In this document: piece after piece, positions 1 through 64,000 of the stretch
Layout of the letters: every line of letters starts with the position of its first letter
How positions within the stretch are numbered: position 1 is the stretch's first letter
NCBI GenBank assembly: GCA_947259075.1
Contig: CAMYKQ010000057.1
Location: 135,246-199,245, forward strand
Source: an uncultured Gammaproteobacteria bacterium
Lineage (GTDB): Bacteria; Pseudomonadota; Gammaproteobacteria; DRLM01
Length of the DNA stretch: 64,000 bases
Direction: 5' to 3'
Translations under genes and position numbers: made by a program
The notes under the pieces: generated by a model
Seen by the model: only the letters and a program-made list of their open reading frames with translations
What the model was told of the DNA's origin: nothing
Databases searched by the model: none

Positions 1-338
1 CGCACGCGGGCTGTGACTTCATCATCGCCGAAAAACAACGGCTGTCCGATCACGAGGTGCGCATCACGCTGCCGCCAGGGGAACTGCGCGGCCGTACCGC
101 GGTCATCATTGACGATATCGCGAGCACCGGCCGCACGCTCGCCGCCACCGCGACATTGTTGCGCGAAGCGGGCGCGGCGGCGGTACACTGTTGCATAACC
201 CACGCCTTGTTCGCGGAGAATGCTGAACAAGAATTGCAGCAAGCCAGCGTGCAAGAAATTTGGAGCAGCGACAGCATACCGCACGCCAGCAACGCATTTT
301 CCCTCGCGCCCTTGCTCGCCGAGGCCATAGAAGGATAA
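1..338 (+). CDS. ribose-phosphate pyrophosphokinase/phosphoribosyltransferase family protein, C-terminal fragment (gene starts upstream of window)
   Basis: Open frame runs from position 3 with no upstream stop. PRPP-binding loop VIIDDIASTGRTL. C-terminal region is collinear with Prs C-termini. Confidence 0.7.
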   Translation, partial: HAGCDFIIAEKQRLSDHEVRITLPPGELRGRTAVIIDDIASTGRTLAATATLLREAGAAAVHCCITHALFAENAEQELQQASVQEIWSSDSIPHASNAFSLAPLLAEAIEG

Positions 339-347
339 GGAGAACAC

Positions 348-1010
348 ATGCCCAGCAACCCGTTTCAGATGATTGCATTCATCATCGTGCTGGGGCTGCT
401 GCTGACCTTTATCCAAATCGGCGTGCTCACCATCGCCTTCGAAAAACTCGGGCTCTCGACGCAGTCGGCGTTTCTCTTATTGTTCTGCTCCTTATTCGGC
501 AGCGGCATCAACCTGCCCTTGATAAAGGTAAACGCCGAACGCCCTCCGGCGGACAGCATCCCCGAACACTTGCGCACCCTATTAGAATACAATCTGCGCC
601 GCTTCAACGGCACCACCCTCCTCGCCGTTAATGTCGGCGGCTGCATGATCCCGGTGCTGTTTTGTTATTACTTGTTGCAACACCACCCGATACCGCTGCA
701 CGATGCCGTCATCGCCACCGTGATCGTGGCGCTCATCAGCCGGCTCACCAGCCGCCCAGTGCCAGGCCTAGGAATAGGCATGCCGATCTTCGTCGGCCCC
801 ATCGCCGCGGCGGTGACGGCGGTGGGCATCAACCCCGAGCTCAGCGCACCGCTGGCTTACATCTGCGGCACCCTGGGCGTATTGATCGGCGCCGATCTAC
901 TGCGGCTGCGCGACATCCGCAAAATGGGCGCCCCCACCGCCTCCATCGGTGGCGCCGGTACTTTCGATGGCATTTTCATCACCGGTATTGTCGCCGTATT
1001 ACTGGCTTAA
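348..1010 (+). CDS. polytopic membrane protein, DUF1614-like
   Basis: AAGGAG RBS 7 nt upstream of the ATG. Multiple hydrophobic helices. The DUF1614 family is often paired with Prs-like genes. Confidence 0.55.
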   Translation: MPSNPFQMIAFIIVLGLLLTFIQIGVLTIAFEKLGLSTQSAFLLLFCSLFGSGINLPLIKVNAERPPADSIPEHLRTLLEYNLRRFNGTTLLAVNVGGCMIPVLFCYYLLQHHPIPLHDAVIATVIVALISRLTSRPVPGLGIGMPIFVGPIAAAVTAVGINPELSAPLAYICGTLGVLIGADLLRLRDIRKMGAPTASIGGAGTFDGIFITGIVAVLLA

Positions 1011-1154
1011 ATAAGGGTTTACTTGTACAGCAACAAGAAGTTCCAGGCATAGGCTTAGACCACATCTAAGCGCACGCCCTGCTGATGAGAGTGTGATAGC
1101 ATCGCAAACATCAAAGAGGCATTTAGGCGATAATAAATAATCGGTGGCGGCACC

Positions 1155-2297
1155 ATGGATAAACATGAGTACACGCTGAGCGAGCTGAATAAAAGCATTC
1201 CTTTGTCGCAGAAACTCAATTTCGTGCACAAGGCGCTTGCCCAGCACCTGCCCGAAGTGGACCGCATCTCGGTCGCGGTATACGACCCTAAAACCGATTT
1301 GCTGAAAACCTTCATCCATTCCAGCGGCGGCGCCGACCCGCTGTCCAATTATCAAGCCCTGCTCAGCGGACTCGACTCCTTGCAAGAAATCATCCGCACG
1401 GGCAAGCCGCGCGTGGTGAACAATATTGGCCTGGACTACCACGGCAAGCAAGAGCACAGCCGTAAGATCAGCGTGCAAGGTTACGGTTCCAGCTATACCT
1501 TGCCCATGTATCTCAATGGTGTTTTTTTCGGTTTCGTGTTCTTTAACTCCTATCAGAAAAACGCCTTCGCGGAGTCCGCGCTGGAGAGCTTGGATCTATA
1601 CGGCCATTTGATCTCACTCACGGTGATTAACGAACTAACCCTGTTCCACACCATGCTGGCGGCGGTAAAGACCGCGCGCGATATGACCGCCCACCGCGAC
1701 GTTGAGACTGGCGCCCACCTCGATCGCATGTCGCGCTTCGCGCGCCTCATCGCCAAGGTTCTAGCACCGAAATACAACTTTAACGATGAAGACATCGAGC
1801 ATATTTTCCTCTTCGCGCCCTTGCACGACATCGGCAAAATCAGCGTGCCCGACAGCATTTTGCACAAACCCAAACACCTCAATCCGCAAGAATTCGAGAT
1901 CATGAAGCAACACGCGGTGAAGGGCCGTGAGATGATCGACAGCATGCTCGCGGAGTTCAATCTGGAATCCTTGCCGTATGTCGACACCCTGCGCCACATC
2001 ACCGAACTGCATCACGAAAAAATCGACGCCAGCGGCTATCCGCATGGCCTCAAGGGCGATGAAATCCCCATCGAGGCGCGCATCATCGCGGTAGCGGACA
2101 TCTTCGACGCCCTCACCAGTCAGCGCCCTTACAAAGCGGCCTGGGCCAATGACCAAGCCTTCGCCTTGCTGCGCACCTTGGCGGGTCGTAAATTAGACGC
2201 CGACTGCGTCCAGGCGCTCGTGGATAACCGTGACAAGGTAGAGCGGATTCAAGATCAGTTTGGTTCCAAAAACAGCTTGTCCGGCAACGCGAACTAA
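1155..2297 (+). CDS. GAF-domain / HD-GYP-domain phosphodiesterase (c-di-GMP signalling)
   Basis: HDIGKISVPDSIL (HD motif) and HHEKIDASGYPHGLKGDEIP (GYP motif). N-terminal GAF-like region. Confidence 0.8.
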   Translation: MDKHEYTLSELNKSIPLSQKLNFVHKALAQHLPEVDRISVAVYDPKTDLLKTFIHSSGGADPLSNYQALLSGLDSLQEIIRTGKPRVVNNIGLDYHGKQEHSRKISVQGYGSSYTLPMYLNGVFFGFVFFNSYQKNAFAESALESLDLYGHLISLTVINELTLFHTMLAAVKTARDMTAHRDVETGAHLDRMSRFARLIAKVLAPKYNFNDEDIEHIFLFAPLHDIGKISVPDSILHKPKHLNPQEFEIMKQHAVKGREMIDSMLAEFNLESLPYVDTLRHITELHHEKIDASGYPHGLKGDEIPIEARIIAVADIFDALTSQRPYKAAWANDQAFALLRTLAGRKLDADCVQALVDNRDKVERIQDQFGSKNSLSGNAN

Positions 2298-2381
2298 GGC
2301 ACATGCGATCTTAGCCCTTAACACCGCCCAGCTCGCCGCGTAGAATCGCGGCTGTTTCAGCAATCGACGCGACCACCCGCA

Positions 2382-3227
2382 ATGAGCTCCAAATCCATAT
2401 TGATCACCGGCTGTTCCAGCGGCATCGGCCTGTGTTGCGCGCGGGGTTTGCAGGCGCGCGGTTACCGTGTCTTCGCCAGCGCGCGCAAGGCCGAAGATGT
2501 GGCGGCGCTGCAAGACCAGGGACTGGAAGCGCTGCAATTGGATCTCGACGACTCAAACTCAATTATCACGGCGGTGGATGAGGTGCTCACACGCACCGGC
2601 GGCACACTGGACGCGCTCTTCAATAACGGCGCTTACGGCCAGGCAGGCGCGGTGGAGGATGTAAGCCGCGCCGTTTTGCGCGCCCAGTTCGAGACGAATT
2701 TATTTGGCACGCAGGAACTCAGCAACCGCATCATCCCCGTCATGCGCGCGCAAGGCCATGGCCGCATCGTCTATAACAGCTCCTTACTCGGCCTGGTGGC
2801 CATGCCCTATCGTGGCGCCTATAACGCCAGTAAGTTCGCCCTCGAAGGTCTCGTCGATACCCTGCGGCTGGAATTGGCGGGCAGCGGCATCCATATCGCT
2901 CTAATAGAACCCGGACCGATCAAGAGCCGCTTCCGCGCCAATTCTCTCGCCACTTTTCAGCGCAACATCGACATTGAACGCAGCGCGCACCGTGCCCACT
3001 ACGAGGGCGTGCTCAAACGCCTGGAAAAAATCGGCCCCGCCGCCCCCTTCACCCTACCGCCCGAAGCGGTGTTAAAACGCCTGATTCACGCCTTGGAGCA
3101 CCCGCGCCCCCGGCGCCGCTATCCCGTAACGCTACCCACTTACCTGTTCGCCGTAGCCCGGCGTGTGTTACCCTACGCGGCCCTCGACTGGATGCTGGCG
3201 CGCATATCCCGCAACGAGAATCGTTGA
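2382..3227 (+). CDS. short-chain dehydrogenase/reductase (SDR) family oxidoreductase
   Basis: N-terminal TGCSSGIG Rossmann motif. NSS...Y..SK catalytic pattern (YNASK). Confidence 0.85.
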   Translation: MSSKSILITGCSSGIGLCCARGLQARGYRVFASARKAEDVAALQDQGLEALQLDLDDSNSIITAVDEVLTRTGGTLDALFNNGAYGQAGAVEDVSRAVLRAQFETNLFGTQELSNRIIPVMRAQGHGRIVYNSSLLGLVAMPYRGAYNASKFALEGLVDTLRLELAGSGIHIALIEPGPIKSRFRANSLATFQRNIDIERSAHRAHYEGVLKRLEKIGPAAPFTLPPEAVLKRLIHALEHPRPRRRYPVTLPTYLFAVARRVLPYAALDWMLARISRNENR

Positions 3228-3316
3228 CAACTTCGCGCGCCCCGGCGATTATCACAACAGCAATCCAGCTAGTTTTATACGCATGATTTCTTTAGAATTT
3301 TGAGAGAGAGAGCCCG

Positions 3317-6121
<2,805 letters not shown>

Positions 6122-6122
6122 T

Positions 6123-6887
6123 ATGCGACGTAATCTCATTCCCGCCCTGGCCCTGTGCTGGGGCGGCGCGGCCCATGCCGTGGTCAATATCGAAGACATC
6201 CGCCCCGGCGACCCGCAAGAAGGCTACTCCGGCAGCGCCAACTTCGCGGTGAGCGGCAAGTCGGGCAACGCGGATAAATTGGCCGTCGATGCCGGCGGCC
6301 GCCTGCAATGGCACCGTGACCTCATCACCAATTTCGCCATTCTCAATTACGCCTATGGCCAAAGCCGGGGCGTGCGCGACACCAACAGAACATTCTTTCA
6401 CTTACGGCATATTCAAGAGGCCGGACCGGCGCACTCCTACGAAGCCTTCACCCAAGTGGAAACCAACGAGTTCACCCGTCTGTCTTTTCGCAACCTCATC
6501 GGCGGCGGCGCGCGTTTCACCTTGCAGAAAAATCCGGCGGTGCGCAGCACCCACCTTGGTGTAGGTCTGTTCTATTCCGTCGAAGTGTTGGACAAACAAG
6601 CCGGCCTCACCGACGACGGCCTCAGTGACTTATGGCGTTTCAATGTCTACATCAGCCACAAGCGCCGCTTGAATAGTCAGATGCAGCTCGTCAGCACCAC
6701 CTATTATCAACCGGGAATCGGCAACCCCGGTGACTTCCGCCTCATGGAACAAGCGGCGCTCAATGTCAAAATGACCGAGCAGCTCTCACTGAAAATCGCG
6801 CTCGATATTCTCCACGACAACCGTCCGCCGCAAAGCGTGGAAAAGACCGACACCAGTTACAGTACGGGCATTGAATATCAGTTTTAG
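6123..6887 (+). CDS. DUF481-family outer-membrane beta-barrel protein (YdiY-like)
   Basis: Signal peptide LALCWGGAAHA. Beta-strand-rich sequence ending in aromatic residue. Start is 1 nt after the acnA stop. Confidence 0.65.
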   Translation: MRRNLIPALALCWGGAAHAVVNIEDIRPGDPQEGYSGSANFAVSGKSGNADKLAVDAGGRLQWHRDLITNFAILNYAYGQSRGVRDTNRTFFHLRHIQEAGPAHSYEAFTQVETNEFTRLSFRNLIGGGARFTLQKNPAVRSTHLGVGLFYSVEVLDKQAGLTDDGLSDLWRFNVYISHKRRLNSQMQLVSTTYYQPGIGNPGDFRLMEQAALNVKMTEQLSLKIALDILHDNRPPQSVEKTDTSYSTGIEYQF

Positions 6888-7002
6888 ATTTTAGTAACCG
6901 CGGATTGCCGCGCCCCCTATTCATGGGAACACCCTTTAAGATTTACCGGGAGTAATGCGCCGTGCGTCCGCCGCGAGCAAGACGGCTTAACCAGCTGCCG
7001 TC

Positions 7003-8472
7003 TTATTTCGCCATCACGATCAAGACCGAATCTTGAATTAGACTGGCCAAATTCGCGAGGTCACCGTCTTGCGCGGGCAGTTCACTCAAGGCCACCGTGC
7101 CGTTGGCGAGGGTGTGCAGCATGTTTTCTAAATAGGCCACCTTCACCGCATAATTCACCGCACCCATCGGCATCGCATCACTCGCTTTACCAGTAGAGGT
7201 AGTACCCAGCATTGAGGTCACGATGCCAACGACCTCGCCCTTCATATTCAACAAAGGACCGCCGCTGTTGCCCGACTGTATCGGCACGCTGATCTGAAAA
7301 GTACGGGGATTGTCTTGATAACCCGACTCGCCACTGATAATGCCATTGGCCAGTTTCGGCGCCTTACCCATGACATCGATACGCGGAAAGCCGATGGTGA
7401 ACACACTGCTGCCCAGACGCGCCCCCGTTTTCGCGAGCGGCAGAGAACGCGGCAAGGCCTTGCCATCGATCACCTTCAACAAGGCGATATCATTCTCAGC
7501 ATCCGACATCACGACAACGGCCTGAATCTCATCGCCATGCACCGTCATCAAGGTGATCTGCTCACTGCCCGCCACCACATGATGATTAGTCACCACATAA
7601 GCACCCGCCACCGGCCAACCGGTACCCAGCGAGACGGGCACGCTATCTGATGCCAGACTGGCATCACGCATGGCGGGGAGATCGCCCAAACGAGCCTTGA
7701 GATCCACCAAGGATGCATGTGCCGGGTCATAACGCAGCAAGGCTTGATACGCATCGCGGGCATCGTTCAGCTTAGATTGTGCTATGTACGCAGTGGCGGC
7801 TTTACTCAACCATTGAGCCGCCTCGTTCACATCGCGCTCGACACCTTTACCCATGCCATAGATCATGCCGAGATTGTATTGCGCGCCGGGATGATTTTGC
7901 ACGGCCGCGCGACGCAGCCATTGGATACCTTCCTCGGCGTTCCGCGCTATGCCGTCGCCTTCCACATACAGCATGCCCAGATTGAATTCCGCGATCGCCA
8001 GACCTTGCTCAGCCGATTTTTTATACCAGGTGGCGGCCGTTTCGATATTACGCGCCACGCCCTCACCCAGCGCATACATCAAGGCCAGATTAAATTGTGC
8101 GCCGCCGTGCCCCTGTTCCGCGGCGGCGCGGTACCACTTAATCGCCTGCATCGCGTCATGCGGCACGCCGCGGCCGTAATCATAGGCACCGCCCAGACTC
8201 ACTTGGGCGCTGGCATTGCCGGATTGCGCGAGGGGGAGCCAAATTTGCACCGCGGCTGAATAATCACCCCGTTCATTGAGTGTCCAGGCCCGTGCCAGCG
8301 CGGAGTCCACCTCCGGCGCCGCTTGCGTCAAATTCGTCAGCGCGAAAAATGCTATCAGCAATATAAAGCGCTTGGCGGCGAACCCTAGCAAAAAAGCGCT
8401 GCGTACACGACGCAAGCGGCTCTCACCACTCCATCCATAACCCTGCCGCAAGTCCACTGATAAGTCGCTCAT
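7003..8472 (-). CDS. Sel1-repeat (N-terminal) fused to trypsin-like S1 serine peptidase (C-terminal)
   Basis: Four or more Sel1 repeats (AQFNLALMYALGEGVARN, AEFNLGMLYVEGDGIARN, AQYNLGMIYGMGKGVERD). Trypsin_2-like core with His in VVTNHHVVAG, DIALLKV and Ser in GNSGGPLL. Confidence 0.8.
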   Translation of the reverse strand: MSDLSVDLRQGYGWSGESRLRRVRSAFLLGFAAKRFILLIAFFALTNLTQAAPEVDSALARAWTLNERGDYSAAVQIWLPLAQSGNASAQVSLGGAYDYGRGVPHDAMQAIKWYRAAAEQGHGGAQFNLALMYALGEGVARNIETAATWYKKSAEQGLAIAEFNLGMLYVEGDGIARNAEEGIQWLRRAAVQNHPGAQYNLGMIYGMGKGVERDVNEAAQWLSKAATAYIAQSKLNDARDAYQALLRYDPAHASLVDLKARLGDLPAMRDASLASDSVPVSLGTGWPVAGAYVVTNHHVVAGSEQITLMTVHGDEIQAVVVMSDAENDIALLKVIDGKALPRSLPLAKTGARLGSSVFTIGFPRIDVMGKAPKLANGIISGESGYQDNPRTFQISVPIQSGNSGGPLLNMKGEVVGIVTSMLGTTSTGKASDAMPMGAVNYAVKVAYLENMLHTLANGTVALSELPAQDGDLANLASLIQDSVLIVMAK

Positions 8473-8806
8473 TTTTCACCACCCGCATCGCGATAAACAC
8501 CGGGTAATTTGTCGACAGCTCACCATTTAAACTTTATGCACGCCCAGAAAATCCCCGGCTCAGCGGGTAGTCCAGTAAAGCATATCGCCAGGTCATTACA
8601 CGGTAATAACGCACGAAAATACGGTTAAAAATCACGCGATGTCACTCACGCCATTGAGCATATTTGCAATTGTTGACACTGAGCGACGAGCATATCTCGA
8701 AATATTACCTATACTTCAACACGACGGATCACCAGCCACGGGCGTCAAAGCAGAAATCGTCAGGGTGATTTTTTACCATCAACTTAATCAGAACAGGAGA
8801 CAAACC

Positions 8807-9985
8807 ATGAGGCACAGTACCGCACTCAAAGCCTCTTCGTTCGTACTGCTAGCCTTCGCGCTGGGCGCATGCAGCACCACGGAGACCAAAACCAGTTCAA
8901 TTGATGCCGATGCGCGGCTTGCGGAAATTCAGCAGCGCCAAGCCGACTTAAAAGCCCAAGAATCAAAAATCGCCGAAAGCAAGCGCAGCCTGCAACAAAA
9001 GCAAGCCCAGTTAGATCAAGAAGCCGCGCGTTTAAAACAGGCCGAGGCCGATGCACGCGCCGCCGCCGAGCGTACCGCTCAACGACAAACCACCCCCATG
9101 CAAACCGCGTCCAATGAAATGCTGCCGCCCGCCAAAGCGGGGCAGTGTTATGCGCGCGTCTTCGCGCCACCGCAATATGACCGGGTGACTGAACGGGTTT
9201 TACAGCGCGCCGCCTCAGAACGTATCGAGGTGATTCCCGCCAAGTACGAGACGGTGACCGAACGCGTGCTGGTTCAGGCTGAATCCGAACGCCTCGAGGT
9301 TATTCCCGCGACCTATAAATGGGTGGAAGAGCGAGTGATGATCAAACCCGCCACGCAACGCATCCAGGAAGTACCGCCAGCGTACGAGACGGTGACCGAA
9401 CAAGTGCTGATAAAAGCGGCGCACACGATGTGGAAAAAAGGCACCGGCCCCATTCAGAAGGTCGATCAAGCCACGGGTGAGATCATGTGTCTCGTCGAAG
9501 TGCCTGCCCAATACCAGACCGTGACCAAGCGTGTGCTCAAAACGCCGGCGACTACTCGAGTGACCGAGATCCCCGCCGTTTTCGAGACGGTGAAACAACG
9601 GGTCATAGACCAGCCCGCCTCCACCCGCGTCGTGAAGATTCCCGCCAAATATGACACGGTGAAGGTCACCAAGCTGGTGCAAGCAAGTCAAGAAAAACGC
9701 ATCCCCATCGCCGAGGAATACGCTACCGTCACCAAGATGGTGATGAGCTCCGAGGGTAAAATGGAATGGCGTGAAATTCTCTGTGAAACCAATACCACCC
9801 CCACCCGCATCAGCCAGTTGCAACAAGCCTTGACAAAGGCGGGTTACAACCCCGGCCCGGCGGACGGCATCGTGGGTACGCAGACCATCGCCGCGGTAAA
9901 CGCCTTCCAAAAAGATAAAGGCCTGCCGGTGGATAAATATCTGAATGTCACCACCCTGCAAGCCTTGGGTGTTAGCCCGCGCTGA
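8807..9985 (+). CDS. lipoprotein with coiled-coil, about 8 tandem 23-aa IPAxYETVTERVL repeats and C-terminal peptidoglycan-binding (PG_binding_1) domain
   Basis: ATG at 8807 preceded by AGGAGA RBS. Lipobox LAFALGAC. Repeated xPAxYETVTERVLxxPAxxRxxE units. C-terminal LQQALTKAGYNPGPADGIVGTQTIAAVNAFQ is a PG-binding motif. The upstream in-frame extension to 8639 in the ORF track lacks an RBS. Confidence 0.7.
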   Translation: MRHSTALKASSFVLLAFALGACSTTETKTSSIDADARLAEIQQRQADLKAQESKIAESKRSLQQKQAQLDQEAARLKQAEADARAAAERTAQRQTTPMQTASNEMLPPAKAGQCYARVFAPPQYDRVTERVLQRAASERIEVIPAKYETVTERVLVQAESERLEVIPATYKWVEERVMIKPATQRIQEVPPAYETVTEQVLIKAAHTMWKKGTGPIQKVDQATGEIMCLVEVPAQYQTVTKRVLKTPATTRVTEIPAVFETVKQRVIDQPASTRVVKIPAKYDTVKVTKLVQASQEKRIPIAEEYATVTKMVMSSEGKMEWREILCETNTTPTRISQLQQALTKAGYNPGPADGIVGTQTIAAVNAFQKDKGLPVDKYLNVTTLQALGVSPR

Positions 9986-10022
9986 TTCCCGCACCGAATG
10001 CGCCTAGCGCATATCCCCCTTC

Positions 10023-10047
10023 GGGCCCCTATTGGGGCCCTTTTTTT
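10023..10047 (+). terminator. rho-independent terminator (GGGCCCC-TATT-GGGGCCC + T7)
   Basis: Perfect 7-bp GC stem followed by TTTTTTT, 38 nt after the lipoprotein stop. Confidence 0.75.
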
Positions 10048-10185
10048 ATTCCCTTCCCGCGCCCCCTTAGAAGCAACAAAATGCCCTACTTCTCATTCGA
10101 TGATACAATCGCGTCCCTAAAGCCAGGCCGTGAGCTAAAATCAGGCTCTAGCCCGTTTCTAACCTAAGCCGTTCCCGTATTCATC

Positions 10186-12387
<2,202 letters not shown>

Positions 12388-12388
12388 T

Positions 12389-13366
12389 TTAGTCCGCGTG
12401 CAGGGTTCCTGCCTGCGCGTGCTTATCCGCAAGCCCGCGGCGATATCGCAATAACACGCTAAATCCAAGCAGCATCAGGCCGAGGCTGGACGGCTCGGGG
12501 ATGACGAAGCGTAATTCACTCGTGGATTGATAACGGATATCCGGCCCATCCTGGCCATTGATCAGCCCGGTGACGGGGACGATCCCATCGAATTGCGCCG
12601 CCGGATCAACCGCGGTGAAAATGCTCGAGAGCGTGGTGCTGAAATTCACCGTGGTAAAGCTGCTGAGAAAAAAACTGGGATCAAGGTAGTTCACCGTGGC
12701 GGTGAAGCTGGCGGGTCCGCTCAAATTGAGCGTCACAACACCGGGGTAATCATCCGTCCCGATTTGATCCAAGGTGACCGCGGGGCCTGGGGTGATGGTG
12801 ATCGTGCTGCTGAGCGCGGTTATGCTCGCGGAGAGAATCAGCATACCGTCGTTAAAACCCGTTCCCGCCAAATCGTCCGCATTCGCCGCGGCATGGTACC
12901 AAAGCTCCAGCACGTTCGGCGCGCCGGGCGCGAGTATCGAGTTCGTCACCGCCCCGACCACGGTCGATATTTGTTGCGGGGCTTTTATCATCATGGTGAT
13001 CTCCGTCCCCGGCAACATAGAAATCGCCGGTGAGGGGCCTATCGTATCCTGCATACTGCCCAACTGCGTTTGCAGCAGCGTGTCGAAGGGCGTGACCGTG
13101 CCACTATTCGTAAAATCCGCGAAGGCGGGAACCGCGCCTAGCGCCAGGGCATTACCGGCTTGAAAAAAGAAGGTGTCGATCGTAGCGCCACCCGCCCCTG
13201 AACTCACCCCATCTTGATCAAAGCCAATAGGTCCAAACGTCAGGGACGTCGGCAGGGCCTCGGCCCTGGGCGCAAAACCCACGGCGACGGCAAGCCAGAA
13301 AATAACGGGGAGAAATGTGTTCGCCAAGTAACGCATCTTAAGCCTCTCTTTCAATCGACTCACCAT
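12389..13366 (-). CDS. PEP-CTERM sorting-domain secreted protein
   Basis: Signal peptide. Thr/Ser-rich beta region. C-terminal VIPEPSSLGLMLLGFSVLLRYRR (PEP motif + TM + Arg cluster). Confidence 0.7.
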   Translation of the reverse strand: MVSRLKERLKMRYLANTFLPVIFWLAVAVGFAPRAEALPTSLTFGPIGFDQDGVSSGAGGATIDTFFFQAGNALALGAVPAFADFTNSGTVTPFDTLLQTQLGSMQDTIGPSPAISMLPGTEITMMIKAPQQISTVVGAVTNSILAPGAPNVLELWYHAAANADDLAGTGFNDGMLILSASITALSSTITITPGPAVTLDQIGTDDYPGVVTLNLSGPASFTATVNYLDPSFFLSSFTTVNFSTTLSSIFTAVDPAAQFDGIVPVTGLINGQDGPDIRYQSTSELRFVIPEPSSLGLMLLGFSVLLRYRRGLADKHAQAGTLHAD

Positions 13367-13792
13367 GGAAAATGGCCAGCCTAATCTTAAGCTGATGTTC
13401 TTATGGCTTAACCTCAGTTGAAAATCGGACTGGATGTTTTTATATCCCGCAACGGCCGCGCTCGATCTTAAGCCGGTCCACGCTTAACTATAGTATAGAA
13501 AAGGGCATGCAACGTTCCGCTGACTGTTGCAAACCGCTTTTTCATGGTGGCTTGATTGGAATACAGCCGGAACCGTGGCGGAAGCCGATTTTCCATACCG
13601 TGCCGCCGGAGATTGCATGCATTAGCGCCGCCACTCAATACAGCTTGCCGCAAGCGCCGCGGCATGGCTTAAGCTTCTCGCAAATCGTCAAAAGCAAGAA
13701 CGGGATTGCGCTGGAGCACTTATCGATGCCGCGGATCAAGCACCCGTATTGGCTTTGAAGCGGACCCGTCACACTGCAATGACTCAAACTAT

Positions 13793-13825
13793 AAAGGGGT
13801 GCGATCACACAAATCGCACCCCTTT
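13793..13825 (-). terminator. putative intrinsic terminator hairpin downstream of the C25 peptidase gene
   Basis: AAAGGGGTGCGAT / ATCGCACCCCTTT 13-bp stem. Weak U-tract on the minus strand. Confidence 0.4.
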
Positions 13826-13847
13826 GATGAACGCCATGAGACACGCG

Positions 13848-16800
13848 CTATGGAGGGAGCGTGATCTCCACCGCGGCGGACAGATTATTATCCTCGTCGC
13901 TCTCCTCGACACGGCAGAACTCCGGCACGAACTCATCACCGCTGCAACTGTCCGCCAAACCCGTCAAGGACACGGTCTGTCCTCGCAGCGAGGCGAGGAA
14001 GGTCACGACGCCGGAGAAGGAGGCCTCTCTACCCGCGCCCAGGAGATCGTCCGTCCACGGATAAAAGATATCCGCCTCGCCGGGCACGGTGAATGCCGCC
14101 ACGAAGGTGCTGCCGTCGGCCGTGGTGTATTGGGTGGAGGACTTGAAGATGGCGGCGTCCGAACTGCCCTGATTGCGCAGCGTCATGCGTACCGGCACCT
14201 GGATACCGTCCCGGGTCACGACCGCATCACCCGCCTGGGCGAAATTGGTGACGACCAAGTCGGGCGCGCCCTCGCCTGGACGAATGATACGTTCGCTGAC
14301 GGGATCGACGTCGGCACCCGAGACGGTGAGCATGAATTCCTCGCCGTCGAAGCCGCTGAGATCCAATTCCGCCACCCCATCTTGCACTACGCCACGCGCG
14401 ATCATCTCACCATCGAGATTTTGCGCCACCACGAACACCGGTTCCAAACCGAAGGGCGGGCAGGTCAAACACGGCGGCTCGGGGATCACCGGCACTTTGA
14501 CCACCGCGGCCTCGAAGACCAGTGAACCGATGACGATCGACAACGGGGGTTTGGACTTGACTTCCACCGTGGGATCACCCATCACGCTGTAGATGAGCAT
14601 ATGCTGACGCGTCTGGGTGAAGTCGCTGCCTAAACGCTCGGAACGCAGATACAGTTTGGCGTGATTGAGTATGTCGCCCACTTTTCTAATCGACGTCGCG
14701 CCACCGTATGCCACTACATCGGGCCAAGTGGCATCGAACAAACCCTTGGCCAGATCGTTGTTGAACCAGGTGCCGCTGGAACGGCTGTCACCGATCACCG
14801 CGATGGCGCCATCGGATTTACGCACGAAGGTCTCACCCCAATACACGCTGCCGACGCCGGGCCCGTAACCGCCCGGCTCGGTGTTCGCGGGCAAATCGAC
14901 GGTTTCATTGTCGAAAATGCCGCTAGCGCAGTTCACGCTGTACACCACCGGGAAGCGATTATTGCTGACGCTAATACTGGCCAGATTGCCACTGGAGAAC
15001 GACGGCGTACCCCAGCCGCTCCACCAGCCGTGGTCGCGGTGATAGAGAATCGAGGTGCCGGTATTGGTGGCATTGATGATATCGGTGGTATTACCCGTCC
15101 AGGGAAACACCGGCTTACGCAAGGCGAGCGGCACGGGCACATTATCGACATACAGCGTCGGCGAACTCCCCGCCGCGGTACTGTAGATGCGTTGAATACT
15201 GAAATTCTTCGGGATCAATCTGTCGCGGATAAACTCCGAAGTTTGCGCGAAGGCGCGTTCCGCCTTGCCATCCAGATTATTGTCTTGAAACTGCGCGGCA
15301 AAGGTCATGCGCGAATAATAACTGGAGCCGAAGAGCGCCCCCGGCGGCGGATTATTCTCGAAGGCAATGACGTTACTCACCATTTGCTGCGCCTGAATCA
15401 GCGTGTCCACCGGGAAGCGGCCCAGGCCGAAACGCGGATTAGTGACCGGCTCCAAAAACTTGAACAAGCCGGACAGGGTAGGCTGGGCATACCACATATC
15501 ACCAGCATTCTTGGCATTGTCCCAAGAATTTTTCAGATCATAGTGCGTGGGAATGAACTCCGAGTCACCCATCAACAACACCCACTTGGGACGGATAAAC
15601 CAGTTGTTATACGCATTTTCCAGATAGGCCTTGATCTGCGCCTTGGTCGAACCGATGGTGGCGGTATTAGCCACTACGGTGCTGATGCCGCGCGCGATCT
15701 TATGAGCGCGCAGCGTATTGGCGGCGGCGAGGAAATCCGGCGGCGTGATAATGATGAAGCGCGCGCCGAAAAACACCGGCGTGACGATCTCCGGGCACAC
15801 GGCCTTCTTCACCAATTCCACGTTGAGCGGGCTGACGTTCGTCAAACTCAGGGCCAGCATTTCCGTTTCAATGCTGGCATCCACCGCGTCCATTTCCAGA
15901 TTTTCCGCCACGCGCACGCGGCTGAAACATTCCGCGGCGGGGTGCGACACCCTGATCCGCAATGCCGGCCAGCTCAACAAGCTTTGCGCGCCGGGGTCGT
16001 AGTTGACCAAGGGCAGGCTGATCTGCACCACATTGAAATCATCGCCCGGCCCGCTTAAAGGCAGGACGCTGACCTGCTTGATATCAGTGGCGGCCCGCTC
16101 ATAACGGGCGCGGTCGAATTTGAATGACTCATCATCCTTGGCGAAGGGTTCGCCGTCTGGTCCGCGCGCATCGCGCACCGGCGGTTGCACGGGGAACAAA
16201 CGCGCCTCCATGGCCACCGCATCACCTTCAGGCTCCACCGAGACCTGCAATCCTTCACTGGTCTCAAGATCGAAACCCAACGGCAAAGCCAATTGCACGC
16301 TGAGCATGGGCACTTCCGCTTGCGATGCGTCGTCCACGCCGCCGCTGCGCATCTGCATGCCGCCGCCCGGATTTTGGAAACGGCTAAATACACCGGAAGG
16401 CGTATCCACCGTCGTCAATTCCGGTGTGGGCACGCTGGCCACGAACTCCGCGCCCTCATTGGAGACGCTGACGACGCTGATGCTGACCCCGCGCGTCATA
16501 ATCACGGTCGCCACAAACGTGGTCACGCCGGTGTCCGGTACACGCTCAGCCAGCTTGGTGGTATTGCTGAAACCCGGGCGCGAACAGACCAACATGAGTT
16601 GCAATGTCGTGGACTTAACCTCGACGTCGGTATCGAGCACACCTAAATCATCCGTGGCGGCGCCGCTGACCACAGTGCCGATGGGCGTCCCCTCTTCCTG
16701 TATCGCACAACTTGCGCCAGGGATAGGGGTGGAATCAACGGTGACCACTTCGCCGTGCAGCCGGATGGTTTCGCGCGCCTGGTCGCCGCGTATCACCACG

Positions 16801-17252
16801 GAACCCACGCCGTCTTTCTTCGGCCGCGCCAAGTCCAGCGCCACGATGGTGACTTGGCTATTGCGTATCACCACGCCGTCCGCCGCACCAAACCAATCGG
16901 CGGTTTCCAAGGCCGCGCACACACCATTGGCGAAGATGCCCATGGCTACCCGGCGGTTTTCCCCTATGGGAATATTCGGGACCACGGTCTCAATCACCTG
17001 TGTGCCCGCGGGATAGGTTCTTTGCGACGCGATTGTGGCGAAATCATTAGCACTGATTTCTATACGCACACAGAAGGGCGCTTGAAATTCTTCGGGGGCC
17101 TTGAGTGCCAGCGAAACACCGGTGGTATTCGGCGCGGCCTGTCCCGCCAGCGGGTCATCCGCGGCGCCACCGCCACATCCACTCAGGGTTATTACTAGAG
17201 AAAACAGCAGAAATACGGTATAGCGATGCACTACAGCGGCGAGCACGTTCAT
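13848..17252 (-). CDS. peptidase C25 (gingipain-like cysteine peptidase) family lipoprotein, 1134 aa, with N-terminal Ig-like and C-terminal CARDB-like regions
   Basis: Lipobox LSGC. C25-like core: FIIITPPDF...WVLLMGDSEFIP...GLGRFPVDT...HRDHGWW (His)...YSVNCASGIF (Cys). Confidence 0.7.
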   Translation of the reverse strand: MNVLAAVVHRYTVFLLFSLVITLSGCGGGAADDPLAGQAAPNTTGVSLALKAPEEFQAPFCVRIEISANDFATIASQRTYPAGTQVIETVVPNIPIGENRRVAMGIFANGVCAALETADWFGAADGVVIRNSQVTIVALDLARPKKDGVGSVVIRGDQARETIRLHGEVVTVDSTPIPGASCAIQEEGTPIGTVVSGAATDDLGVLDTDVEVKSTTLQLMLVCSRPGFSNTTKLAERVPDTGVTTFVATVIMTRGVSISVVSVSNEGAEFVASVPTPELTTVDTPSGVFSRFQNPGGGMQMRSGGVDDASQAEVPMLSVQLALPLGFDLETSEGLQVSVEPEGDAVAMEARLFPVQPPVRDARGPDGEPFAKDDESFKFDRARYERAATDIKQVSVLPLSGPGDDFNVVQISLPLVNYDPGAQSLLSWPALRIRVSHPAAECFSRVRVAENLEMDAVDASIETEMLALSLTNVSPLNVELVKKAVCPEIVTPVFFGARFIIITPPDFLAAANTLRAHKIARGISTVVANTATIGSTKAQIKAYLENAYNNWFIRPKWVLLMGDSEFIPTHYDLKNSWDNAKNAGDMWYAQPTLSGLFKFLEPVTNPRFGLGRFPVDTLIQAQQMVSNVIAFENNPPPGALFGSSYYSRMTFAAQFQDNNLDGKAERAFAQTSEFIRDRLIPKNFSIQRIYSTAAGSSPTLYVDNVPVPLALRKPVFPWTGNTTDIINATNTGTSILYHRDHGWWSGWGTPSFSSGNLASISVSNNRFPVVYSVNCASGIFDNETVDLPANTEPGGYGPGVGSVYWGETFVRKSDGAIAVIGDSRSSGTWFNNDLAKGLFDATWPDVVAYGGATSIRKVGDILNHAKLYLRSERLGSDFTQTRQHMLIYSVMGDPTVEVKSKPPLSIVIGSLVFEAAVVKVPVIPEPPCLTCPPFGLEPVFVVAQNLDGEMIARGVVQDGVAELDLSGFDGEEFMLTVSGADVDPVSERIIRPGEGAPDLVVTNFAQAGDAVVTRDGIQVPVRMTLRNQGSSDAAIFKSSTQYTTADGSTFVAAFTVPGEADIFYPWTDDLLGAGREASFSGVVTFLASLRGQTVSLTGLADSCSGDEFVPEFCRVEESDEDNNLSAAVEITLPP

Positions 17253-17673
17253 GGCATCTCTCCCTATATACTTTGGTATTAGTATTTAAAGTCCCTGCAC
17301 ATTTCTGGATTGCACAGTGGTCTCTTTCCTCCATCCAGGAATTAAGAATAGACGTTGGATTAGCCGATGCAAGTCAAGCCTGCCTCGTTCTCGCGGGGTT
17401 GCTATGCGTTGGCTGCCGCACGGCGTTATTACATCGGCGCCGGTAGCGACATGAAGACTGAGTGAAAAGGCCGATAAGCACTATCTACCCTTTCATCTTC
17501 CGCTTTCTCCGCGCTGCGGGAACAGCGCACGATGAGGGATTACATTGGGGCCCTTCTCACCCCGCCGCGAACCCGGAGAGCGGGGCGGAAAGACCATGCA
17601 GTATCCGGCGCGAGAATTATTAAAGAGCGATGCAATCACTCAGGCTCTGGCTGAGATCACGTCACCGCGCCGC

Positions 17674-17722
17674 AAAAAAAAACGGCATGCGGCACCAAGG
17701 GGGAGGGGGAAGCGCGCATGCC
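17674..17722 (-). terminator. rho-independent terminator of clpB
   Basis: On the minus strand, CGGCATGCG...CGCATGCCG hairpin followed by U9 (plus-strand A9 at 17674-17682), about 30 nt after the clpB stop. Confidence 0.65.
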
Positions 17723-17750
17723 GTGAGGGAGAAAAACGATTGGGGTGATT

Positions 17751-20336
<2,586 letters not shown>

Positions 20337-20374
20337 AGAAGACGCGCCTCAGTGAAAAACTCTAACTCCTCTAC

Positions 20375-20404
20375 TAAATAGGGTGCATCCCCGCCACTTT
20401 CAAG
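20375..20404 (-). promoter_or_regulatory. sigma-32 (RpoH) heat-shock promoter for clpB
   Basis: Minus strand reads CTTGAAA-N14-CCCTATTTA, matching the sigma-32 consensus TTGAAA-N13-15-CCCCATNT. About 40-70 nt upstream of the clpB start. Confidence 0.7.
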
Positions 20405-20516
20405 CACCCCGGGCGCCGGTCGGCGATTTTAAGCCTGAGTTAATCCCCACGCCTTATCTTGGGACGCGAATATAAGAATCAAGGGATGCACGAGACGCTA
20501 TAAAAGGAGCCAAGAA

Positions 20517-21179
20517 ATGCGTTTACTACTCGTGGAAGACGACCCGTTACTGGGCGATGGCATCCATGCCGGTTTGAATCAAGGCGGCTGCGCGGTGGAT
20601 TGGGCGAAAAACGGTAAAGCCGCCGAGCTGGCCTTGGAGGCGGGGGTCTACGACGTCATGATTCTGGATATCAACCTGCCGCAATGCGATGGCCTCACGC
20701 TTTTGAAAAATCTGCGCGCCCGCGGCAATGAATTACCGGTGCTCATCCTCACCGCCCGCGGCACCGTGGCCGATCGCGTCTGCGGCCTCGACAGCGGCGC
20801 CGACGATTATATGACCAAACCCTTTGACCTCACCGAACTGGATGCGCGTTTACGCGCCTTGCAGCGCCGCGCCAAGGGCCGCGCTGGACCGTTATTGCAA
20901 CACGGCAATATCGTAATGGACCCGGCCTCGCACACCGTCAATCATCACGACGACATCGTGGCGCTATCACGCCGCGAATTCGCCATACTGCACATGCTGC
21001 TCGACAACGCCGGCAAGGTGCTGTCGCGCTCGCGCCTGGAGGAGAGCCTCTATGCCTGGAGCGACGAAGTGGAGAGCAACGCGGTGGAAGTCCATATCCA
21101 CCACCTGCGCAAAAAACTCGGCCATGGGCTGATCCGCACCCTGCGCGGCGTCGGCTACGTCATCGATAAACCCTCATGA
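20517..21179 (+). CDS. OmpR-family two-component response regulator (QseB/PmrA-like)
   Basis: Receiver domain with D residues (LLVEDD, MILDINLP). Winged-helix C-terminus (LRTLRGVGYV). Confidence 0.9.
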   Translation: MRLLLVEDDPLLGDGIHAGLNQGGCAVDWAKNGKAAELALEAGVYDVMILDINLPQCDGLTLLKNLRARGNELPVLILTARGTVADRVCGLDSGADDYMTKPFDLTELDARLRALQRRAKGRAGPLLQHGNIVMDPASHTVNHHDDIVALSRREFAILHMLLDNAGKVLSRSRLEESLYAWSDEVESNAVEVHIHHLRKKLGHGLIRTLRGVGYVIDKPS

Positions 21180-22561
21180 ACCCGTCACTGCGCCGCCGTT
21201 TGCTAGCCACGCTGCTCGGTGTCGTCAGCGCAGCGTGGCTGGCGGCGGCCATGGCCAGTTATTACAAAAACCAATACGAGATCGAAGCGTTGTTCGACGC
21301 TGAATTGAGCGAATTCGCGCGCGTCCTCAGCAGCATCAGCGGCCATGAGCTGGTGGAGGAACGTTTGTACAGAGACCAAATCCTGCCGGCCCATACCTAC
21401 ATCCACGTCAGCGGCGAACCCTACACTTTGGACTACCAAAAGAAACTCGCCTTTCAAGTGTGGGTGGACCACGGTGCGCTCGCGCTGCGGTCGCAAAGCG
21501 CGCCCACCCAAGCCCTCAGCCGCATCAACAACGGTCTCACCGACGAGCTGATCGAGGGACGCAGCTGGCGCATCGCCGCCCTGCATCACGATGAACTGCC
21601 AATACAAGTCTACGTCGGCGAACCGCTCGACGTGCGCGAGCGACTGGGCCGGGACATCGCCTGGCACATGATGCTGCCCCTGCTCGTCGCCTTGCCCGCA
21701 CTGGCCGTGATGATCTGGTACGGCGTCGGCCACGCCTTGCGGCCGCTGCAGCGGCTGGCCGCCGACATGGCCCAGCGCGATTCCGATCACCTCACCCCGC
21801 TCGACGACCGCGAAGTGCCGCAAGAGGCGCAGCCGCTCACCCGATCACTCAATCATCTTTTCAAACGCGTGCAATACGCCTTCGATCACGAACGCCGCTT
21901 CACCGCCGACGCCGCCCATGAACTGCGCACCCCCTTGGCCGGCATCAAGACCCAGGCGCAAGTGGCGCAACGCGGCACACCCGCCGAACAACAAGTCGCC
22001 TTCGCGCAGGTCGTCCGCGGCGTCGATGCCGCCGACCGCATCGTGCATCAACTGCTGACCCTCGCGCGCCTCGACCCCGAATCCGATTTGAGCCAGCACC
22101 CGCCACAGGCGCTCGCGCCCATCGCCGCCGAGGTGCTGGCCGACCTCGCACCGCGCGCGCTGGCCAAACGCATCGACATCGCCCTCGGCGGAACCCACGC
22201 CGGCGAAGTGCGCGGCAGCCGCGACGCCCTCGCCATAATGTTGAGCAATCTGATCGACAACGCGATTCAACACACGCCGGAACAAGGCTCGGTGCTCGTC
22301 AACATCGAGCAAAATCACGGCGAGGTCCTGCTCTCGGTGAGCGACAGCGGCGCGGGCGTACCCGAGGCGGAATACCAGATAATCCTGCAACGCTTTTACC
22401 GCCGCCAGGACAACGGCACCTCCGGCAGCGGCCTGGGTTTATCCATCGTCCAGCGCATCGCCGAACTGCACCGCGCGCAACTCACACTGGGCCGCGCCGG
22501 GCTCGGCGGACTGCGCGTCGAGCTGCGTTTCCCCGCTGCCAATGCCAGCGGCCGCGCTTAA
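21176..22561 (+). CDS. two-component sensor histidine kinase (QseC/PmrB-like)
   Basis: ATGA start/stop overlap with the regulator. Two TM segments, H-box (AAHELRTPL), N and G boxes (LIDNAIQHT, SGSGLGLSIV). Confidence 0.85.
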   Translation: MNPSLRRRLLATLLGVVSAAWLAAAMASYYKNQYEIEALFDAELSEFARVLSSISGHELVEERLYRDQILPAHTYIHVSGEPYTLDYQKKLAFQVWVDHGALALRSQSAPTQALSRINNGLTDELIEGRSWRIAALHHDELPIQVYVGEPLDVRERLGRDIAWHMMLPLLVALPALAVMIWYGVGHALRPLQRLAADMAQRDSDHLTPLDDREVPQEAQPLTRSLNHLFKRVQYAFDHERRFTADAAHELRTPLAGIKTQAQVAQRGTPAEQQVAFAQVVRGVDAADRIVHQLLTLARLDPESDLSQHPPQALAPIAAEVLADLAPRALAKRIDIALGGTHAGEVRGSRDALAIMLSNLIDNAIQHTPEQGSVLVNIEQNHGEVLLSVSDSGAGVPEAEYQIILQRFYRRQDNGTSGSGLGLSIVQRIAELHRAQLTLGRAGLGGLRVELRFPAANASGRA

Positions 22562-22654
22562 GCCGCAGTTAAGCTTGCCGCGCTAGGCTGTCAGCGTAAG
22601 GGGTTATTCACCCATCATCTGCAACGATCCATACTCAAACAAGGAGACGGCACC

Positions 22655-24328
22655 ATGAAAGGTAAATATCTATGGCTCATCGCCGGCGCCATCGCACTCG
22701 CCGCCTGTAACGGCGGCGGTGATGACGGCAATGTACCCAGCGGCTCTTCACTGTCTTCCACTTCCGCGGCGGTTTCCGTCTTCGTCACCGACAATCTCAG
22801 CGATGAATACGCCAAGGTGTGGGTGACGGTGAACTCGGTGAACGCCATCGACGCCAACGGCCAAGAACACCTTCTCTATACCAATACCGACGGCGCGGTG
22901 TTCAACCTGTCCGAGCTGCACAGAGTCGGCGCCTTACTCGACACGCGCCAGCTCCCGGCGGGCGCCTATCAAAGCCTGCGTCTCACCCTGGCCAATCAAT
23001 TGAGCATGGTGGACGCCAAGGGCCAAACCATCACCGCGCGCTTCAACGCCGACGGCACGCCCAAGGTGATCGACGTGCCCGCCGCCTTCACGGTGAGCGC
23101 CAATCAAAACACGGCCATCGGTCTGGATTTCGACCTCAAGCAATTTCAATACGACCCCGTCAGCGGCATAGTCACGCCGGTCATCGTCTTCCGCAACGAC
23201 GATAGCGTTCAAGCAATGGATCGGCGCTACGCGGAAGTCGAGGGCCGGGTGACGGCCATCACCGACGCCGGCCACTTCACCCTCAGCAGCGAACGCAGCA
23301 ATATATCGCTGGCCGTGACGCTCGCCCCCGGCGCGGTCATCGTCGACAGACGCAGCGCCGCCGTCGGCGGCGACGCCTCGCTGCTCAGCGTCAACGACCG
23401 GGTCGATGTCTACGGCAACTACGATTCCGCCAGCCTCAGCATCGCCGCCACACGCGTGAAAATCGAAGGGGAAAGCAGCGATTCCGCGGCCCAAGCCCGT
23501 CGTTACCAAGCCGAAGGCCAGGTCATCTCCTTCGACGGCAGCAGTTTGCTGCTCGATGTGCGCGAAGCCAACTTCGTGCCGGGCGGCAACAGCCTGAGCG
23601 TGGCCAACGTTTCCAATGCCGTGTTCAGCAAAGGCGGCCTCGCCATGCTGGCATCCGGTCAGCGCGTGGAGGTGAAAGGCGCGTGGGACGGCAGCACCTT
23701 CAGCGCCGACACCGTGGAAATCGAAGGCGCCGCGCGCAGCGGCAGCGGCGGCTCGAATCAAGTGGAATACGCGGAACTGAAGGGCATGATCAGCGCGCGT
23801 GATCAAGACCGCCTCACCCTGCAAGTCTTGAAGGCCGAGCATGTCGCCATCCCCAGCGGCGGCAGCATGAGCGTGGACATCGGCAACGCCTGGCTCAAGA
23901 ACGGCAGCGATGCCTGCTTGATCAGCGGCGCGCTGGTGGAAGTGAAAGGCGCCTTCAACGACGGCCTGTTCACCGGCCGGGTGATCGAGGTGGAAGACGG
24001 CTGCGGCGCGCCAGCGTCCGGCAGCTCCGATTCATCCTCCGCCAACGGCGGCGGCGATAGCTCCGGTAATGACGACCGCTCCAGCAACAGCGCCGGACAT
24101 GCAGAGGTCAAAGGGCTGGTCGAAGCCGTGCAGGGCGACAGCGTCACCTTGCAAGTCCTCCGGTACGAAGGCTTCAACCCCGCTGCGCAGACCGTCATCG
24201 CCGACGTCAGCACAGCCTGGTTCGAACACGGCGATCGCGCGCAATTGAACGTCAACGCCCTGCTCGAGGTAGAGGGTAGTTGGAACAACGGCGTGCTCAA
24301 GGCCAGCAAAGTGGAGTACAAATGGTAA
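22655..24328 (+). CDS. lipoprotein with DUF4382-like N-terminal domain and tandem DUF5666-like beta-rich repeats
   Basis: AAGGAGA RBS. Lipobox LAACNGG. Repeated VEVKGAxxDGxFxAxxVEIEG modules. Repeat-family naming is from memory. Confidence 0.55.
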   Translation: MKGKYLWLIAGAIALAACNGGGDDGNVPSGSSLSSTSAAVSVFVTDNLSDEYAKVWVTVNSVNAIDANGQEHLLYTNTDGAVFNLSELHRVGALLDTRQLPAGAYQSLRLTLANQLSMVDAKGQTITARFNADGTPKVIDVPAAFTVSANQNTAIGLDFDLKQFQYDPVSGIVTPVIVFRNDDSVQAMDRRYAEVEGRVTAITDAGHFTLSSERSNISLAVTLAPGAVIVDRRSAAVGGDASLLSVNDRVDVYGNYDSASLSIAATRVKIEGESSDSAAQARRYQAEGQVISFDGSSLLLDVREANFVPGGNSLSVANVSNAVFSKGGLAMLASGQRVEVKGAWDGSTFSADTVEIEGAARSGSGGSNQVEYAELKGMISARDQDRLTLQVLKAEHVAIPSGGSMSVDIGNAWLKNGSDACLISGALVEVKGAFNDGLFTGRVIEVEDGCGAPASGSSDSSSANGGGDSSGNDDRSSNSAGHAEVKGLVEAVQGDSVTLQVLRYEGFNPAAQTVIADVSTAWFEHGDRAQLNVNALLEVEGSWNNGVLKASKVEYKW

Positions 24329-24363
24329 ACGCATGACACAGAACCAGGGAAGGGTCGGACGAG

Positions 24364-24387
24364 GCCCGCCGCAAGGCGGGTCTTTTT
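24364..24387. terminator. intergenic hairpin terminator between convergent genes
   Basis: GCCCGCC-GCAA-GGCGGGT stem-loop followed by CTTTTT. Confidence 0.7.
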
Positions 24388-24415
24388 CATTGCGATGTTA
24401 TTCGCGAGTAAAAAA

Positions 24416-25918
24416 TTATCGGCGCGCCACGCTGGGATAAGGATACAGCTGATCGAGTTGCAGACTGTGGCCGGCGCTCTGCACCACGCGCACGTGATGG
24501 CGGGTGAATTCGCGGGCGTTGCGCAGGCCGCAGGCATGGGCCAAGCGGTCCACTTCCACGTTCATCCACTTGGCGTAGTTGGCCACACGTTCCGCCTTGC
24601 TCTCCACCACCAAGCCTTTTTGCAGACGCGGATTATGGGTGGTGATGCCGGTCGGGCAAGTATCGAGATGACATTGCAGGGATTGAATGCAGCCCAGCGA
24701 AAACATGAAACCGCGCGCGGTGGCGGTAAAATCGGCGCCGACGCACAAGGCCCAGGCCACATCCACCGAGGTCACCAATTTACCCGAGGCCACCACGCGG
24801 ATGCGTTCGCGCAGACCGCTCTCCAGCAGCACATTGACCAGCATGGGCAGGGATTCGCTGAGCGGCAGCCCCACATGATCGGCGAGAATCTGCGGCGCGG
24901 CGCCGGTGCCGCCGTCGCCGCCGTCCAGGGTGATGAAGTCCGGCGCGCACTGCGCGCCGCGGCGCAGAATCGACTCGCACAAAGCGCGTATGCCGCTGTC
25001 ATCGCCCATCACGAACTTGATGCCCACCGGCAAACCGCTCACCGCGCGCACGCGTTCGATCATGTCCAGCAAATCATCATCGCTATCGATTTCGGGATGA
25101 CGGTTGGGACTGTACGAACCCTTGAACGGCGCGATACCGCGCACGCGCGCCACCGCCTCCGTCACTTTCGCCGCGGGCAACACCCCGCCGCGGCCCGGCT
25201 TGGCGCCTTGCGATAATTTGATCTCGAAGGCTTTCACATGCTGCGCCAATTCGCGCAGACGCGCGTCGCTCAAGGCCCCAGCCTCATCGCGCACACCGTA
25301 TTTCGCCGTGCCTATTTGAAAGATCAAATCGCAGCCGCCTTCCGTGTGATGCGGCGCCATGCCGCCCTCGCCGGTATTGAGCCACACCCCGGCCCGCGCC
25401 GCGCCGCGCGACAAGGCGCGTATCGCCGGTGCGGACAAGGCACCGAAACTCATGGCGGAAATATTGACGATGGAGCGCGCCTCGAAAGGCCGGGTGCAAG
25501 CGGCGCCGATCAGCAAGGGCGGCGCGGGCGTGCGGTCGTCTTCCAAGGTGGGATAGGGCGCGTTGACGAAAATCAATGTGCCCGGCTGACGTAAATCATT
25601 GGTGGAACCGAAGCCCACCATGCCGCCGAGATTCTTCGCGGTGCGATACACCCAGGCGCGGGTGGCGCGATTGAAGGGTAGTTCCTCGCGGTCATGGGCG
25701 AAAAAATACTGGCGGAAATACTCGCCCTGTTTTTCCAGAAAATAACGCAGGCGGCCGATCACGGGAAAATTGCGGCGCACCGCGTGTTCTTTTTGGAAGA
25801 TGTCCTGCACGAACATCACCAGCAGCGCCAGCATCACCACCCCGGCGATCCAGCCCATGAACACGATGATCCCGTTTATCAGCGCCGTCATGCCGTCCAT
25901 CAACCCAAAGCTAAACAC
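24416..25918 (-). CDS. FMN-binding glutamate synthase family protein (GltB domain-2-like), membrane-anchored
   Basis: N-terminal TM helix. Collinear with the stand-alone glutamate synthase central (FMN/Fe-S) domain family (GGTGAAP, LPVGIKFVMG). Confidence 0.85.
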   Translation of the reverse strand: MFSFGLMDGMTALINGIIVFMGWIAGVVMLALLVMFVQDIFQKEHAVRRNFPVIGRLRYFLEKQGEYFRQYFFAHDREELPFNRATRAWVYRTAKNLGGMVGFGSTNDLRQPGTLIFVNAPYPTLEDDRTPAPPLLIGAACTRPFEARSIVNISAMSFGALSAPAIRALSRGAARAGVWLNTGEGGMAPHHTEGGCDLIFQIGTAKYGVRDEAGALSDARLRELAQHVKAFEIKLSQGAKPGRGGVLPAAKVTEAVARVRGIAPFKGSYSPNRHPEIDSDDDLLDMIERVRAVSGLPVGIKFVMGDDSGIRALCESILRRGAQCAPDFITLDGGDGGTGAAPQILADHVGLPLSESLPMLVNVLLESGLRERIRVVASGKLVTSVDVAWALCVGADFTATARGFMFSLGCIQSLQCHLDTCPTGITTHNPRLQKGLVVESKAERVANYAKWMNVEVDRLAHACGLRNAREFTRHHVRVVQSAGHSLQLDQLYPYPSVARR

Positions 25919-26063
25919 ACCTCAGGTCATCGGCCGCGGCGGCATGAAGATTTACCCCACAGCCTAAAAGGCACGACACACAAGTGGCGCGGCGCGTATC
26001 GCGGCTTGCCGTAAAAACCCAGCGCGGCCACAATGCGCCTCAAGACAGACGGAGTGATTTCGC

Positions 26064-26438
26064 ATGACGGATAAAATGAAAACCAGCTACGCGGCCATCG
26101 CGGCCTTCATGACCAAGGACGGCTCCATCATCCGCGAGCTGATGCACCCGCAAGTCCACGGCAACCGCGCGCAAAGCCTGGCCGAGGCCAGCGTCCCGCC
26201 GCGCAGCGCCACCCTCGCCCACCGCCACCGGCTCAGTGAGGAGATTTATCACATCACCGCGGGCGCAGGCCGTATGCGGCTGGACGATGAAGAATTTGAA
26301 GTAAAGCCGGGCGACACGGTGTGCATCCCGCCCGGCGCCGCCCACGCGCTCATCAATCCGCACGACACCGAGTTGCGGCTCTTGTGTTGTTCCTCGCCCG
26401 CCTATGCACACGAGGACACGGAGCTGCTGCAAGACTGA
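26064..26438 (+). CDS. cupin-domain protein
   Basis: Two His-containing cupin motifs (HRHRLSEEIYHI...GDTVCIPPGAAHALIN). Confidence 0.7.
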   Translation: MTDKMKTSYAAIAAFMTKDGSIIRELMHPQVHGNRAQSLAEASVPPRSATLAHRHRLSEEIYHITAGAGRMRLDDEEFEVKPGDTVCIPPGAAHALINPHDTELRLLCCSSPAYAHEDTELLQD

Positions 26439-26451
26439 GCGCGCGCCGCGC

Positions 26452-29277
26452 TCACATCACGATCAACTCCGGCTCACCGCAATCGCGCAGAATCGCCGCG
26501 CGCGCCTGCTCGCGCAACTCGACTGCCGCGCGCCAATCGGTCCCGTCCGCGCGCAGCGGCGCGGCAATGCTCACCGTCACCGCCCCGCGCCGCGGGCGCC
26601 ACGAACCGGACGGCAGCACGGCGCGCGTGCCGCGCAAGGCTACCGGCATCACCTCGACGCCGGCGCGCGCCGCCGCGACGAAGGCGCCCATGCGAAACGG
26701 CCGCAGCCCCGGCGCGACGCCGAAGGTGCCTTCGGGGAAAAACAGCAGGCTGTGACCCGCACGCACTTTTTCCTCCAAACGATTGGCGGCGGCGGCGCTT
26801 TGCTGGGTATCGAAACGCTCGACGAATTCACAACCGATACGGCGCAGACACCAGCCCAGCAGCGGCCGCGCCGCCAACTCTTGTTTGGTGACGTAGTGCA
26901 AACCCAGCGGCAGGGCCGCCACCAAAATCAGCGCGTCGATATAACTGGCGTGATTGGCCACCACGATGCGCGTCGCCTCCGCGGCGAAATGCGCCTCGCC
27001 GCTCACGCTGAGACGGATGCCCGCGCAACGCGCGGCGATGCGCGCCGCCTGTTTGCAGCTATTCTGCCGCGCCCGCAGCGTGGGCAATACGGCCACGCCC
27101 GTTATCGCGATCAGCGCCCCGATTAAAAACACCAGCCACACATAGGCCGCGTACACAGCGCTCAGGGTTTGCGCGGCGCCCCGCCGCAGCGCGACACCAG
27201 CAGCGGCGGCGGCCAAAGTCAAACGTGGGCGCCACGGCGCCGCGGCGGCGTCTTCATCGCCGCGTTCGTAACGTTGGCGCGTCGCGTCGCGGCGCACCTT
27301 GCCGCTGGAGGTTTTCAGCACCGTGCGCGGCGGCGCCAGCACCACTTCGTCGGGCGGATTGCCGATGACGGCGATCACCGCCTCGTTGATGGCGGCGCGC
27401 AATTGCGCGCGCTGATCGCCGCGGGTCTCGCGGGTCTCGGCGAGAACGACTAAACGCTCGGTGCCCAAACTCGCGTCGCGGCTGGCGAAGGCCGCCACGC
27501 CGCCTTCGCGCACGCCGGGGAGGGCGCCCACCGCCGCCTCTAATTCGTAGGGATAAATATTGTGGCCGCCGCGGATGATGATGTCTTTGACTCGCCCGGT
27601 GATGAACAACTCGCCGCCGCTCATGTAGCCGCGGTCGCCCGAATCCAGCCACTCGCCGTGTATTAAGCGCGCGGTGGCCTTGGGATTGCGGAAGTAACCC
27701 TGACACGACGACGGTCCGCGAAATTGCACCCGCCCTTCGCGGCGCTCTTCGCAAAGCCGGTCGCGCTCATCGGCGATGCGCAGCGCGTGGCCGGGCAACG
27801 CGCGGCCGCAGGCGACGAAGCAGGCCGTGTCGGCGGCGGGCGTGGTGGTTTGCGCCCGCGGCGCGGCGAGGCCGCGGCCGGTCAAGGCCGCGCGGTCGAC
27901 GCAATCGATGAGCGGCTCGCGGCCTAAGGGGGGGAAAGCCAAACCTACCGAGGATTCCGCCAAACCATAAACCGGCGCCATGGTGTTCGAGCGGAAACCG
28001 TAGGGCGCGAAACGTTCGCTGAAACGGCGCAGCGTGTCCGGGCTCACCTGTTCCGCGCCATTGAAGGCCACTCGCCACGAACTCAAATCCAGCCCGGCCA
28101 GTTCCTCATCGGTGATTTTGCTCGCGCACAATTCATAGGCGAAATTGGGCCCCGCCGACAGCGTGCCGCGGTGACGCTGGATGGCCCGCAACCAGCGCGC
28201 CGGCCGCGCCAAAAAGCTCAGCGGCGGCATCAGCACCAAGGGCAGACCGTGATAGAGGCTGCCGAGCCAGGCGCCGATCAAACCCATATCGTGATAAAGC
28301 GGCAGCCAGCTGACGAAGACGTCGTCGCCCGTCACCTCCACCGCCTGGCCCATGGCGCGCACATTGGCCAGCAGATTGGCGTGGGTGAGCATCACCCCTT
28401 TCGGGTCGCCGGTGCTGCCCGAGGTGTATTGCAGCAGCGCCAAATCCGCGCCCGTAAGCCGCGGCCGTTCGCCGCCGCCCGCCACGGACAGCTCGTCCAC
28501 CGTCAGCACCCCGCGCAAGGTCGGGGCCAAAGCCTGCAGCGCCGCCGACAGCGCGCTGATCTCCGGCAAAGTGATCAGCAAGGGTGCCTGGCAATTATTG
28601 AGAATCACCGCTTGGCGCCGCAGATGGGCCTCCGCGGCGGCGCGCCGCACCGGCGGGTAAAGCGGCGCGGGCACGGCCCCCGCCAGCAGGATGCCGAGAA
28701 AGGCCACGAGAAATTCCCGGCTGGTGGGCAGCATCAGCGCCACCGCCTGTCCCGGCGCCACGCCCCGGGCGCGCAGACCCGCCGCCAGCCGCTGCGCCTC
28801 GCCGTACAGGTCTTGATAGCTCAGGGGAAGCGGCGGCTCATCGCCGGAGTAAAGGTAAACATGCACCCGCTCGGGCTCGGCGGCCACATGCCATTCCAGG
28901 GCCTCAACCAGGGTCGCGGCTTGTTCGGGAGCACCCCGGCCCGGTCCGGTAGCGGGGGTGATAATCGCCTCCTCGTCCCCCCTTTCTTCACTGCGTACGG
29001 CAACCGCGATGGCGGAAAGTAAGGCCCGCGCGGTCTCCGCCTCACCTAAAACCGGCTCCGGCAAGCGCACGCCGAAGGCCCGTTCGACCCGCAGCACCAG
29101 CTCGACGCGCGCCAAGCTATCCAAACCCAAATCCCGGTCAAAAACGCTGTTTAACTGCACGGGATGGCTCGTCTGACTGTGTATCTCTCTGACTAAGTTT
29201 TCAATGATTCCAAGAATACGCGCCTCATTGCGCTTCTCCCCCGCCCCATTTAACCCCGCCTCGCTCATGCGCTCCAT
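26452..29277 (-). CDS. tri-domain ACP - fatty acyl-AMP ligase (FAAL) - lysophospholipid acyltransferase (PlsC-like) fusion protein
   Basis: N-terminal PP-binding motif LGLDSLARVEL. AMP-binding core LQYTSGSTGDPKGVMLTHANL with FAAL-like features. TM helices. C-terminal HX4D acyltransferase motif VANHASYID and EGTF/PEGT motif. Confidence 0.8.
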   Translation of the reverse strand: MERMSEAGLNGAGEKRNEARILGIIENLVREIHSQTSHPVQLNSVFDRDLGLDSLARVELVLRVERAFGVRLPEPVLGEAETARALLSAIAVAVRSEERGDEEAIITPATGPGRGAPEQAATLVEALEWHVAAEPERVHVYLYSGDEPPLPLSYQDLYGEAQRLAAGLRARGVAPGQAVALMLPTSREFLVAFLGILLAGAVPAPLYPPVRRAAAEAHLRRQAVILNNCQAPLLITLPEISALSAALQALAPTLRGVLTVDELSVAGGGERPRLTGADLALLQYTSGSTGDPKGVMLTHANLLANVRAMGQAVEVTGDDVFVSWLPLYHDMGLIGAWLGSLYHGLPLVLMPPLSFLARPARWLRAIQRHRGTLSAGPNFAYELCASKITDEELAGLDLSSWRVAFNGAEQVSPDTLRRFSERFAPYGFRSNTMAPVYGLAESSVGLAFPPLGREPLIDCVDRAALTGRGLAAPRAQTTTPAADTACFVACGRALPGHALRIADERDRLCEERREGRVQFRGPSSCQGYFRNPKATARLIHGEWLDSGDRGYMSGGELFITGRVKDIIIRGGHNIYPYELEAAVGALPGVREGGVAAFASRDASLGTERLVVLAETRETRGDQRAQLRAAINEAVIAVIGNPPDEVVLAPPRTVLKTSSGKVRRDATRQRYERGDEDAAAAPWRPRLTLAAAAAGVALRRGAAQTLSAVYAAYVWLVFLIGALIAITGVAVLPTLRARQNSCKQAARIAARCAGIRLSVSGEAHFAAEATRIVVANHASYIDALILVAALPLGLHYVTKQELAARPLLGWCLRRIGCEFVERFDTQQSAAAANRLEEKVRAGHSLLFFPEGTFGVAPGLRPFRMGAFVAAARAGVEVMPVALRGTRAVLPSGSWRPRRGAVTVSIAAPLRADGTDWRAAVELREQARAAILRDCGEPELIVM

Positions 29278-29543
29278 TCCCTTTAACCTTAAATCGTCAA
29301 TAGCCTGGCAGTTAGAACTTTGCCCATGCTAGTATACGAGGCATTAAGCGTTGATCTAAGGAAAACGCCCGGGCAAGGCGGACATTAAAATAGTTATTCA
29401 GCCAGCACCCCGGCCTACTGCAGAATCGGCAGTTCATTCAATAGATTATTCTCAGTCAAGCAGGACTGCGCTGGGAAAGCCTCACGGTAAAGAAAATCAC
29501 GGATGATGCCGCTATAAACATTACCATGCCGCAGGTATAGATC

Positions 29544-31730
29544 ATGATCAAGACCATAATCAACGGCCTACACACTCTTCCCTCTAATACCGTTGGCCAC
29601 TCTTCACGCGCGCTTAAATTGAGCGCCTTACTGCTCGGTTTGCTTGCCGGAACATCAGCTTACGCAGCAACCTATACCGTCAACAACACCAGCGACGGCG
29701 TCGATGCCGCCCCCGGCGACGGCATCTGCGAAACCGCCACCGGTAACAATGTATGTACCTTGCGAGCGGCTATACAGGAATCCAACTCGGGGATCAGCAA
29801 CTCCATCATACTCCCCGCAGGCGAATATCTACTCACCATCGTCGGCAAAGACGAAAACCTATCCGCCACGGGCGATCTGGATATTAAAAAAGATGTCACC
29901 ATCACCGGCGCGGGTCAAACCACCACCATCATCAATGGCAATGGTGGCGTACTAAATGACCGCGTACTTCAGATTTTGGACGGCGCCACGGTGCGTATCT
30001 CCGGCCTCACGATTAAAAACGGTCACATCAGCAGCAGCGTAGGTGGCGGACTAGACAACGCCAATGGCACCACCACCTTGGACAGCGTAACCGTTAGCGA
30101 CAATATAGCGGACAACCCCGGTGAGATCACAGATGCAGGCGCCGGCGGCGGCATTTACAACAGCGGCAAACTCACCTTGACTAGCGTTACCGTGAGGAAT
30201 AACTCTTCTGACACAAATAACATGTCCACAGGCGGCGGCGGCATCTACAACGAAGCCATTCTGGCAATCGAAAACAGCACGATCATGAACAATAGCACCG
30301 TAGGCGCCAGTGCCGGCGGCGGCGGTTTACAAAACACCAACGAGGATCGTGCAGGCCTCAACAACGCCATAGCCACCATCATCAACACCACTTTTTCCGG
30401 TAATAACGCGATCATCGGCGGTGGTATCCGGAATTTATACGGCCAGGTCAATGTGGACCTGAGCGTATTCAATGGCAACCACGCCACCACATCCGGCGGC
30501 GGCATCGACAACTCGGGTGGCGGCATGACCATCAGCCGCAGCACCGTCCGCGATAACACCTCCAGCTTCACCGGCGCTGGCGTATCCAATTTCGCCGCGA
30601 TGAATCTCTCCCACAGCGCGGTTTACGACAACAACGCAAGCCTGCAGGGTGGCGGCATTTACAACACCGGTGATGGCGCTCTGGCCCTGCTCAACACCAC
30701 GGTCACGCGCAACAACGCAACCGAGGGTGGCGGCGTCTACAATCACCGTGAACTGAACGCCACCAATTCCACCCTCTACAACAACACTTCCAGCAAACCC
30801 GGCAGTGAGATCTTCGCCTGCGGCACCAAGGACGAAGACAAAGGATTGACCTGCTCCAATGACAGCAGCAAAGTGAAAAGCAATATCATCAACTCCATCG
30901 TCGGCAATACTACCGGCGCCGCGGCCTGCGGCGGCGATGTCAGCTTGATCATTTCCAAGGGCTACAACATCGACACCGCCAATACCTGCGGCTTCAACCA
31001 AACCAGTGACAGAAGCAACATCACGGGCTCCGCCGTATTCGCTGGCGGTTTCGTCAATAATGGCGGACCCACTTTCACCTATGCCATTCTTAATGGCAGC
31101 CTTGCCCACAACACCGGGGACAACATCAACTGCCCGGTCATCGATCAGCGTTTCAAACTGCGTGACAGCGCCTGCGACATTGGCGCCTACGAAATCAGCA
31201 ACACCGAGGCCACCTTTCAATTAATCGACTTGAATGTCGCGGTCACATCCAATGTCGCCACCTCCGGCGGCAGCCCGCAAGTCACTTTCACCATCACGGT
31301 CATCAACAATGGTCCCAGCCAAGCCACTGGCGTGGTCCTCACCGGTCAACTGCCGCCCTGGGGCAAGATCACCAGCGCCCGGACCAATATCAATGGCAGC
31401 AACTGCACCTCCACCTCGGAAACCGGCTTCCAGTGTACCTTGGGCACCATCAACGCCTACGCCAGCGCCCAAGTCTACATTGTGGTTGCCCCCACCCAAG
31501 CCGGTGAGTTGATACTGGAAGTGGATGCGGTCGCCGATCAAACCGACATCTTCCGTCCCGATAGCGGCAACACCACGTCCGAAACCGTACCCGTAGTCAC
31601 CGGCACCGCCGTCGGCGGCCCCGACGGCGGTAACAATTTCGCCGGTAAGAGCGGCGGCGGCGCAACGGATTGGGCCATCGCCCTATTGCTCTTGGTCCCC
31701 GCGGCGCGGCGCCTTGCGCGGCGATATTAA
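29544..31730 (+). CDS. secreted CSLREA-N-terminal / PMP-repeat (parallel beta-helix) / DUF11 protein with C-terminal TM + Arg-rich sorting-like tail
   Basis: Signal peptide. N-terminal YTVNNTSDGVDAAPGDGICETATGNNVCTLRAAIQESN (CSLREA-type). Many GGGIYN/GGGIDN repeats. DUF11-like C-terminal module. Ends SGGGATDWAIALLLLVPAARRLARRY. Confidence 0.6.
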   Translation: MIKTIINGLHTLPSNTVGHSSRALKLSALLLGLLAGTSAYAATYTVNNTSDGVDAAPGDGICETATGNNVCTLRAAIQESNSGISNSIILPAGEYLLTIVGKDENLSATGDLDIKKDVTITGAGQTTTIINGNGGVLNDRVLQILDGATVRISGLTIKNGHISSSVGGGLDNANGTTTLDSVTVSDNIADNPGEITDAGAGGGIYNSGKLTLTSVTVRNNSSDTNNMSTGGGGIYNEAILAIENSTIMNNSTVGASAGGGGLQNTNEDRAGLNNAIATIINTTFSGNNAIIGGGIRNLYGQVNVDLSVFNGNHATTSGGGIDNSGGGMTISRSTVRDNTSSFTGAGVSNFAAMNLSHSAVYDNNASLQGGGIYNTGDGALALLNTTVTRNNATEGGGVYNHRELNATNSTLYNNTSSKPGSEIFACGTKDEDKGLTCSNDSSKVKSNIINSIVGNTTGAAACGGDVSLIISKGYNIDTANTCGFNQTSDRSNITGSAVFAGGFVNNGGPTFTYAILNGSLAHNTGDNINCPVIDQRFKLRDSACDIGAYEISNTEATFQLIDLNVAVTSNVATSGGSPQVTFTITVINNGPSQATGVVLTGQLPPWGKITSARTNINGSNCTSTSETGFQCTLGTINAYASAQVYIVVAPTQAGELILEVDAVADQTDIFRPDSGNTTSETVPVVTGTAVGGPDGGNNFAGKSGGGATDWAIALLLLVPAARRLARRY

Positions 31731-31859
31731 TTTATCCCTTGTTTGACTTAGAACGACGCGCCTTTGGGGCGCGTCGCCGTTTTGGGCCTTTTCTTCGCAC
31801 GCGGCCTTGCCTACACTCACCCTCTCGCATACAACCCTAAAACTCACTTCGACAAATCT

Positions 31860-32726
31860 ATGAATCATCCCTTCGGCAACGTCACGCTACCCCCCGATGC
31901 CAACGACATTCGTGCCGCGGTTCAGCGCGCCCTCATTGAAGATGTGGGCGGCGGCGACCTCACCGCCGCGCTCATCCCCGCCGCCGCCATGGCACGGGCC
32001 ACGGTCATCAGCCGCGAAGAGGCCGTAATCTGCGGCACCGCGTGGTTCGATGAAGTATTCCGCCAAATCGATCCCGCTATCGAAATCGCCTGGCGGGTGC
32101 GCGATGGCGGCCGCGTCCACCCCTCGGAGGTGGTGTGCGGTTTACACGGCCGCGCGCGCGCCCTGCTCACGGGCGAGCGCACCGCCCTCAATTTTCTGCA
32201 AACCCTCTCCGGCACCGCCAGCCGCGCCCATCGCTACGCCGAGTCGGTGGCCGGCACCAAGGCACGCGTGCTCGACACCCGCAAAACCATTCCCGGGTTG
32301 CGCGCCGCGCAAAAATACGCGGTGCGCTGCGGCGGCGGCTACAATCACCGCATGGGCCTCTACGACGCCGTATTAATCAAGGAAAATCACATCGCCGCCG
32401 CGGGCTCCATCGCGCTGGCCGTCACCGCCGCACGCCATCTCTGTCCCGGCAAGGCGGTGGAAGTGGAAGTGGAAAACCTCGATGAATTAGCGCAAGCCCT
32501 GGCAGCGAAGGTCGAAATCGTACTGCTCGACAACTTCGCGCTGGAAGAATTGACACGCGCGGTCAAACTCAATCAAGGCCGCGCCAAACTGGAGGCCTCG
32601 GGCGGGGTGAACCTGAGCACGATACGCGCCATCGCTGATACGGGCGTGGATTACATCTCGGTGGGCGGCATCACCAAAGACCTGCAGGCCGTCGATCTGT
32701 CCATGCGTTTCAGTTCACCGGCGTAG
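31860..32726 (+). CDS. nadC: nicotinate-nucleotide pyrophosphorylase (carboxylating)
   Basis: Start MNHPFGN. Collinear with NadC (QPRTase). The upstream in-frame extension is unlikely to be coding. Confidence 0.9.
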
Positions 32727-32730
32727 GCAA

Positions 32731-32760
32731 TGCCGCGCAAAGCGCGGCGACGGCGCGTTT
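32731..32760 (+). terminator. possible terminator hairpin after nadC
   Basis: GCCGCGC-AAA-GCGCGGC perfect stem, with TTTT 9 nt downstream. Weak U-tract. Confidence 0.35.
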
Positions 32761-32839
32761 TAATCACGGGGGTTCACCTGCCGCCCGGCGGCGGGCTAGA
32801 ATGCCCCCCTTTCCTCACGCAATTCATATGAGAGCGGAC

Positions 32840-34543
32840 ATGCGCACATCACAACTGCTTCTAGCCACCGTCAAAGAAACGCCCGCCGACGCGGAGATCA
32901 TCAGCCATCAACTCATGTTACGCGCGGGCATGATCCGCAAACTCGCCGCCGGCCTCTACACCTGGCTGCCGCTGGGTCTGCGGGTGCTGCGCAAGGTGGA
33001 GGCCATCGTGCGCGAGGAAATGAACGCCGCCGGCGCGCAGGAACTATTGATGCCCGCGGTGCAACCGGCCGAACTGTGGCAGGAATCCGGCCGCTGGGAG
33101 CAATACGGCGCCGAACTGCTGCGGCTGCGCGACCGCCATCAACGCGAGTTCTGTTTCGGCCCGACCCACGAAGAGGTCATCACCGACCTCATCCGCCGCG
33201 ATATCCGCAGCTACAAACAGCTGCCCGCCAATTTCTACCAGATCCAAACCAAATTCCGTGACGAGACCCGCCCGCGTTTCGGCGTGATGCGCGCCCGCGA
33301 ATTCCTCATGAAGGACGCATATTCCTTTCATCTCAGCGAGGACTCGCTGCGCGAAACCTATGACGTAATGCATCAAACCTACACGCGCATCTTCACCCGC
33401 TTGGGTCTGGCCTTCCGCGCGGTGCGTGCCGACACCGGCAGCATCGGCGGCAACGCCTCGCATGAATTCCACGTGCTCGCCGATTCCGGCGAGGACGCCA
33501 TCGCCTTCTCCACCAAAAGCGACTACGCCGCCAACGTTGAACTGGCCGAGGCGCTGGCGCCCGCGGCGCCGCGCGCCGCCGCCGCGGCAGCACTCACCAC
33601 CATCGACACACCCAAACAACACAGCATCGAAGAGCTTACCGCCTTTTTAAAAATCCCCGCCGAACGCTGCATCAAAACCTTGCTGGTGCAGGACCGCGAC
33701 GGCGGCGTGGTGGCGCTGGTCTTGCGCGGCGATCATCAACTCAACACCGTCAAAGCGGAAAAACTGCCGCACGTCGCCGCGCCTCTCGCCTTCGCCAGCC
33801 CCGAACAAATCCGCGCCAGCGCGGGCTGCAACGCGGGCTCACTCGGCCCGCGCGGCCTCAAGGTCCCGGTGATCGCCGATCGCGCCGCCGCGCAACTCGC
33901 CGACTTCGTCTGCGGCGCCAACCTTGACGGCCAACACCTCAGCGGCGTCAACTGGGGCCGCGATCTGCCGGAACCCGAGGTGGCCGACATCCGCAATGTG
34001 ATAGAGGGTGATCCCAGCCCCGATGGACACGGCGTGCTCGCGATCAAACGCGGCATCGAAGTCGGTCACATCTTTCAGCTCGGCACCAAGTACAGCATGG
34101 CGATGAACAGCACCTGCCTCGACGAAAATGGCCAAGCGGTGGTAATGACCATGGGTTGTTACGGCATCGGCGTTTCCCGCGTAGTCGCCGCCGCCATCGA
34201 ACAAAATCACGATGCGAACGGCATCATCTGGCCCGCCGCCATCGCACCGTTCCAAGCCGCGATCATTCCCATCAGCATGCATAAATCCACCCGCCTGCAA
34301 GCGGCGTGCGAAACGCTGTACCAGCAACTGCGCGCCGCGGGTATCGACGTACTCCTCGACGACCGCAAGGAACGCGCGGGCGTGATGTTCGCCGATATGG
34401 ATCTCATCGGCATCCCCCATCGCCTGGTGTTAGGCGACCGCGGTTTGGACGCGGGCGAGATCGAATACAAAGGTCGGCGCGATGCTGACAGCCGCATGAT
34501 CCCGCTCAATGGCGTGGTGGATTATCTCAAGCCGATGCTGTGA
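32840..34543 (+). CDS. proS: proline--tRNA ligase
   Basis: Start [35 protein letters not shown] matches the ProS N-terminus. Class II aaRS motifs. Bacterial-type editing insertion. Confidence 0.95.
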
Positions 34544-34600
34544 CGAACTCAGAAAAAACGGGGCGCGCGCAGTCAGTGGAGAAAAGCATCGTAGTGGTCT

Positions 34601-34637
34601 AAAAAATCTGGCCCGTGCGCTTGTTGCCACGGGCCAG
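34601..34637 (-). terminator. intrinsic terminator for the minus-strand Met-rich protein gene (possibly bidirectional with proS)
   Basis: CTGGCCCGTG...CACGGGCCAG 10-bp stem. U-run on the minus strand (plus-strand AAAAAAT at 34601-34607). Confidence 0.55.
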
Positions 34638-34708
34638 ATCTGCGATTTCAATCGCGCCATCAAAACGAGTCGCGCCCGCCAAGAATCAGCTAGCGCGGCC
34701 TCACCGCA

Positions 34709-35092
34709 TTACATACCCTTTTTATCCTTCATCATCTCTTGATGCTTGTCGCGCATATCCATGCGCTGCTCTTTCATGTCTTGGCGCTTTTCCATCATCT
34801 CTTCATGCTGCTGACCCCTCTTTTTTTCTTTTTCCATGAAGCCGTCGAGCTTACTCATCATTTCACCCAAGCGGGCTTTTTCCGCGTCGGAGGGTTTATG
34901 GTTAAGGTTTCTAATGATGGCCATGGTTTCCTTCATCATGCCTAACACGTCCTGGGTCATTTGCTGGCGCTCGTGCATCATCATCCGCCAATCAGGGTGA
35001 TCACCTTTATCTGTATCGTCACCGGCATTGGCGGGCGCTTGCGCCAATAAAGAAGACATCAGCATGAGTATCAATACGGGAATTTTTTTCAT
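34709..35092 (-). CDS. periplasmic Met/His/Glu/Lys-rich protein (possible Spy/CpxP-like or metal-binding periplasmic protein)
   Basis: Start MKKIPVLIL with AAGGAG RBS 9 nt upstream. Signal peptide ending ANA. Highly charged, Met-rich mature region. Confidence 0.5.
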   Translation of the reverse strand: MKKIPVLILMLMSSLLAQAPANAGDDTDKGDHPDWRMMMHERQQMTQDVLGMMKETMAIIRNLNHKPSDAEKARLGEMMSKLDGFMEKEKKRGQQHEEMMEKRQDMKEQRMDMRDKHQEMMKDKKGM

Positions 35093-35246
35093 CGATGAAA
35101 CTCCTTTTTGCAATTATGAATCGGGCGTCGATGCGGCTATCCGCAACCGGCTCTAATCTAACACGGCTTCGAGTCACGGCAATCCATGTTATGGATTGAT
35201 TCACTCCGTGCTTGTAAAAATTGGAACGAGAACGAATGAAACTCGT

Positions 35247-35516
35247 TTACTCGACTATGAAATCCGGCAATGGTTCCACTTCCACGAGCATGCAGGTCAC
35301 ATCGCTCACTCGCGCCCGCGGCGGGCCTTGCCACAACCAAGCGCAAAACGCATCGACCGCGCCTTGCTCACCGCAGCTCAATACCTCCACCCGGCCATCG
35401 GCAAGATTGCGGGCATAACCGCCCACGCCCAGCTCGCGCGCCTTGCCTTGCGCCGAAGCGCGATAAAATACCCCCTGCACCTGACCCGACACAAAGCACC
35501 GCTTACACACCACCAT
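35247..35516 (-). CDS. acylphosphatase
   Basis: VSGQVQGVFYRASAQ...ELGVGGYARNLADGRVEVL matches the acylphosphatase signatures. Confidence 0.8.
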   Translation of the reverse strand: MVVCKRCFVSGQVQGVFYRASAQGKARELGVGGYARNLADGRVEVLSCGEQGAVDAFCAWLWQGPPRARVSDVTCMLVEVEPLPDFIVE

Positions 35517-35558
35517 GATGTCTCCTCGCCGCGAAAAGTGAGCGTACGGAGAAACACC

Positions 35559-36317
35559 TTAATCAAGCTCGGCGCGCCACGCAAGATCACCGAGCCACGT
35601 GCCGTGATGGATAGACGTGACTGAACCGGCAACGGCAAGGGCGCCGGTGTAGGCGTCCTCCGTTTCCAAATCATGCAAACTCCATTGCGCTTGCATCCCG
35701 CATGCCGCGGCGCGCGCCCGCGCGCCGCTGACATCTACTTCCGTCAACCTCCGCGCCAAACCCATCCCCGTGGCTTTCAGCAAGGCCTCTTTTCTTGTCC
35801 AGTAACGCATCAACGCCCGCAAGCGCAGCGGCGGCGGCAGCGTCCGCCACACCGCGCGTTCACGCGGCGTGCAAATTCGCCGCGCCAGCGTCTCCAAATC
35901 CATCGCATCGTTCAACTGTTCGATGTCGGCACCGATATCACCAACCCGCGTCACCGCCAGCAGCATCCGCTCGCCACTGTGCGCCAGATTGAAATATAAG
36001 GGCGAGTCATCCGCGTCCATCGCTAAGGCGGGTTTGCCCCTGGGACCGTAAATGAAACGCAAACTCCCGCCGTGCCGCCCTAAATAACGGCCTAAGATCT
36101 CACGCACGATGCCACGGCCCGCCACGAAGTCCGCGGATTGCTGCGGATGATTGAAGCGCGCGGCACGCAAACGCTCATCCTCGCTGAGCAAGGCGTCAAA
36201 ATAGGCGCCGCGCACCGCCGCGCGGCGCAAATTACTAAACCAGACATGCACCTCACCCTCGGAACAGTGCAAATTCATCCCGGGAAATAAGGCGGCGCCG
36301 CGCGCGTGCTCAAGCAT
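35559..36317 (-). CDS. 4'-phosphopantetheinyl transferase (Sfp/EntD type)
   Basis: FNLAHSG motif and W/KEAxxK motif (WTRKEALLKATG). Start codon uncertain (36317 or 36278). Confidence 0.8.
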   Translation of the reverse strand: MLEHARGAALFPGMNLHCSEGEVHVWFSNLRRAAVRGAYFDALLSEDERLRAARFNHPQQSADFVAGRGIVREILGRYLGRHGGSLRFIYGPRGKPALAMDADDSPLYFNLAHSGERMLLAVTRVGDIGADIEQLNDAMDLETLARRICTPRERAVWRTLPPPLRLRALMRYWTRKEALLKATGMGLARRLTEVDVSGARARAAACGMQAQWSLHDLETEDAYTGALAVAGSVTSIHHGTWLGDLAWRAELD

Positions 36318-36768
36318 TACTCACCGCGCGGTACGCCCCGAGTATGCCGATCAAGCGCGCGATATCACCTTCAACTTGTTTGGCCAACACCTTCTTCAAC
36401 AGGCTGCGGGGAATGATGCCGAAAAAACCACCGGGTTCCGATTCAAAGACCCAATCGATCTGCGTGCTATTACCCAAGGGCGTGAAACGATAACTGCCCT
36501 TGAAAAGCATGGGGCCGCTAAGCGTTTCATAGGCGTAGGTTTGAAATGGCTCGTAGTCGGTCACAATCGAGGTAAAGGGCATATCGCGGCCGAGAAATTG
36601 AAAGCGGATAGCGTATTGCGTGCCCTCACCTATGGGCGCACCCGGTTCATCCAACTCAACTCCCTGACACGAGGCCTGCCAATATTGGTCATTGAGCGGA
36701 TTGCTGATGTAGGAAAAAACAAAATCCACCGGGCTGTTGACGAGATAACTGTATTCCACCTTAATCAT
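36310..36768 (-). CDS. SRPBCC (START/Bet v1-like, polyketide cyclase/dehydrase-type) small protein
   Basis: 152 aa alpha+beta protein of the SRPBCC type. Overlaps the PPTase start by 8 nt (operon). Confidence 0.6.
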   Translation of the reverse strand: MIKVEYSYLVNSPVDFVFSYISNPLNDQYWQASCQGVELDEPGAPIGEGTQYAIRFQFLGRDMPFTSIVTDYEPFQTYAYETLSGPMLFKGSYRFTPLGNSTQIDWVFESEPGGFFGIIPRSLLKKVLAKQVEGDIARLIGILGAYRAVSNA

Positions 36769-36812
36769 GACTGTTCTCCTTTGTGTGTTTTAGTAAGTTA
36801 GTGATGTCTTGT

Positions 36813-39800
36813 TTAACAAGCCATTGCCTGACGCGATGTCATATGCGGGCGCACGCCGTTGAGATAACGTGCCGAGATTTGTATATGCGGTTCGTACATC
36901 ATTGAGTTGTGATCTCCCGGCACTTCGACGACAGAGAAGGGCCGCGACACCACCTTGTCCCAGCCGAGCATCGGGCCGTAATCCACCGGCTCATCCTCGG
37001 CGCGCAGCAAGGTCATGGCGCCGTGATAATCACCCGATTCATAGGTCTGCAGGGCAATGCCATTCGCTAGATAGACTTCGAAATAACGGTACAAGCGCGC
37101 GGTATCGGCATCGTGCGGCAAGACTTCGATCTCGCGGGCGCGTTGCAACACGTACTCGAACATGCCTTCGCCCGCCACCGCGCGTAATTCTTCCGGCGCG
37201 ATGTTGAGTGTCTTACCATAAGGCACGGCAAGATCGCGGGCGAACCAGGACAATAAGGTGGCGTCGTCGCCATCGGAGGGGGCGTTCTCGGGAATGGGCG
37301 CGCGGGTATCGAACATCACCAGCTCCGCCACCTCTTCACCCGCCGCCTCCAATTGCCGCGCCGCCTCGAAGGCGATCAAACCACCGAAGCACCAGCCGCC
37401 CAAGTGATACGGCCCTTGCGGTTGCTGCGCGCGGATGATTTCCAAATAACACCGCGCCAGATCGGGCACGCTTACTTCCGCGAGACTCGCATCTTCGAGA
37501 CCGGGCGATTGCAGCGCGAACACCGGGCGCTGCTGATCAAGATGCCGCGTCAGCGCCAGATAGCAAAACACTGTACCGCCGATGGGATGCATTAAATACA
37601 GCGGCGGCACGGCGCCCGTGCCGCGTAATGGCACCAGCGCCGACGCGGCCTCCGCCGCGCCATTGTGTTCGCGCAGCAAGCGCGCCAAGGCCTCCACCGT
37701 ATTGTGCTGGAACAAGGTGGACACCGGCAATTCCACGCCGAAACGCTCACGGATACCCGCGACCAATTGCACCGCCAGCAAGGAATGGCCGCCCAAATCA
37801 AAAAAGTTTTGCGTGACGCCTACCGGGTGCACGCCCAAGAGTTGCTCCCACAGGGATGCGAGCTGAATTTCACCGCGGTCGCGCGGCGCGACGAAACCGG
37901 CCAATGCCGCATGCGCGCCCTCCGCCGGCGCCGGCAGCGCGCGCCGGTCGATCTTGCCATTGGGCGTGAGGGGAAACGCCGCCAAGGGCACGATGAGGCT
38001 GGGTAACATGTAAGCGGGCAAATGGCCGGCAAGGTGCGCCTTCAATGCGGCGGCGGACACCTCACCATCGACAGCCGTCACATACGCGACCAAGCGTTGA
38101 TCGCCGGGACGGTCTTCACGCACCATCACCACCGCTTGGTGCACGGTCGGGTGACGGCACAACTGCGTTTCGATCTCGCCCAACTCGATACGGAAACCCC
38201 GCAGCTTCACTTGATGATCCAAACGGCCCAGGCATTCCAGCGTGCCGTCGCGCCGCCAGCGCGCGAGATCGCCGGTTTTGTACATGCGCGCCTCGCCCGC
38301 GGCGAAGGGATCGCGGACGAATTTCTCCGCCGTCAATTCCGGGCGGTGTAAATAACCGCGGGCGACGCCGGCGCCGGCGATGCACAACTCCCCCGGCACG
38401 CCGGGCGGCACGGGTTGCAGGGCCTCATCGACGATATAGATTTGGGTATTGGCGATGGGACGGCCGATGGCGATGGCGCCCGCGCCGGACTCGACGCGCA
38501 TCACGCTCGACCATACCGTGGTCTCGGTGGGCCCGTACATATTCCACAGCGCCGCGACGCGCGGCAACAAGGCCTCCGCCACTTGGCGCGGCAGGGCTTC
38601 ACCGCCGCACAAGGCGGTGAGCCGGCTGCATCCATTCCAGCCATCGGACAGCAGCATGCGCCAAGTCGCGGGCGTGGCCTGCATCAGCGTCGCGCCGCTG
38701 CTTTCCAGCAAGGCTTGCAGGCGTTGCGCATCGCTGCTGTCTTCGCGGCTGACGATCAGCGTCATCGCCCCCACGGTGAGCGGCAATAGTAACTCCAGCA
38801 CCGCGATATCAAACGACAGCGTGGTCACCGCCAGCATCACATCGTCGCCGCGCATGCCCGGCTCACGCGCCATGCTCGCGAGAAAATTCACCACCGCGCC
38901 GTGGGGCACGGCGACGCCTTTGGGTTTACCGGTGGAACCCGAGGTGTAAATGACGTAAGCGGATGAGGTGGAACTGACGACGCGATGCGGGTTATGCCCG
39001 GGAAAAGTGGCGATCTCGGGCCAATCGTGATCGAGACTCAGCGCGCGCGCTACCGGCAAGTCCAGCTCGGCCCACACGGCTTCGTGGGTGAGCACCAGAT
39101 CGATCCCGGCGTCCTCCATCATCATGCGCAAACGGTCGCGGGGAAAGGCCGGATCCAAAGGCACATAGGCCGCGCCGGTCTTGAGCACCGCCAGCATCGC
39201 CACCAGCATATCGCCGTTGCGTGCGCTGCATATGCCGATGTGCTGGCCCGCGGCCGCGCCGCTCTCGATGAGATAATGCGCCAGCTGATTGGCGCGCTGA
39301 TTCAACACGCGGTAACTGAATACTTGCTCGCCGCCCATCACGGCGGTCTTGTCCGGTGTCGCCGCCGCCTGGGCCTCCACCAGTTGATGCACGCCGTTCA
39401 CGGCAGGCAAAGGCTGTTCCGTGCGATTCCATTGCAGCAACACCTGCTCGCGCTCCGCCGCCGTCAGCAAGGGTAAACGCGCGATACGCAGCCCCGGATT
39501 CGCCACGATACCTTTCAATAATTCCACGAACTGCCCGGCGAGCGCGCTTATCGTCTCCGGCGCGAACAGCGCCGTGTCGTATTTCCACACGCCAAAGAGT
39601 TCGCCCTCGGCCTCGCCACCCATCTCCAGCGCCACATCCACTTGCCCTTCCTGTTGCGGCAAGGGAAAAGGCGATAAGGTCATGGCACCGAAGGCCACGG
39701 CCTCCGCCGCTTTATCCGACAGGGAAAAGAAGGAGGCCAATTCTTTGAACTGCGGCAGCCGCTCCCAGGAAAATCCGGCTTGAAATAAGGGCGGACGGCT

Positions 39801-40895
39801 GAGGTCGCGCTCCGTTACCAGCTTCTCCACCAAGGAGGCGAAGGGATATTCTTGGTGACGCAGGTCTTCACCGGTGTGGTCGCGTGTCTGCAACAGCAGC
39901 TCGCGAAACGTCATCTCGCCGCTGACCGCGCCGCGCAAAACCACGGTGTTAACAAAATGGCCGACCGTGCGGCGAAAGGCCTTATCGAAGCGGCCCGCGA
40001 CCGGCGCGCCGACTAAAATGTCTTCCTGGCCGGTATAACGATGCAGCAAGACGTAATAGGCCGTAAGCATCAAGGTGAACAAAGTCACGCCTTCCGCACG
40101 CGCCAAGCTATGCAGCGCGGCGGTCAAATCCGTGTCGAAATGGAACCCAAGCGAGGCGCCGCGATAACTCTGCAGCGGCGGGCGCGGATAATCGCTGGCA
40201 AGATTCAGCACGGGCAACTCGCCAGTTAAACGCTCGCGCCAATACGCCGCCATGCGCGCGCGCGCCGCACTCGCCAGCTTCTCCTGCTGATGATGTACGA
40301 AAGCGGGGTAATCGCTGCCCAGCGGCGGCAGATTCACTGCCTTAGCCGCGGTCAAATCCTGGTAGACCTGACGAAATTCATCGAGCAACACCGCCAGCGA
40401 CCAAAAATCCACGGCGATATGATGCGCGCTCCACACCATCAAGGCGTCACCCTTGCCACGGCGGTAGAGACGCACGCGCAGCAAGGGTGCGCGGGCGAGA
40501 TCAAACGGCTTTTGCGCATCGGCGCTGGCACGTTCCCGCAGCTGCGTATCATTCCATCCAGCCGCCACGATGCTCGCGCTGTCGACCTCAACGTGCGGCA
40601 ACACCTCTTGGCGCGGCACGCCGGCGGCATCAACAAGGAAACGCGTGCGCAAAGCGGCATGCCGGTCCAGTAAATAACTCAAGGCCGCATCGAAGGCCGC
40701 CGCATCGATAGCCGAGATCACTCGCGCGGCGAACACCAGATTGTAGGCGCCATTATCCGGCGCCATTTGCTGCACGAACCACAGCCCGCGCTGTACATCC
40801 GCCAACGGAAATGTCTCCGTCGTGGCCCGTGTGTTATCACCCACCACCGGCCGGGCTGCGGTGCTATGTTTATACTGTACAACGTTGCTAGCCAT
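36813..40895 (-). CDS. single-module non-ribosomal peptide synthetase: starter C - A - T(PCP) - TE, with Cys in the TE nucleophile position
   Basis: C domain HHIAVDFWS. A domain YTSGSTGKPKGV...NMYGPTETT...GELCIAGAGVARGY...PNGKIDRRAL. PCP FFDLGGHSLLAV. TE GGWCFGG...MFDTRAP...GDHNSMM. Confidence 0.9.
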   Translation of the reverse strand: MASNVVQYKHSTAARPVVGDNTRATTETFPLADVQRGLWFVQQMAPDNGAYNLVFAARVISAIDAAAFDAALSYLLDRHAALRTRFLVDAAGVPRQEVLPHVEVDSASIVAAGWNDTQLRERASADAQKPFDLARAPLLRVRLYRRGKGDALMVWSAHHIAVDFWSLAVLLDEFRQVYQDLTAAKAVNLPPLGSDYPAFVHHQQEKLASAARARMAAYWRERLTGELPVLNLASDYPRPPLQSYRGASLGFHFDTDLTAALHSLARAEGVTLFTLMLTAYYVLLHRYTGQEDILVGAPVAGRFDKAFRRTVGHFVNTVVLRGAVSGEMTFRELLLQTRDHTGEDLRHQEYPFASLVEKLVTERDLSRPPLFQAGFSWERLPQFKELASFFSLSDKAAEAVAFGAMTLSPFPLPQQEGQVDVALEMGGEAEGELFGVWKYDTALFAPETISALAGQFVELLKGIVANPGLRIARLPLLTAAEREQVLLQWNRTEQPLPAVNGVHQLVEAQAAATPDKTAVMGGEQVFSYRVLNQRANQLAHYLIESGAAAGQHIGICSARNGDMLVAMLAVLKTGAAYVPLDPAFPRDRLRMMMEDAGIDLVLTHEAVWAELDLPVARALSLDHDWPEIATFPGHNPHRVVSSTSSAYVIYTSGSTGKPKGVAVPHGAVVNFLASMAREPGMRGDDVMLAVTTLSFDIAVLELLLPLTVGAMTLIVSREDSSDAQRLQALLESSGATLMQATPATWRMLLSDGWNGCSRLTALCGGEALPRQVAEALLPRVAALWNMYGPTETTVWSSVMRVESGAGAIAIGRPIANTQIYIVDEALQPVPPGVPGELCIAGAGVARGYLHRPELTAEKFVRDPFAAGEARMYKTGDLARWRRDGTLECLGRLDHQVKLRGFRIELGEIETQLCRHPTVHQAVVMVREDRPGDQRLVAYVTAVDGEVSAAALKAHLAGHLPAYMLPSLIVPLAAFPLTPNGKIDRRALPAPAEGAHAALAGFVAPRDRGEIQLASLWEQLLGVHPVGVTQNFFDLGGHSLLAVQLVAGIRERFGVELPVSTLFQHNTVEALARLLREHNGAAEAASALVPLRGTGAVPPLYLMHPIGGTVFCYLALTRHLDQQRPVFALQSPGLEDASLAEVSVPDLARCYLEIIRAQQPQGPYHLGGWCFGGLIAFEAARQLEAAGEEVAELVMFDTRAPIPENAPSDGDDATLLSWFARDLAVPYGKTLNIAPEELRAVAGEGMFEYVLQRAREIEVLPHDADTARLYRYFEVYLANGIALQTYESGDYHGAMTLLRAEDEPVDYGPMLGWDKVVSRPFSVVEVPGDHNSMMYEPHIQISARYLNGVRPHMTSRQAMAC

Positions 40896-40904
40896 GACAT
40901 CCCC

Positions 40905-41333
40905 CTATGGAATCAAATTGCTCAAGAGCTCGTCCATCTGTTGCGGATCGAGTCTGTCCAGATCATCGAGATCGTCCTTATCGATGACACCCTGCTTTTT
41001 GCTCTCCGTCACACGGCCCTCCAGCTTGGCCTTCACCTCGGGCATGGCATCCAACTGCTCTTCGAGAAATCCAGCGATAGCGGCCACCGTGGGGTAATCC
41101 CACAATAGAGTGGAAGGCAGGTCGACATTCAGCCAATCTTCCAAATCACCCGCGAGCGTTACCGCATCAATGGAATCCAAACCATAATGCGGCAAGGGAC
41201 GGGTCACATCTATCTCGGCGGCATCGATTCGCAAGGTCTTCGACAACATTTCCGTAAGCGTGGACTCAAGCTGTTTAGCGAGCGTCTCATTGACTTTAAT
41301 ATCCTGTATCTTTCTAACTGCATTAGCACTCAT
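40905..41333 (-). CDS. stand-alone acyl carrier protein with acidic C-terminal extension
   Basis: PP-binding motif HYGLDSIDAVTLAGDLE. Start either MSANA (41333) or MPKRR (41354). Overlaps the end of the upstream dehydrogenase gene. Confidence 0.8.
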   Translation of the reverse strand: MSANAVRKIQDIKVNETLAKQLESTLTEMLSKTLRIDAAEIDVTRPLPHYGLDSIDAVTLAGDLEDWLNVDLPSTLLWDYPTVAAIAGFLEEQLDAMPEVKAKLEGRVTESKKQGVIDKDDLDDLDRLDPQQMDELLSNLIP

Positions 41334-43233
41334 GGCGATCCTCCTTTTTGGCATTCATGGCCATACTTTCAGTCTTGGCCAAGGCGAGTGGAACAATGGA
41401 AAACAAACGGTATTCATCGAACAAATAAAACAACTGCTGCGCGACGCGCTGGTGATAGGCATCGGGCAAGTCCGGTTTTTGCGTTTGCGGCTGGGCCAGC
41501 AGACGGTCGAGCGCGAGCACCAGCCATTCCCCTCCCGCGAAGAAGGCGTCAAGCGCGTCGCGATTGTGCAACCACATCTGCAAGCAGGCGGACGCGGCAT
41601 GCAGCTGGGCATAACGCGAGGCCAAGCCAAACATCAGCGCTGATTGCGGATGCTGCCCCGCTTCCGCCGCCGCCTCTAAAGCGGAGTCGAAATCACGCAA
41701 GGCCTGCTCCAGCACACCCGCCATCTGTTTCAGGTGACTTAATACCGTCACGCCTAAAGCCTCATCGCCTTGCAATGCACGGAGGGCGTTTATAGCCGCG
41801 ACCAGGCCTTGCATCACGTCGTCGTGCCCCCGGCTAAATAAATCCAGCTTGGTGCCATCGAAGACCGGCAGGGTTTCATCGAGAGAAAACACCGTGGTCA
41901 AGCGGGTACGGCGCGCGCCGTCATCGGTGAGCTGTTCCCGGCGGCGGGTCTTCAGCAAATGCCGCAACTGCAAGCCGAGGGCATGTAGACAGACTTGCGT
42001 GCTGCCGTCGAAGAGGCTGACCACCCCGCCATCGCGCAGCATTTTCTGAAATATGCCTGACATATGACGCTCGCGGATAAAGTGACGCGCGCCCAAGACC
42101 ACCGAAAGTTGCTGAGTAGTACGCTCCAAGGTCACCGGCACGAAATATTTCACCACCACCGACCACACGCTGAATTGTTCGGTGCTGACATGCAGCCCGC
42201 GCGCGGCGGCGGTGGCCATGCAATCGCAAATCAAGATGTCGAGAAAGGCGTCGCTCAATATCCGCCGCGCATTGGGGATGTCGAACACCGTGCCGTTGTA
42301 CAAGCGGCGGTTTACCGCAAATTGCATGGTTGAACGCAGCGCGGTGTCCACCGCCGCTAGCGACAGACCGGCGCACAGGGTGCGCGTCACTTGAAAGGCG
42401 CGCAGTGCCAGCTCCAAACCCTCGCCCACTTCGCCGACGCGGCTGCTCTCCGGCACCAGACAATCATTGAAACGAATACCGCTGATATCGCAGCCGCGCA
42501 GACCGAGGGTCTTCACCCGGGGCAGATTCGAATATTGCGCGGGATCGAGGTCACGCTTCTCCAGCATGAACAGTGACAGGCTGCGGCTGTCGCGGGCATC
42601 ACTGGTCTTGGCCAGCACCGCCACGAGGCCGGAACGGGTGGCGCGGTTGATCGGCCATTTCTCCCCGCTAAGGCGGTAACCGCCCTCGGTCTTCACTGCC
42701 TTCGTATGATTAGCAACGAGGTCGGCGCCGTGCTGCTCTTCCGAATAGGCGAGGGTCGGCGCGTCCTTGGTCCAACGCAGCACTTTCGCGAGATGGCGTT
42801 TTTGCTGTTCATTACCTCCCACCCAAATCAGCGTCGACCAAATCAGCGTGCTATAGGTGATGGCGGTGGTGAGATCGCGCCGCGCCGCCACCCGCGCCAT
42901 GGATTGAAACTCTTCATATGAAGTAAAGCGCCCGCCGTAGGCCGCGGGCACGTAATAATGATTCATGCCGAAACGGTACAATTCGTCCACCGCCGCTTGC
43001 GGAAAGGCCTCCTGCTCATCCCACTGCATCACGTTGTGGAATGAGATGACGTTCGCCGGATTATTGGGGTCACCGAGAAAGCGCTCCAATTCCTCGCTGG
43101 CGCGGTATTGCAGCGGAAGCTCCCAGCTCCGCTCCTGCGCGTCCTGCGCGTCCTGCGCGTCCTGCGCGTCCTGCGCGTCCTGCGCGTCCTGCGCGTCCTG
43201 CGCGACTGTATGTTCAATGCGTGCCGTTTGCAT
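41323..43233 (-). CDS. acyl-CoA/acyl-ACP dehydrogenase family protein (636 aa) with N-terminal (DAQ)7 repeat
   Basis: ACAD fold features (YGGRFTSYEE, LAYSEEQHGADL...EKWPINRAT). N-terminal VAQDAQDAQDAQDAQDAQDAQDAQE. Confidence 0.8.
   Translation of the reverse strand: MQTARIEHTVAQDAQDAQDAQDAQDAQDAQDAQERSWELPLQYRASEELERFLGDPNNPANVISFHNVMQWDEQEAFPQAAVDELYRFGMNHYYVPAAYGGRFTSYEEFQSMARVAARRDLTTAITYSTLIWSTLIWVGGNEQQKRHLAKVLRWTKDAPTLAYSEEQHGADLVANHTKAVKTEGGYRLSGEKWPINRATRSGLVAVLAKTSDARDSRSLSLFMLEKRDLDPAQYSNLPRVKTLGLRGCDISGIRFNDCLVPESSRVGEVGEGLELALRAFQVTRTLCAGLSLAAVDTALRSTMQFAVNRRLYNGTVFDIPNARRILSDAFLDILICDCMATAAARGLHVSTEQFSVWSVVVKYFVPVTLERTTQQLSVVLGARHFIRERHMSGIFQKMLRDGGVVSLFDGSTQVCLHALGLQLRHLLKTRRREQLTDDGARRTRLTTVFSLDETLPVFDGTKLDLFSRGHDDVMQGLVAAINALRALQGDEALGVTVLSHLKQMAGVLEQALRDFDSALEAAAEAGQHPQSALMFGLASRYAQLHAASACLQMWLHNRDALDAFFAGGEWLVLALDRLLAQPQTQKPDLPDAYHQRVAQQLFYLFDEYRLFSIVPLALAKTESMAMNAKKEDRHEC
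43132..43203. repeat. 9-bp perfect tandem repeat (GTCCTGCGC x7 plus one degenerate copy) inside the dehydrogenase coding sequence
   Basis: Seen directly at 43141-43203, with CTCCTGCGC at 43132-43140. Encodes the in-frame (DAQ)n. Confidence 0.95.
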
Positions 43234-43236
43234 GAC

Positions 43237-44985
43237 TCAAGCCTCCATCAACCGCGGCAGAGCGCCGCTTTGCCACATGACCCTGCAGGCATTACGCTGC
43301 ACCTTGCCGCTGGAGGTGATGGGTATCACCCCGGCCTTCACCAGCACGATTTTCCGTAACTGCAATTGATGTTCGGCGGAGATCGCCGCGCGCGCCGCAG
43401 CCGCGGCCGCGGGCAGCTCCGCCTCATCGTGGCGCCGCTCCACTTCGTGGATCAGCACCAACTCTTCATTACCGTCATCGTCAATGGCGAAGGCGGCGCC
43501 GCGTCCCGCGCGCAGCAGCGGATGACTCAGCGCCGCGGTCAGCTCGATGTCTTGCGGATAGTGGTTGTGACCGCGAATGATGATTAACTCTTTAGAGCGG
43601 CCAGTGACGAACAACTCGCCGTCTTTCATGAAACCCAGATCGCCGCTGCGCATGAACGGTCCCGCGCCATTGGCGAGGCGCGCGCCGAAGGTCTCCGCCG
43701 ATTCGGCGGGACGATTCCAATAACCCTGCGCCACACTGGGGCCCGCGATCCACACCTCACCCACCGTGCAATCCCTGGCTTGCAGACGGCTGACGGGGTC
43801 GACGATGACGACTTGCTCGCTGGCGGAGGGCCGGCCCGAACTCACCAAGCGCCGCCCCGTCTCGGCCTGCTGCCCCGGTTGCACCGCATGCACCTCGCCC
43901 CGTTCCAGCGCGAGGCGATCGATGGTGGTCATCACCGGCGCTTGATCGGCCGCGCTGCCAGTGACGAACAAGCTCGCCTCCGCCAAGCCGTAGCAGGGAT
44001 AAAAAGCCTGACGGCGGAAACCGCAAGAAGCGAAGAATTGGGTGAAGCGTTGCAAGGTATCGGCGCGCACCGGCTCGGCGCCGTTGAAGGCCACTTGCCA
44101 CGAACTAAGGTCCAGCGTCTCGCGCTGCGCGGGGGTGATCTTGTTCAAACACAACTCATAGGCGAAGTTCGGCCCGCCGCTGATGGTGGCGCGGTATTTC
44201 GAAATCGCCTGCAACCAGCGTATGGGCCGTTGCAGCGCGGTGACCGGCGACATCAACACCACCGGAAAGCCGCCGAACAGCGGCACCAGCACACCGCCGA
44301 TCAAACCCATATCGTGATACGGTGGCAGCCAGATCACGCCGCGCGATTCGCCGTTGGCGCCGAAGCGGCGGTAGATCAGCGCGAGATTGTGCATGAGATT
44401 ACCGTGAGTCAGCATTACCCCGCGCGGCGCGGCGGTGGAACCGGAGGTGTATTGCAAAAAAGCCAAACTGCCGGACTGACTGCCGGGGTCTTGCCAAGCC
44501 GCGGCGCGCTCCAGCGGGATTTCATCGGTGGCGATCCACGGGGTTTGTTCGCCGCCGGGCAAGCGCCGCATCTCGTCGTCGAGATTAGCGAGCACGGCGC
44601 GGCTGGTGAGCATCACCGCGGCGCGGGCATCCGCGCTGACTTTATGCACGCGCTCCAAGGAGGCGTTGCGGCGCGGCGCGAACACCGGCACCGCGATCAT
44701 GCCCGCGTACAAACAAGCGAAGAAGGCGGCGATGAATTCCATGCCCGGCTGATACAACAGCACCGCGCGTTCGCCGCCGAGATTTAGCGCCTGCAACTCC
44801 GCGGCGATGGCGCGGACCCGTTCATCCAATTCACCGTAGCTGATGTGTAACTCGGCACCATCACCCTCGCGTAAAAAGGTATAGGCGCGCTGCGCGGGCA
44901 TGAGCCGCGCGCGCTCGCGCAACAAGTCCACCAAGGTGGCGGCCTGCGCCGCGGGGTGGCTGATGATGCGATTGAGATTGTCCAT
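43237..44985 (-). CDS. fatty acyl-AMP ligase (FAAL, FadD32/MbtM-like)
   Basis: LQYTSGSTAAPRGVMLTHGNLMHNL. FAAL-type N-terminus. Stop abuts the ACAD start. Confidence 0.85.
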   Translation of the reverse strand: MDNLNRIISHPAAQAATLVDLLRERARLMPAQRAYTFLREGDGAELHISYGELDERVRAIAAELQALNLGGERAVLLYQPGMEFIAAFFACLYAGMIAVPVFAPRRNASLERVHKVSADARAAVMLTSRAVLANLDDEMRRLPGGEQTPWIATDEIPLERAAAWQDPGSQSGSLAFLQYTSGSTAAPRGVMLTHGNLMHNLALIYRRFGANGESRGVIWLPPYHDMGLIGGVLVPLFGGFPVVLMSPVTALQRPIRWLQAISKYRATISGGPNFAYELCLNKITPAQRETLDLSSWQVAFNGAEPVRADTLQRFTQFFASCGFRRQAFYPCYGLAEASLFVTGSAADQAPVMTTIDRLALERGEVHAVQPGQQAETGRRLVSSGRPSASEQVVIVDPVSRLQARDCTVGEVWIAGPSVAQGYWNRPAESAETFGARLANGAGPFMRSGDLGFMKDGELFVTGRSKELIIIRGHNHYPQDIELTAALSHPLLRAGRGAAFAIDDDGNEELVLIHEVERRHDEAELPAAAAAARAAISAEHQLQLRKIVLVKAGVIPITSSGKVQRNACRVMWQSGALPRLMEA

Positions 44986-45018
44986 GAGTGCGTGTCCTTT
45001 CCGTTTGTATGAATGCGA

Positions 45019-64000: not shown

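What the first reader, a model, noticed from the sequence alone, without database searches (positions are those of the whole stretch)
29544..31730. CSLREA / PMP-repeat / DUF11 surface protein ending in a GlyGly-TM-Arg-rich sorting-like tail
The N-terminus has the CSLREA-type motif (NVCTLRAAIQESN). A long run of GGGIxN parallel-beta-helix repeats and a DUF11-like module follow. The C-terminus SGGGATDWAIALLLLVPAARRLARRY looks like a processed-anchor sorting signal (GlyGly-CTERM/rhombosortase type or an exosortase variant). Together with the bona fide PEP-CTERM protein at 12389-13366, the genome likely encodes exosortase and/or rhombosortase machinery outside this window. This protein would be a candidate substrate.
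Basis: partly seen in the sequence, partly recalled or inferred. Interest (0 to 1): 0.6.

Follow-up and report, generated by a model that had tools for sequence, protein, structure and literature searches.

The report
Beta-helix surface protein, GlyGly-type sorting tail
This is a real, conserved gene for a secreted beta-helix protein whose tail looks like the known GlyGly-CTERM signal, which a rhombosortase protease cuts to fix proteins to the cell surface; it is an ordinary new member of known families, and whether the genome has that protease could not be checked.

Summary
The ORF at 29544-31730 (+, 728 aa) is real and matches the description. It has a Sec signal peptide, a CSLREA-like N-terminus, nine GGG[IVL]xN repeats, a DUF11/CLIPPER Ig-like domain, a disordered linker and a GGG / hydrophobic helix / RRxxRR tail.

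CSLREA scores 18-22 against 25. GlyGly-CTERM scores 14.5-14.9 against 15.5. PEP-CTERM gives no hit.

GlyGly-CTERM is still the best reading of the tail:
- It is the best-scoring sorting model.
- Orthologues aligned through the tail pass it (21.3 and 27.9 bits).
- The tail has no Cys, which excludes MYXO-CTERM and JDVT-CTERM.
- It has no PEP motif.
- It carries the conserved Leu and helix-breaking Pro that V. cholerae rhombosortase requires in VesB.

No rhomboid or exosortase gene lies in the 64-kb window or within 10 kb of related loci. The genome-level test could not be run.

The gene sits directly upstream of nadC-proS in the five orthologue contexts examined, all gammaproteobacterial MAGs. 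NCBI already names an orthologue "choice-of-anchor Q domain-containing protein".

Verdict: a new member of known kinds, of low interest.

The parts
29544..31730 (+). Complete gene, 728 codons plus TAA stop
   Evidence: ORF listing. A 100% identical database protein, P0001, and about 28 orthologues.
29544..29666 (+). Sec-type signal peptide (aa 1-41): long n-region, hydrophobic core LSALLLGLLAGTS, cleavage motif AYA|A, no lipobox Cys
   Evidence: Read from the sequence. The model shows a helix at aa 21-35 with low pLDDT. Cleavage is inferred, not shown.
29673..29786 (+). CSLREA-like N-terminal motif (aa 44-81; ...GDGICETATGNNVCTLRAAIQESN) with two invariant Cys (C62, C71)
   Evidence: TIGR04214 scores 18.3/21.8 bits against a cutoff of 25. 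Invariant columns in 27 orthologues.
29670..31193 (+). Right-handed parallel beta-helix passenger (about aa 43-550), including nine GGG[IVL]xN repeats at aa 167-400 (nt 30042-30743)
   Evidence: Repeat positions. AlphaFold2 strand ladder, pLDDT mostly above 90. Best PDB fold match is the AlgE4 epimerase A-module 2pyg (E 7e-6), followed by phage tailspikes.
31056..31196 (+). Choice-of-anchor Q domain (aa 505-551; ...NCPVIDQRFKLRDSACDIGAYE) with invariant C530/C544
   Evidence: NF041518 scores 52.2 bits against a cutoff of 25. Invariant columns.
31227..31577 (+). DUF11/CLIPPER Ig-like (CnaA-like) domain (aa 562-678) with invariant C621/C631
   Evidence: PF01345 scores 52.4 bits and TIGR01451 scores 26 bits. 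Fold match to the CLIPPER crystal structure 9IFR, TM-score 0.72 on the target.
31578..31649 (+). Disordered linker (aa 679-702) ending in the family-invariant N-F-x-G motif (N698, F699, G701)
   Evidence: pLDDT below 50 for aa 686-713. Mean column identity is 0.48 in the linker and 0.73 in GNNFxGxxGGG.
31650..31727 (+). GlyGly-CTERM-like tail (aa 703-728): SGGG motif, helix ATDWAIALLLLVPAA with invariant L716 and P719, basic cluster RRLARRY
   Evidence: TIGR03501 scores 14.5-14.9 bits against a cutoff of 15.5. 12 of 26 orthologue tails hit the model; of the ten tails scored one by one, P0018 (21.3) and P0026 (27.9) pass the cutoff. Column conservation. Model helix at aa 710-727.
31755..31790 (+). 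Terminator-like hairpin (9-bp GC-rich stem at 31755-31775) followed by a T-rich tract. The next gene, nadC, probably starts at ATG 31861
   Evidence: Sequence. RNA fold -23.4 kcal/mol, z = -2.3. The simple terminator scan did not call it. The nadC model aligns from residue 53 of the long ORF.

Best explanation
The gene encodes a cell-envelope protein of an uncultured gammaproteobacterium. Three parts of the account are shown by sequence, models and predicted structure. First, there is a Sec-type signal peptide. Second, the passenger consists of a right-handed beta-helix (CSLREA-like start, nine GGGxxN rungs, choice-of-anchor Q cap) followed by one DUF11/CLIPPER Ig-like domain, with ten Cys that are invariant in all 27 aligned orthologues. 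Third, a disordered linker leads to a short tail with a Gly-rich motif, a Leu-rich helix containing a Pro, and an Arg cluster. The rest is inferred by analogy with V. cholerae VesB. After Sec export the tail would hold the protein in the inner membrane. A rhombosortase (RssP/RrtA-type rhomboid protease) encoded elsewhere in the genome would cut just after the GG(G) motif inside the membrane. The new C-terminus would receive a glycerophosphoethanolamine-containing lipid moiety. A type II secretion system would then move the protein to the cell surface, where the Ig-like domain acts as a stalk and the beta-helix as the exposed adhesin-like or glycan-binding module. The passenger's biochemical activity is unknown.
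For: Architecture:
- Family models, repeats and the AlphaFold2 model with mean pLDDT 81.9.
- Fold matches to beta-helix proteins and to the CLIPPER domain 9IFR.

Tail classification:
- GlyGly_CTERM is the only sorting model that hits the window tail, at 14.5-14.9 bits against 15.5.
- It is the model hit by the most orthologue tails: 12 of 26, best E 2.5e-6. MYXO-CTERM is hit by 9 (best 0.0033) and JDVT-CTERM by 4 (best 0.01).
- Orthologues P0018 and P0026 pass (21.3 and 27.9 bits) and align through the tail.
- More distant homologues P0061 (18.5) and P0075 (16.0) also pass.
- The tail meets the published curation criteria: a Gly motif without Cys, a TM stretch and basic residues (PMC3237569).

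Features needed for rhombosortase cleavage of VesB (PMC11389362):
- VesB needs cleavage after GG, a helix-breaking Pro at +12 and a Leu at +7.
- The window tail has W at +4 (as in VesB), the invariant L716 at +10 and P719 at +13 (81% conserved).
- Many orthologues read K-G-G-S, which fits the SGGS site. At the first position of that site, K gave 123% activity in VesB.
- The disordered linker before the tail matches the GlyGly-CTERM description (PMC13393428).

Selection on the tail:
- The motif columns are more conserved (0.73) than the preceding linker (0.48) across orthologues down to about 43% identity.

Choice of anchor:
- Homologues of the passenger carry other C-terminal signals, such as the YLP-box (NF050076/NF053834) in Chloroflexota. 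The C-terminus therefore behaves as an exchangeable sorting module.
Against: - The window tail scores below the curated cutoff (14.5-14.9 against 15.5), and 14 of 26 orthologue tails give no GlyGly_CTERM hit at all.
- No rhombosortase or any rhomboid-family gene was found in the 64-kb window or within 10 kb of 85 related loci. The positive controls GlpG and two other rhomboids were detected by the same HMM.
- Presence of rhombosortase and a T2SS in this genome is untested.
- Only one protein in the window has such a tail, so the many-to-one pattern was not seen.
- In VesB, Gly or Ala at the residue after the GG cleavage site gave under 1% activity, and the window has G/A there. A different enzyme specificity would therefore have to be assumed.
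- The L and P spacings differ from VesB by 1-3 residues.
Confidence: 0.6

Rival explanations
1. The tail is simply an uncleaved C-terminal membrane anchor. After Sec export the protein stays tethered to the inner membrane and faces the periplasm, with no dedicated sorting protease.
For: The sorting-model score is below cutoff. No rhomboid or exosortase was found nearby. No second protein with this tail was found in the window.
Against: A plain anchor would not need an invariant G706, a near-invariant G705, an invariant L716 and a conserved helix-breaking P719 across orthologues of about 43% identity. The hydrophobic stretch is short, about 15-18 residues including the Gly motif and D709. Orthologue tails pass the GlyGly-CTERM model. 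A 500-residue beta-helix on an Ig-like stalk is the architecture of surface proteins (10.1101/2025.04.25.650565).
Confidence: 0.2
2. The tail is recognised by a different, possibly undescribed, sorting enzyme (an exosortase-family variant or another intramembrane protease). The family-invariant N-F-x-G motif just upstream of GGG would be the true signature.
For: F699 and G701 are invariant and N698 is 96% conserved in a segment predicted to be disordered. This segment lies outside the 22-residue TIGR03501 model. The genome has at least one bona fide PEP-CTERM protein, so an exosortase is probably present. The window tail is sub-threshold for GlyGly-CTERM.
Against: A profile of the extended tail, searched against 1.84 billion representative proteins, found only orthologues, their fragments, and one unrelated ordinary GG tail. 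NFxG therefore behaves as part of this protein family and not as a shared signal on unrelated passengers. There is no Pro-Glu-Pro-like motif and no hit to any exosortase-type signal model. No candidate enzyme is adjacent in any of five orthologue contexts.
Confidence: 0.12
3. The tail is a MYXO-CTERM or JDVT-CTERM type signal processed by a CPBP/Rce1-like glutamic intramembrane protease (myxosortase, MrtJ).
For: Weak sub-threshold hits of some orthologue tails to MYXO-CTERM (9 of 26, best E 0.0033) and JDVT-CTERM (4 of 26, best E 0.01).
Against: Both signals have an invariant Cys in the signature motif, and JDVT-CTERM also has a near-invariant DP motif (10.1101/2023.06.07.544157). The window tail and the orthologue motifs have no Cys. 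All these scores are below cutoff. JDVT-type enzymes are usually adjacent to their single target, and none is adjacent here.
Confidence: 0.03

Closest known systems
GlyGly-CTERM / rhombosortase system (TIGR03501 / TIGR03902), model substrate VesB of Vibrio cholerae
   Same: C-terminal tripartite tail (Gly-rich motif without Cys, Leu-rich helix with a helix-breaking Pro, Arg cluster) after a disordered linker. Trp lies four residues after the GG. Found in a proteobacterium. Orthologue tails pass the model.
   Different: The window tail scores 0.6-1 bit below cutoff. The motif is GGG-A, not SGG-S. The Leu and Pro spacings are shifted by 1-3 residues. There is an extra invariant N-F-x-G upstream. 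The passenger is a beta-helix/Ig protein and not a protease or nuclease. The cognate rhombosortase was not observed.
Choice-of-anchor Q domain-containing proteins (NCBIfam NF041518), including CSLREA domain proteins (TIGR04214)
   Same: Strong choice-of-anchor Q hit. CSLREA-like Cys-x-L-R-A-A start. Beta-helix repeats. Homologues of the passenger carry alternative C-terminal anchors (YLP-box, GlyGly-type, none). NCBI names orthologue P0004 'choice-of-anchor Q domain-containing protein'.
   Different: The CSLREA model itself is below cutoff. This clade is a single-copy gene at a fixed position (upstream of nadC-proS) in gammaproteobacterial MAGs, whereas most of the other homologues retrieved come from Chloroflexota and Planctomycetota MAGs.
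DUF11 / CLIPPER domain stalks of fibrillar adhesins (PF01345; PDB 9IFR)
   Same: Significant Pfam hit and a fold match (TM-score 0.72 on the target). It sits between the passenger and the sorting signal, as stalk domains do.
   Different: There is only one copy, not a tandem array. Whether the Lys-Asn isopeptide bond is present was not established, because the sequence search against the PDB did not align it.
Right-handed beta-helix proteins: chlamydial polymorphic membrane protein repeats (PF02415), AlgE4 epimerase A-module (2pyg), phage tailspikes
   Same: GGG[IVL]xN rungs of about 25-34 residues and a predicted beta-helix. The best PDB fold hit is AlgE4.
   Different: No Pfam PF02415 or PF13229 hit on this protein at E<=10. 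Identity to AlgE4 is low (15%) and no catalytic residues were identified. It is not an autotransporter.

Membership tests
GlyGly-CTERM sorting domain (TIGR03501) | At the extreme C-terminus: tripartite Gly-containing motif, hydrophobic TM stretch, basic residues | tested here: met
   SGGG / ATDWAIALLLLVPAA / RRLARRY at aa 703-728. Model helix at aa 710-727.
GlyGly-CTERM sorting domain (TIGR03501) | No Cys in the signature motif (this separates it from MYXO-CTERM) | tested here: met
   No Cys in aa 679-728. The criterion is from PMC3237569.
GlyGly-CTERM sorting domain (TIGR03501) | HMM score at or above the curated cutoff (15.5 bits) | tested here: not met
   14.5, 14.7 and 14.9 bits on the isolated tail. 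No hit is reported when the whole protein is scanned.
GlyGly-CTERM sorting domain (TIGR03501) | Curators' promotion rule: homology that continues through the tail of a trusted member | tested here: met
   P0018 (21.3 bits) and P0026 (27.9 bits) pass and align with the window tail without disruption.
GlyGly-CTERM sorting domain (TIGR03501) | Helix-breaking residue and conserved Leu in the TM, as RssP requires in VesB | tested here: met
   P719 is 81% conserved and L716 is invariant. The requirement is from PMC11389362. The spacing differs by 1-3 residues.
GlyGly-CTERM sorting domain (TIGR03501) | Rhombosortase (TIGR03902) encoded in the same genome | not testable with these tools
   Absent from the 64-kb window and from the 10-kb flanks of 85 loci. 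The single genome-contig scan did not return the window's own genome.
GlyGly-CTERM sorting domain (TIGR03501) | Tail shared by otherwise unrelated proteins of the genome (many-to-one) | tested here: inconclusive
   No second such tail among window ORFs. A profile search of the extended tail found only orthologues plus one unrelated GG tail, P0255. The generic part of the tail is too short for a library-wide search.
PEP-CTERM / exosortase signals (TIGR02595 and variants) | Pro-Glu-Pro-type signature before the TM helix, and an HMM hit | tested here: not met
   No PEP-like motif. No hit at E<=10 on the protein or on the tail.
MYXO-CTERM / JDVT-CTERM (CPBP-processed signals) | Invariant Cys in the signature motif (plus a DP motif for JDVT) | tested here: not met
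   No Cys in the motif. Only sub-threshold hits in some orthologues. Definitions are from 10.1101/2023.06.07.544157.
CSLREA N-terminal domain (TIGR04214) | HMM score at or above 25 bits | tested here: not met
   18.3 bits in the whole protein and 21.8 bits on the N-terminus alone. The motif reads CTLRAA. Many homologues are named CSLREA domain proteins by their sources.
Choice-of-anchor Q domain (NF041518) | HMM score at or above 25 bits | tested here: met
   52.2 bits at aa 505-551, model positions 9-57 of 58.
DUF11 / CLIPPER (PF01345, TIGR01451) | HMM score above the gathering cutoff, and a CnaA-like Ig fold | tested here: met
   52.4 bits (cutoff 24.6) and 26 bits (cutoff 24). Foldseek match to 9IFR at E 6.6e-5, TM-score 0.72 on the target.
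DUF11 / CLIPPER (PF01345, TIGR01451) | Intramolecular Lys-Asn isopeptide bond with a catalytic Asp (present in only some members) | not tested
   No sequence alignment to 9IFR was obtained.
Chlamydial PMP repeat (PF02415) / Beta_helix (PF13229) | Pfam hit above the gathering score | tested here: not met
   No hit at E<=10. Some homologues carry precomputed PF02415/PF13229 hits. The beta-helix fold rests on the model alone.

The most novel reading that the evidence does not exclude
This single-copy clade, fixed upstream of nadC-proS, might carry a lineage-specific variant of the GlyGly signal: an invariant N-F-x-G in the disordered linker, then GGG, D-W, and Pro at +13. A divergent rhombosortase subfamily or a non-rhomboid enzyme would read it, with NFxG serving as a second processing or release site. 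This would be analogous to GlpG cutting the VesB linker.
Probability: 0.12. Interest if true: 0.45.

Novelty: new member of a known kind. Interest (0 to 1): 0.2.

Why it matters
The practical value is in annotation. The case shows how a sub-threshold tail can be assigned to GlyGly-CTERM by following orthologues through the tail. It also places a choice-of-anchor Q beta-helix protein among the likely rhombosortase/T2SS surface cargo of uncultured marine and hydrothermal-vent gammaproteobacteria. If the lineage does have rhombosortase, the gene is a conserved, probably important surface protein of that clade. It opens no new question about sorting mechanisms.

Tried and rejected
1. Exact-protein look-ups for the target, its identical database copy and the window's ProS found nothing on record, so the source assembly could not be identified.

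It returned relatives of at most 44% identity (MAGs titled Chromatiaceae or Gammaproteobacteria) but not the window's own genome.

3. Rhombosortase hunt.
- NCBIfam scans of the 40 largest non-overlapping ORFs in the window found nothing.
- phmmer searches with E. coli GlpG and with V. cholerae RssP found nothing. The RssP sequence was recovered from the supplement of PMC11389362.
- An HMM built from 116 Vibrio rhombosortases was run against all ORFs of at least 60 aa in the window and the loci. It found only the control rhomboids.

4. A tblastn search of plasmid records for a rhombosortase seed gave only generic rhomboids. The Acinetobacter candidate scored 37 bits against a cutoff of 84.

5. 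The RssP database search returned only Vibrio-type rhombosortases. No link through contig length to the orthologue-bearing contigs was possible.

6. A word-indexed search with the tail profile returned only two orthologue fragments (after two rejected calls, 65 and 66). The exhaustive profile search returned only orthologues, fragments and one other GG tail.

7. A sequence search of the DUF11 region against the PDB gave nothing useful for the isopeptide question.

8. The YLP C-terminal motif seen in Chloroflexota homologues looked new but is already modelled by NCBIfam.

9. The consensus promoter and terminator scan gave nothing on the + strand. The hairpin after the stop codon was found by eye and then folded.
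Full report
**Observation**

It is a real gene. The public protein collection holds a 100% identical protein (P0001), seen on one NCBI contig of 246,371 bp. About 28 full-length orthologues share 37-72% identity, and hundreds of more distant homologues exist.

A hairpin lies just after the stop codon: a 9-bp GC-rich stem at 31755-31775 followed by a T-rich tract, -23.4 kcal/mol, z = -2.3. The next gene, nadC, most likely starts at ATG 31861, because the nadC model aligns from residue 53 of the long ORF.

**Anatomy**

- The N-terminus has a basic n-region, a hydrophobic core (LSALLLGLLAGTS) and an AYA|A site with no lipobox Cys. This is a Sec signal peptide, and its cleavage is inferred.
- CSLREA_Nterm (TIGR04214) aligns to aa 44-81 but scores 18.3 bits in the whole protein and 21.8 bits on the N-terminus alone, against a cutoff of 25.
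- Nine GGG[IVL]xN repeats lie at aa 167-400, spaced 25-34 residues apart.
- Choice-of-anchor Q (NF041518) scores 52.2 bits against a cutoff of 25, at aa 505-551.
- DUF11 passes in both libraries: PF01345 at 52.4 bits and TIGR01451 at 26 bits. Pfam now calls this family CLIPPER, a CnaA-like stalk domain of fibrillar adhesins (10.1101/2025.04.25.650565).
- Pfam PF02415 and PF13229 do not hit the protein at E<=10.

An AlphaFold2 model built on 27 orthologues has mean pLDDT 81.9 and pTM 0.78. It shows:
- a helix at aa 21-35, the signal peptide;
- a continuous beta-helix over about aa 43-550;
- an Ig-like sandwich at aa 563-682;
- a disordered stretch at aa 686-713;
- a terminal helix at aa 710-727.

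Foldseek against the PDB matches the helix to the AlgE4 epimerase A-module and to phage tailspikes. It matches the Ig-like domain to the CLIPPER structure 9IFR (TM-score 0.72 on the target), to integrin Ig-like domains and to Cna adhesins. All ten Cys are invariant in the 27 orthologues, as expected for an exported, disulfide-bonded protein.

**The tail**

Scanned alone, the last 29-42 residues hit only GlyGly_CTERM (TIGR03501), at 14.5-14.9 bits against a cutoff of 15.5. PEP-CTERM gives nothing.

All complete orthologues keep the tail. Across the alignment, G706, L716 and R722 are invariant. G705 (93%), D709 (89%), P719 (81%) and R727 (93%) are highly conserved. The preceding linker is much less conserved, at 0.48 mean column identity.

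Of 26 orthologue tails, 12 hit GlyGly_CTERM (best E 2.5e-6), 9 hit MYXO-CTERM weakly and 4 hit JDVT-CTERM weakly. P0018 (21.3 bits) and P0026 (27.9 bits) pass the cutoff. So do the more distant homologues P0061 (18.5) and P0075 (16.0).

The authors of GlyGly-CTERM say the HMM misses true members. They promoted low scorers when homology runs through the tail of a trusted member, and they required a Gly motif without Cys, a TM stretch and a basic residue (PMC3237569). The window tail meets all of these conditions.

[quoted passage not shown] The window tail has none.

Experiments on VesB show that rhombosortase cuts after GG inside the membrane and needs a helix-breaking Pro (+12) and one Leu (+7) (PMC11389362). 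The window tail has Trp at +4 as in VesB, the invariant Leu at +10 and Pro at +13. Many orthologues read K-G-G-S, which fits the SGGS site. A caveat is that Gly or Ala after the GG site gave under 1% activity in VesB. The window's GGG-A would therefore need an enzyme with a somewhat different specificity.

**Choice of anchor**

Among the 120 best homologues, about 25 end in [YF]LPxxx[KR]. These are mostly from Chloroflexota. NCBIfam already models this motif as a 'YLP-box putative sorting motif' (NF050076, NF053834). Other homologues have GG-TM-RRR tails or no tail. The C-terminus is therefore an exchangeable sorting module on a shared passenger. That is the idea behind the 'choice-of-anchor' name, and NCBI gives that name to orthologue P0004.

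**Context**

In all five orthologue contexts read, the gene lies directly upstream of nadC and proS. Upstream lies either a cupin gene or a divergent Aas-like gene encoding PP-binding, fatty acyl-AMP ligase and acyltransferase domains. The related records are MAGs titled Chromatiaceae or Gammaproteobacteria, some from hydrothermal-vent or marine samples.

No rhomboid, exosortase, CPBP protease or T2SS gene is in the window. The rhomboid search was extended with three probes:
- phmmer with E. coli GlpG;
- phmmer with V. cholerae RssP, whose sequence was recovered from a paper supplement;
- an HMM built from 116 rhombosortases.

Run against every ORF of the window and 85 loci, these found only the control rhomboids. 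This does not count against the hypothesis. Rhombosortase is adjacent to its target mainly in genomes that have a single target (PMC3237569). It also gives no positive support.

**What could not be done**

The source genome could not be identified or searched. Rhombosortases of this lineage could not be picked out of the database.

A profile of the extended tail, searched against 1.84 billion representatives, found only orthologues, their fragments and one unrelated GG tail. The invariant N-F-x-G motif upstream of GGG is therefore specific to this family. It is not a shared signal, and its role is unexplained.

**Verdict**

The tail is most likely a GlyGly-CTERM-class signal, with confidence about 0.6. 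The exosortase alternative has no support. The decisive genome-level test remains open. The finding is a new member of known kinds, and its interest is low.

Noticed in passing
window 35562-48128: A lipopeptide-type biosynthetic cluster. Its genes are a HetI-like phosphopantetheinyl transferase (35562-36317), a 152-aa ORF (36313-36768) whose counterpart in L001 is a polyketide-cyclase-like protein, a one-module NRPS C-A-T-TE of 1360 aa (36816-40895), an acyl-CoA dehydrogenase-like protein (41326-43233), a fatty acyl-AMP ligase (43240-44985), an MMPL/RND transporter (45022-47343) and an 84-aa ORF that reads like an MbtH-like protein (47874-48128). Genes matching the first four of these lie in the same order next to orthologue P0007 in L001, which ends inside the dehydrogenase-like gene.
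   Followed up: partly
window 13851-17252 (-) and 12392-13366 (-): A 1134-aa protein with only a weak PorU/C25-peptidase-like hit (44 bits against a cutoff of 420). It lies next to the PEP-CTERM protein, which passes TIGR02595 (19.8 bits, cutoff 16) but carries about 15 extra residues after its RYRR cluster.
   Followed up: no
window 26455-29277 (-): A 941-aa fusion of carrier domain, fatty acyl-AMP ligase and acyltransferase (Aas-like), transcribed divergently from the target. It is conserved in that position in three of the five orthologue contexts read (the two loci carrying P0029 hold the same genes) and absent in the other two. Any link to lipid attachment of the target is pure speculation.
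   Followed up: partly
window about 48000-53500: A stretch of lower G+C (0.53-0.55 against about 0.60 elsewhere). Its ORFs have no NCBIfam match. No tRNA gene or Rfam family is found anywhere in the window.
   Followed up: no
Homologues P0034-P0120 (mostly Chloroflexota): About 25 homologues of the passenger end in a very short [YF]LPxxx[KR] C-terminus with no TM helix. NCBIfam already models this as the 'YLP-box putative sorting motif' (NF050076, NF053834).
   Followed up: yes
window 31635-31646 (aa 698-701): An N-F-x-G motif is invariant or nearly so in all orthologues. It lies in a segment predicted to be disordered, five to seven residues before the GGG motif and outside the GlyGly-CTERM model. 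It is confined to this protein family and its role is unexplained.
   Followed up: partly

What the first reader, a model, noticed from the sequence alone, without database searches (positions are those of the whole stretch)
37380..37400. Thioesterase domain with Cys replacing the catalytic Ser (GWCFG instead of GxSxG)
The NRPS C-terminal TE reads YHLGGWCFGGLIAFEAARQL. The nucleophile codon is TGC (plus-strand GCA at 37389-37391). Asp (MFDTRAP) and His (GDHNSMM) complete a triad. Cys-TE domains are rare. The best-known case, ObiF in obafluorin biosynthesis, uses the Cys to catalyse beta-lactone formation, so this enzyme may release a strained lactone rather than a free acid.
Basis: partly seen in the sequence, partly recalled or inferred. 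Interest (0 to 1): 0.8.

Follow-up and report, generated by a model that had tools for sequence, protein, structure and literature searches.

The report
Known-type lipo-glycine synthetase, cysteine thioesterase
The release domain of this peptide synthetase really has cysteine where most have serine. That cysteine is the conserved hallmark of an already crystallised enzyme family (AB3403 of Acinetobacter) that loads glycine, so the proposed beta-lactone cannot form.

Summary
The ORF at window 36813-40895 (minus strand) is a 1360-aa C-A-PCP-TE synthetase. Its thioesterase reads GGWCFGG, with Cys1169 (TGC, 37389-37391) at the nucleophile elbow, Asp1196 and His1329. It is not a sequencing error: every close relative has Cys.

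The ObiF-like beta-lactone reading is not supported, for three reasons:
- The adenylation-domain code is DILQLGMVWK, which specifies glycine. Glycine has no beta-hydroxyl.
- The triad Asp sits in the ordinary position I. ObiF and SulM use position II.
- The TE profile matches ObiF1 only marginally (E 7e-4) but matches A. baumannii AB3403 (PDB 4ZXH/4ZXI) at E 8e-135.

AB3403 is already reported in the literature as a Cys-nucleophile, glycine-activating NRPS. The operon here (MMPL, FAAL, ACAD-like, ACP, NRPS, SRPBCC, PPTase) mirrors the Acinetobacter A1S_0112-0119 cluster. That cluster drives biofilm and motility and yields acinetin 505.

This is therefore a new member of a known family, from an uncultured gammaproteobacterium. 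What the invariant Cys does chemically remains unsolved for the whole family. That open question is the only real residual interest.

The parts
45019..47343 (-). MMPL/HAE3-type RND-superfamily transporter. First gene of the operon and the presumed exporter of the lipid product.
   Evidence: Pfam MMPL 1e-34 and NCBIfam HAE3 1e-48. The gap to the FAAL gene is 33 nt. It is 84% identical in the syntenic MAG locus L001.
43237..44985 (-). Fatty acyl-AMP ligase (FAAL). Activates the fatty acid starter.
   Evidence: NCBIfam fatty-acid--AMP ligase PRK05850 1.6e-142. It also matches positions 9-563 of PvdL-type model PRK05691. It is 36-49% identical to the gene at the same position in Acinetobacter, Pseudomonas and Undibacterium loci.
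41323..43233 (-). Acyl-CoA-dehydrogenase-like flavoenzyme (636 aa) with a C-terminal extension. The usual catalytic Glu is replaced by Asp409.
   Evidence: Pfam Acyl-CoA_dh N, M and C domains. LFDGSTQV aligns to iyEGTnqi of solved ACADs. The Asp is conserved in 73 of 73 orthologues.
40905..41354 (-). Stand-alone acyl carrier protein (counterpart of A1S_0114/AB3404).
   Evidence: Pfam PP-binding 7e-17. It contains a GLDSID phosphopantetheine site and keeps its syntenic position in 80 loci.
36813..40895 (-). Single-module NRPS, C-A(Gly)-PCP-TE(Cys), 1360 aa.
   Evidence: Pfam domains. It is 39-40% identical over about 1325 aa to Acinetobacter orthologues and 79% identical to MAG L001. The Stachelhaus code is DILQLGMVWK.
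39441..40817 (-). Condensation domain with an intact HHIAVD motif (His159, 40419-40421). Accepts acyl-ACP as donor.
   Evidence: Pfam Condensation 3e-98, residues 27-485.
37953..39377 (-). Adenylation domain (core plus C-terminal subdomain), glycine code.
   Evidence: Pfam AMP-binding and AMP-binding_C. The code DILQLGMVWK was extracted by alignment to GrsA.
37674..37862 (-). Peptidyl carrier domain. Phosphopantetheine site Ser1038 (37782-37784).
   Evidence: Pfam PP-binding 2e-18. GGHSLL motif.
36897..37604 (-). Type I thioesterase domain of the AB3403 clade.
   Evidence: Pfam Thioesterase 1e-30. phmmer to 4ZXH gives E 2.6e-85 and the family profile gives 8e-135. Foldseek top hit is 4zxh, TM 0.88.
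37389..37391 (-). Codon TGC for Cys1169, the TE nucleophile (GGWCFGG).
   Evidence: It is invariant in the family and sits at the strand-helix elbow in the model.
37308..37310 (-). Codon GAT for Asp1196, the triad acid in position I (MFDTRAP).
   Evidence: It aligns with MIDTRAP of AB3403, is invariant, and follows strand 110-116 in the model.
36909..36911 (-). Codon CAC for His1329, the triad base (GDHNSMM).
   Evidence: It aligns with GDHSS of AB3403 and is invariant.
36310..36768 (-). SRPBCC / helix-grip protein (152 aa) that always follows the NRPS. Likely a lipid-binding hand-off protein, or a cyclase.
   Evidence: Pfam Polyketide_cyc2 5e-15. AF2 pLDDT 86; Foldseek hits include ZhuI ARO/CYC, START and Bet v 1. 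It is present after the NRPS in nearly all loci and fused to the RND pump in 12 of 12 Acinetobacter loci.
35559..36317 (-). Sfp/HetI-type 4'-phosphopantetheinyl transferase. Last gene of the operon; overlaps the SRPBCC gene by 8 nt.
   Evidence: Pfam ACPS and NCBIfam HetI 6e-57. Overlap.

Best explanation
The gene is a new member of the AB3403/A1S_0115 family of single-module lipo-glycine synthetases. An active-site cysteine in the thioesterase is the family norm.

**Proposed pathway:**
1. The FAAL adenylates a long-chain fatty acid and loads it on the stand-alone ACP, which the operon's Sfp-type PPTase has made holo.
2. The ACAD-like flavoenzyme oxidises a carrier-bound intermediate.
3. The condensation domain N-acylates glycyl-S-PCP.
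4. The acyl-glycyl chain moves by transthioesterification onto Cys1169, which is activated by His1329 and Asp1196. This gives a thioester acyl-enzyme.
5. The chain is released, and the SRPBCC protein and the MMPL pump take it out of the cell.

**Shown here:** domain order, glycine code, Cys/Asp/His placement, family membership and operon conservation.

**Inferred:** the order of the chemical steps, the substrate of the ACAD-like enzyme, the export role of the SRPBCC protein and the pump, and the release chemistry.

**Release step.** Beta-lactone closure is excluded because glycine has no beta-hydroxyl. I rate the remaining options as follows:
- About 0.55: a non-hydrolytic or otherwise demanding release that needs the more reactive thioester and gives a reactive lipo-glycine derivative.
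- About 0.4: plain hydrolysis to N-acylglycine.
For: - **Architecture.** C-A-PCP-TE by Pfam.
- **Closest solved structure.** The TE is 50-57% identical to that of AB3403 (PDB 4ZXH/4ZXI), with identical GGWCFGG and matching D-T-R-A-P and G-D-H motifs. The family profile gives E 8e-135. Foldseek TM-score is 0.88.
- **Published description of AB3403.** It is described as having a nucleophilic Cys with the Asp in position I (PMC11298585; PMC6668435). It binds and prefers glycine (PMC5376624; PMC10510592).
- **Glycine code.** The window code DILQLGMVWK matches the family consensus DILQLGxxWK. Acinetobacter has DILQLGVVWK.
- **Synteny.** The order FAAL-ACAD-ACP-NRPS-SRPBCC is conserved in Acinetobacter, Pseudomonas, Burkholderiales and marine gammaproteobacteria. 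Streptomyces keeps ACAD-(ACP)-NRPS-SRPBCC.
- **Operon structure.** Tight gene spacing (33, 3, -32, 9, 44 and -8 nt) indicates one operon.
- **Lipoinitiation logic.** The FAAL and the NRPS match consecutive parts of the PvdL-type model PRK05691.
- **A demanding release step.** Cys is invariant across phyla even though Ser is one base change away. In ObiF, SulM and BulbE, Cys-to-Ser mutants lose the special product and hydrolyse instead. The Acinetobacter operon's detected product, Ac-505, looks like a Cys-Gly (glutathione-derived) adduct of an electrophilic precursor.
Against: - No enzyme of this family has a defined product. Reviews call AB3403 'uncharacterized'.
- The Ac-505 structure rests on mass spectrometry only, and its acyl-glycine linkage was reported as neither N- nor O-linked. 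That does not fit simple N-acylation.
- The window operon lacks homologues of A1S_0117 and A1S_0118 and uses a different RND-superfamily pump placed at the other end. Its product may therefore differ from the Acinetobacter one.
- Conserved acidic residues (E-D-E, TE residues 221-223) sit near position II.
- Whole-protein identity to Acinetobacter is only about 40%.
Confidence: 0.85

Rival explanations
1. One reading: this is an ObiF-like Cys-TE that closes a beta-lactone on an N-acyl-beta-hydroxy-amino acid and releases a strained lactone.
For: The GxCxG nucleophile motif is shared with ObiF. It is a single-module C-A-PCP-TE, like ObiF1. Literature notes that Cys in TEs often signals difficult ring closures.
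Against: - The A-domain code is glycine, in this gene and in nearly all family members. The orthologue is crystallised with glycine.
- The triad Asp is at position I, whereas ObiF and SulM use position II with Gly at position I.
- The family profile scores ObiF1 at 22 bits (E 7e-4), ranked below NocB, Vlm2, EntF, Pks13, FAS and DEBS Ser-TEs.
- There is no MbtH-like domain, aryl-carrier system, or beta-hydroxy-amino-acid-forming enzyme in the operon or the window.
Confidence: 0.02
2. The Cys is functionally equivalent to Ser. The TE is an ordinary hydrolase that releases a free N-acylglycine lipoamino acid (a surfactant or signal), and the Cys is a frozen accident of this lineage.
For: - Glycine offers no side-chain nucleophile.
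- The Asp position and overall fold are those of ordinary type I TEs.
- Thioesters and oxoesters hydrolyse at similar rates (PMC11536411), so a Cys-TE can hydrolyse perfectly well.
- The cluster is linked to surface motility and biofilm in Acinetobacter, which fits a surfactant-like lipoamino acid.
Against: - Cys is strictly invariant across proteobacterial and actinobacterial members. A neutral site should show some Ser, because the nearest TE relatives are mostly Ser.
- No free N-acylglycine was reported from Acinetobacter. A thioether adduct of an apparently electrophilic precursor was found instead.
Confidence: 0.35
3. The Cys codon is a sequencing or assembly error (TGC for TCC or AGC), or the domain is inactive.
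For: A single base change separates the Cys and Ser codons.
Against: The same Cys occurs in every independent relative, in isolates and in metagenomes, and in the AB3403 crystal structure sequence. The ORF is intact and all core motifs are present.
Confidence: 0.01

Closest known systems
AB3403 (ABBFA_003403; A1S_0115 orthologue) of Acinetobacter baumannii, PDB 4ZXH/4ZXI, in the quorum-sensing-regulated operon A1S_0112-0119 (acinetin 505)
   Same: - C-A-PCP-TE architecture.
- Glycine code DILQLGxxWK.
- TE motif GGWCFGG with Cys nucleophile, Asp in position I (DTRAP) and GDH His.
- Upstream FAAL, ACAD-like gene (with Asp in place of the catalytic Glu) and stand-alone ACP.
- Downstream SRPBCC domain, RND-superfamily exporter and Sfp-type PPTase.
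   Different: - Only about 40% identical overall (TE 47-57%).
- The exporter is an MMPL/HAE3-type pump placed upstream, about 24% identical to the Acinetobacter RND.
- The SRPBCC protein is a separate gene, not fused to the pump.
- There are no homologues of A1S_0117 (porin-like) or A1S_0118.
- The host is an uncultured gammaproteobacterium. Its nearest relative is MAG CAVSNY010000004.1, at 76-90% across the cluster.
- Regulation and product are unknown.
ObiF1 thioesterase (obafluorin beta-lactone synthetase; PDB 6N8E)
   Same: A Cys nucleophile in a GxCxG motif at the end of a single C-A-PCP-TE module.
   Different: - ObiF1 loads a beta-hydroxy amino acid; this enzyme loads glycine.
- The ObiF1 Asp is at position II, in a RifR-like triad.
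- ObiF1 has an appended MbtH-like domain and an aryl starter.
- Profile similarity to this TE family is marginal (E 7e-4, 22 bits).
SulM thioesterase (sulfazecin monobactam formation)
   Same: Cys nucleophile.
   Different: - SulM has a Gln-Cys-Asn motif, an Asp at position II and an Arg-rich pocket for a sulfamated Dap substrate.
- Here the motif is Trp-Cys-Phe, the Asp is at position I and the substrate is Gly.
- SulM is not among the best 60 PDB profile matches.
BulbE thioesterase (bulbiferamide indolylamide macrocyclisation)
   Same: A Cys/Asp/His triad with the Asp 27 residues after the Cys (Cys961/Asp988), the same spacing as Cys1169/Asp1196. It shows that position-I Cys-TEs can perform non-hydrolytic release with a poor nucleophile.
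   Different: BulbE acts on a ureido-peptide with a Trp indole nucleophile.
PvdL-type and daptomycin-type lipoinitiation (FAAL + carrier protein + starter C domain)
   Same: The FAAL and the NRPS match consecutive segments of PvdL-type model PRK05691. The logic of fatty acid activation, ACP loading and N-acylation of the first amino acid is the same.
   Different: Here the assembly line stops after one amino acid. It also carries an ACAD-like enzyme and a Cys-TE.

Membership tests
AB3403/A1S_0115-type lipo-glycine NRPS | Single module with C-A-PCP-TE domain order | tested here: met
   Pfam Condensation 27-485, AMP-binding 507-849 and 907-981, PP-binding 1012-1074, Thioesterase 1098-1333.
AB3403/A1S_0115-type lipo-glycine NRPS | Glycine-specific adenylation domain | tested here: met
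   The code is DILQLGMVWK, against Acinetobacter DILQLGVVWK. Positions were validated on GrsA, which returned DAWTIAAICK. AB3403 binds and prefers Gly. This is a sequence prediction only; no assay was done.
AB3403/A1S_0115-type lipo-glycine NRPS | TE with Cys nucleophile (GGWCFGG) and triad Asp in position I | tested here: met
   Residue-by-residue alignment to 4ZXH. C90, D117 and H250 are invariant. Secondary-structure placement comes from the model. The description of AB3403 comes from the literature.
AB3403/A1S_0115-type lipo-glycine NRPS | High-scoring, full-length TE homology to AB3403, above all other solved TEs | tested here: met
   452 bits against 107 bits for the next best. Foldseek E 3e-33 and TM 0.88, against 1e-17 for the next.
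AB3403/A1S_0115-type lipo-glycine NRPS | Operon with FAAL, ACAD-like enzyme, stand-alone ACP, SRPBCC domain, RND-superfamily exporter and PPTase | tested here: met
   tblastn synteny across 80 loci and Pfam/NCBIfam hits. Exceptions: A1S_0117/0118 homologues are absent, and the pump type and position differ.
AB3403/A1S_0115-type lipo-glycine NRPS | Product related to acinetin 505; quorum-sensing control; role in motility and biofilm | not testable with these tools
   Known only from Acinetobacter genetics and mass spectrometry.
ObiF-type beta-lactone-forming Cys-TE | GxCxG with catalytic Cys | tested here: met
   GWCFG at NRPS residues 1167-1171.
ObiF-type beta-lactone-forming Cys-TE | Terminal residue is a beta-hydroxy-alpha-amino acid supplied by the A domain | tested here: not met
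   Glycine code. No transaldolase or hydroxylase in the operon or window.
ObiF-type beta-lactone-forming Cys-TE | Triad Asp relocated to position II (RifR-like), with Gly at position I | tested here: not met
   An invariant Asp occupies position I, 27 residues after the Cys, aligned to the AB3403 Asp. Criteria are from PMC6668435 and PMC11298585. Caveat: conserved E-D-E lies near position II and 3D distances were not measured.
ObiF-type beta-lactone-forming Cys-TE | Close sequence relationship to ObiF TE; appended MbtH-like domain | tested here: not met
   6n8e scores 22 bits, E 7e-4, at about rank 57. No MbtH domain in Pfam.
SulM-type beta-lactam-forming Cys-TE | Gln-Cys-Asn motif, Asp at position II, Dap-specific A domain, Arg-rich pocket | tested here: not met
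   The motif is Trp-Cys-Phe, the Asp is at position I and the code is Gly. The Arg-rich pocket was not examined.

The most novel reading that the evidence does not exclude
The invariant Cys of the whole AB3403 clade marks a release reaction not yet described for thioesterase domains. It acts on an N-acyl-glycyl (or oxidised glycyl) thioester. Candidates are closure by the amide oxygen to a 5(4H)-oxazolone (azlactone), a carbon-carbon (Dieckmann-type) closure, or release after C-alpha-N oxidation by the unusual Asp-base ACAD homologue. Any of these would give the reactive electrophilic lipid whose glutathione-derived adduct was seen as acinetin 505. The same chemistry would then operate in this gammaproteobacterium and in at least 126 species-level genomes across Proteobacteria and Actinobacteria.
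Probability: 0.35. Interest if true: 0.7.

Novelty: new member of a known kind. Interest (0 to 1): 0.3.

Why it matters
As stated, the finding points to a second ObiF-like beta-lactone synthetase, and that claim does not hold.

What remains is modest but real. The window holds a compact seven-gene version of a widespread biosynthetic cluster. That cluster was found in 126 species-level genomes, in Acinetobacter, Pseudomonas, Burkholderiales, marine gammaproteobacteria and many Streptomyces. Its Acinetobacter member controls biofilm, motility and virulence, yet its true product and the reason for its cysteine thioesterase are still unknown.

The strict conservation of Cys argues that the family's chemistry is not simple fatty-acyl-glycine hydrolysis. 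So does the equally strict Glu-to-Asp change in the partner dehydrogenase. A minimal operon lacking A1S_0117 and A1S_0118 could be a simpler system for reconstitution.

Tried and rejected
- **Sequencing error.** Rejected on conservation.
- **ObiF or SulM membership.** Rejected on the Gly code, the Asp position and profile scores.
- **Organism identification.** There are no Rfam or tRNA hits in the window. An exact-protein look-up of the NRPS found no record. The best available clue is that the TE is 84% identical to uncultured Gammaproteobacteria MAGs that share proS/nadC synteny.
- **Primary papers not held.** These are Drake et al. 2016 and Allen & Gulick 2014. Their content is cited only through papers that are held.
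- **Literature on a defined product.** Searches beyond Ac-505, and for the same gene set in other genera, found nothing relevant.
- **Triad distances.** I could not measure His-Asp distances, to compare position I with the conserved E-D-E near position II, because model coordinates are not exposed.
- **SRPBCC protein.** It has no sequence match in the PDB. The fold search gives only the generic helix-grip family, so its role is inferred from synteny and the Acinetobacter fusion.
- **Bias in the genomic scan.** The genome-contig scan used one pattern containing GGWCF, so its 80 of 80 Cys count is biased. The unbiased evidence is.
Full report
**1. The observation**

On the minus strand, window 37400..37380 reads ggc ggc tgg tgc ttc ggt ggt (GGWCFGG). 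The Cys codon TGC is at 37391..37389. It lies in a 1360-aa ORF (36813-40895, minus strand). Pfam finds these domains in the product:

| Domain | Residues |
|---|---|
| Condensation | 27-485 |
| AMP-binding | 507-849 |
| AMP-binding_C | 907-981 |
| PP-binding | 1012-1074 |
| Thioesterase | 1098-1333 |

In NRPS numbering, the nucleophile is Cys1169, the acid is Asp1196 (MFDTRAP, 37308-37310) and the base is His1329 (GDHNSMM, 36909-36911).

An AlphaFold model of the last 281 residues (pLDDT 85) puts the Cys between a beta strand (84-89) and a helix (91-105). That is the nucleophile elbow of an alpha/beta hydrolase. The Asp sits directly after the next strand (110-116), and the His sits after strand 242-246.

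**2. Is the Cys real?**

Yes.
- A search with the TE domain alone found 83 proteins. Every hit of at least 44% identity that covers the site has Cys (GGWCFGG, once GYCFGG). Below about 40% identity Ser takes over.
- An index-free HMMER scan of 1.84 billion cluster representatives gave the same picture. All 20 of the top 21 representatives (212 bits or more) that cover the site have Cys. Lower-scoring TE domains split 133 Ser to 21 Cys.
- All 80 genomic loci fetched with a family alignment have Cys. One of the two search patterns contained GGWCF, so that count is biased.
- Cys90, Asp117 and His250 (TE-fragment numbering) are invariant in a 14-sequence alignment.

A base-calling error is therefore excluded. 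The Cys is a clade-defining character. Cys-TEs are uncommon rather than extremely rare.

**3. What it is**

The best match in the PDB is AB3403 (ABBFA_003403) of Acinetobacter baumannii, entries 4ZXH and 4ZXI.
- phmmer gives E 2.6e-85. The alignment shows identical GGWCFGG, MIDTRAPIPEN against MFDTRAPIPEN, and GDHSS against GDHNS.
- A family profile scores AB3403 at 452 bits (E 8e-135). The next solved TE scores 107 bits.
- Foldseek on the model again ranks 4zxh first (E 3e-33, TM 0.88, 50% identity).

The literature already records that AB3403 is the one other structurally characterised NRPS thioesterase with a nucleophilic cysteine. It also records that its triad Asp is in the ordinary position after strand beta-6 ('position I'), unlike ObiF and SulM (PMC11298585; PMC6668435).

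**4.

I aligned the A domain to GrsA. The ten Stachelhaus positions returned DAWTIAAICK for GrsA itself, which validates them. The window protein gives DILQLGMVWK, a glycine code. Almost the whole family has DILQLGxxWK, and an Acinetobacter orthologue has DILQLGVVWK.

AB3403 was crystallised with glycine and AMP in the A domain. Glycine was its best substrate among the 20 proteinogenic amino acids (reported in PMC5376624, and PMC10510592).

Glycine has no beta-hydroxyl, so an ObiF-type 4-exo-trig beta-lactone closure has no nucleophile. Three further points count against ObiF membership:
- The Asp is at position I, whereas ObiF has Gly there.
- The family profile finds ObiF1 (6n8e) only at 22 bits, E 7e-4. 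That is below the Ser-TEs of NocB, Vlm2, EntF, Pks13, FAS and DEBS.
- The operon and the rest of the window contain no MbtH-like domain, aryl-carrier or DHB genes, or PLP transaldolase.

The Cys in this lineage thus arose independently of ObiF and SulM.

**5. The surroundings**

The NRPS is the fifth of seven tightly packed minus-strand genes. The gaps between them are 33, 3, -32, 9, 44 and -8 nt.

| Gene | Window coordinates |
|---|---|
| MMPL/HAE3-type transporter | 45019-47343 |
| Fatty acyl-AMP ligase (FAAL) | 43237-44985 |
| Acyl-CoA-dehydrogenase-like protein | 41323-43233 |
| Stand-alone ACP | 40905-41354 |
| NRPS | 36813-40895 |
| SRPBCC (Polyketide_cyc2) protein | 36310-36768 |
| HetI/Sfp-type PPTase | 35559-36317 |

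A tblastn comparison with the 80 loci shows that the order FAAL-ACAD-ACP-NRPS-SRPBCC is conserved. It holds in Acinetobacter (calcoaceticus-baumannii complex), Pseudomonas (entomophila, silvicola), Undibacterium and other Burkholderiales, Marinobacterium, Kangiella and Cellvibrio. Many Streptomyces keep ACAD-(ACP)-NRPS-SRPBCC.

This is the gene set of the quorum-sensing-regulated A. baumannii operon A1S_0112-A1S_0119. That operon is needed for surface motility, pellicle or biofilm formation and virulence. It is also required for production of acinetin 505 (PMC5376624).

The window version differs in four ways:
- It lacks homologues of A1S_0117 and A1S_0118.
- Its pump is of a different RND-superfamily type (about 24% identity) and sits upstream.
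- Its SRPBCC protein is a separate gene.
- Its closest relatives are uncultured Gammaproteobacteria MAGs. For example, CAVSNY010000004.1 is 76-90% identical across the cluster and shares the proS and nadC neighbours.

The rest of the window is chromosomal housekeeping: aconitase, clpB, proS, nadC, purM, purN, hda, dcd and apbC.

**6. How it most likely works**

Shown here: the domain order, the glycine code, the intact HHxxxD motif (His159), the PCP serine (Ser1038), the Cys/Asp/His triad, and the conserved partners.

Inferred from established NRPS lipoinitiation logic, and from the way the FAAL and NRPS match consecutive parts of PvdL-type model PRK05691:
1. The FAAL loads a long-chain fatty acid on the ACP.
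2. The C domain N-acylates glycyl-S-PCP.
3. The acyl-glycyl chain is passed to Cys1169 as a thioester.
4. The chain is released.
5. The SRPBCC protein and the pump handle export.

The export role of the SRPBCC protein rests on two results. It has a helix-grip (START / Bet v 1 / ARO-CYC) fold. It is also fused in frame to the N-terminus of the RND pump in 12 of 12 Acinetobacter loci.

The release chemistry is not known for any member of the family. I favour a non-hydrolytic or otherwise demanding release at about 0.55, for three reasons:
- Cys is invariant across phyla although Ser is one mutation away.
- In ObiF, SulM and BulbE, Cys-to-Ser variants lose the special product and hydrolyse instead. 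BulbE has the same 27-residue Cys-Asp spacing as this TE.
- The Acinetobacter metabolite looks like a Cys-Gly (glutathione-derived) thioether adduct of an electrophilic precursor.

Plain hydrolysis to N-acylglycine remains a serious alternative at about 0.4.

**7. Caveats**

- The Ac-505 structure is based on mass spectrometry only. Its reported acyl-glycine linkage ('neither N- nor O-linked') does not fit simple N-acylation.
- Conserved acidic residues (E-D-E, NRPS 1300-1302) lie after the strand where ObiF and SulM place their Asp. I could not measure distances in the model. I rely instead on the published description of the AB3403 crystal structure.
- The Drake 2016 and Allen & Gulick 2014 papers were not available.

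**8. Verdict**

- The catalytic-Cys reading is supported.
- The beta-lactone inference is not supported.
- The gene is a new member, from an uncultured gammaproteobacterium, of a known and structurally characterised family in which a Cys thioesterase is the rule.

Interest is low to moderate. The finding itself is explained. The family's chemistry is still an open question, and this compact operon could help address it.

Noticed in passing
window 42007-42009 (minus strand), in the ACAD-like gene 41323-43233; also loci L001-L080: The canonical catalytic Glu of the acyl-CoA dehydrogenase I-Y-E-G-T motif is Asp here (LFD409GSTQV). It aligns to iyEGTnqi of solved ACADs. The Asp is conserved in 73 of 73 orthologues of this cluster family. 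From memory, an Asp at this position is the base in nitroalkane oxidase. The enzyme may therefore not be an ordinary alpha,beta-acyl dehydrogenase.
   Followed up: partly
window 43133-43204: A perfect 9-nt x 8 tandem repeat (TCCTGCGCG on the plus strand) lies inside the 5' end of the ACAD-like ORF. It encodes an in-frame (AQD)n tract that is not aligned in orthologues. It could be a length-variable N-terminal tail.
   Followed up: partly
window 36310-36768; Acinetobacter loci L050, L054, L055, L058, L064-L066, L068, L069, L071, L072, L074 at about 10811-14580: The small SRPBCC/helix-grip protein that always follows the NRPS is fused in frame to the N-terminus of the RND transporter in all 12 Acinetobacter loci (ORFs of 1221-1256 aa). 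It is a separate gene in the window, Pseudomonas, Undibacterium and others. This is a gene-fusion hint that it works with the exporter.
   Followed up: partly
window 26452-29277 (minus strand): A 941-aa fusion protein carries PP-binding, AMP-binding and PlsC-type acyltransferase domains. The AMP-binding part is FAAL-like, 33-38% identical to relatives of the cluster FAAL. This is a second, unrelated fatty-acid-activating system about 7 kb from the operon, in a stretch of 68% GC.
   Followed up: no
window 47344-53490: A stretch of about 6 kb upstream of the operon has lower GC (53-56%) and only short ORFs. Most have no Pfam match; the exceptions are a cupin, a HEAT-repeat protein and a DUF1499 protein. 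There are no Rfam or tRNA hits anywhere in the window.
   Followed up: partly
window 13848-17252 (minus strand) and 29544-31730 (plus strand): There is a large Peptidase_C25 (gingipain-family) protein of 1134 aa. There is also a 728-aa DUF11 / choice-of-anchor-Q surface-type protein. Neither is related to the finding.
   Followed up: no
loci L010, L015, L019-L025 and other Streptomyces loci: Streptomyces versions of the cluster keep ACAD-(ACP)-NRPS(Cys-TE)-SRPBCC. They show no hit to the proteobacterial FAAL at the corresponding position, and several have longer NRPS ORFs (up to 2091 aa). The starter-loading step may differ there.
   Followed up: no

What the first reader, a model, noticed from the sequence alone, without database searches (positions are those of the whole stretch)
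43132..43203. Perfect 9-bp tandem repeat (7-8 copies) encoding (Asp-Ala-Gln)n at the N-terminus of the acyl-ACP dehydrogenase
GTCCTGCGC is repeated 7 times head-to-tail with a degenerate eighth copy. It is in-frame (9 bp), so copy-number change would lengthen or shorten a DAQ linker without a frameshift. Such perfect minisatellites inside a biosynthetic enzyme are unusual. They are prone to slipped-strand variation and assembly collapse. It could act as a flexible or docking linker, or be a recent expansion.
Basis: seen in the sequence. Interest (0 to 1): 0.55.

Follow-up and report, generated by a model that had tools for sequence, protein, structure and literature searches.

The report
Young in-frame 9-bp repeat in enzyme tail
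A perfect eight-copy 9-base repeat really sits inside the start of a fatty-acyl dehydrogenase gene. It adds an (Ala-Gln-Asp)n stretch to a non-conserved N-terminal tail, and it looks like an ordinary, recent slippage expansion rather than a new functional element.

Summary
Window 43133-43204 holds 72 bp of perfect period-9 identity (8.0 copies, TRF score 144; the next best in the window is 51).

On the minus strand the array reads (GCGCAGGAC)7 + GCGCAGGAG, which gives (AQD)7-AQE. These are residues 11-34 of a 636-aa acyl-CoA-dehydrogenase-family protein (41323-43233, minus strand). The gene lies in an MMPL–FAAL–ACAD–ACP–NRPS(C-A-T-TE)–PPTase operon.

The repeat must be translated:
- The ATG at 43233, its GGAGG ribosome-binding site and the 3-nt gap after the FAAL stop are conserved in three related loci.
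- No other in-frame start precedes the family-conserved LPxQYR motif.

The repeat is specific to this lineage:
- The closest relatives (81-82% identical) have a 17-21-aa tail with only a degenerate two-unit proto-repeat (AMEALE), or their own 12-bp duplication.
- Relatives at 73-75% identity, and all inspected cyanobacterial homologs but two, have no tail at all (the two carry unrelated, non-repetitive N-terminal extensions).
- All units are identical at every codon position, so the expansion is young or is continually homogenised.

AlphaFold2 places the array in a helix (residues 2-35, pLDDT 65-86) outside the ACAD fold. It is an N-terminal tail, not an inter-domain linker.

The best reading is a near-neutral coding VNTR made by replication slippage. 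Copy-number polymorphism could not be tested because no conspecific sequence exists in the collections. Interest is low.

The parts
43133..43204 (-). Perfect tandem array, 8.0 copies of a 9-bp unit. The minus strand reads (GCGCAGGAC)x7 + GCGCAGGAG and encodes (AQD)7-AQE, residues 11-34 of the ACAD.
   Evidence: TRF; periodicity script; sequence; translation
43111..43233 (-). Coding region of the non-conserved N-terminal tail (residues 1-41: MQTARIEHTV-(AQD)7AQE-RSWELPL). It precedes the family-conserved LPxQYRAxEELExFLGDP helix.
   Evidence: Homolog N-termini; DNA alignment A2; AF2 helix 2-35, break at 36-40, then conserved helix 41-53
43242..43246 (-). GGAGG Shine-Dalgarno sequence, 8 nt upstream of the ACAD ATG (43233-43231). 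It lies inside the last codons of the FAAL gene. It is conserved in L001, L002, L007 and L010.
41323..43233 (-). Acyl-CoA-dehydrogenase-family gene (636 aa), a putative acyl-ACP dehydrogenase. The ACAD N/M/C domains span residues ~67-417 and are followed by a ~200-aa helical C-terminal extension.
   Evidence: Pfam; PDB sequence search; AF2 mean pLDDT 86.9; Foldseek TMt ~0.9 to ACAD structures
43237..44985 (-). Fatty acyl-AMP ligase (FAAL, 582 aa). Its TGA stop is 3 nt before the ACAD ATG and in the same frame.
40905..41333 (-). Stand-alone acyl carrier protein (142 aa from the ATG at 41333). It overlaps the ACAD stop by 11 nt and has an acidic ~45-aa C-terminal tail.
   Evidence: Pfam; sequence and AGGAGG; the exact 142-aa product is in the public collection
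36813..40895 (-). Single-module NRPS (C-A-T-TE, 1360 aa), immediately downstream.
45019..47343 (-). MMPL/RND-type transporter (774 aa), the first gene of the apparent operon.
35559..36317 (-). 4'-phosphopantetheinyl transferase (252 aa).

Best explanation
The array is a genuine, translated, evolutionarily young coding VNTR.

A short, poorly constrained N-terminal tail arose in one small clade of uncultured Gammaproteobacteria, in front of the conserved start of a FAAL-associated acyl-ACP dehydrogenase. That tail already held a degenerate two-unit motif (Ala-x-Glu, Ala-x-Glu; GCN-NNG-GAN twice). In the window's lineage the motif became a perfect 9-bp direct repeat and was amplified to eight copies by replication slippage (slipped-strand mispairing). 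GCGC...GCGC mini-hairpins between adjacent units may have helped.

Because the unit is 9 bp, every gain or loss stays in frame. It only lengthens or shortens an acidic, probably helical (AQD)n extension that projects from the N-terminus, outside the ACAD fold. The enzyme core is untouched, so the expansion is tolerated and most likely near-neutral. The copy number is expected to vary between cells and strains.

What is shown: the array exists, it is translated, it is lineage-specific, it is identical at the DNA level, and it lies outside the fold. What is inferred: slippage as the mechanism, neutrality, and polymorphism.
For: (1) The array is real and not a chance match: 8.0 copies at 100% identity, score 144 against at most 51 elsewhere in the window, and about 1e-30 by chance.

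(2) It is translated:
- The ATG at 43233, the GGAGG 8 nt upstream and the TGA-NNN-ATG junction with the FAAL gene are conserved in L001, L002, L007 and L010.
- Between the array and the nearly invariant Q42/Y43 motif there is no in-frame ATG, GTG or TTG. The family's usual start position is TGG here.

(3) It is lineage-specific:
- The best homologs are 81-82% identical. Their tails are MKTAIIQKDDAMEALET (P0001/L010), MKIAIIQKDDAMEALEA (L001) and MKTARIQKDLAGETFGETLME (L002/L007), with no array.
- P0002-P0004 (73-75% identical) start directly at MDLPRQYR.
- Of the ~20 cyanobacterial homologs inspected, all but two (P0022 and P0029) start at M-x-L-x-QY. Those two carry unrelated, non-repetitive N-terminal extensions.

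(4) A proto-repeat existed. In alignment A2 the first window units align to GCAATGGAA|GCGCTTGAA of L001/L010. The same tail in L002/L007 has an independent 2-copy 12-bp duplication (TRF). So this tail is a recurrent site of small tandem duplications.

(5) It is young. All seven full units are identical at all three codon positions. There are no synonymous differences of the kind expected in an old peptide repeat held by selection. Its codons GCG, CAG and GAC are ordinary for this operon.

(6) It lies outside the fold. The Pfam ACAD N-domain starts at residue 67 and most PDB matches start at residues ~65-70, the earliest at 43-47. AF2 gives helix 2-35 (pLDDT 65-86), a break at 36-40, then the conserved helix 41-53. 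The protein keeps every family-invariant residue.

(7) The single strands can form 4-bp GCGC hairpins between neighbouring units. The + strand DNA fold has z = -3.0, with 0 of 200 shuffles as stable.

(8) In-frame repeat-number change in bacterial coding regions by slipped-strand mispairing is documented (PMC3352902; PMC12817950).
Against: - Copy-number polymorphism, the defining behaviour of a VNTR, was not observed. The operon neighbours are singleton clusters from a single 246-kb NCBI contig, and no homolog above 82% identity exists in the genome, metagenome or protein collections searched.
- Neutrality is inferred only from lack of conservation.
- All tails in the clade are net acidic and rich in Ala and Glu, and the array is predicted helical at moderate confidence. 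This leaves room for a weak functional role.
- The exact copy number rests on one assembly, without read support.
Confidence: 0.8

Rival explanations
1. Functional, tunable acidic helix. The (AQD)n extension is selected as a docking or regulatory element. It might modulate contact of the ACAD N-terminal domain with its electron acceptor (ETF), with the acidic ACP, or with the FAAL or NRPS. Copy number would then tune the flux or unsaturation of the lipid product.
For: AF2 predicts one continuous helix over residues 2-35 with pLDDT 65-86. The tail carries 10 acidic residues and 2 basic residues, while the rest of the protein is balanced at 68 to 66. Tails of the nearest relatives are also acidic and rich in Ala and Glu. 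From general knowledge, not tested here: in MCAD-ETF complexes the ETF recognition loop binds the ACAD N-terminal domain, and short terminal helices serve as docking elements in NRPS/PKS systems.
Against: The tail is absent in orthologs of 73-75% identity and in all but two of the cyanobacterial homologs inspected, while the FAAL-ACAD-ACP cassette itself is conserved. Tail sequences differ completely between sister lineages. The units are identical at the DNA level, which indicates recent amplification rather than long-term maintenance. The alignment has no depth over the array, so the helix confidence is weak evidence. An all-acidic stretch has no obvious affinity for an acidic ACP.
Confidence: 0.12
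2. Assembly or consensus artefact. The array is either absent in the organism, or, more plausibly, the organism has the array but the count of eight is wrong or is a consensus over a heterogeneous population.
For: The source is evidently a metagenome-assembled or draft genome, a single 246-kb contig with no conspecific sequence. Arrays longer than the assembler's k-mer form cycles in de Bruijn graphs (general knowledge). The ACAD product is unaccountably missing from the public protein collection although five operon neighbours are present.
Against: The array is only 72 bp, shorter than ordinary reads, so it can be spanned. The ORF reads straight through into a fully conserved protein. The flanks align cleanly to relatives on both sides, and those relatives have a proto-repeat exactly at this position. 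A wholly spurious array is therefore very unlikely. Only the count is uncertain.
Confidence: 0.15
3. The array is not translated because the true start codon lies downstream. The repeat would then be an intergenic or leader element, for example a regulator-binding iteron or a structured mRNA leader, between the FAAL and ACAD genes.
For: Most family members start at M-x-L-x-QY with no tail.
Against: In the window the family's usual start position is TGG. There is no in-frame ATG, GTG or TTG until Leu49, and starting there would delete the nearly invariant Q42/Y43 helix. The upstream ATG, the ribosome-binding site and the stop-start junction are conserved in four related loci. The mRNA fold is no more stable than shuffled sequence (z = +0.69). 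Rfam finds nothing.
Confidence: 0.02
4. Phase-variable contingency locus. Slippage in the array switches the ACAD, and hence the lipid product, ON and OFF.
For: A perfect short-unit array lies near the 5' end of an ORF, which is the typical position of contingency repeats.
Against: The unit is 9 bp, so no gain or loss of whole units can shift the frame. An ON/OFF switch by frameshift is impossible.
Confidence: 0.01

Closest known systems
In-frame coding VNTRs / simple-sequence repeats of bacteria (for example Burkholderia pseudomallei in-frame amino-acid-repeat indels, and Mycobacterium tuberculosis VNTRs in pe/ppe genes)
   Same: A perfect head-to-tail array of a short unit whose length is a multiple of three, inside a CDS. 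It is expected to change by slipped-strand mispairing without breaking the frame, and the host genome is high in G+C (PMC3352902; PMC12817950).
   Different: The host gene is a cytosolic biosynthetic flavoenzyme, not a surface or secreted protein. Polymorphism is not demonstrated, because only one genome of the species is available.
Acyl-ACP dehydrogenases that work with a FAAL and a stand-alone ACP (for example NocC/NocI of the nocuolin A pathway)
   Same: An ACAD-fold enzyme encoded next to a FAAL and an ACP. The FAAL-ACAD-ACP trio is conserved from this locus to cyanobacteria (PMC9486936).
   Different: The window protein belongs to a ~600-aa subfamily with a ~200-aa helical C-terminal extension. 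It alone carries the (AQD)n tail. Its substrate and product are untested.
N-terminal docking / communication helices of NRPS-PKS assembly lines
   Same: A short helix predicted at a protein terminus in an NRPS-associated operon.
   Different: It is not conserved among orthologs, it has low-complexity acidic composition, and no partner element has been identified.
Phase-variable contingency loci (SSR in the 5' part of an ORF)
   Same: The position near the start codon and the perfect repeat purity.
   Different: A 9-bp unit cannot frameshift, so no ON/OFF switching is possible.

Membership tests
Coding in-frame tandem repeat (VNTR/minisatellite-like) | Three or more head-to-tail copies with high identity, beyond chance | tested here: met
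   8.0 copies at 100% identity, TRF score 144. The chance estimate is about 1e-30.
Coding in-frame tandem repeat (VNTR/minisatellite-like) | Lies within a translated ORF, with a unit length that is a multiple of 3 | tested here: met
   The unit is 9 bp. The start codon and ribosome-binding site are conserved in relatives, and no alternative start precedes the conserved motif.
Coding in-frame tandem repeat (VNTR/minisatellite-like) | Copy number varies between strains or cells | not testable with these tools
   There is no conspecific sequence. The best homolog is 81-82% identical, and the neighbouring genes are singleton clusters. No reads are available.
Acyl-CoA dehydrogenase (ACAD) superfamily | The three Pfam ACAD domains (N, middle, C) above the curated cut-offs | tested here: met
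   PF02771 scores 36.2 bits (cut-off 22.9), PF02770 scores 53.1 (33.3) and PF00441 scores 40.6 (22.4).
Acyl-CoA dehydrogenase (ACAD) superfamily | ACAD three-dimensional fold | tested here: met
   The AF2 model has mean pLDDT 86.9. Foldseek against PDB ACADs gives E about 1e-18, target-normalised TM 0.86-0.91 and rmsd ~2.5 A.
Acyl-ACP (rather than acyl-CoA) dehydrogenase | Acts on an acyl chain tethered to a carrier protein | not testable with these tools
   This is inferred only from the conserved FAAL-ACAD-ACP synteny and from the NocC/NocI precedent. No NCBIfam equivalog reaches its cut-off.
Phase-variable contingency locus | Repeat-unit changes shift the reading frame or the promoter spacing | tested here: not met
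   The 9-bp unit lies inside a CDS, so all copy numbers stay in frame.
NRPS/PKS docking domain | A terminal element conserved among orthologous pathway proteins | tested here: not met
   The tail is absent or unrelated in sequence in orthologs.
NRPS/PKS docking domain | A cognate partner element on an interacting protein | not tested
   The ACP has an acidic C-terminal tail, but no complementarity analysis was possible.

The most novel reading that the evidence does not exclude
The (AQD)n helix could be a slippage-tunable acidic 'ruler' on the ACAD N-terminal domain. It would alter docking with ETF, the ACP or the NRPS. Copy-number heterogeneity in a population would then produce heterogeneity in how much of the exported lipo-amino-acid or lipopeptide is unsaturated. 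That would be a graded, non-frameshift form of phase variation acting on a biosynthetic enzyme.
Probability: 0.05. Interest if true: 0.5.

Novelty: new member of a known kind. Interest (0 to 1): 0.17.

Why it matters
The practical value is mostly for annotation and typing:
- It flags a place where the assembled copy number should not be trusted without spanning reads.
- It provides a potential high-resolution strain marker for an uncultured groundwater/soil gammaproteobacterial lineage.
- Together with the independent 12-bp duplication in sister lineages, it shows how a newly acquired, unconstrained N-terminal tail of an enzyme can grow by small tandem duplications.

It does not change the understanding of the FAAL-ACAD-ACP-NRPS pathway unless the tail proves to affect partner docking.

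Tried and rejected
- **Conspecific sequences for copy-number variation.**
  - The exact-protein look-ups included alternative starts and (AQD)6 and (AQD)8 variants. None was found.
  - The genome-contig scan gave only relatives of 82% identity or less.
  - A 27-nt flank pattern shared with L001 found nothing in metagenome contigs.
  - The protein-based metagenome scan gave one 82% relative, L007.
- **Alternative start codon downstream of the array.** Rejected.
- **Structured mRNA leader.** The RNA fold of -37..+144 is no more stable than shuffles (z = +0.69). Rfam at gathering thresholds found nothing in the window.
- **Opposite-strand or other-frame ORFs through the array.** The (SCA)n, (LRV)n and (RRT)n ORFs are mechanical by-products of the repeat. 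They lie inside a well-supported gene and were not pursued.
- **Frameshift phase variation.** Excluded by the unit length.
- **N-terminal extensions in longer family members.** In most of the longer homologs inspected the extra length is C-terminal; P0022 and P0029 have non-repetitive N-terminal extensions.
- **NCBIfam.** It gave no equivalog-level name for the ACAD.
Full report
**Observation.** The sequence at 43133-43204 is 72 bp of uninterrupted period-9 identity. TRF reports 8.0 copies, 100% matches and no indels, with score 144. The next-best array in the 64-kb window scores 51. A direct test confirmed that w[i]=w[i+9] holds exactly from 43133 to 43204. GTCCTGCGC occurs 7 times (43141-43203) and nowhere else in the window. 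The copy at 43132-43140 differs by one base. A rough chance estimate for such a run anywhere in the window is about 1e-30.

**What the array lies in.** On the minus strand it reads (GCGCAGGAC)x7 followed by GCGCAGGAG. It is in frame with a 636-aa ORF at 41323-43233 that begins MQTARIEHTV-(AQD)7-AQE-RSWELPLQYRASEELERFLGDP. The protein has the three Pfam acyl-CoA dehydrogenase domains above their curated cut-offs, from residue 67 onward. Most sequence matches to solved ACAD structures begin at residues ~65-70, the earliest at 43-47. An AlphaFold2 model built with 34 homologs has mean pLDDT 86.9. It superposes on PDB ACADs with target-normalised TM ~0.9.

**Operon context.** The gene is the third of an apparent minus-strand operon:

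| Gene | Coordinates |
|---|---|
| MMPL/RND transporter | 45019-47343 |
| Fatty acyl-AMP ligase (FAAL) | 43237-44985 |
| ACAD | 41323-43233 |
| Stand-alone ACP | 40905-41333 |
| Single-module NRPS (C-A-T-TE) | 36813-40895 |
| PPTase | 35559-36317 |

The FAAL-ACAD-ACP trio is also found in the closest relative (L010). It recurs in cyanobacteria, where an MBOAT acyltransferase follows instead of an NRPS (L011). ACADs encoded beside a FAAL and an ACP have been shown biochemically to desaturate acyl-ACPs (NocC/NocI, PMC9486936).

**Is the array translated?** Yes, on two independent grounds.
- The ATG at 43233, a GGAGG 8 nt upstream (43246-43242) and the junction 'FAAL stop TGA - 3 nt - ATG' are conserved in four related loci, L001, L002, L007 and L010.
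- Between the array and the family's nearly invariant Q42/Y43 motif there is no in-frame ATG, GTG or TTG. The position where tail-less homologs have their ATG (M-D-L-P-R-Q-Y) is TGG in the window (W-E-L-P-L-Q-Y). The next possible start is TTG at Leu49, and starting there would delete conserved residues.

**How old and how conserved is it?**
- The best homologs in a 5.8-billion-cluster protein database, in 185,579 species-representative genomes and in the JGI metagenomes are only 81-82% identical. They come from uncultured Gammaproteobacteria MAGs from soil and groundwater surveys.
- Their tails are 17-21 residues with no array: MKTAIIQKDDAMEALET (P0001/L010), MKIAIIQKDDAMEALEA (L001) and MKTARIQKDLAGETFGETLME (L002/L007).
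- Homologs at 73-75% identity (P0002-P0004) start directly at MDLPRQYR.
- Of the ~20 cyanobacterial homologs inspected (~50% identity), all but two (P0022 and P0029) start at M-x-L-x-QY. Most of the longer ones carry their extra length at the C-terminus, but those two have unrelated, non-repetitive N-terminal extensions.
- In the DNA alignment the first window units align with GCAATGGAA|GCGCTTGAA (A-M-E|A-L-E) of L001/L010. This is a degenerate two-unit proto-repeat of the form GCN-NNG-GAN.
- The same tail in L002/L007 carries its own two-copy 12-bp duplication (GGGGAAACGTTT; G-E-T-F|G-E-T-L). So this tail has undergone small tandem duplications more than once.
- In the window all seven full units are identical at every codon position. 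An old peptide repeat held by selection would have accumulated synonymous differences between units. The array is therefore young, or is continually homogenised by slippage.
- Its codons (GCG, CAG, GAC) are ordinary for the operon.

**Structure and physical properties.**
- AF2 predicts a single helix for residues 2-35, with 10-residue block pLDDT values of 75, 86, 73 and 65. A break follows at residues 36-40, and then the conserved helix 41-53.
It is predicted helical rather than disordered.
- Because only 10 residues precede it, it is a tail and not a linker between domains.
- The helix call is weak evidence. The alignment has no depth over the array, and a stretch with 8 acidic and no basic residues may be only transiently helical.
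- The tail has 10 acidic and 2 basic residues, whereas the rest of the protein is balanced at 68 to 66.

**DNA and RNA level.**
- As single-stranded DNA the units can pair GCGC with GCGC of the neighbouring unit, forming 4-bp stems with 5-nt loops. The + strand has z = -3.0, with 0 of 200 shuffles as stable. The minus strand has z = -1.4. This is the kind of structure that could stabilise slipped intermediates.
- The mRNA around the start is no more structured than shuffled controls (z = +0.69).
- Rfam finds nothing in the window.

**Most likely mechanism.** The array arose by replication slippage (slipped-strand mispairing) that amplified a pre-existing two-unit motif in an unconstrained tail. 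The 9-bp unit keeps every length variant in frame, and the catalytic core retains all family-invariant residues. The expansion is therefore tolerated and probably near-neutral. In-frame repeat-number changes in bacterial coding regions, attributed to slipped-strand mispairing, are well documented. Examples are B. pseudomallei (PMC3352902) and in-frame VNTR variation in M. tuberculosis pe/ppe genes (PMC12817950). The mechanism and the neutrality are inferences. The existence, translation, lineage specificity and DNA-level purity of the array are shown.

**Rivals.**
- A selected, tunable acidic helix, for docking with ETF, the ACP or the NRPS, cannot be excluded. It is disfavoured by the complete lack of conservation of the tail (confidence ~0.12).
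- A wholly artefactual array is very unlikely, given the clean flanks and the proto-repeat in relatives. The exact count of eight, however, rests on one assembly and may be wrong or heterogeneous (~0.15).
- A downstream start that would leave the array untranslated is rejected (~0.02).
- Frameshift phase variation is impossible with a 9-bp unit.

**What could not be done.** Copy-number polymorphism could not be tested.
- The FAAL, ACP, NRPS, MMPL and PPTase products are present in the public collection only as singleton clusters from one 246,371-bp NCBI contig.
- The ACAD product itself is absent in every form tried: the full-length protein, three alternative starts, and (AQD)6 and (AQD)8 variants. 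This absence is unexplained.
- No reads are available.

**Verdict.** 'Linker' is wrong in anatomy, and 'docking' is unsupported. This is a new instance of a well-known kind of feature, a coding in-frame VNTR, in a somewhat unusual host: a cytosolic biosynthetic flavoenzyme. Its value is practical, as a caution about assembly and as a strain marker, and it is a small illustration of how enzyme tails grow. Interest is low (0.17).

Noticed in passing
L002:5973-5996 and L007:~474-497: Sister-lineage orthologs carry an independent two-copy 12-bp tandem duplication (GGGGAAACGTTT, encoding GETF|GETL) in the same N-terminal tail of the ACAD. This tail appears to be a recurrent site of small tandem duplications.
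   Followed up: partly
window 41323-43233 (-): The ACAD product is absent from the 15-billion-protein collection in every form tried: the full-length protein, three alternative starts, and versions with one repeat unit more or fewer. It was also not returned by the homology search. Yet the five operon neighbours from the same 246,371-bp NCBI contig are all present as exact singleton clusters. The reason is unknown.
   Followed up: partly
window 40905-41333 (-): The stand-alone ACP most likely starts at the ATG at 41333 (MSANAV..., with AGGAGG 6 nt upstream), 11 nt inside the ACAD's 3' end. It does not start at the first ORF ATG (41354). It ends in a ~45-residue acidic tail (...DKDDLDDLDRLDPQQMDELLSNLIP), which could be a docking element for the downstream NRPS C domain.
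   Followed up: partly
window 43231-43239 (-): The FAAL and ACAD genes are in the same reading frame, separated only by TGA plus one codon (TGA-GTC-ATG). This TGA-NNN-ATG junction is conserved in L001, L002, L007 and L010, which suggests tight translational coupling. Stop-codon readthrough would give a FAAL-ACAD fusion.
   Followed up: no
L011:6152-11815 (Anabaena azotica CP178454.1): In cyanobacteria the homologous FAAL-ACAD-ACP cassette is followed by an MBOAT-family acyltransferase instead of an NRPS. The cassette may be a portable supply module for unsaturated acyl-ACP that feeds different acyl acceptors.
   Followed up: no
window 26452-29277 (-): A second fatty-acid-activating gene lies about 7.5 kb from the operon. 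It encodes a 941-aa fusion of a PP-binding (ACP) domain, a FAAL-type adenylation domain and a PlsC-type acyltransferase domain.
   Followed up: no
window 13848-17252 (-) and 29544-31730 (+): Two large proteins that look secreted or surface-associated: a 1134-aa protein with a peptidase C25 (gingipain-like) domain and a 728-aa DUF11-repeat protein. They sit among housekeeping genes (aconitase, ClpB, ProRS, NadC).
   Followed up: no
window ~47600-52400: This stretch has lower G+C (0.53-0.55, against ~0.60 elsewhere) and only short ORFs (under 200 aa). They include a cupin and a HEAT-repeat protein, and several have no Pfam match.
   Followed up: partly
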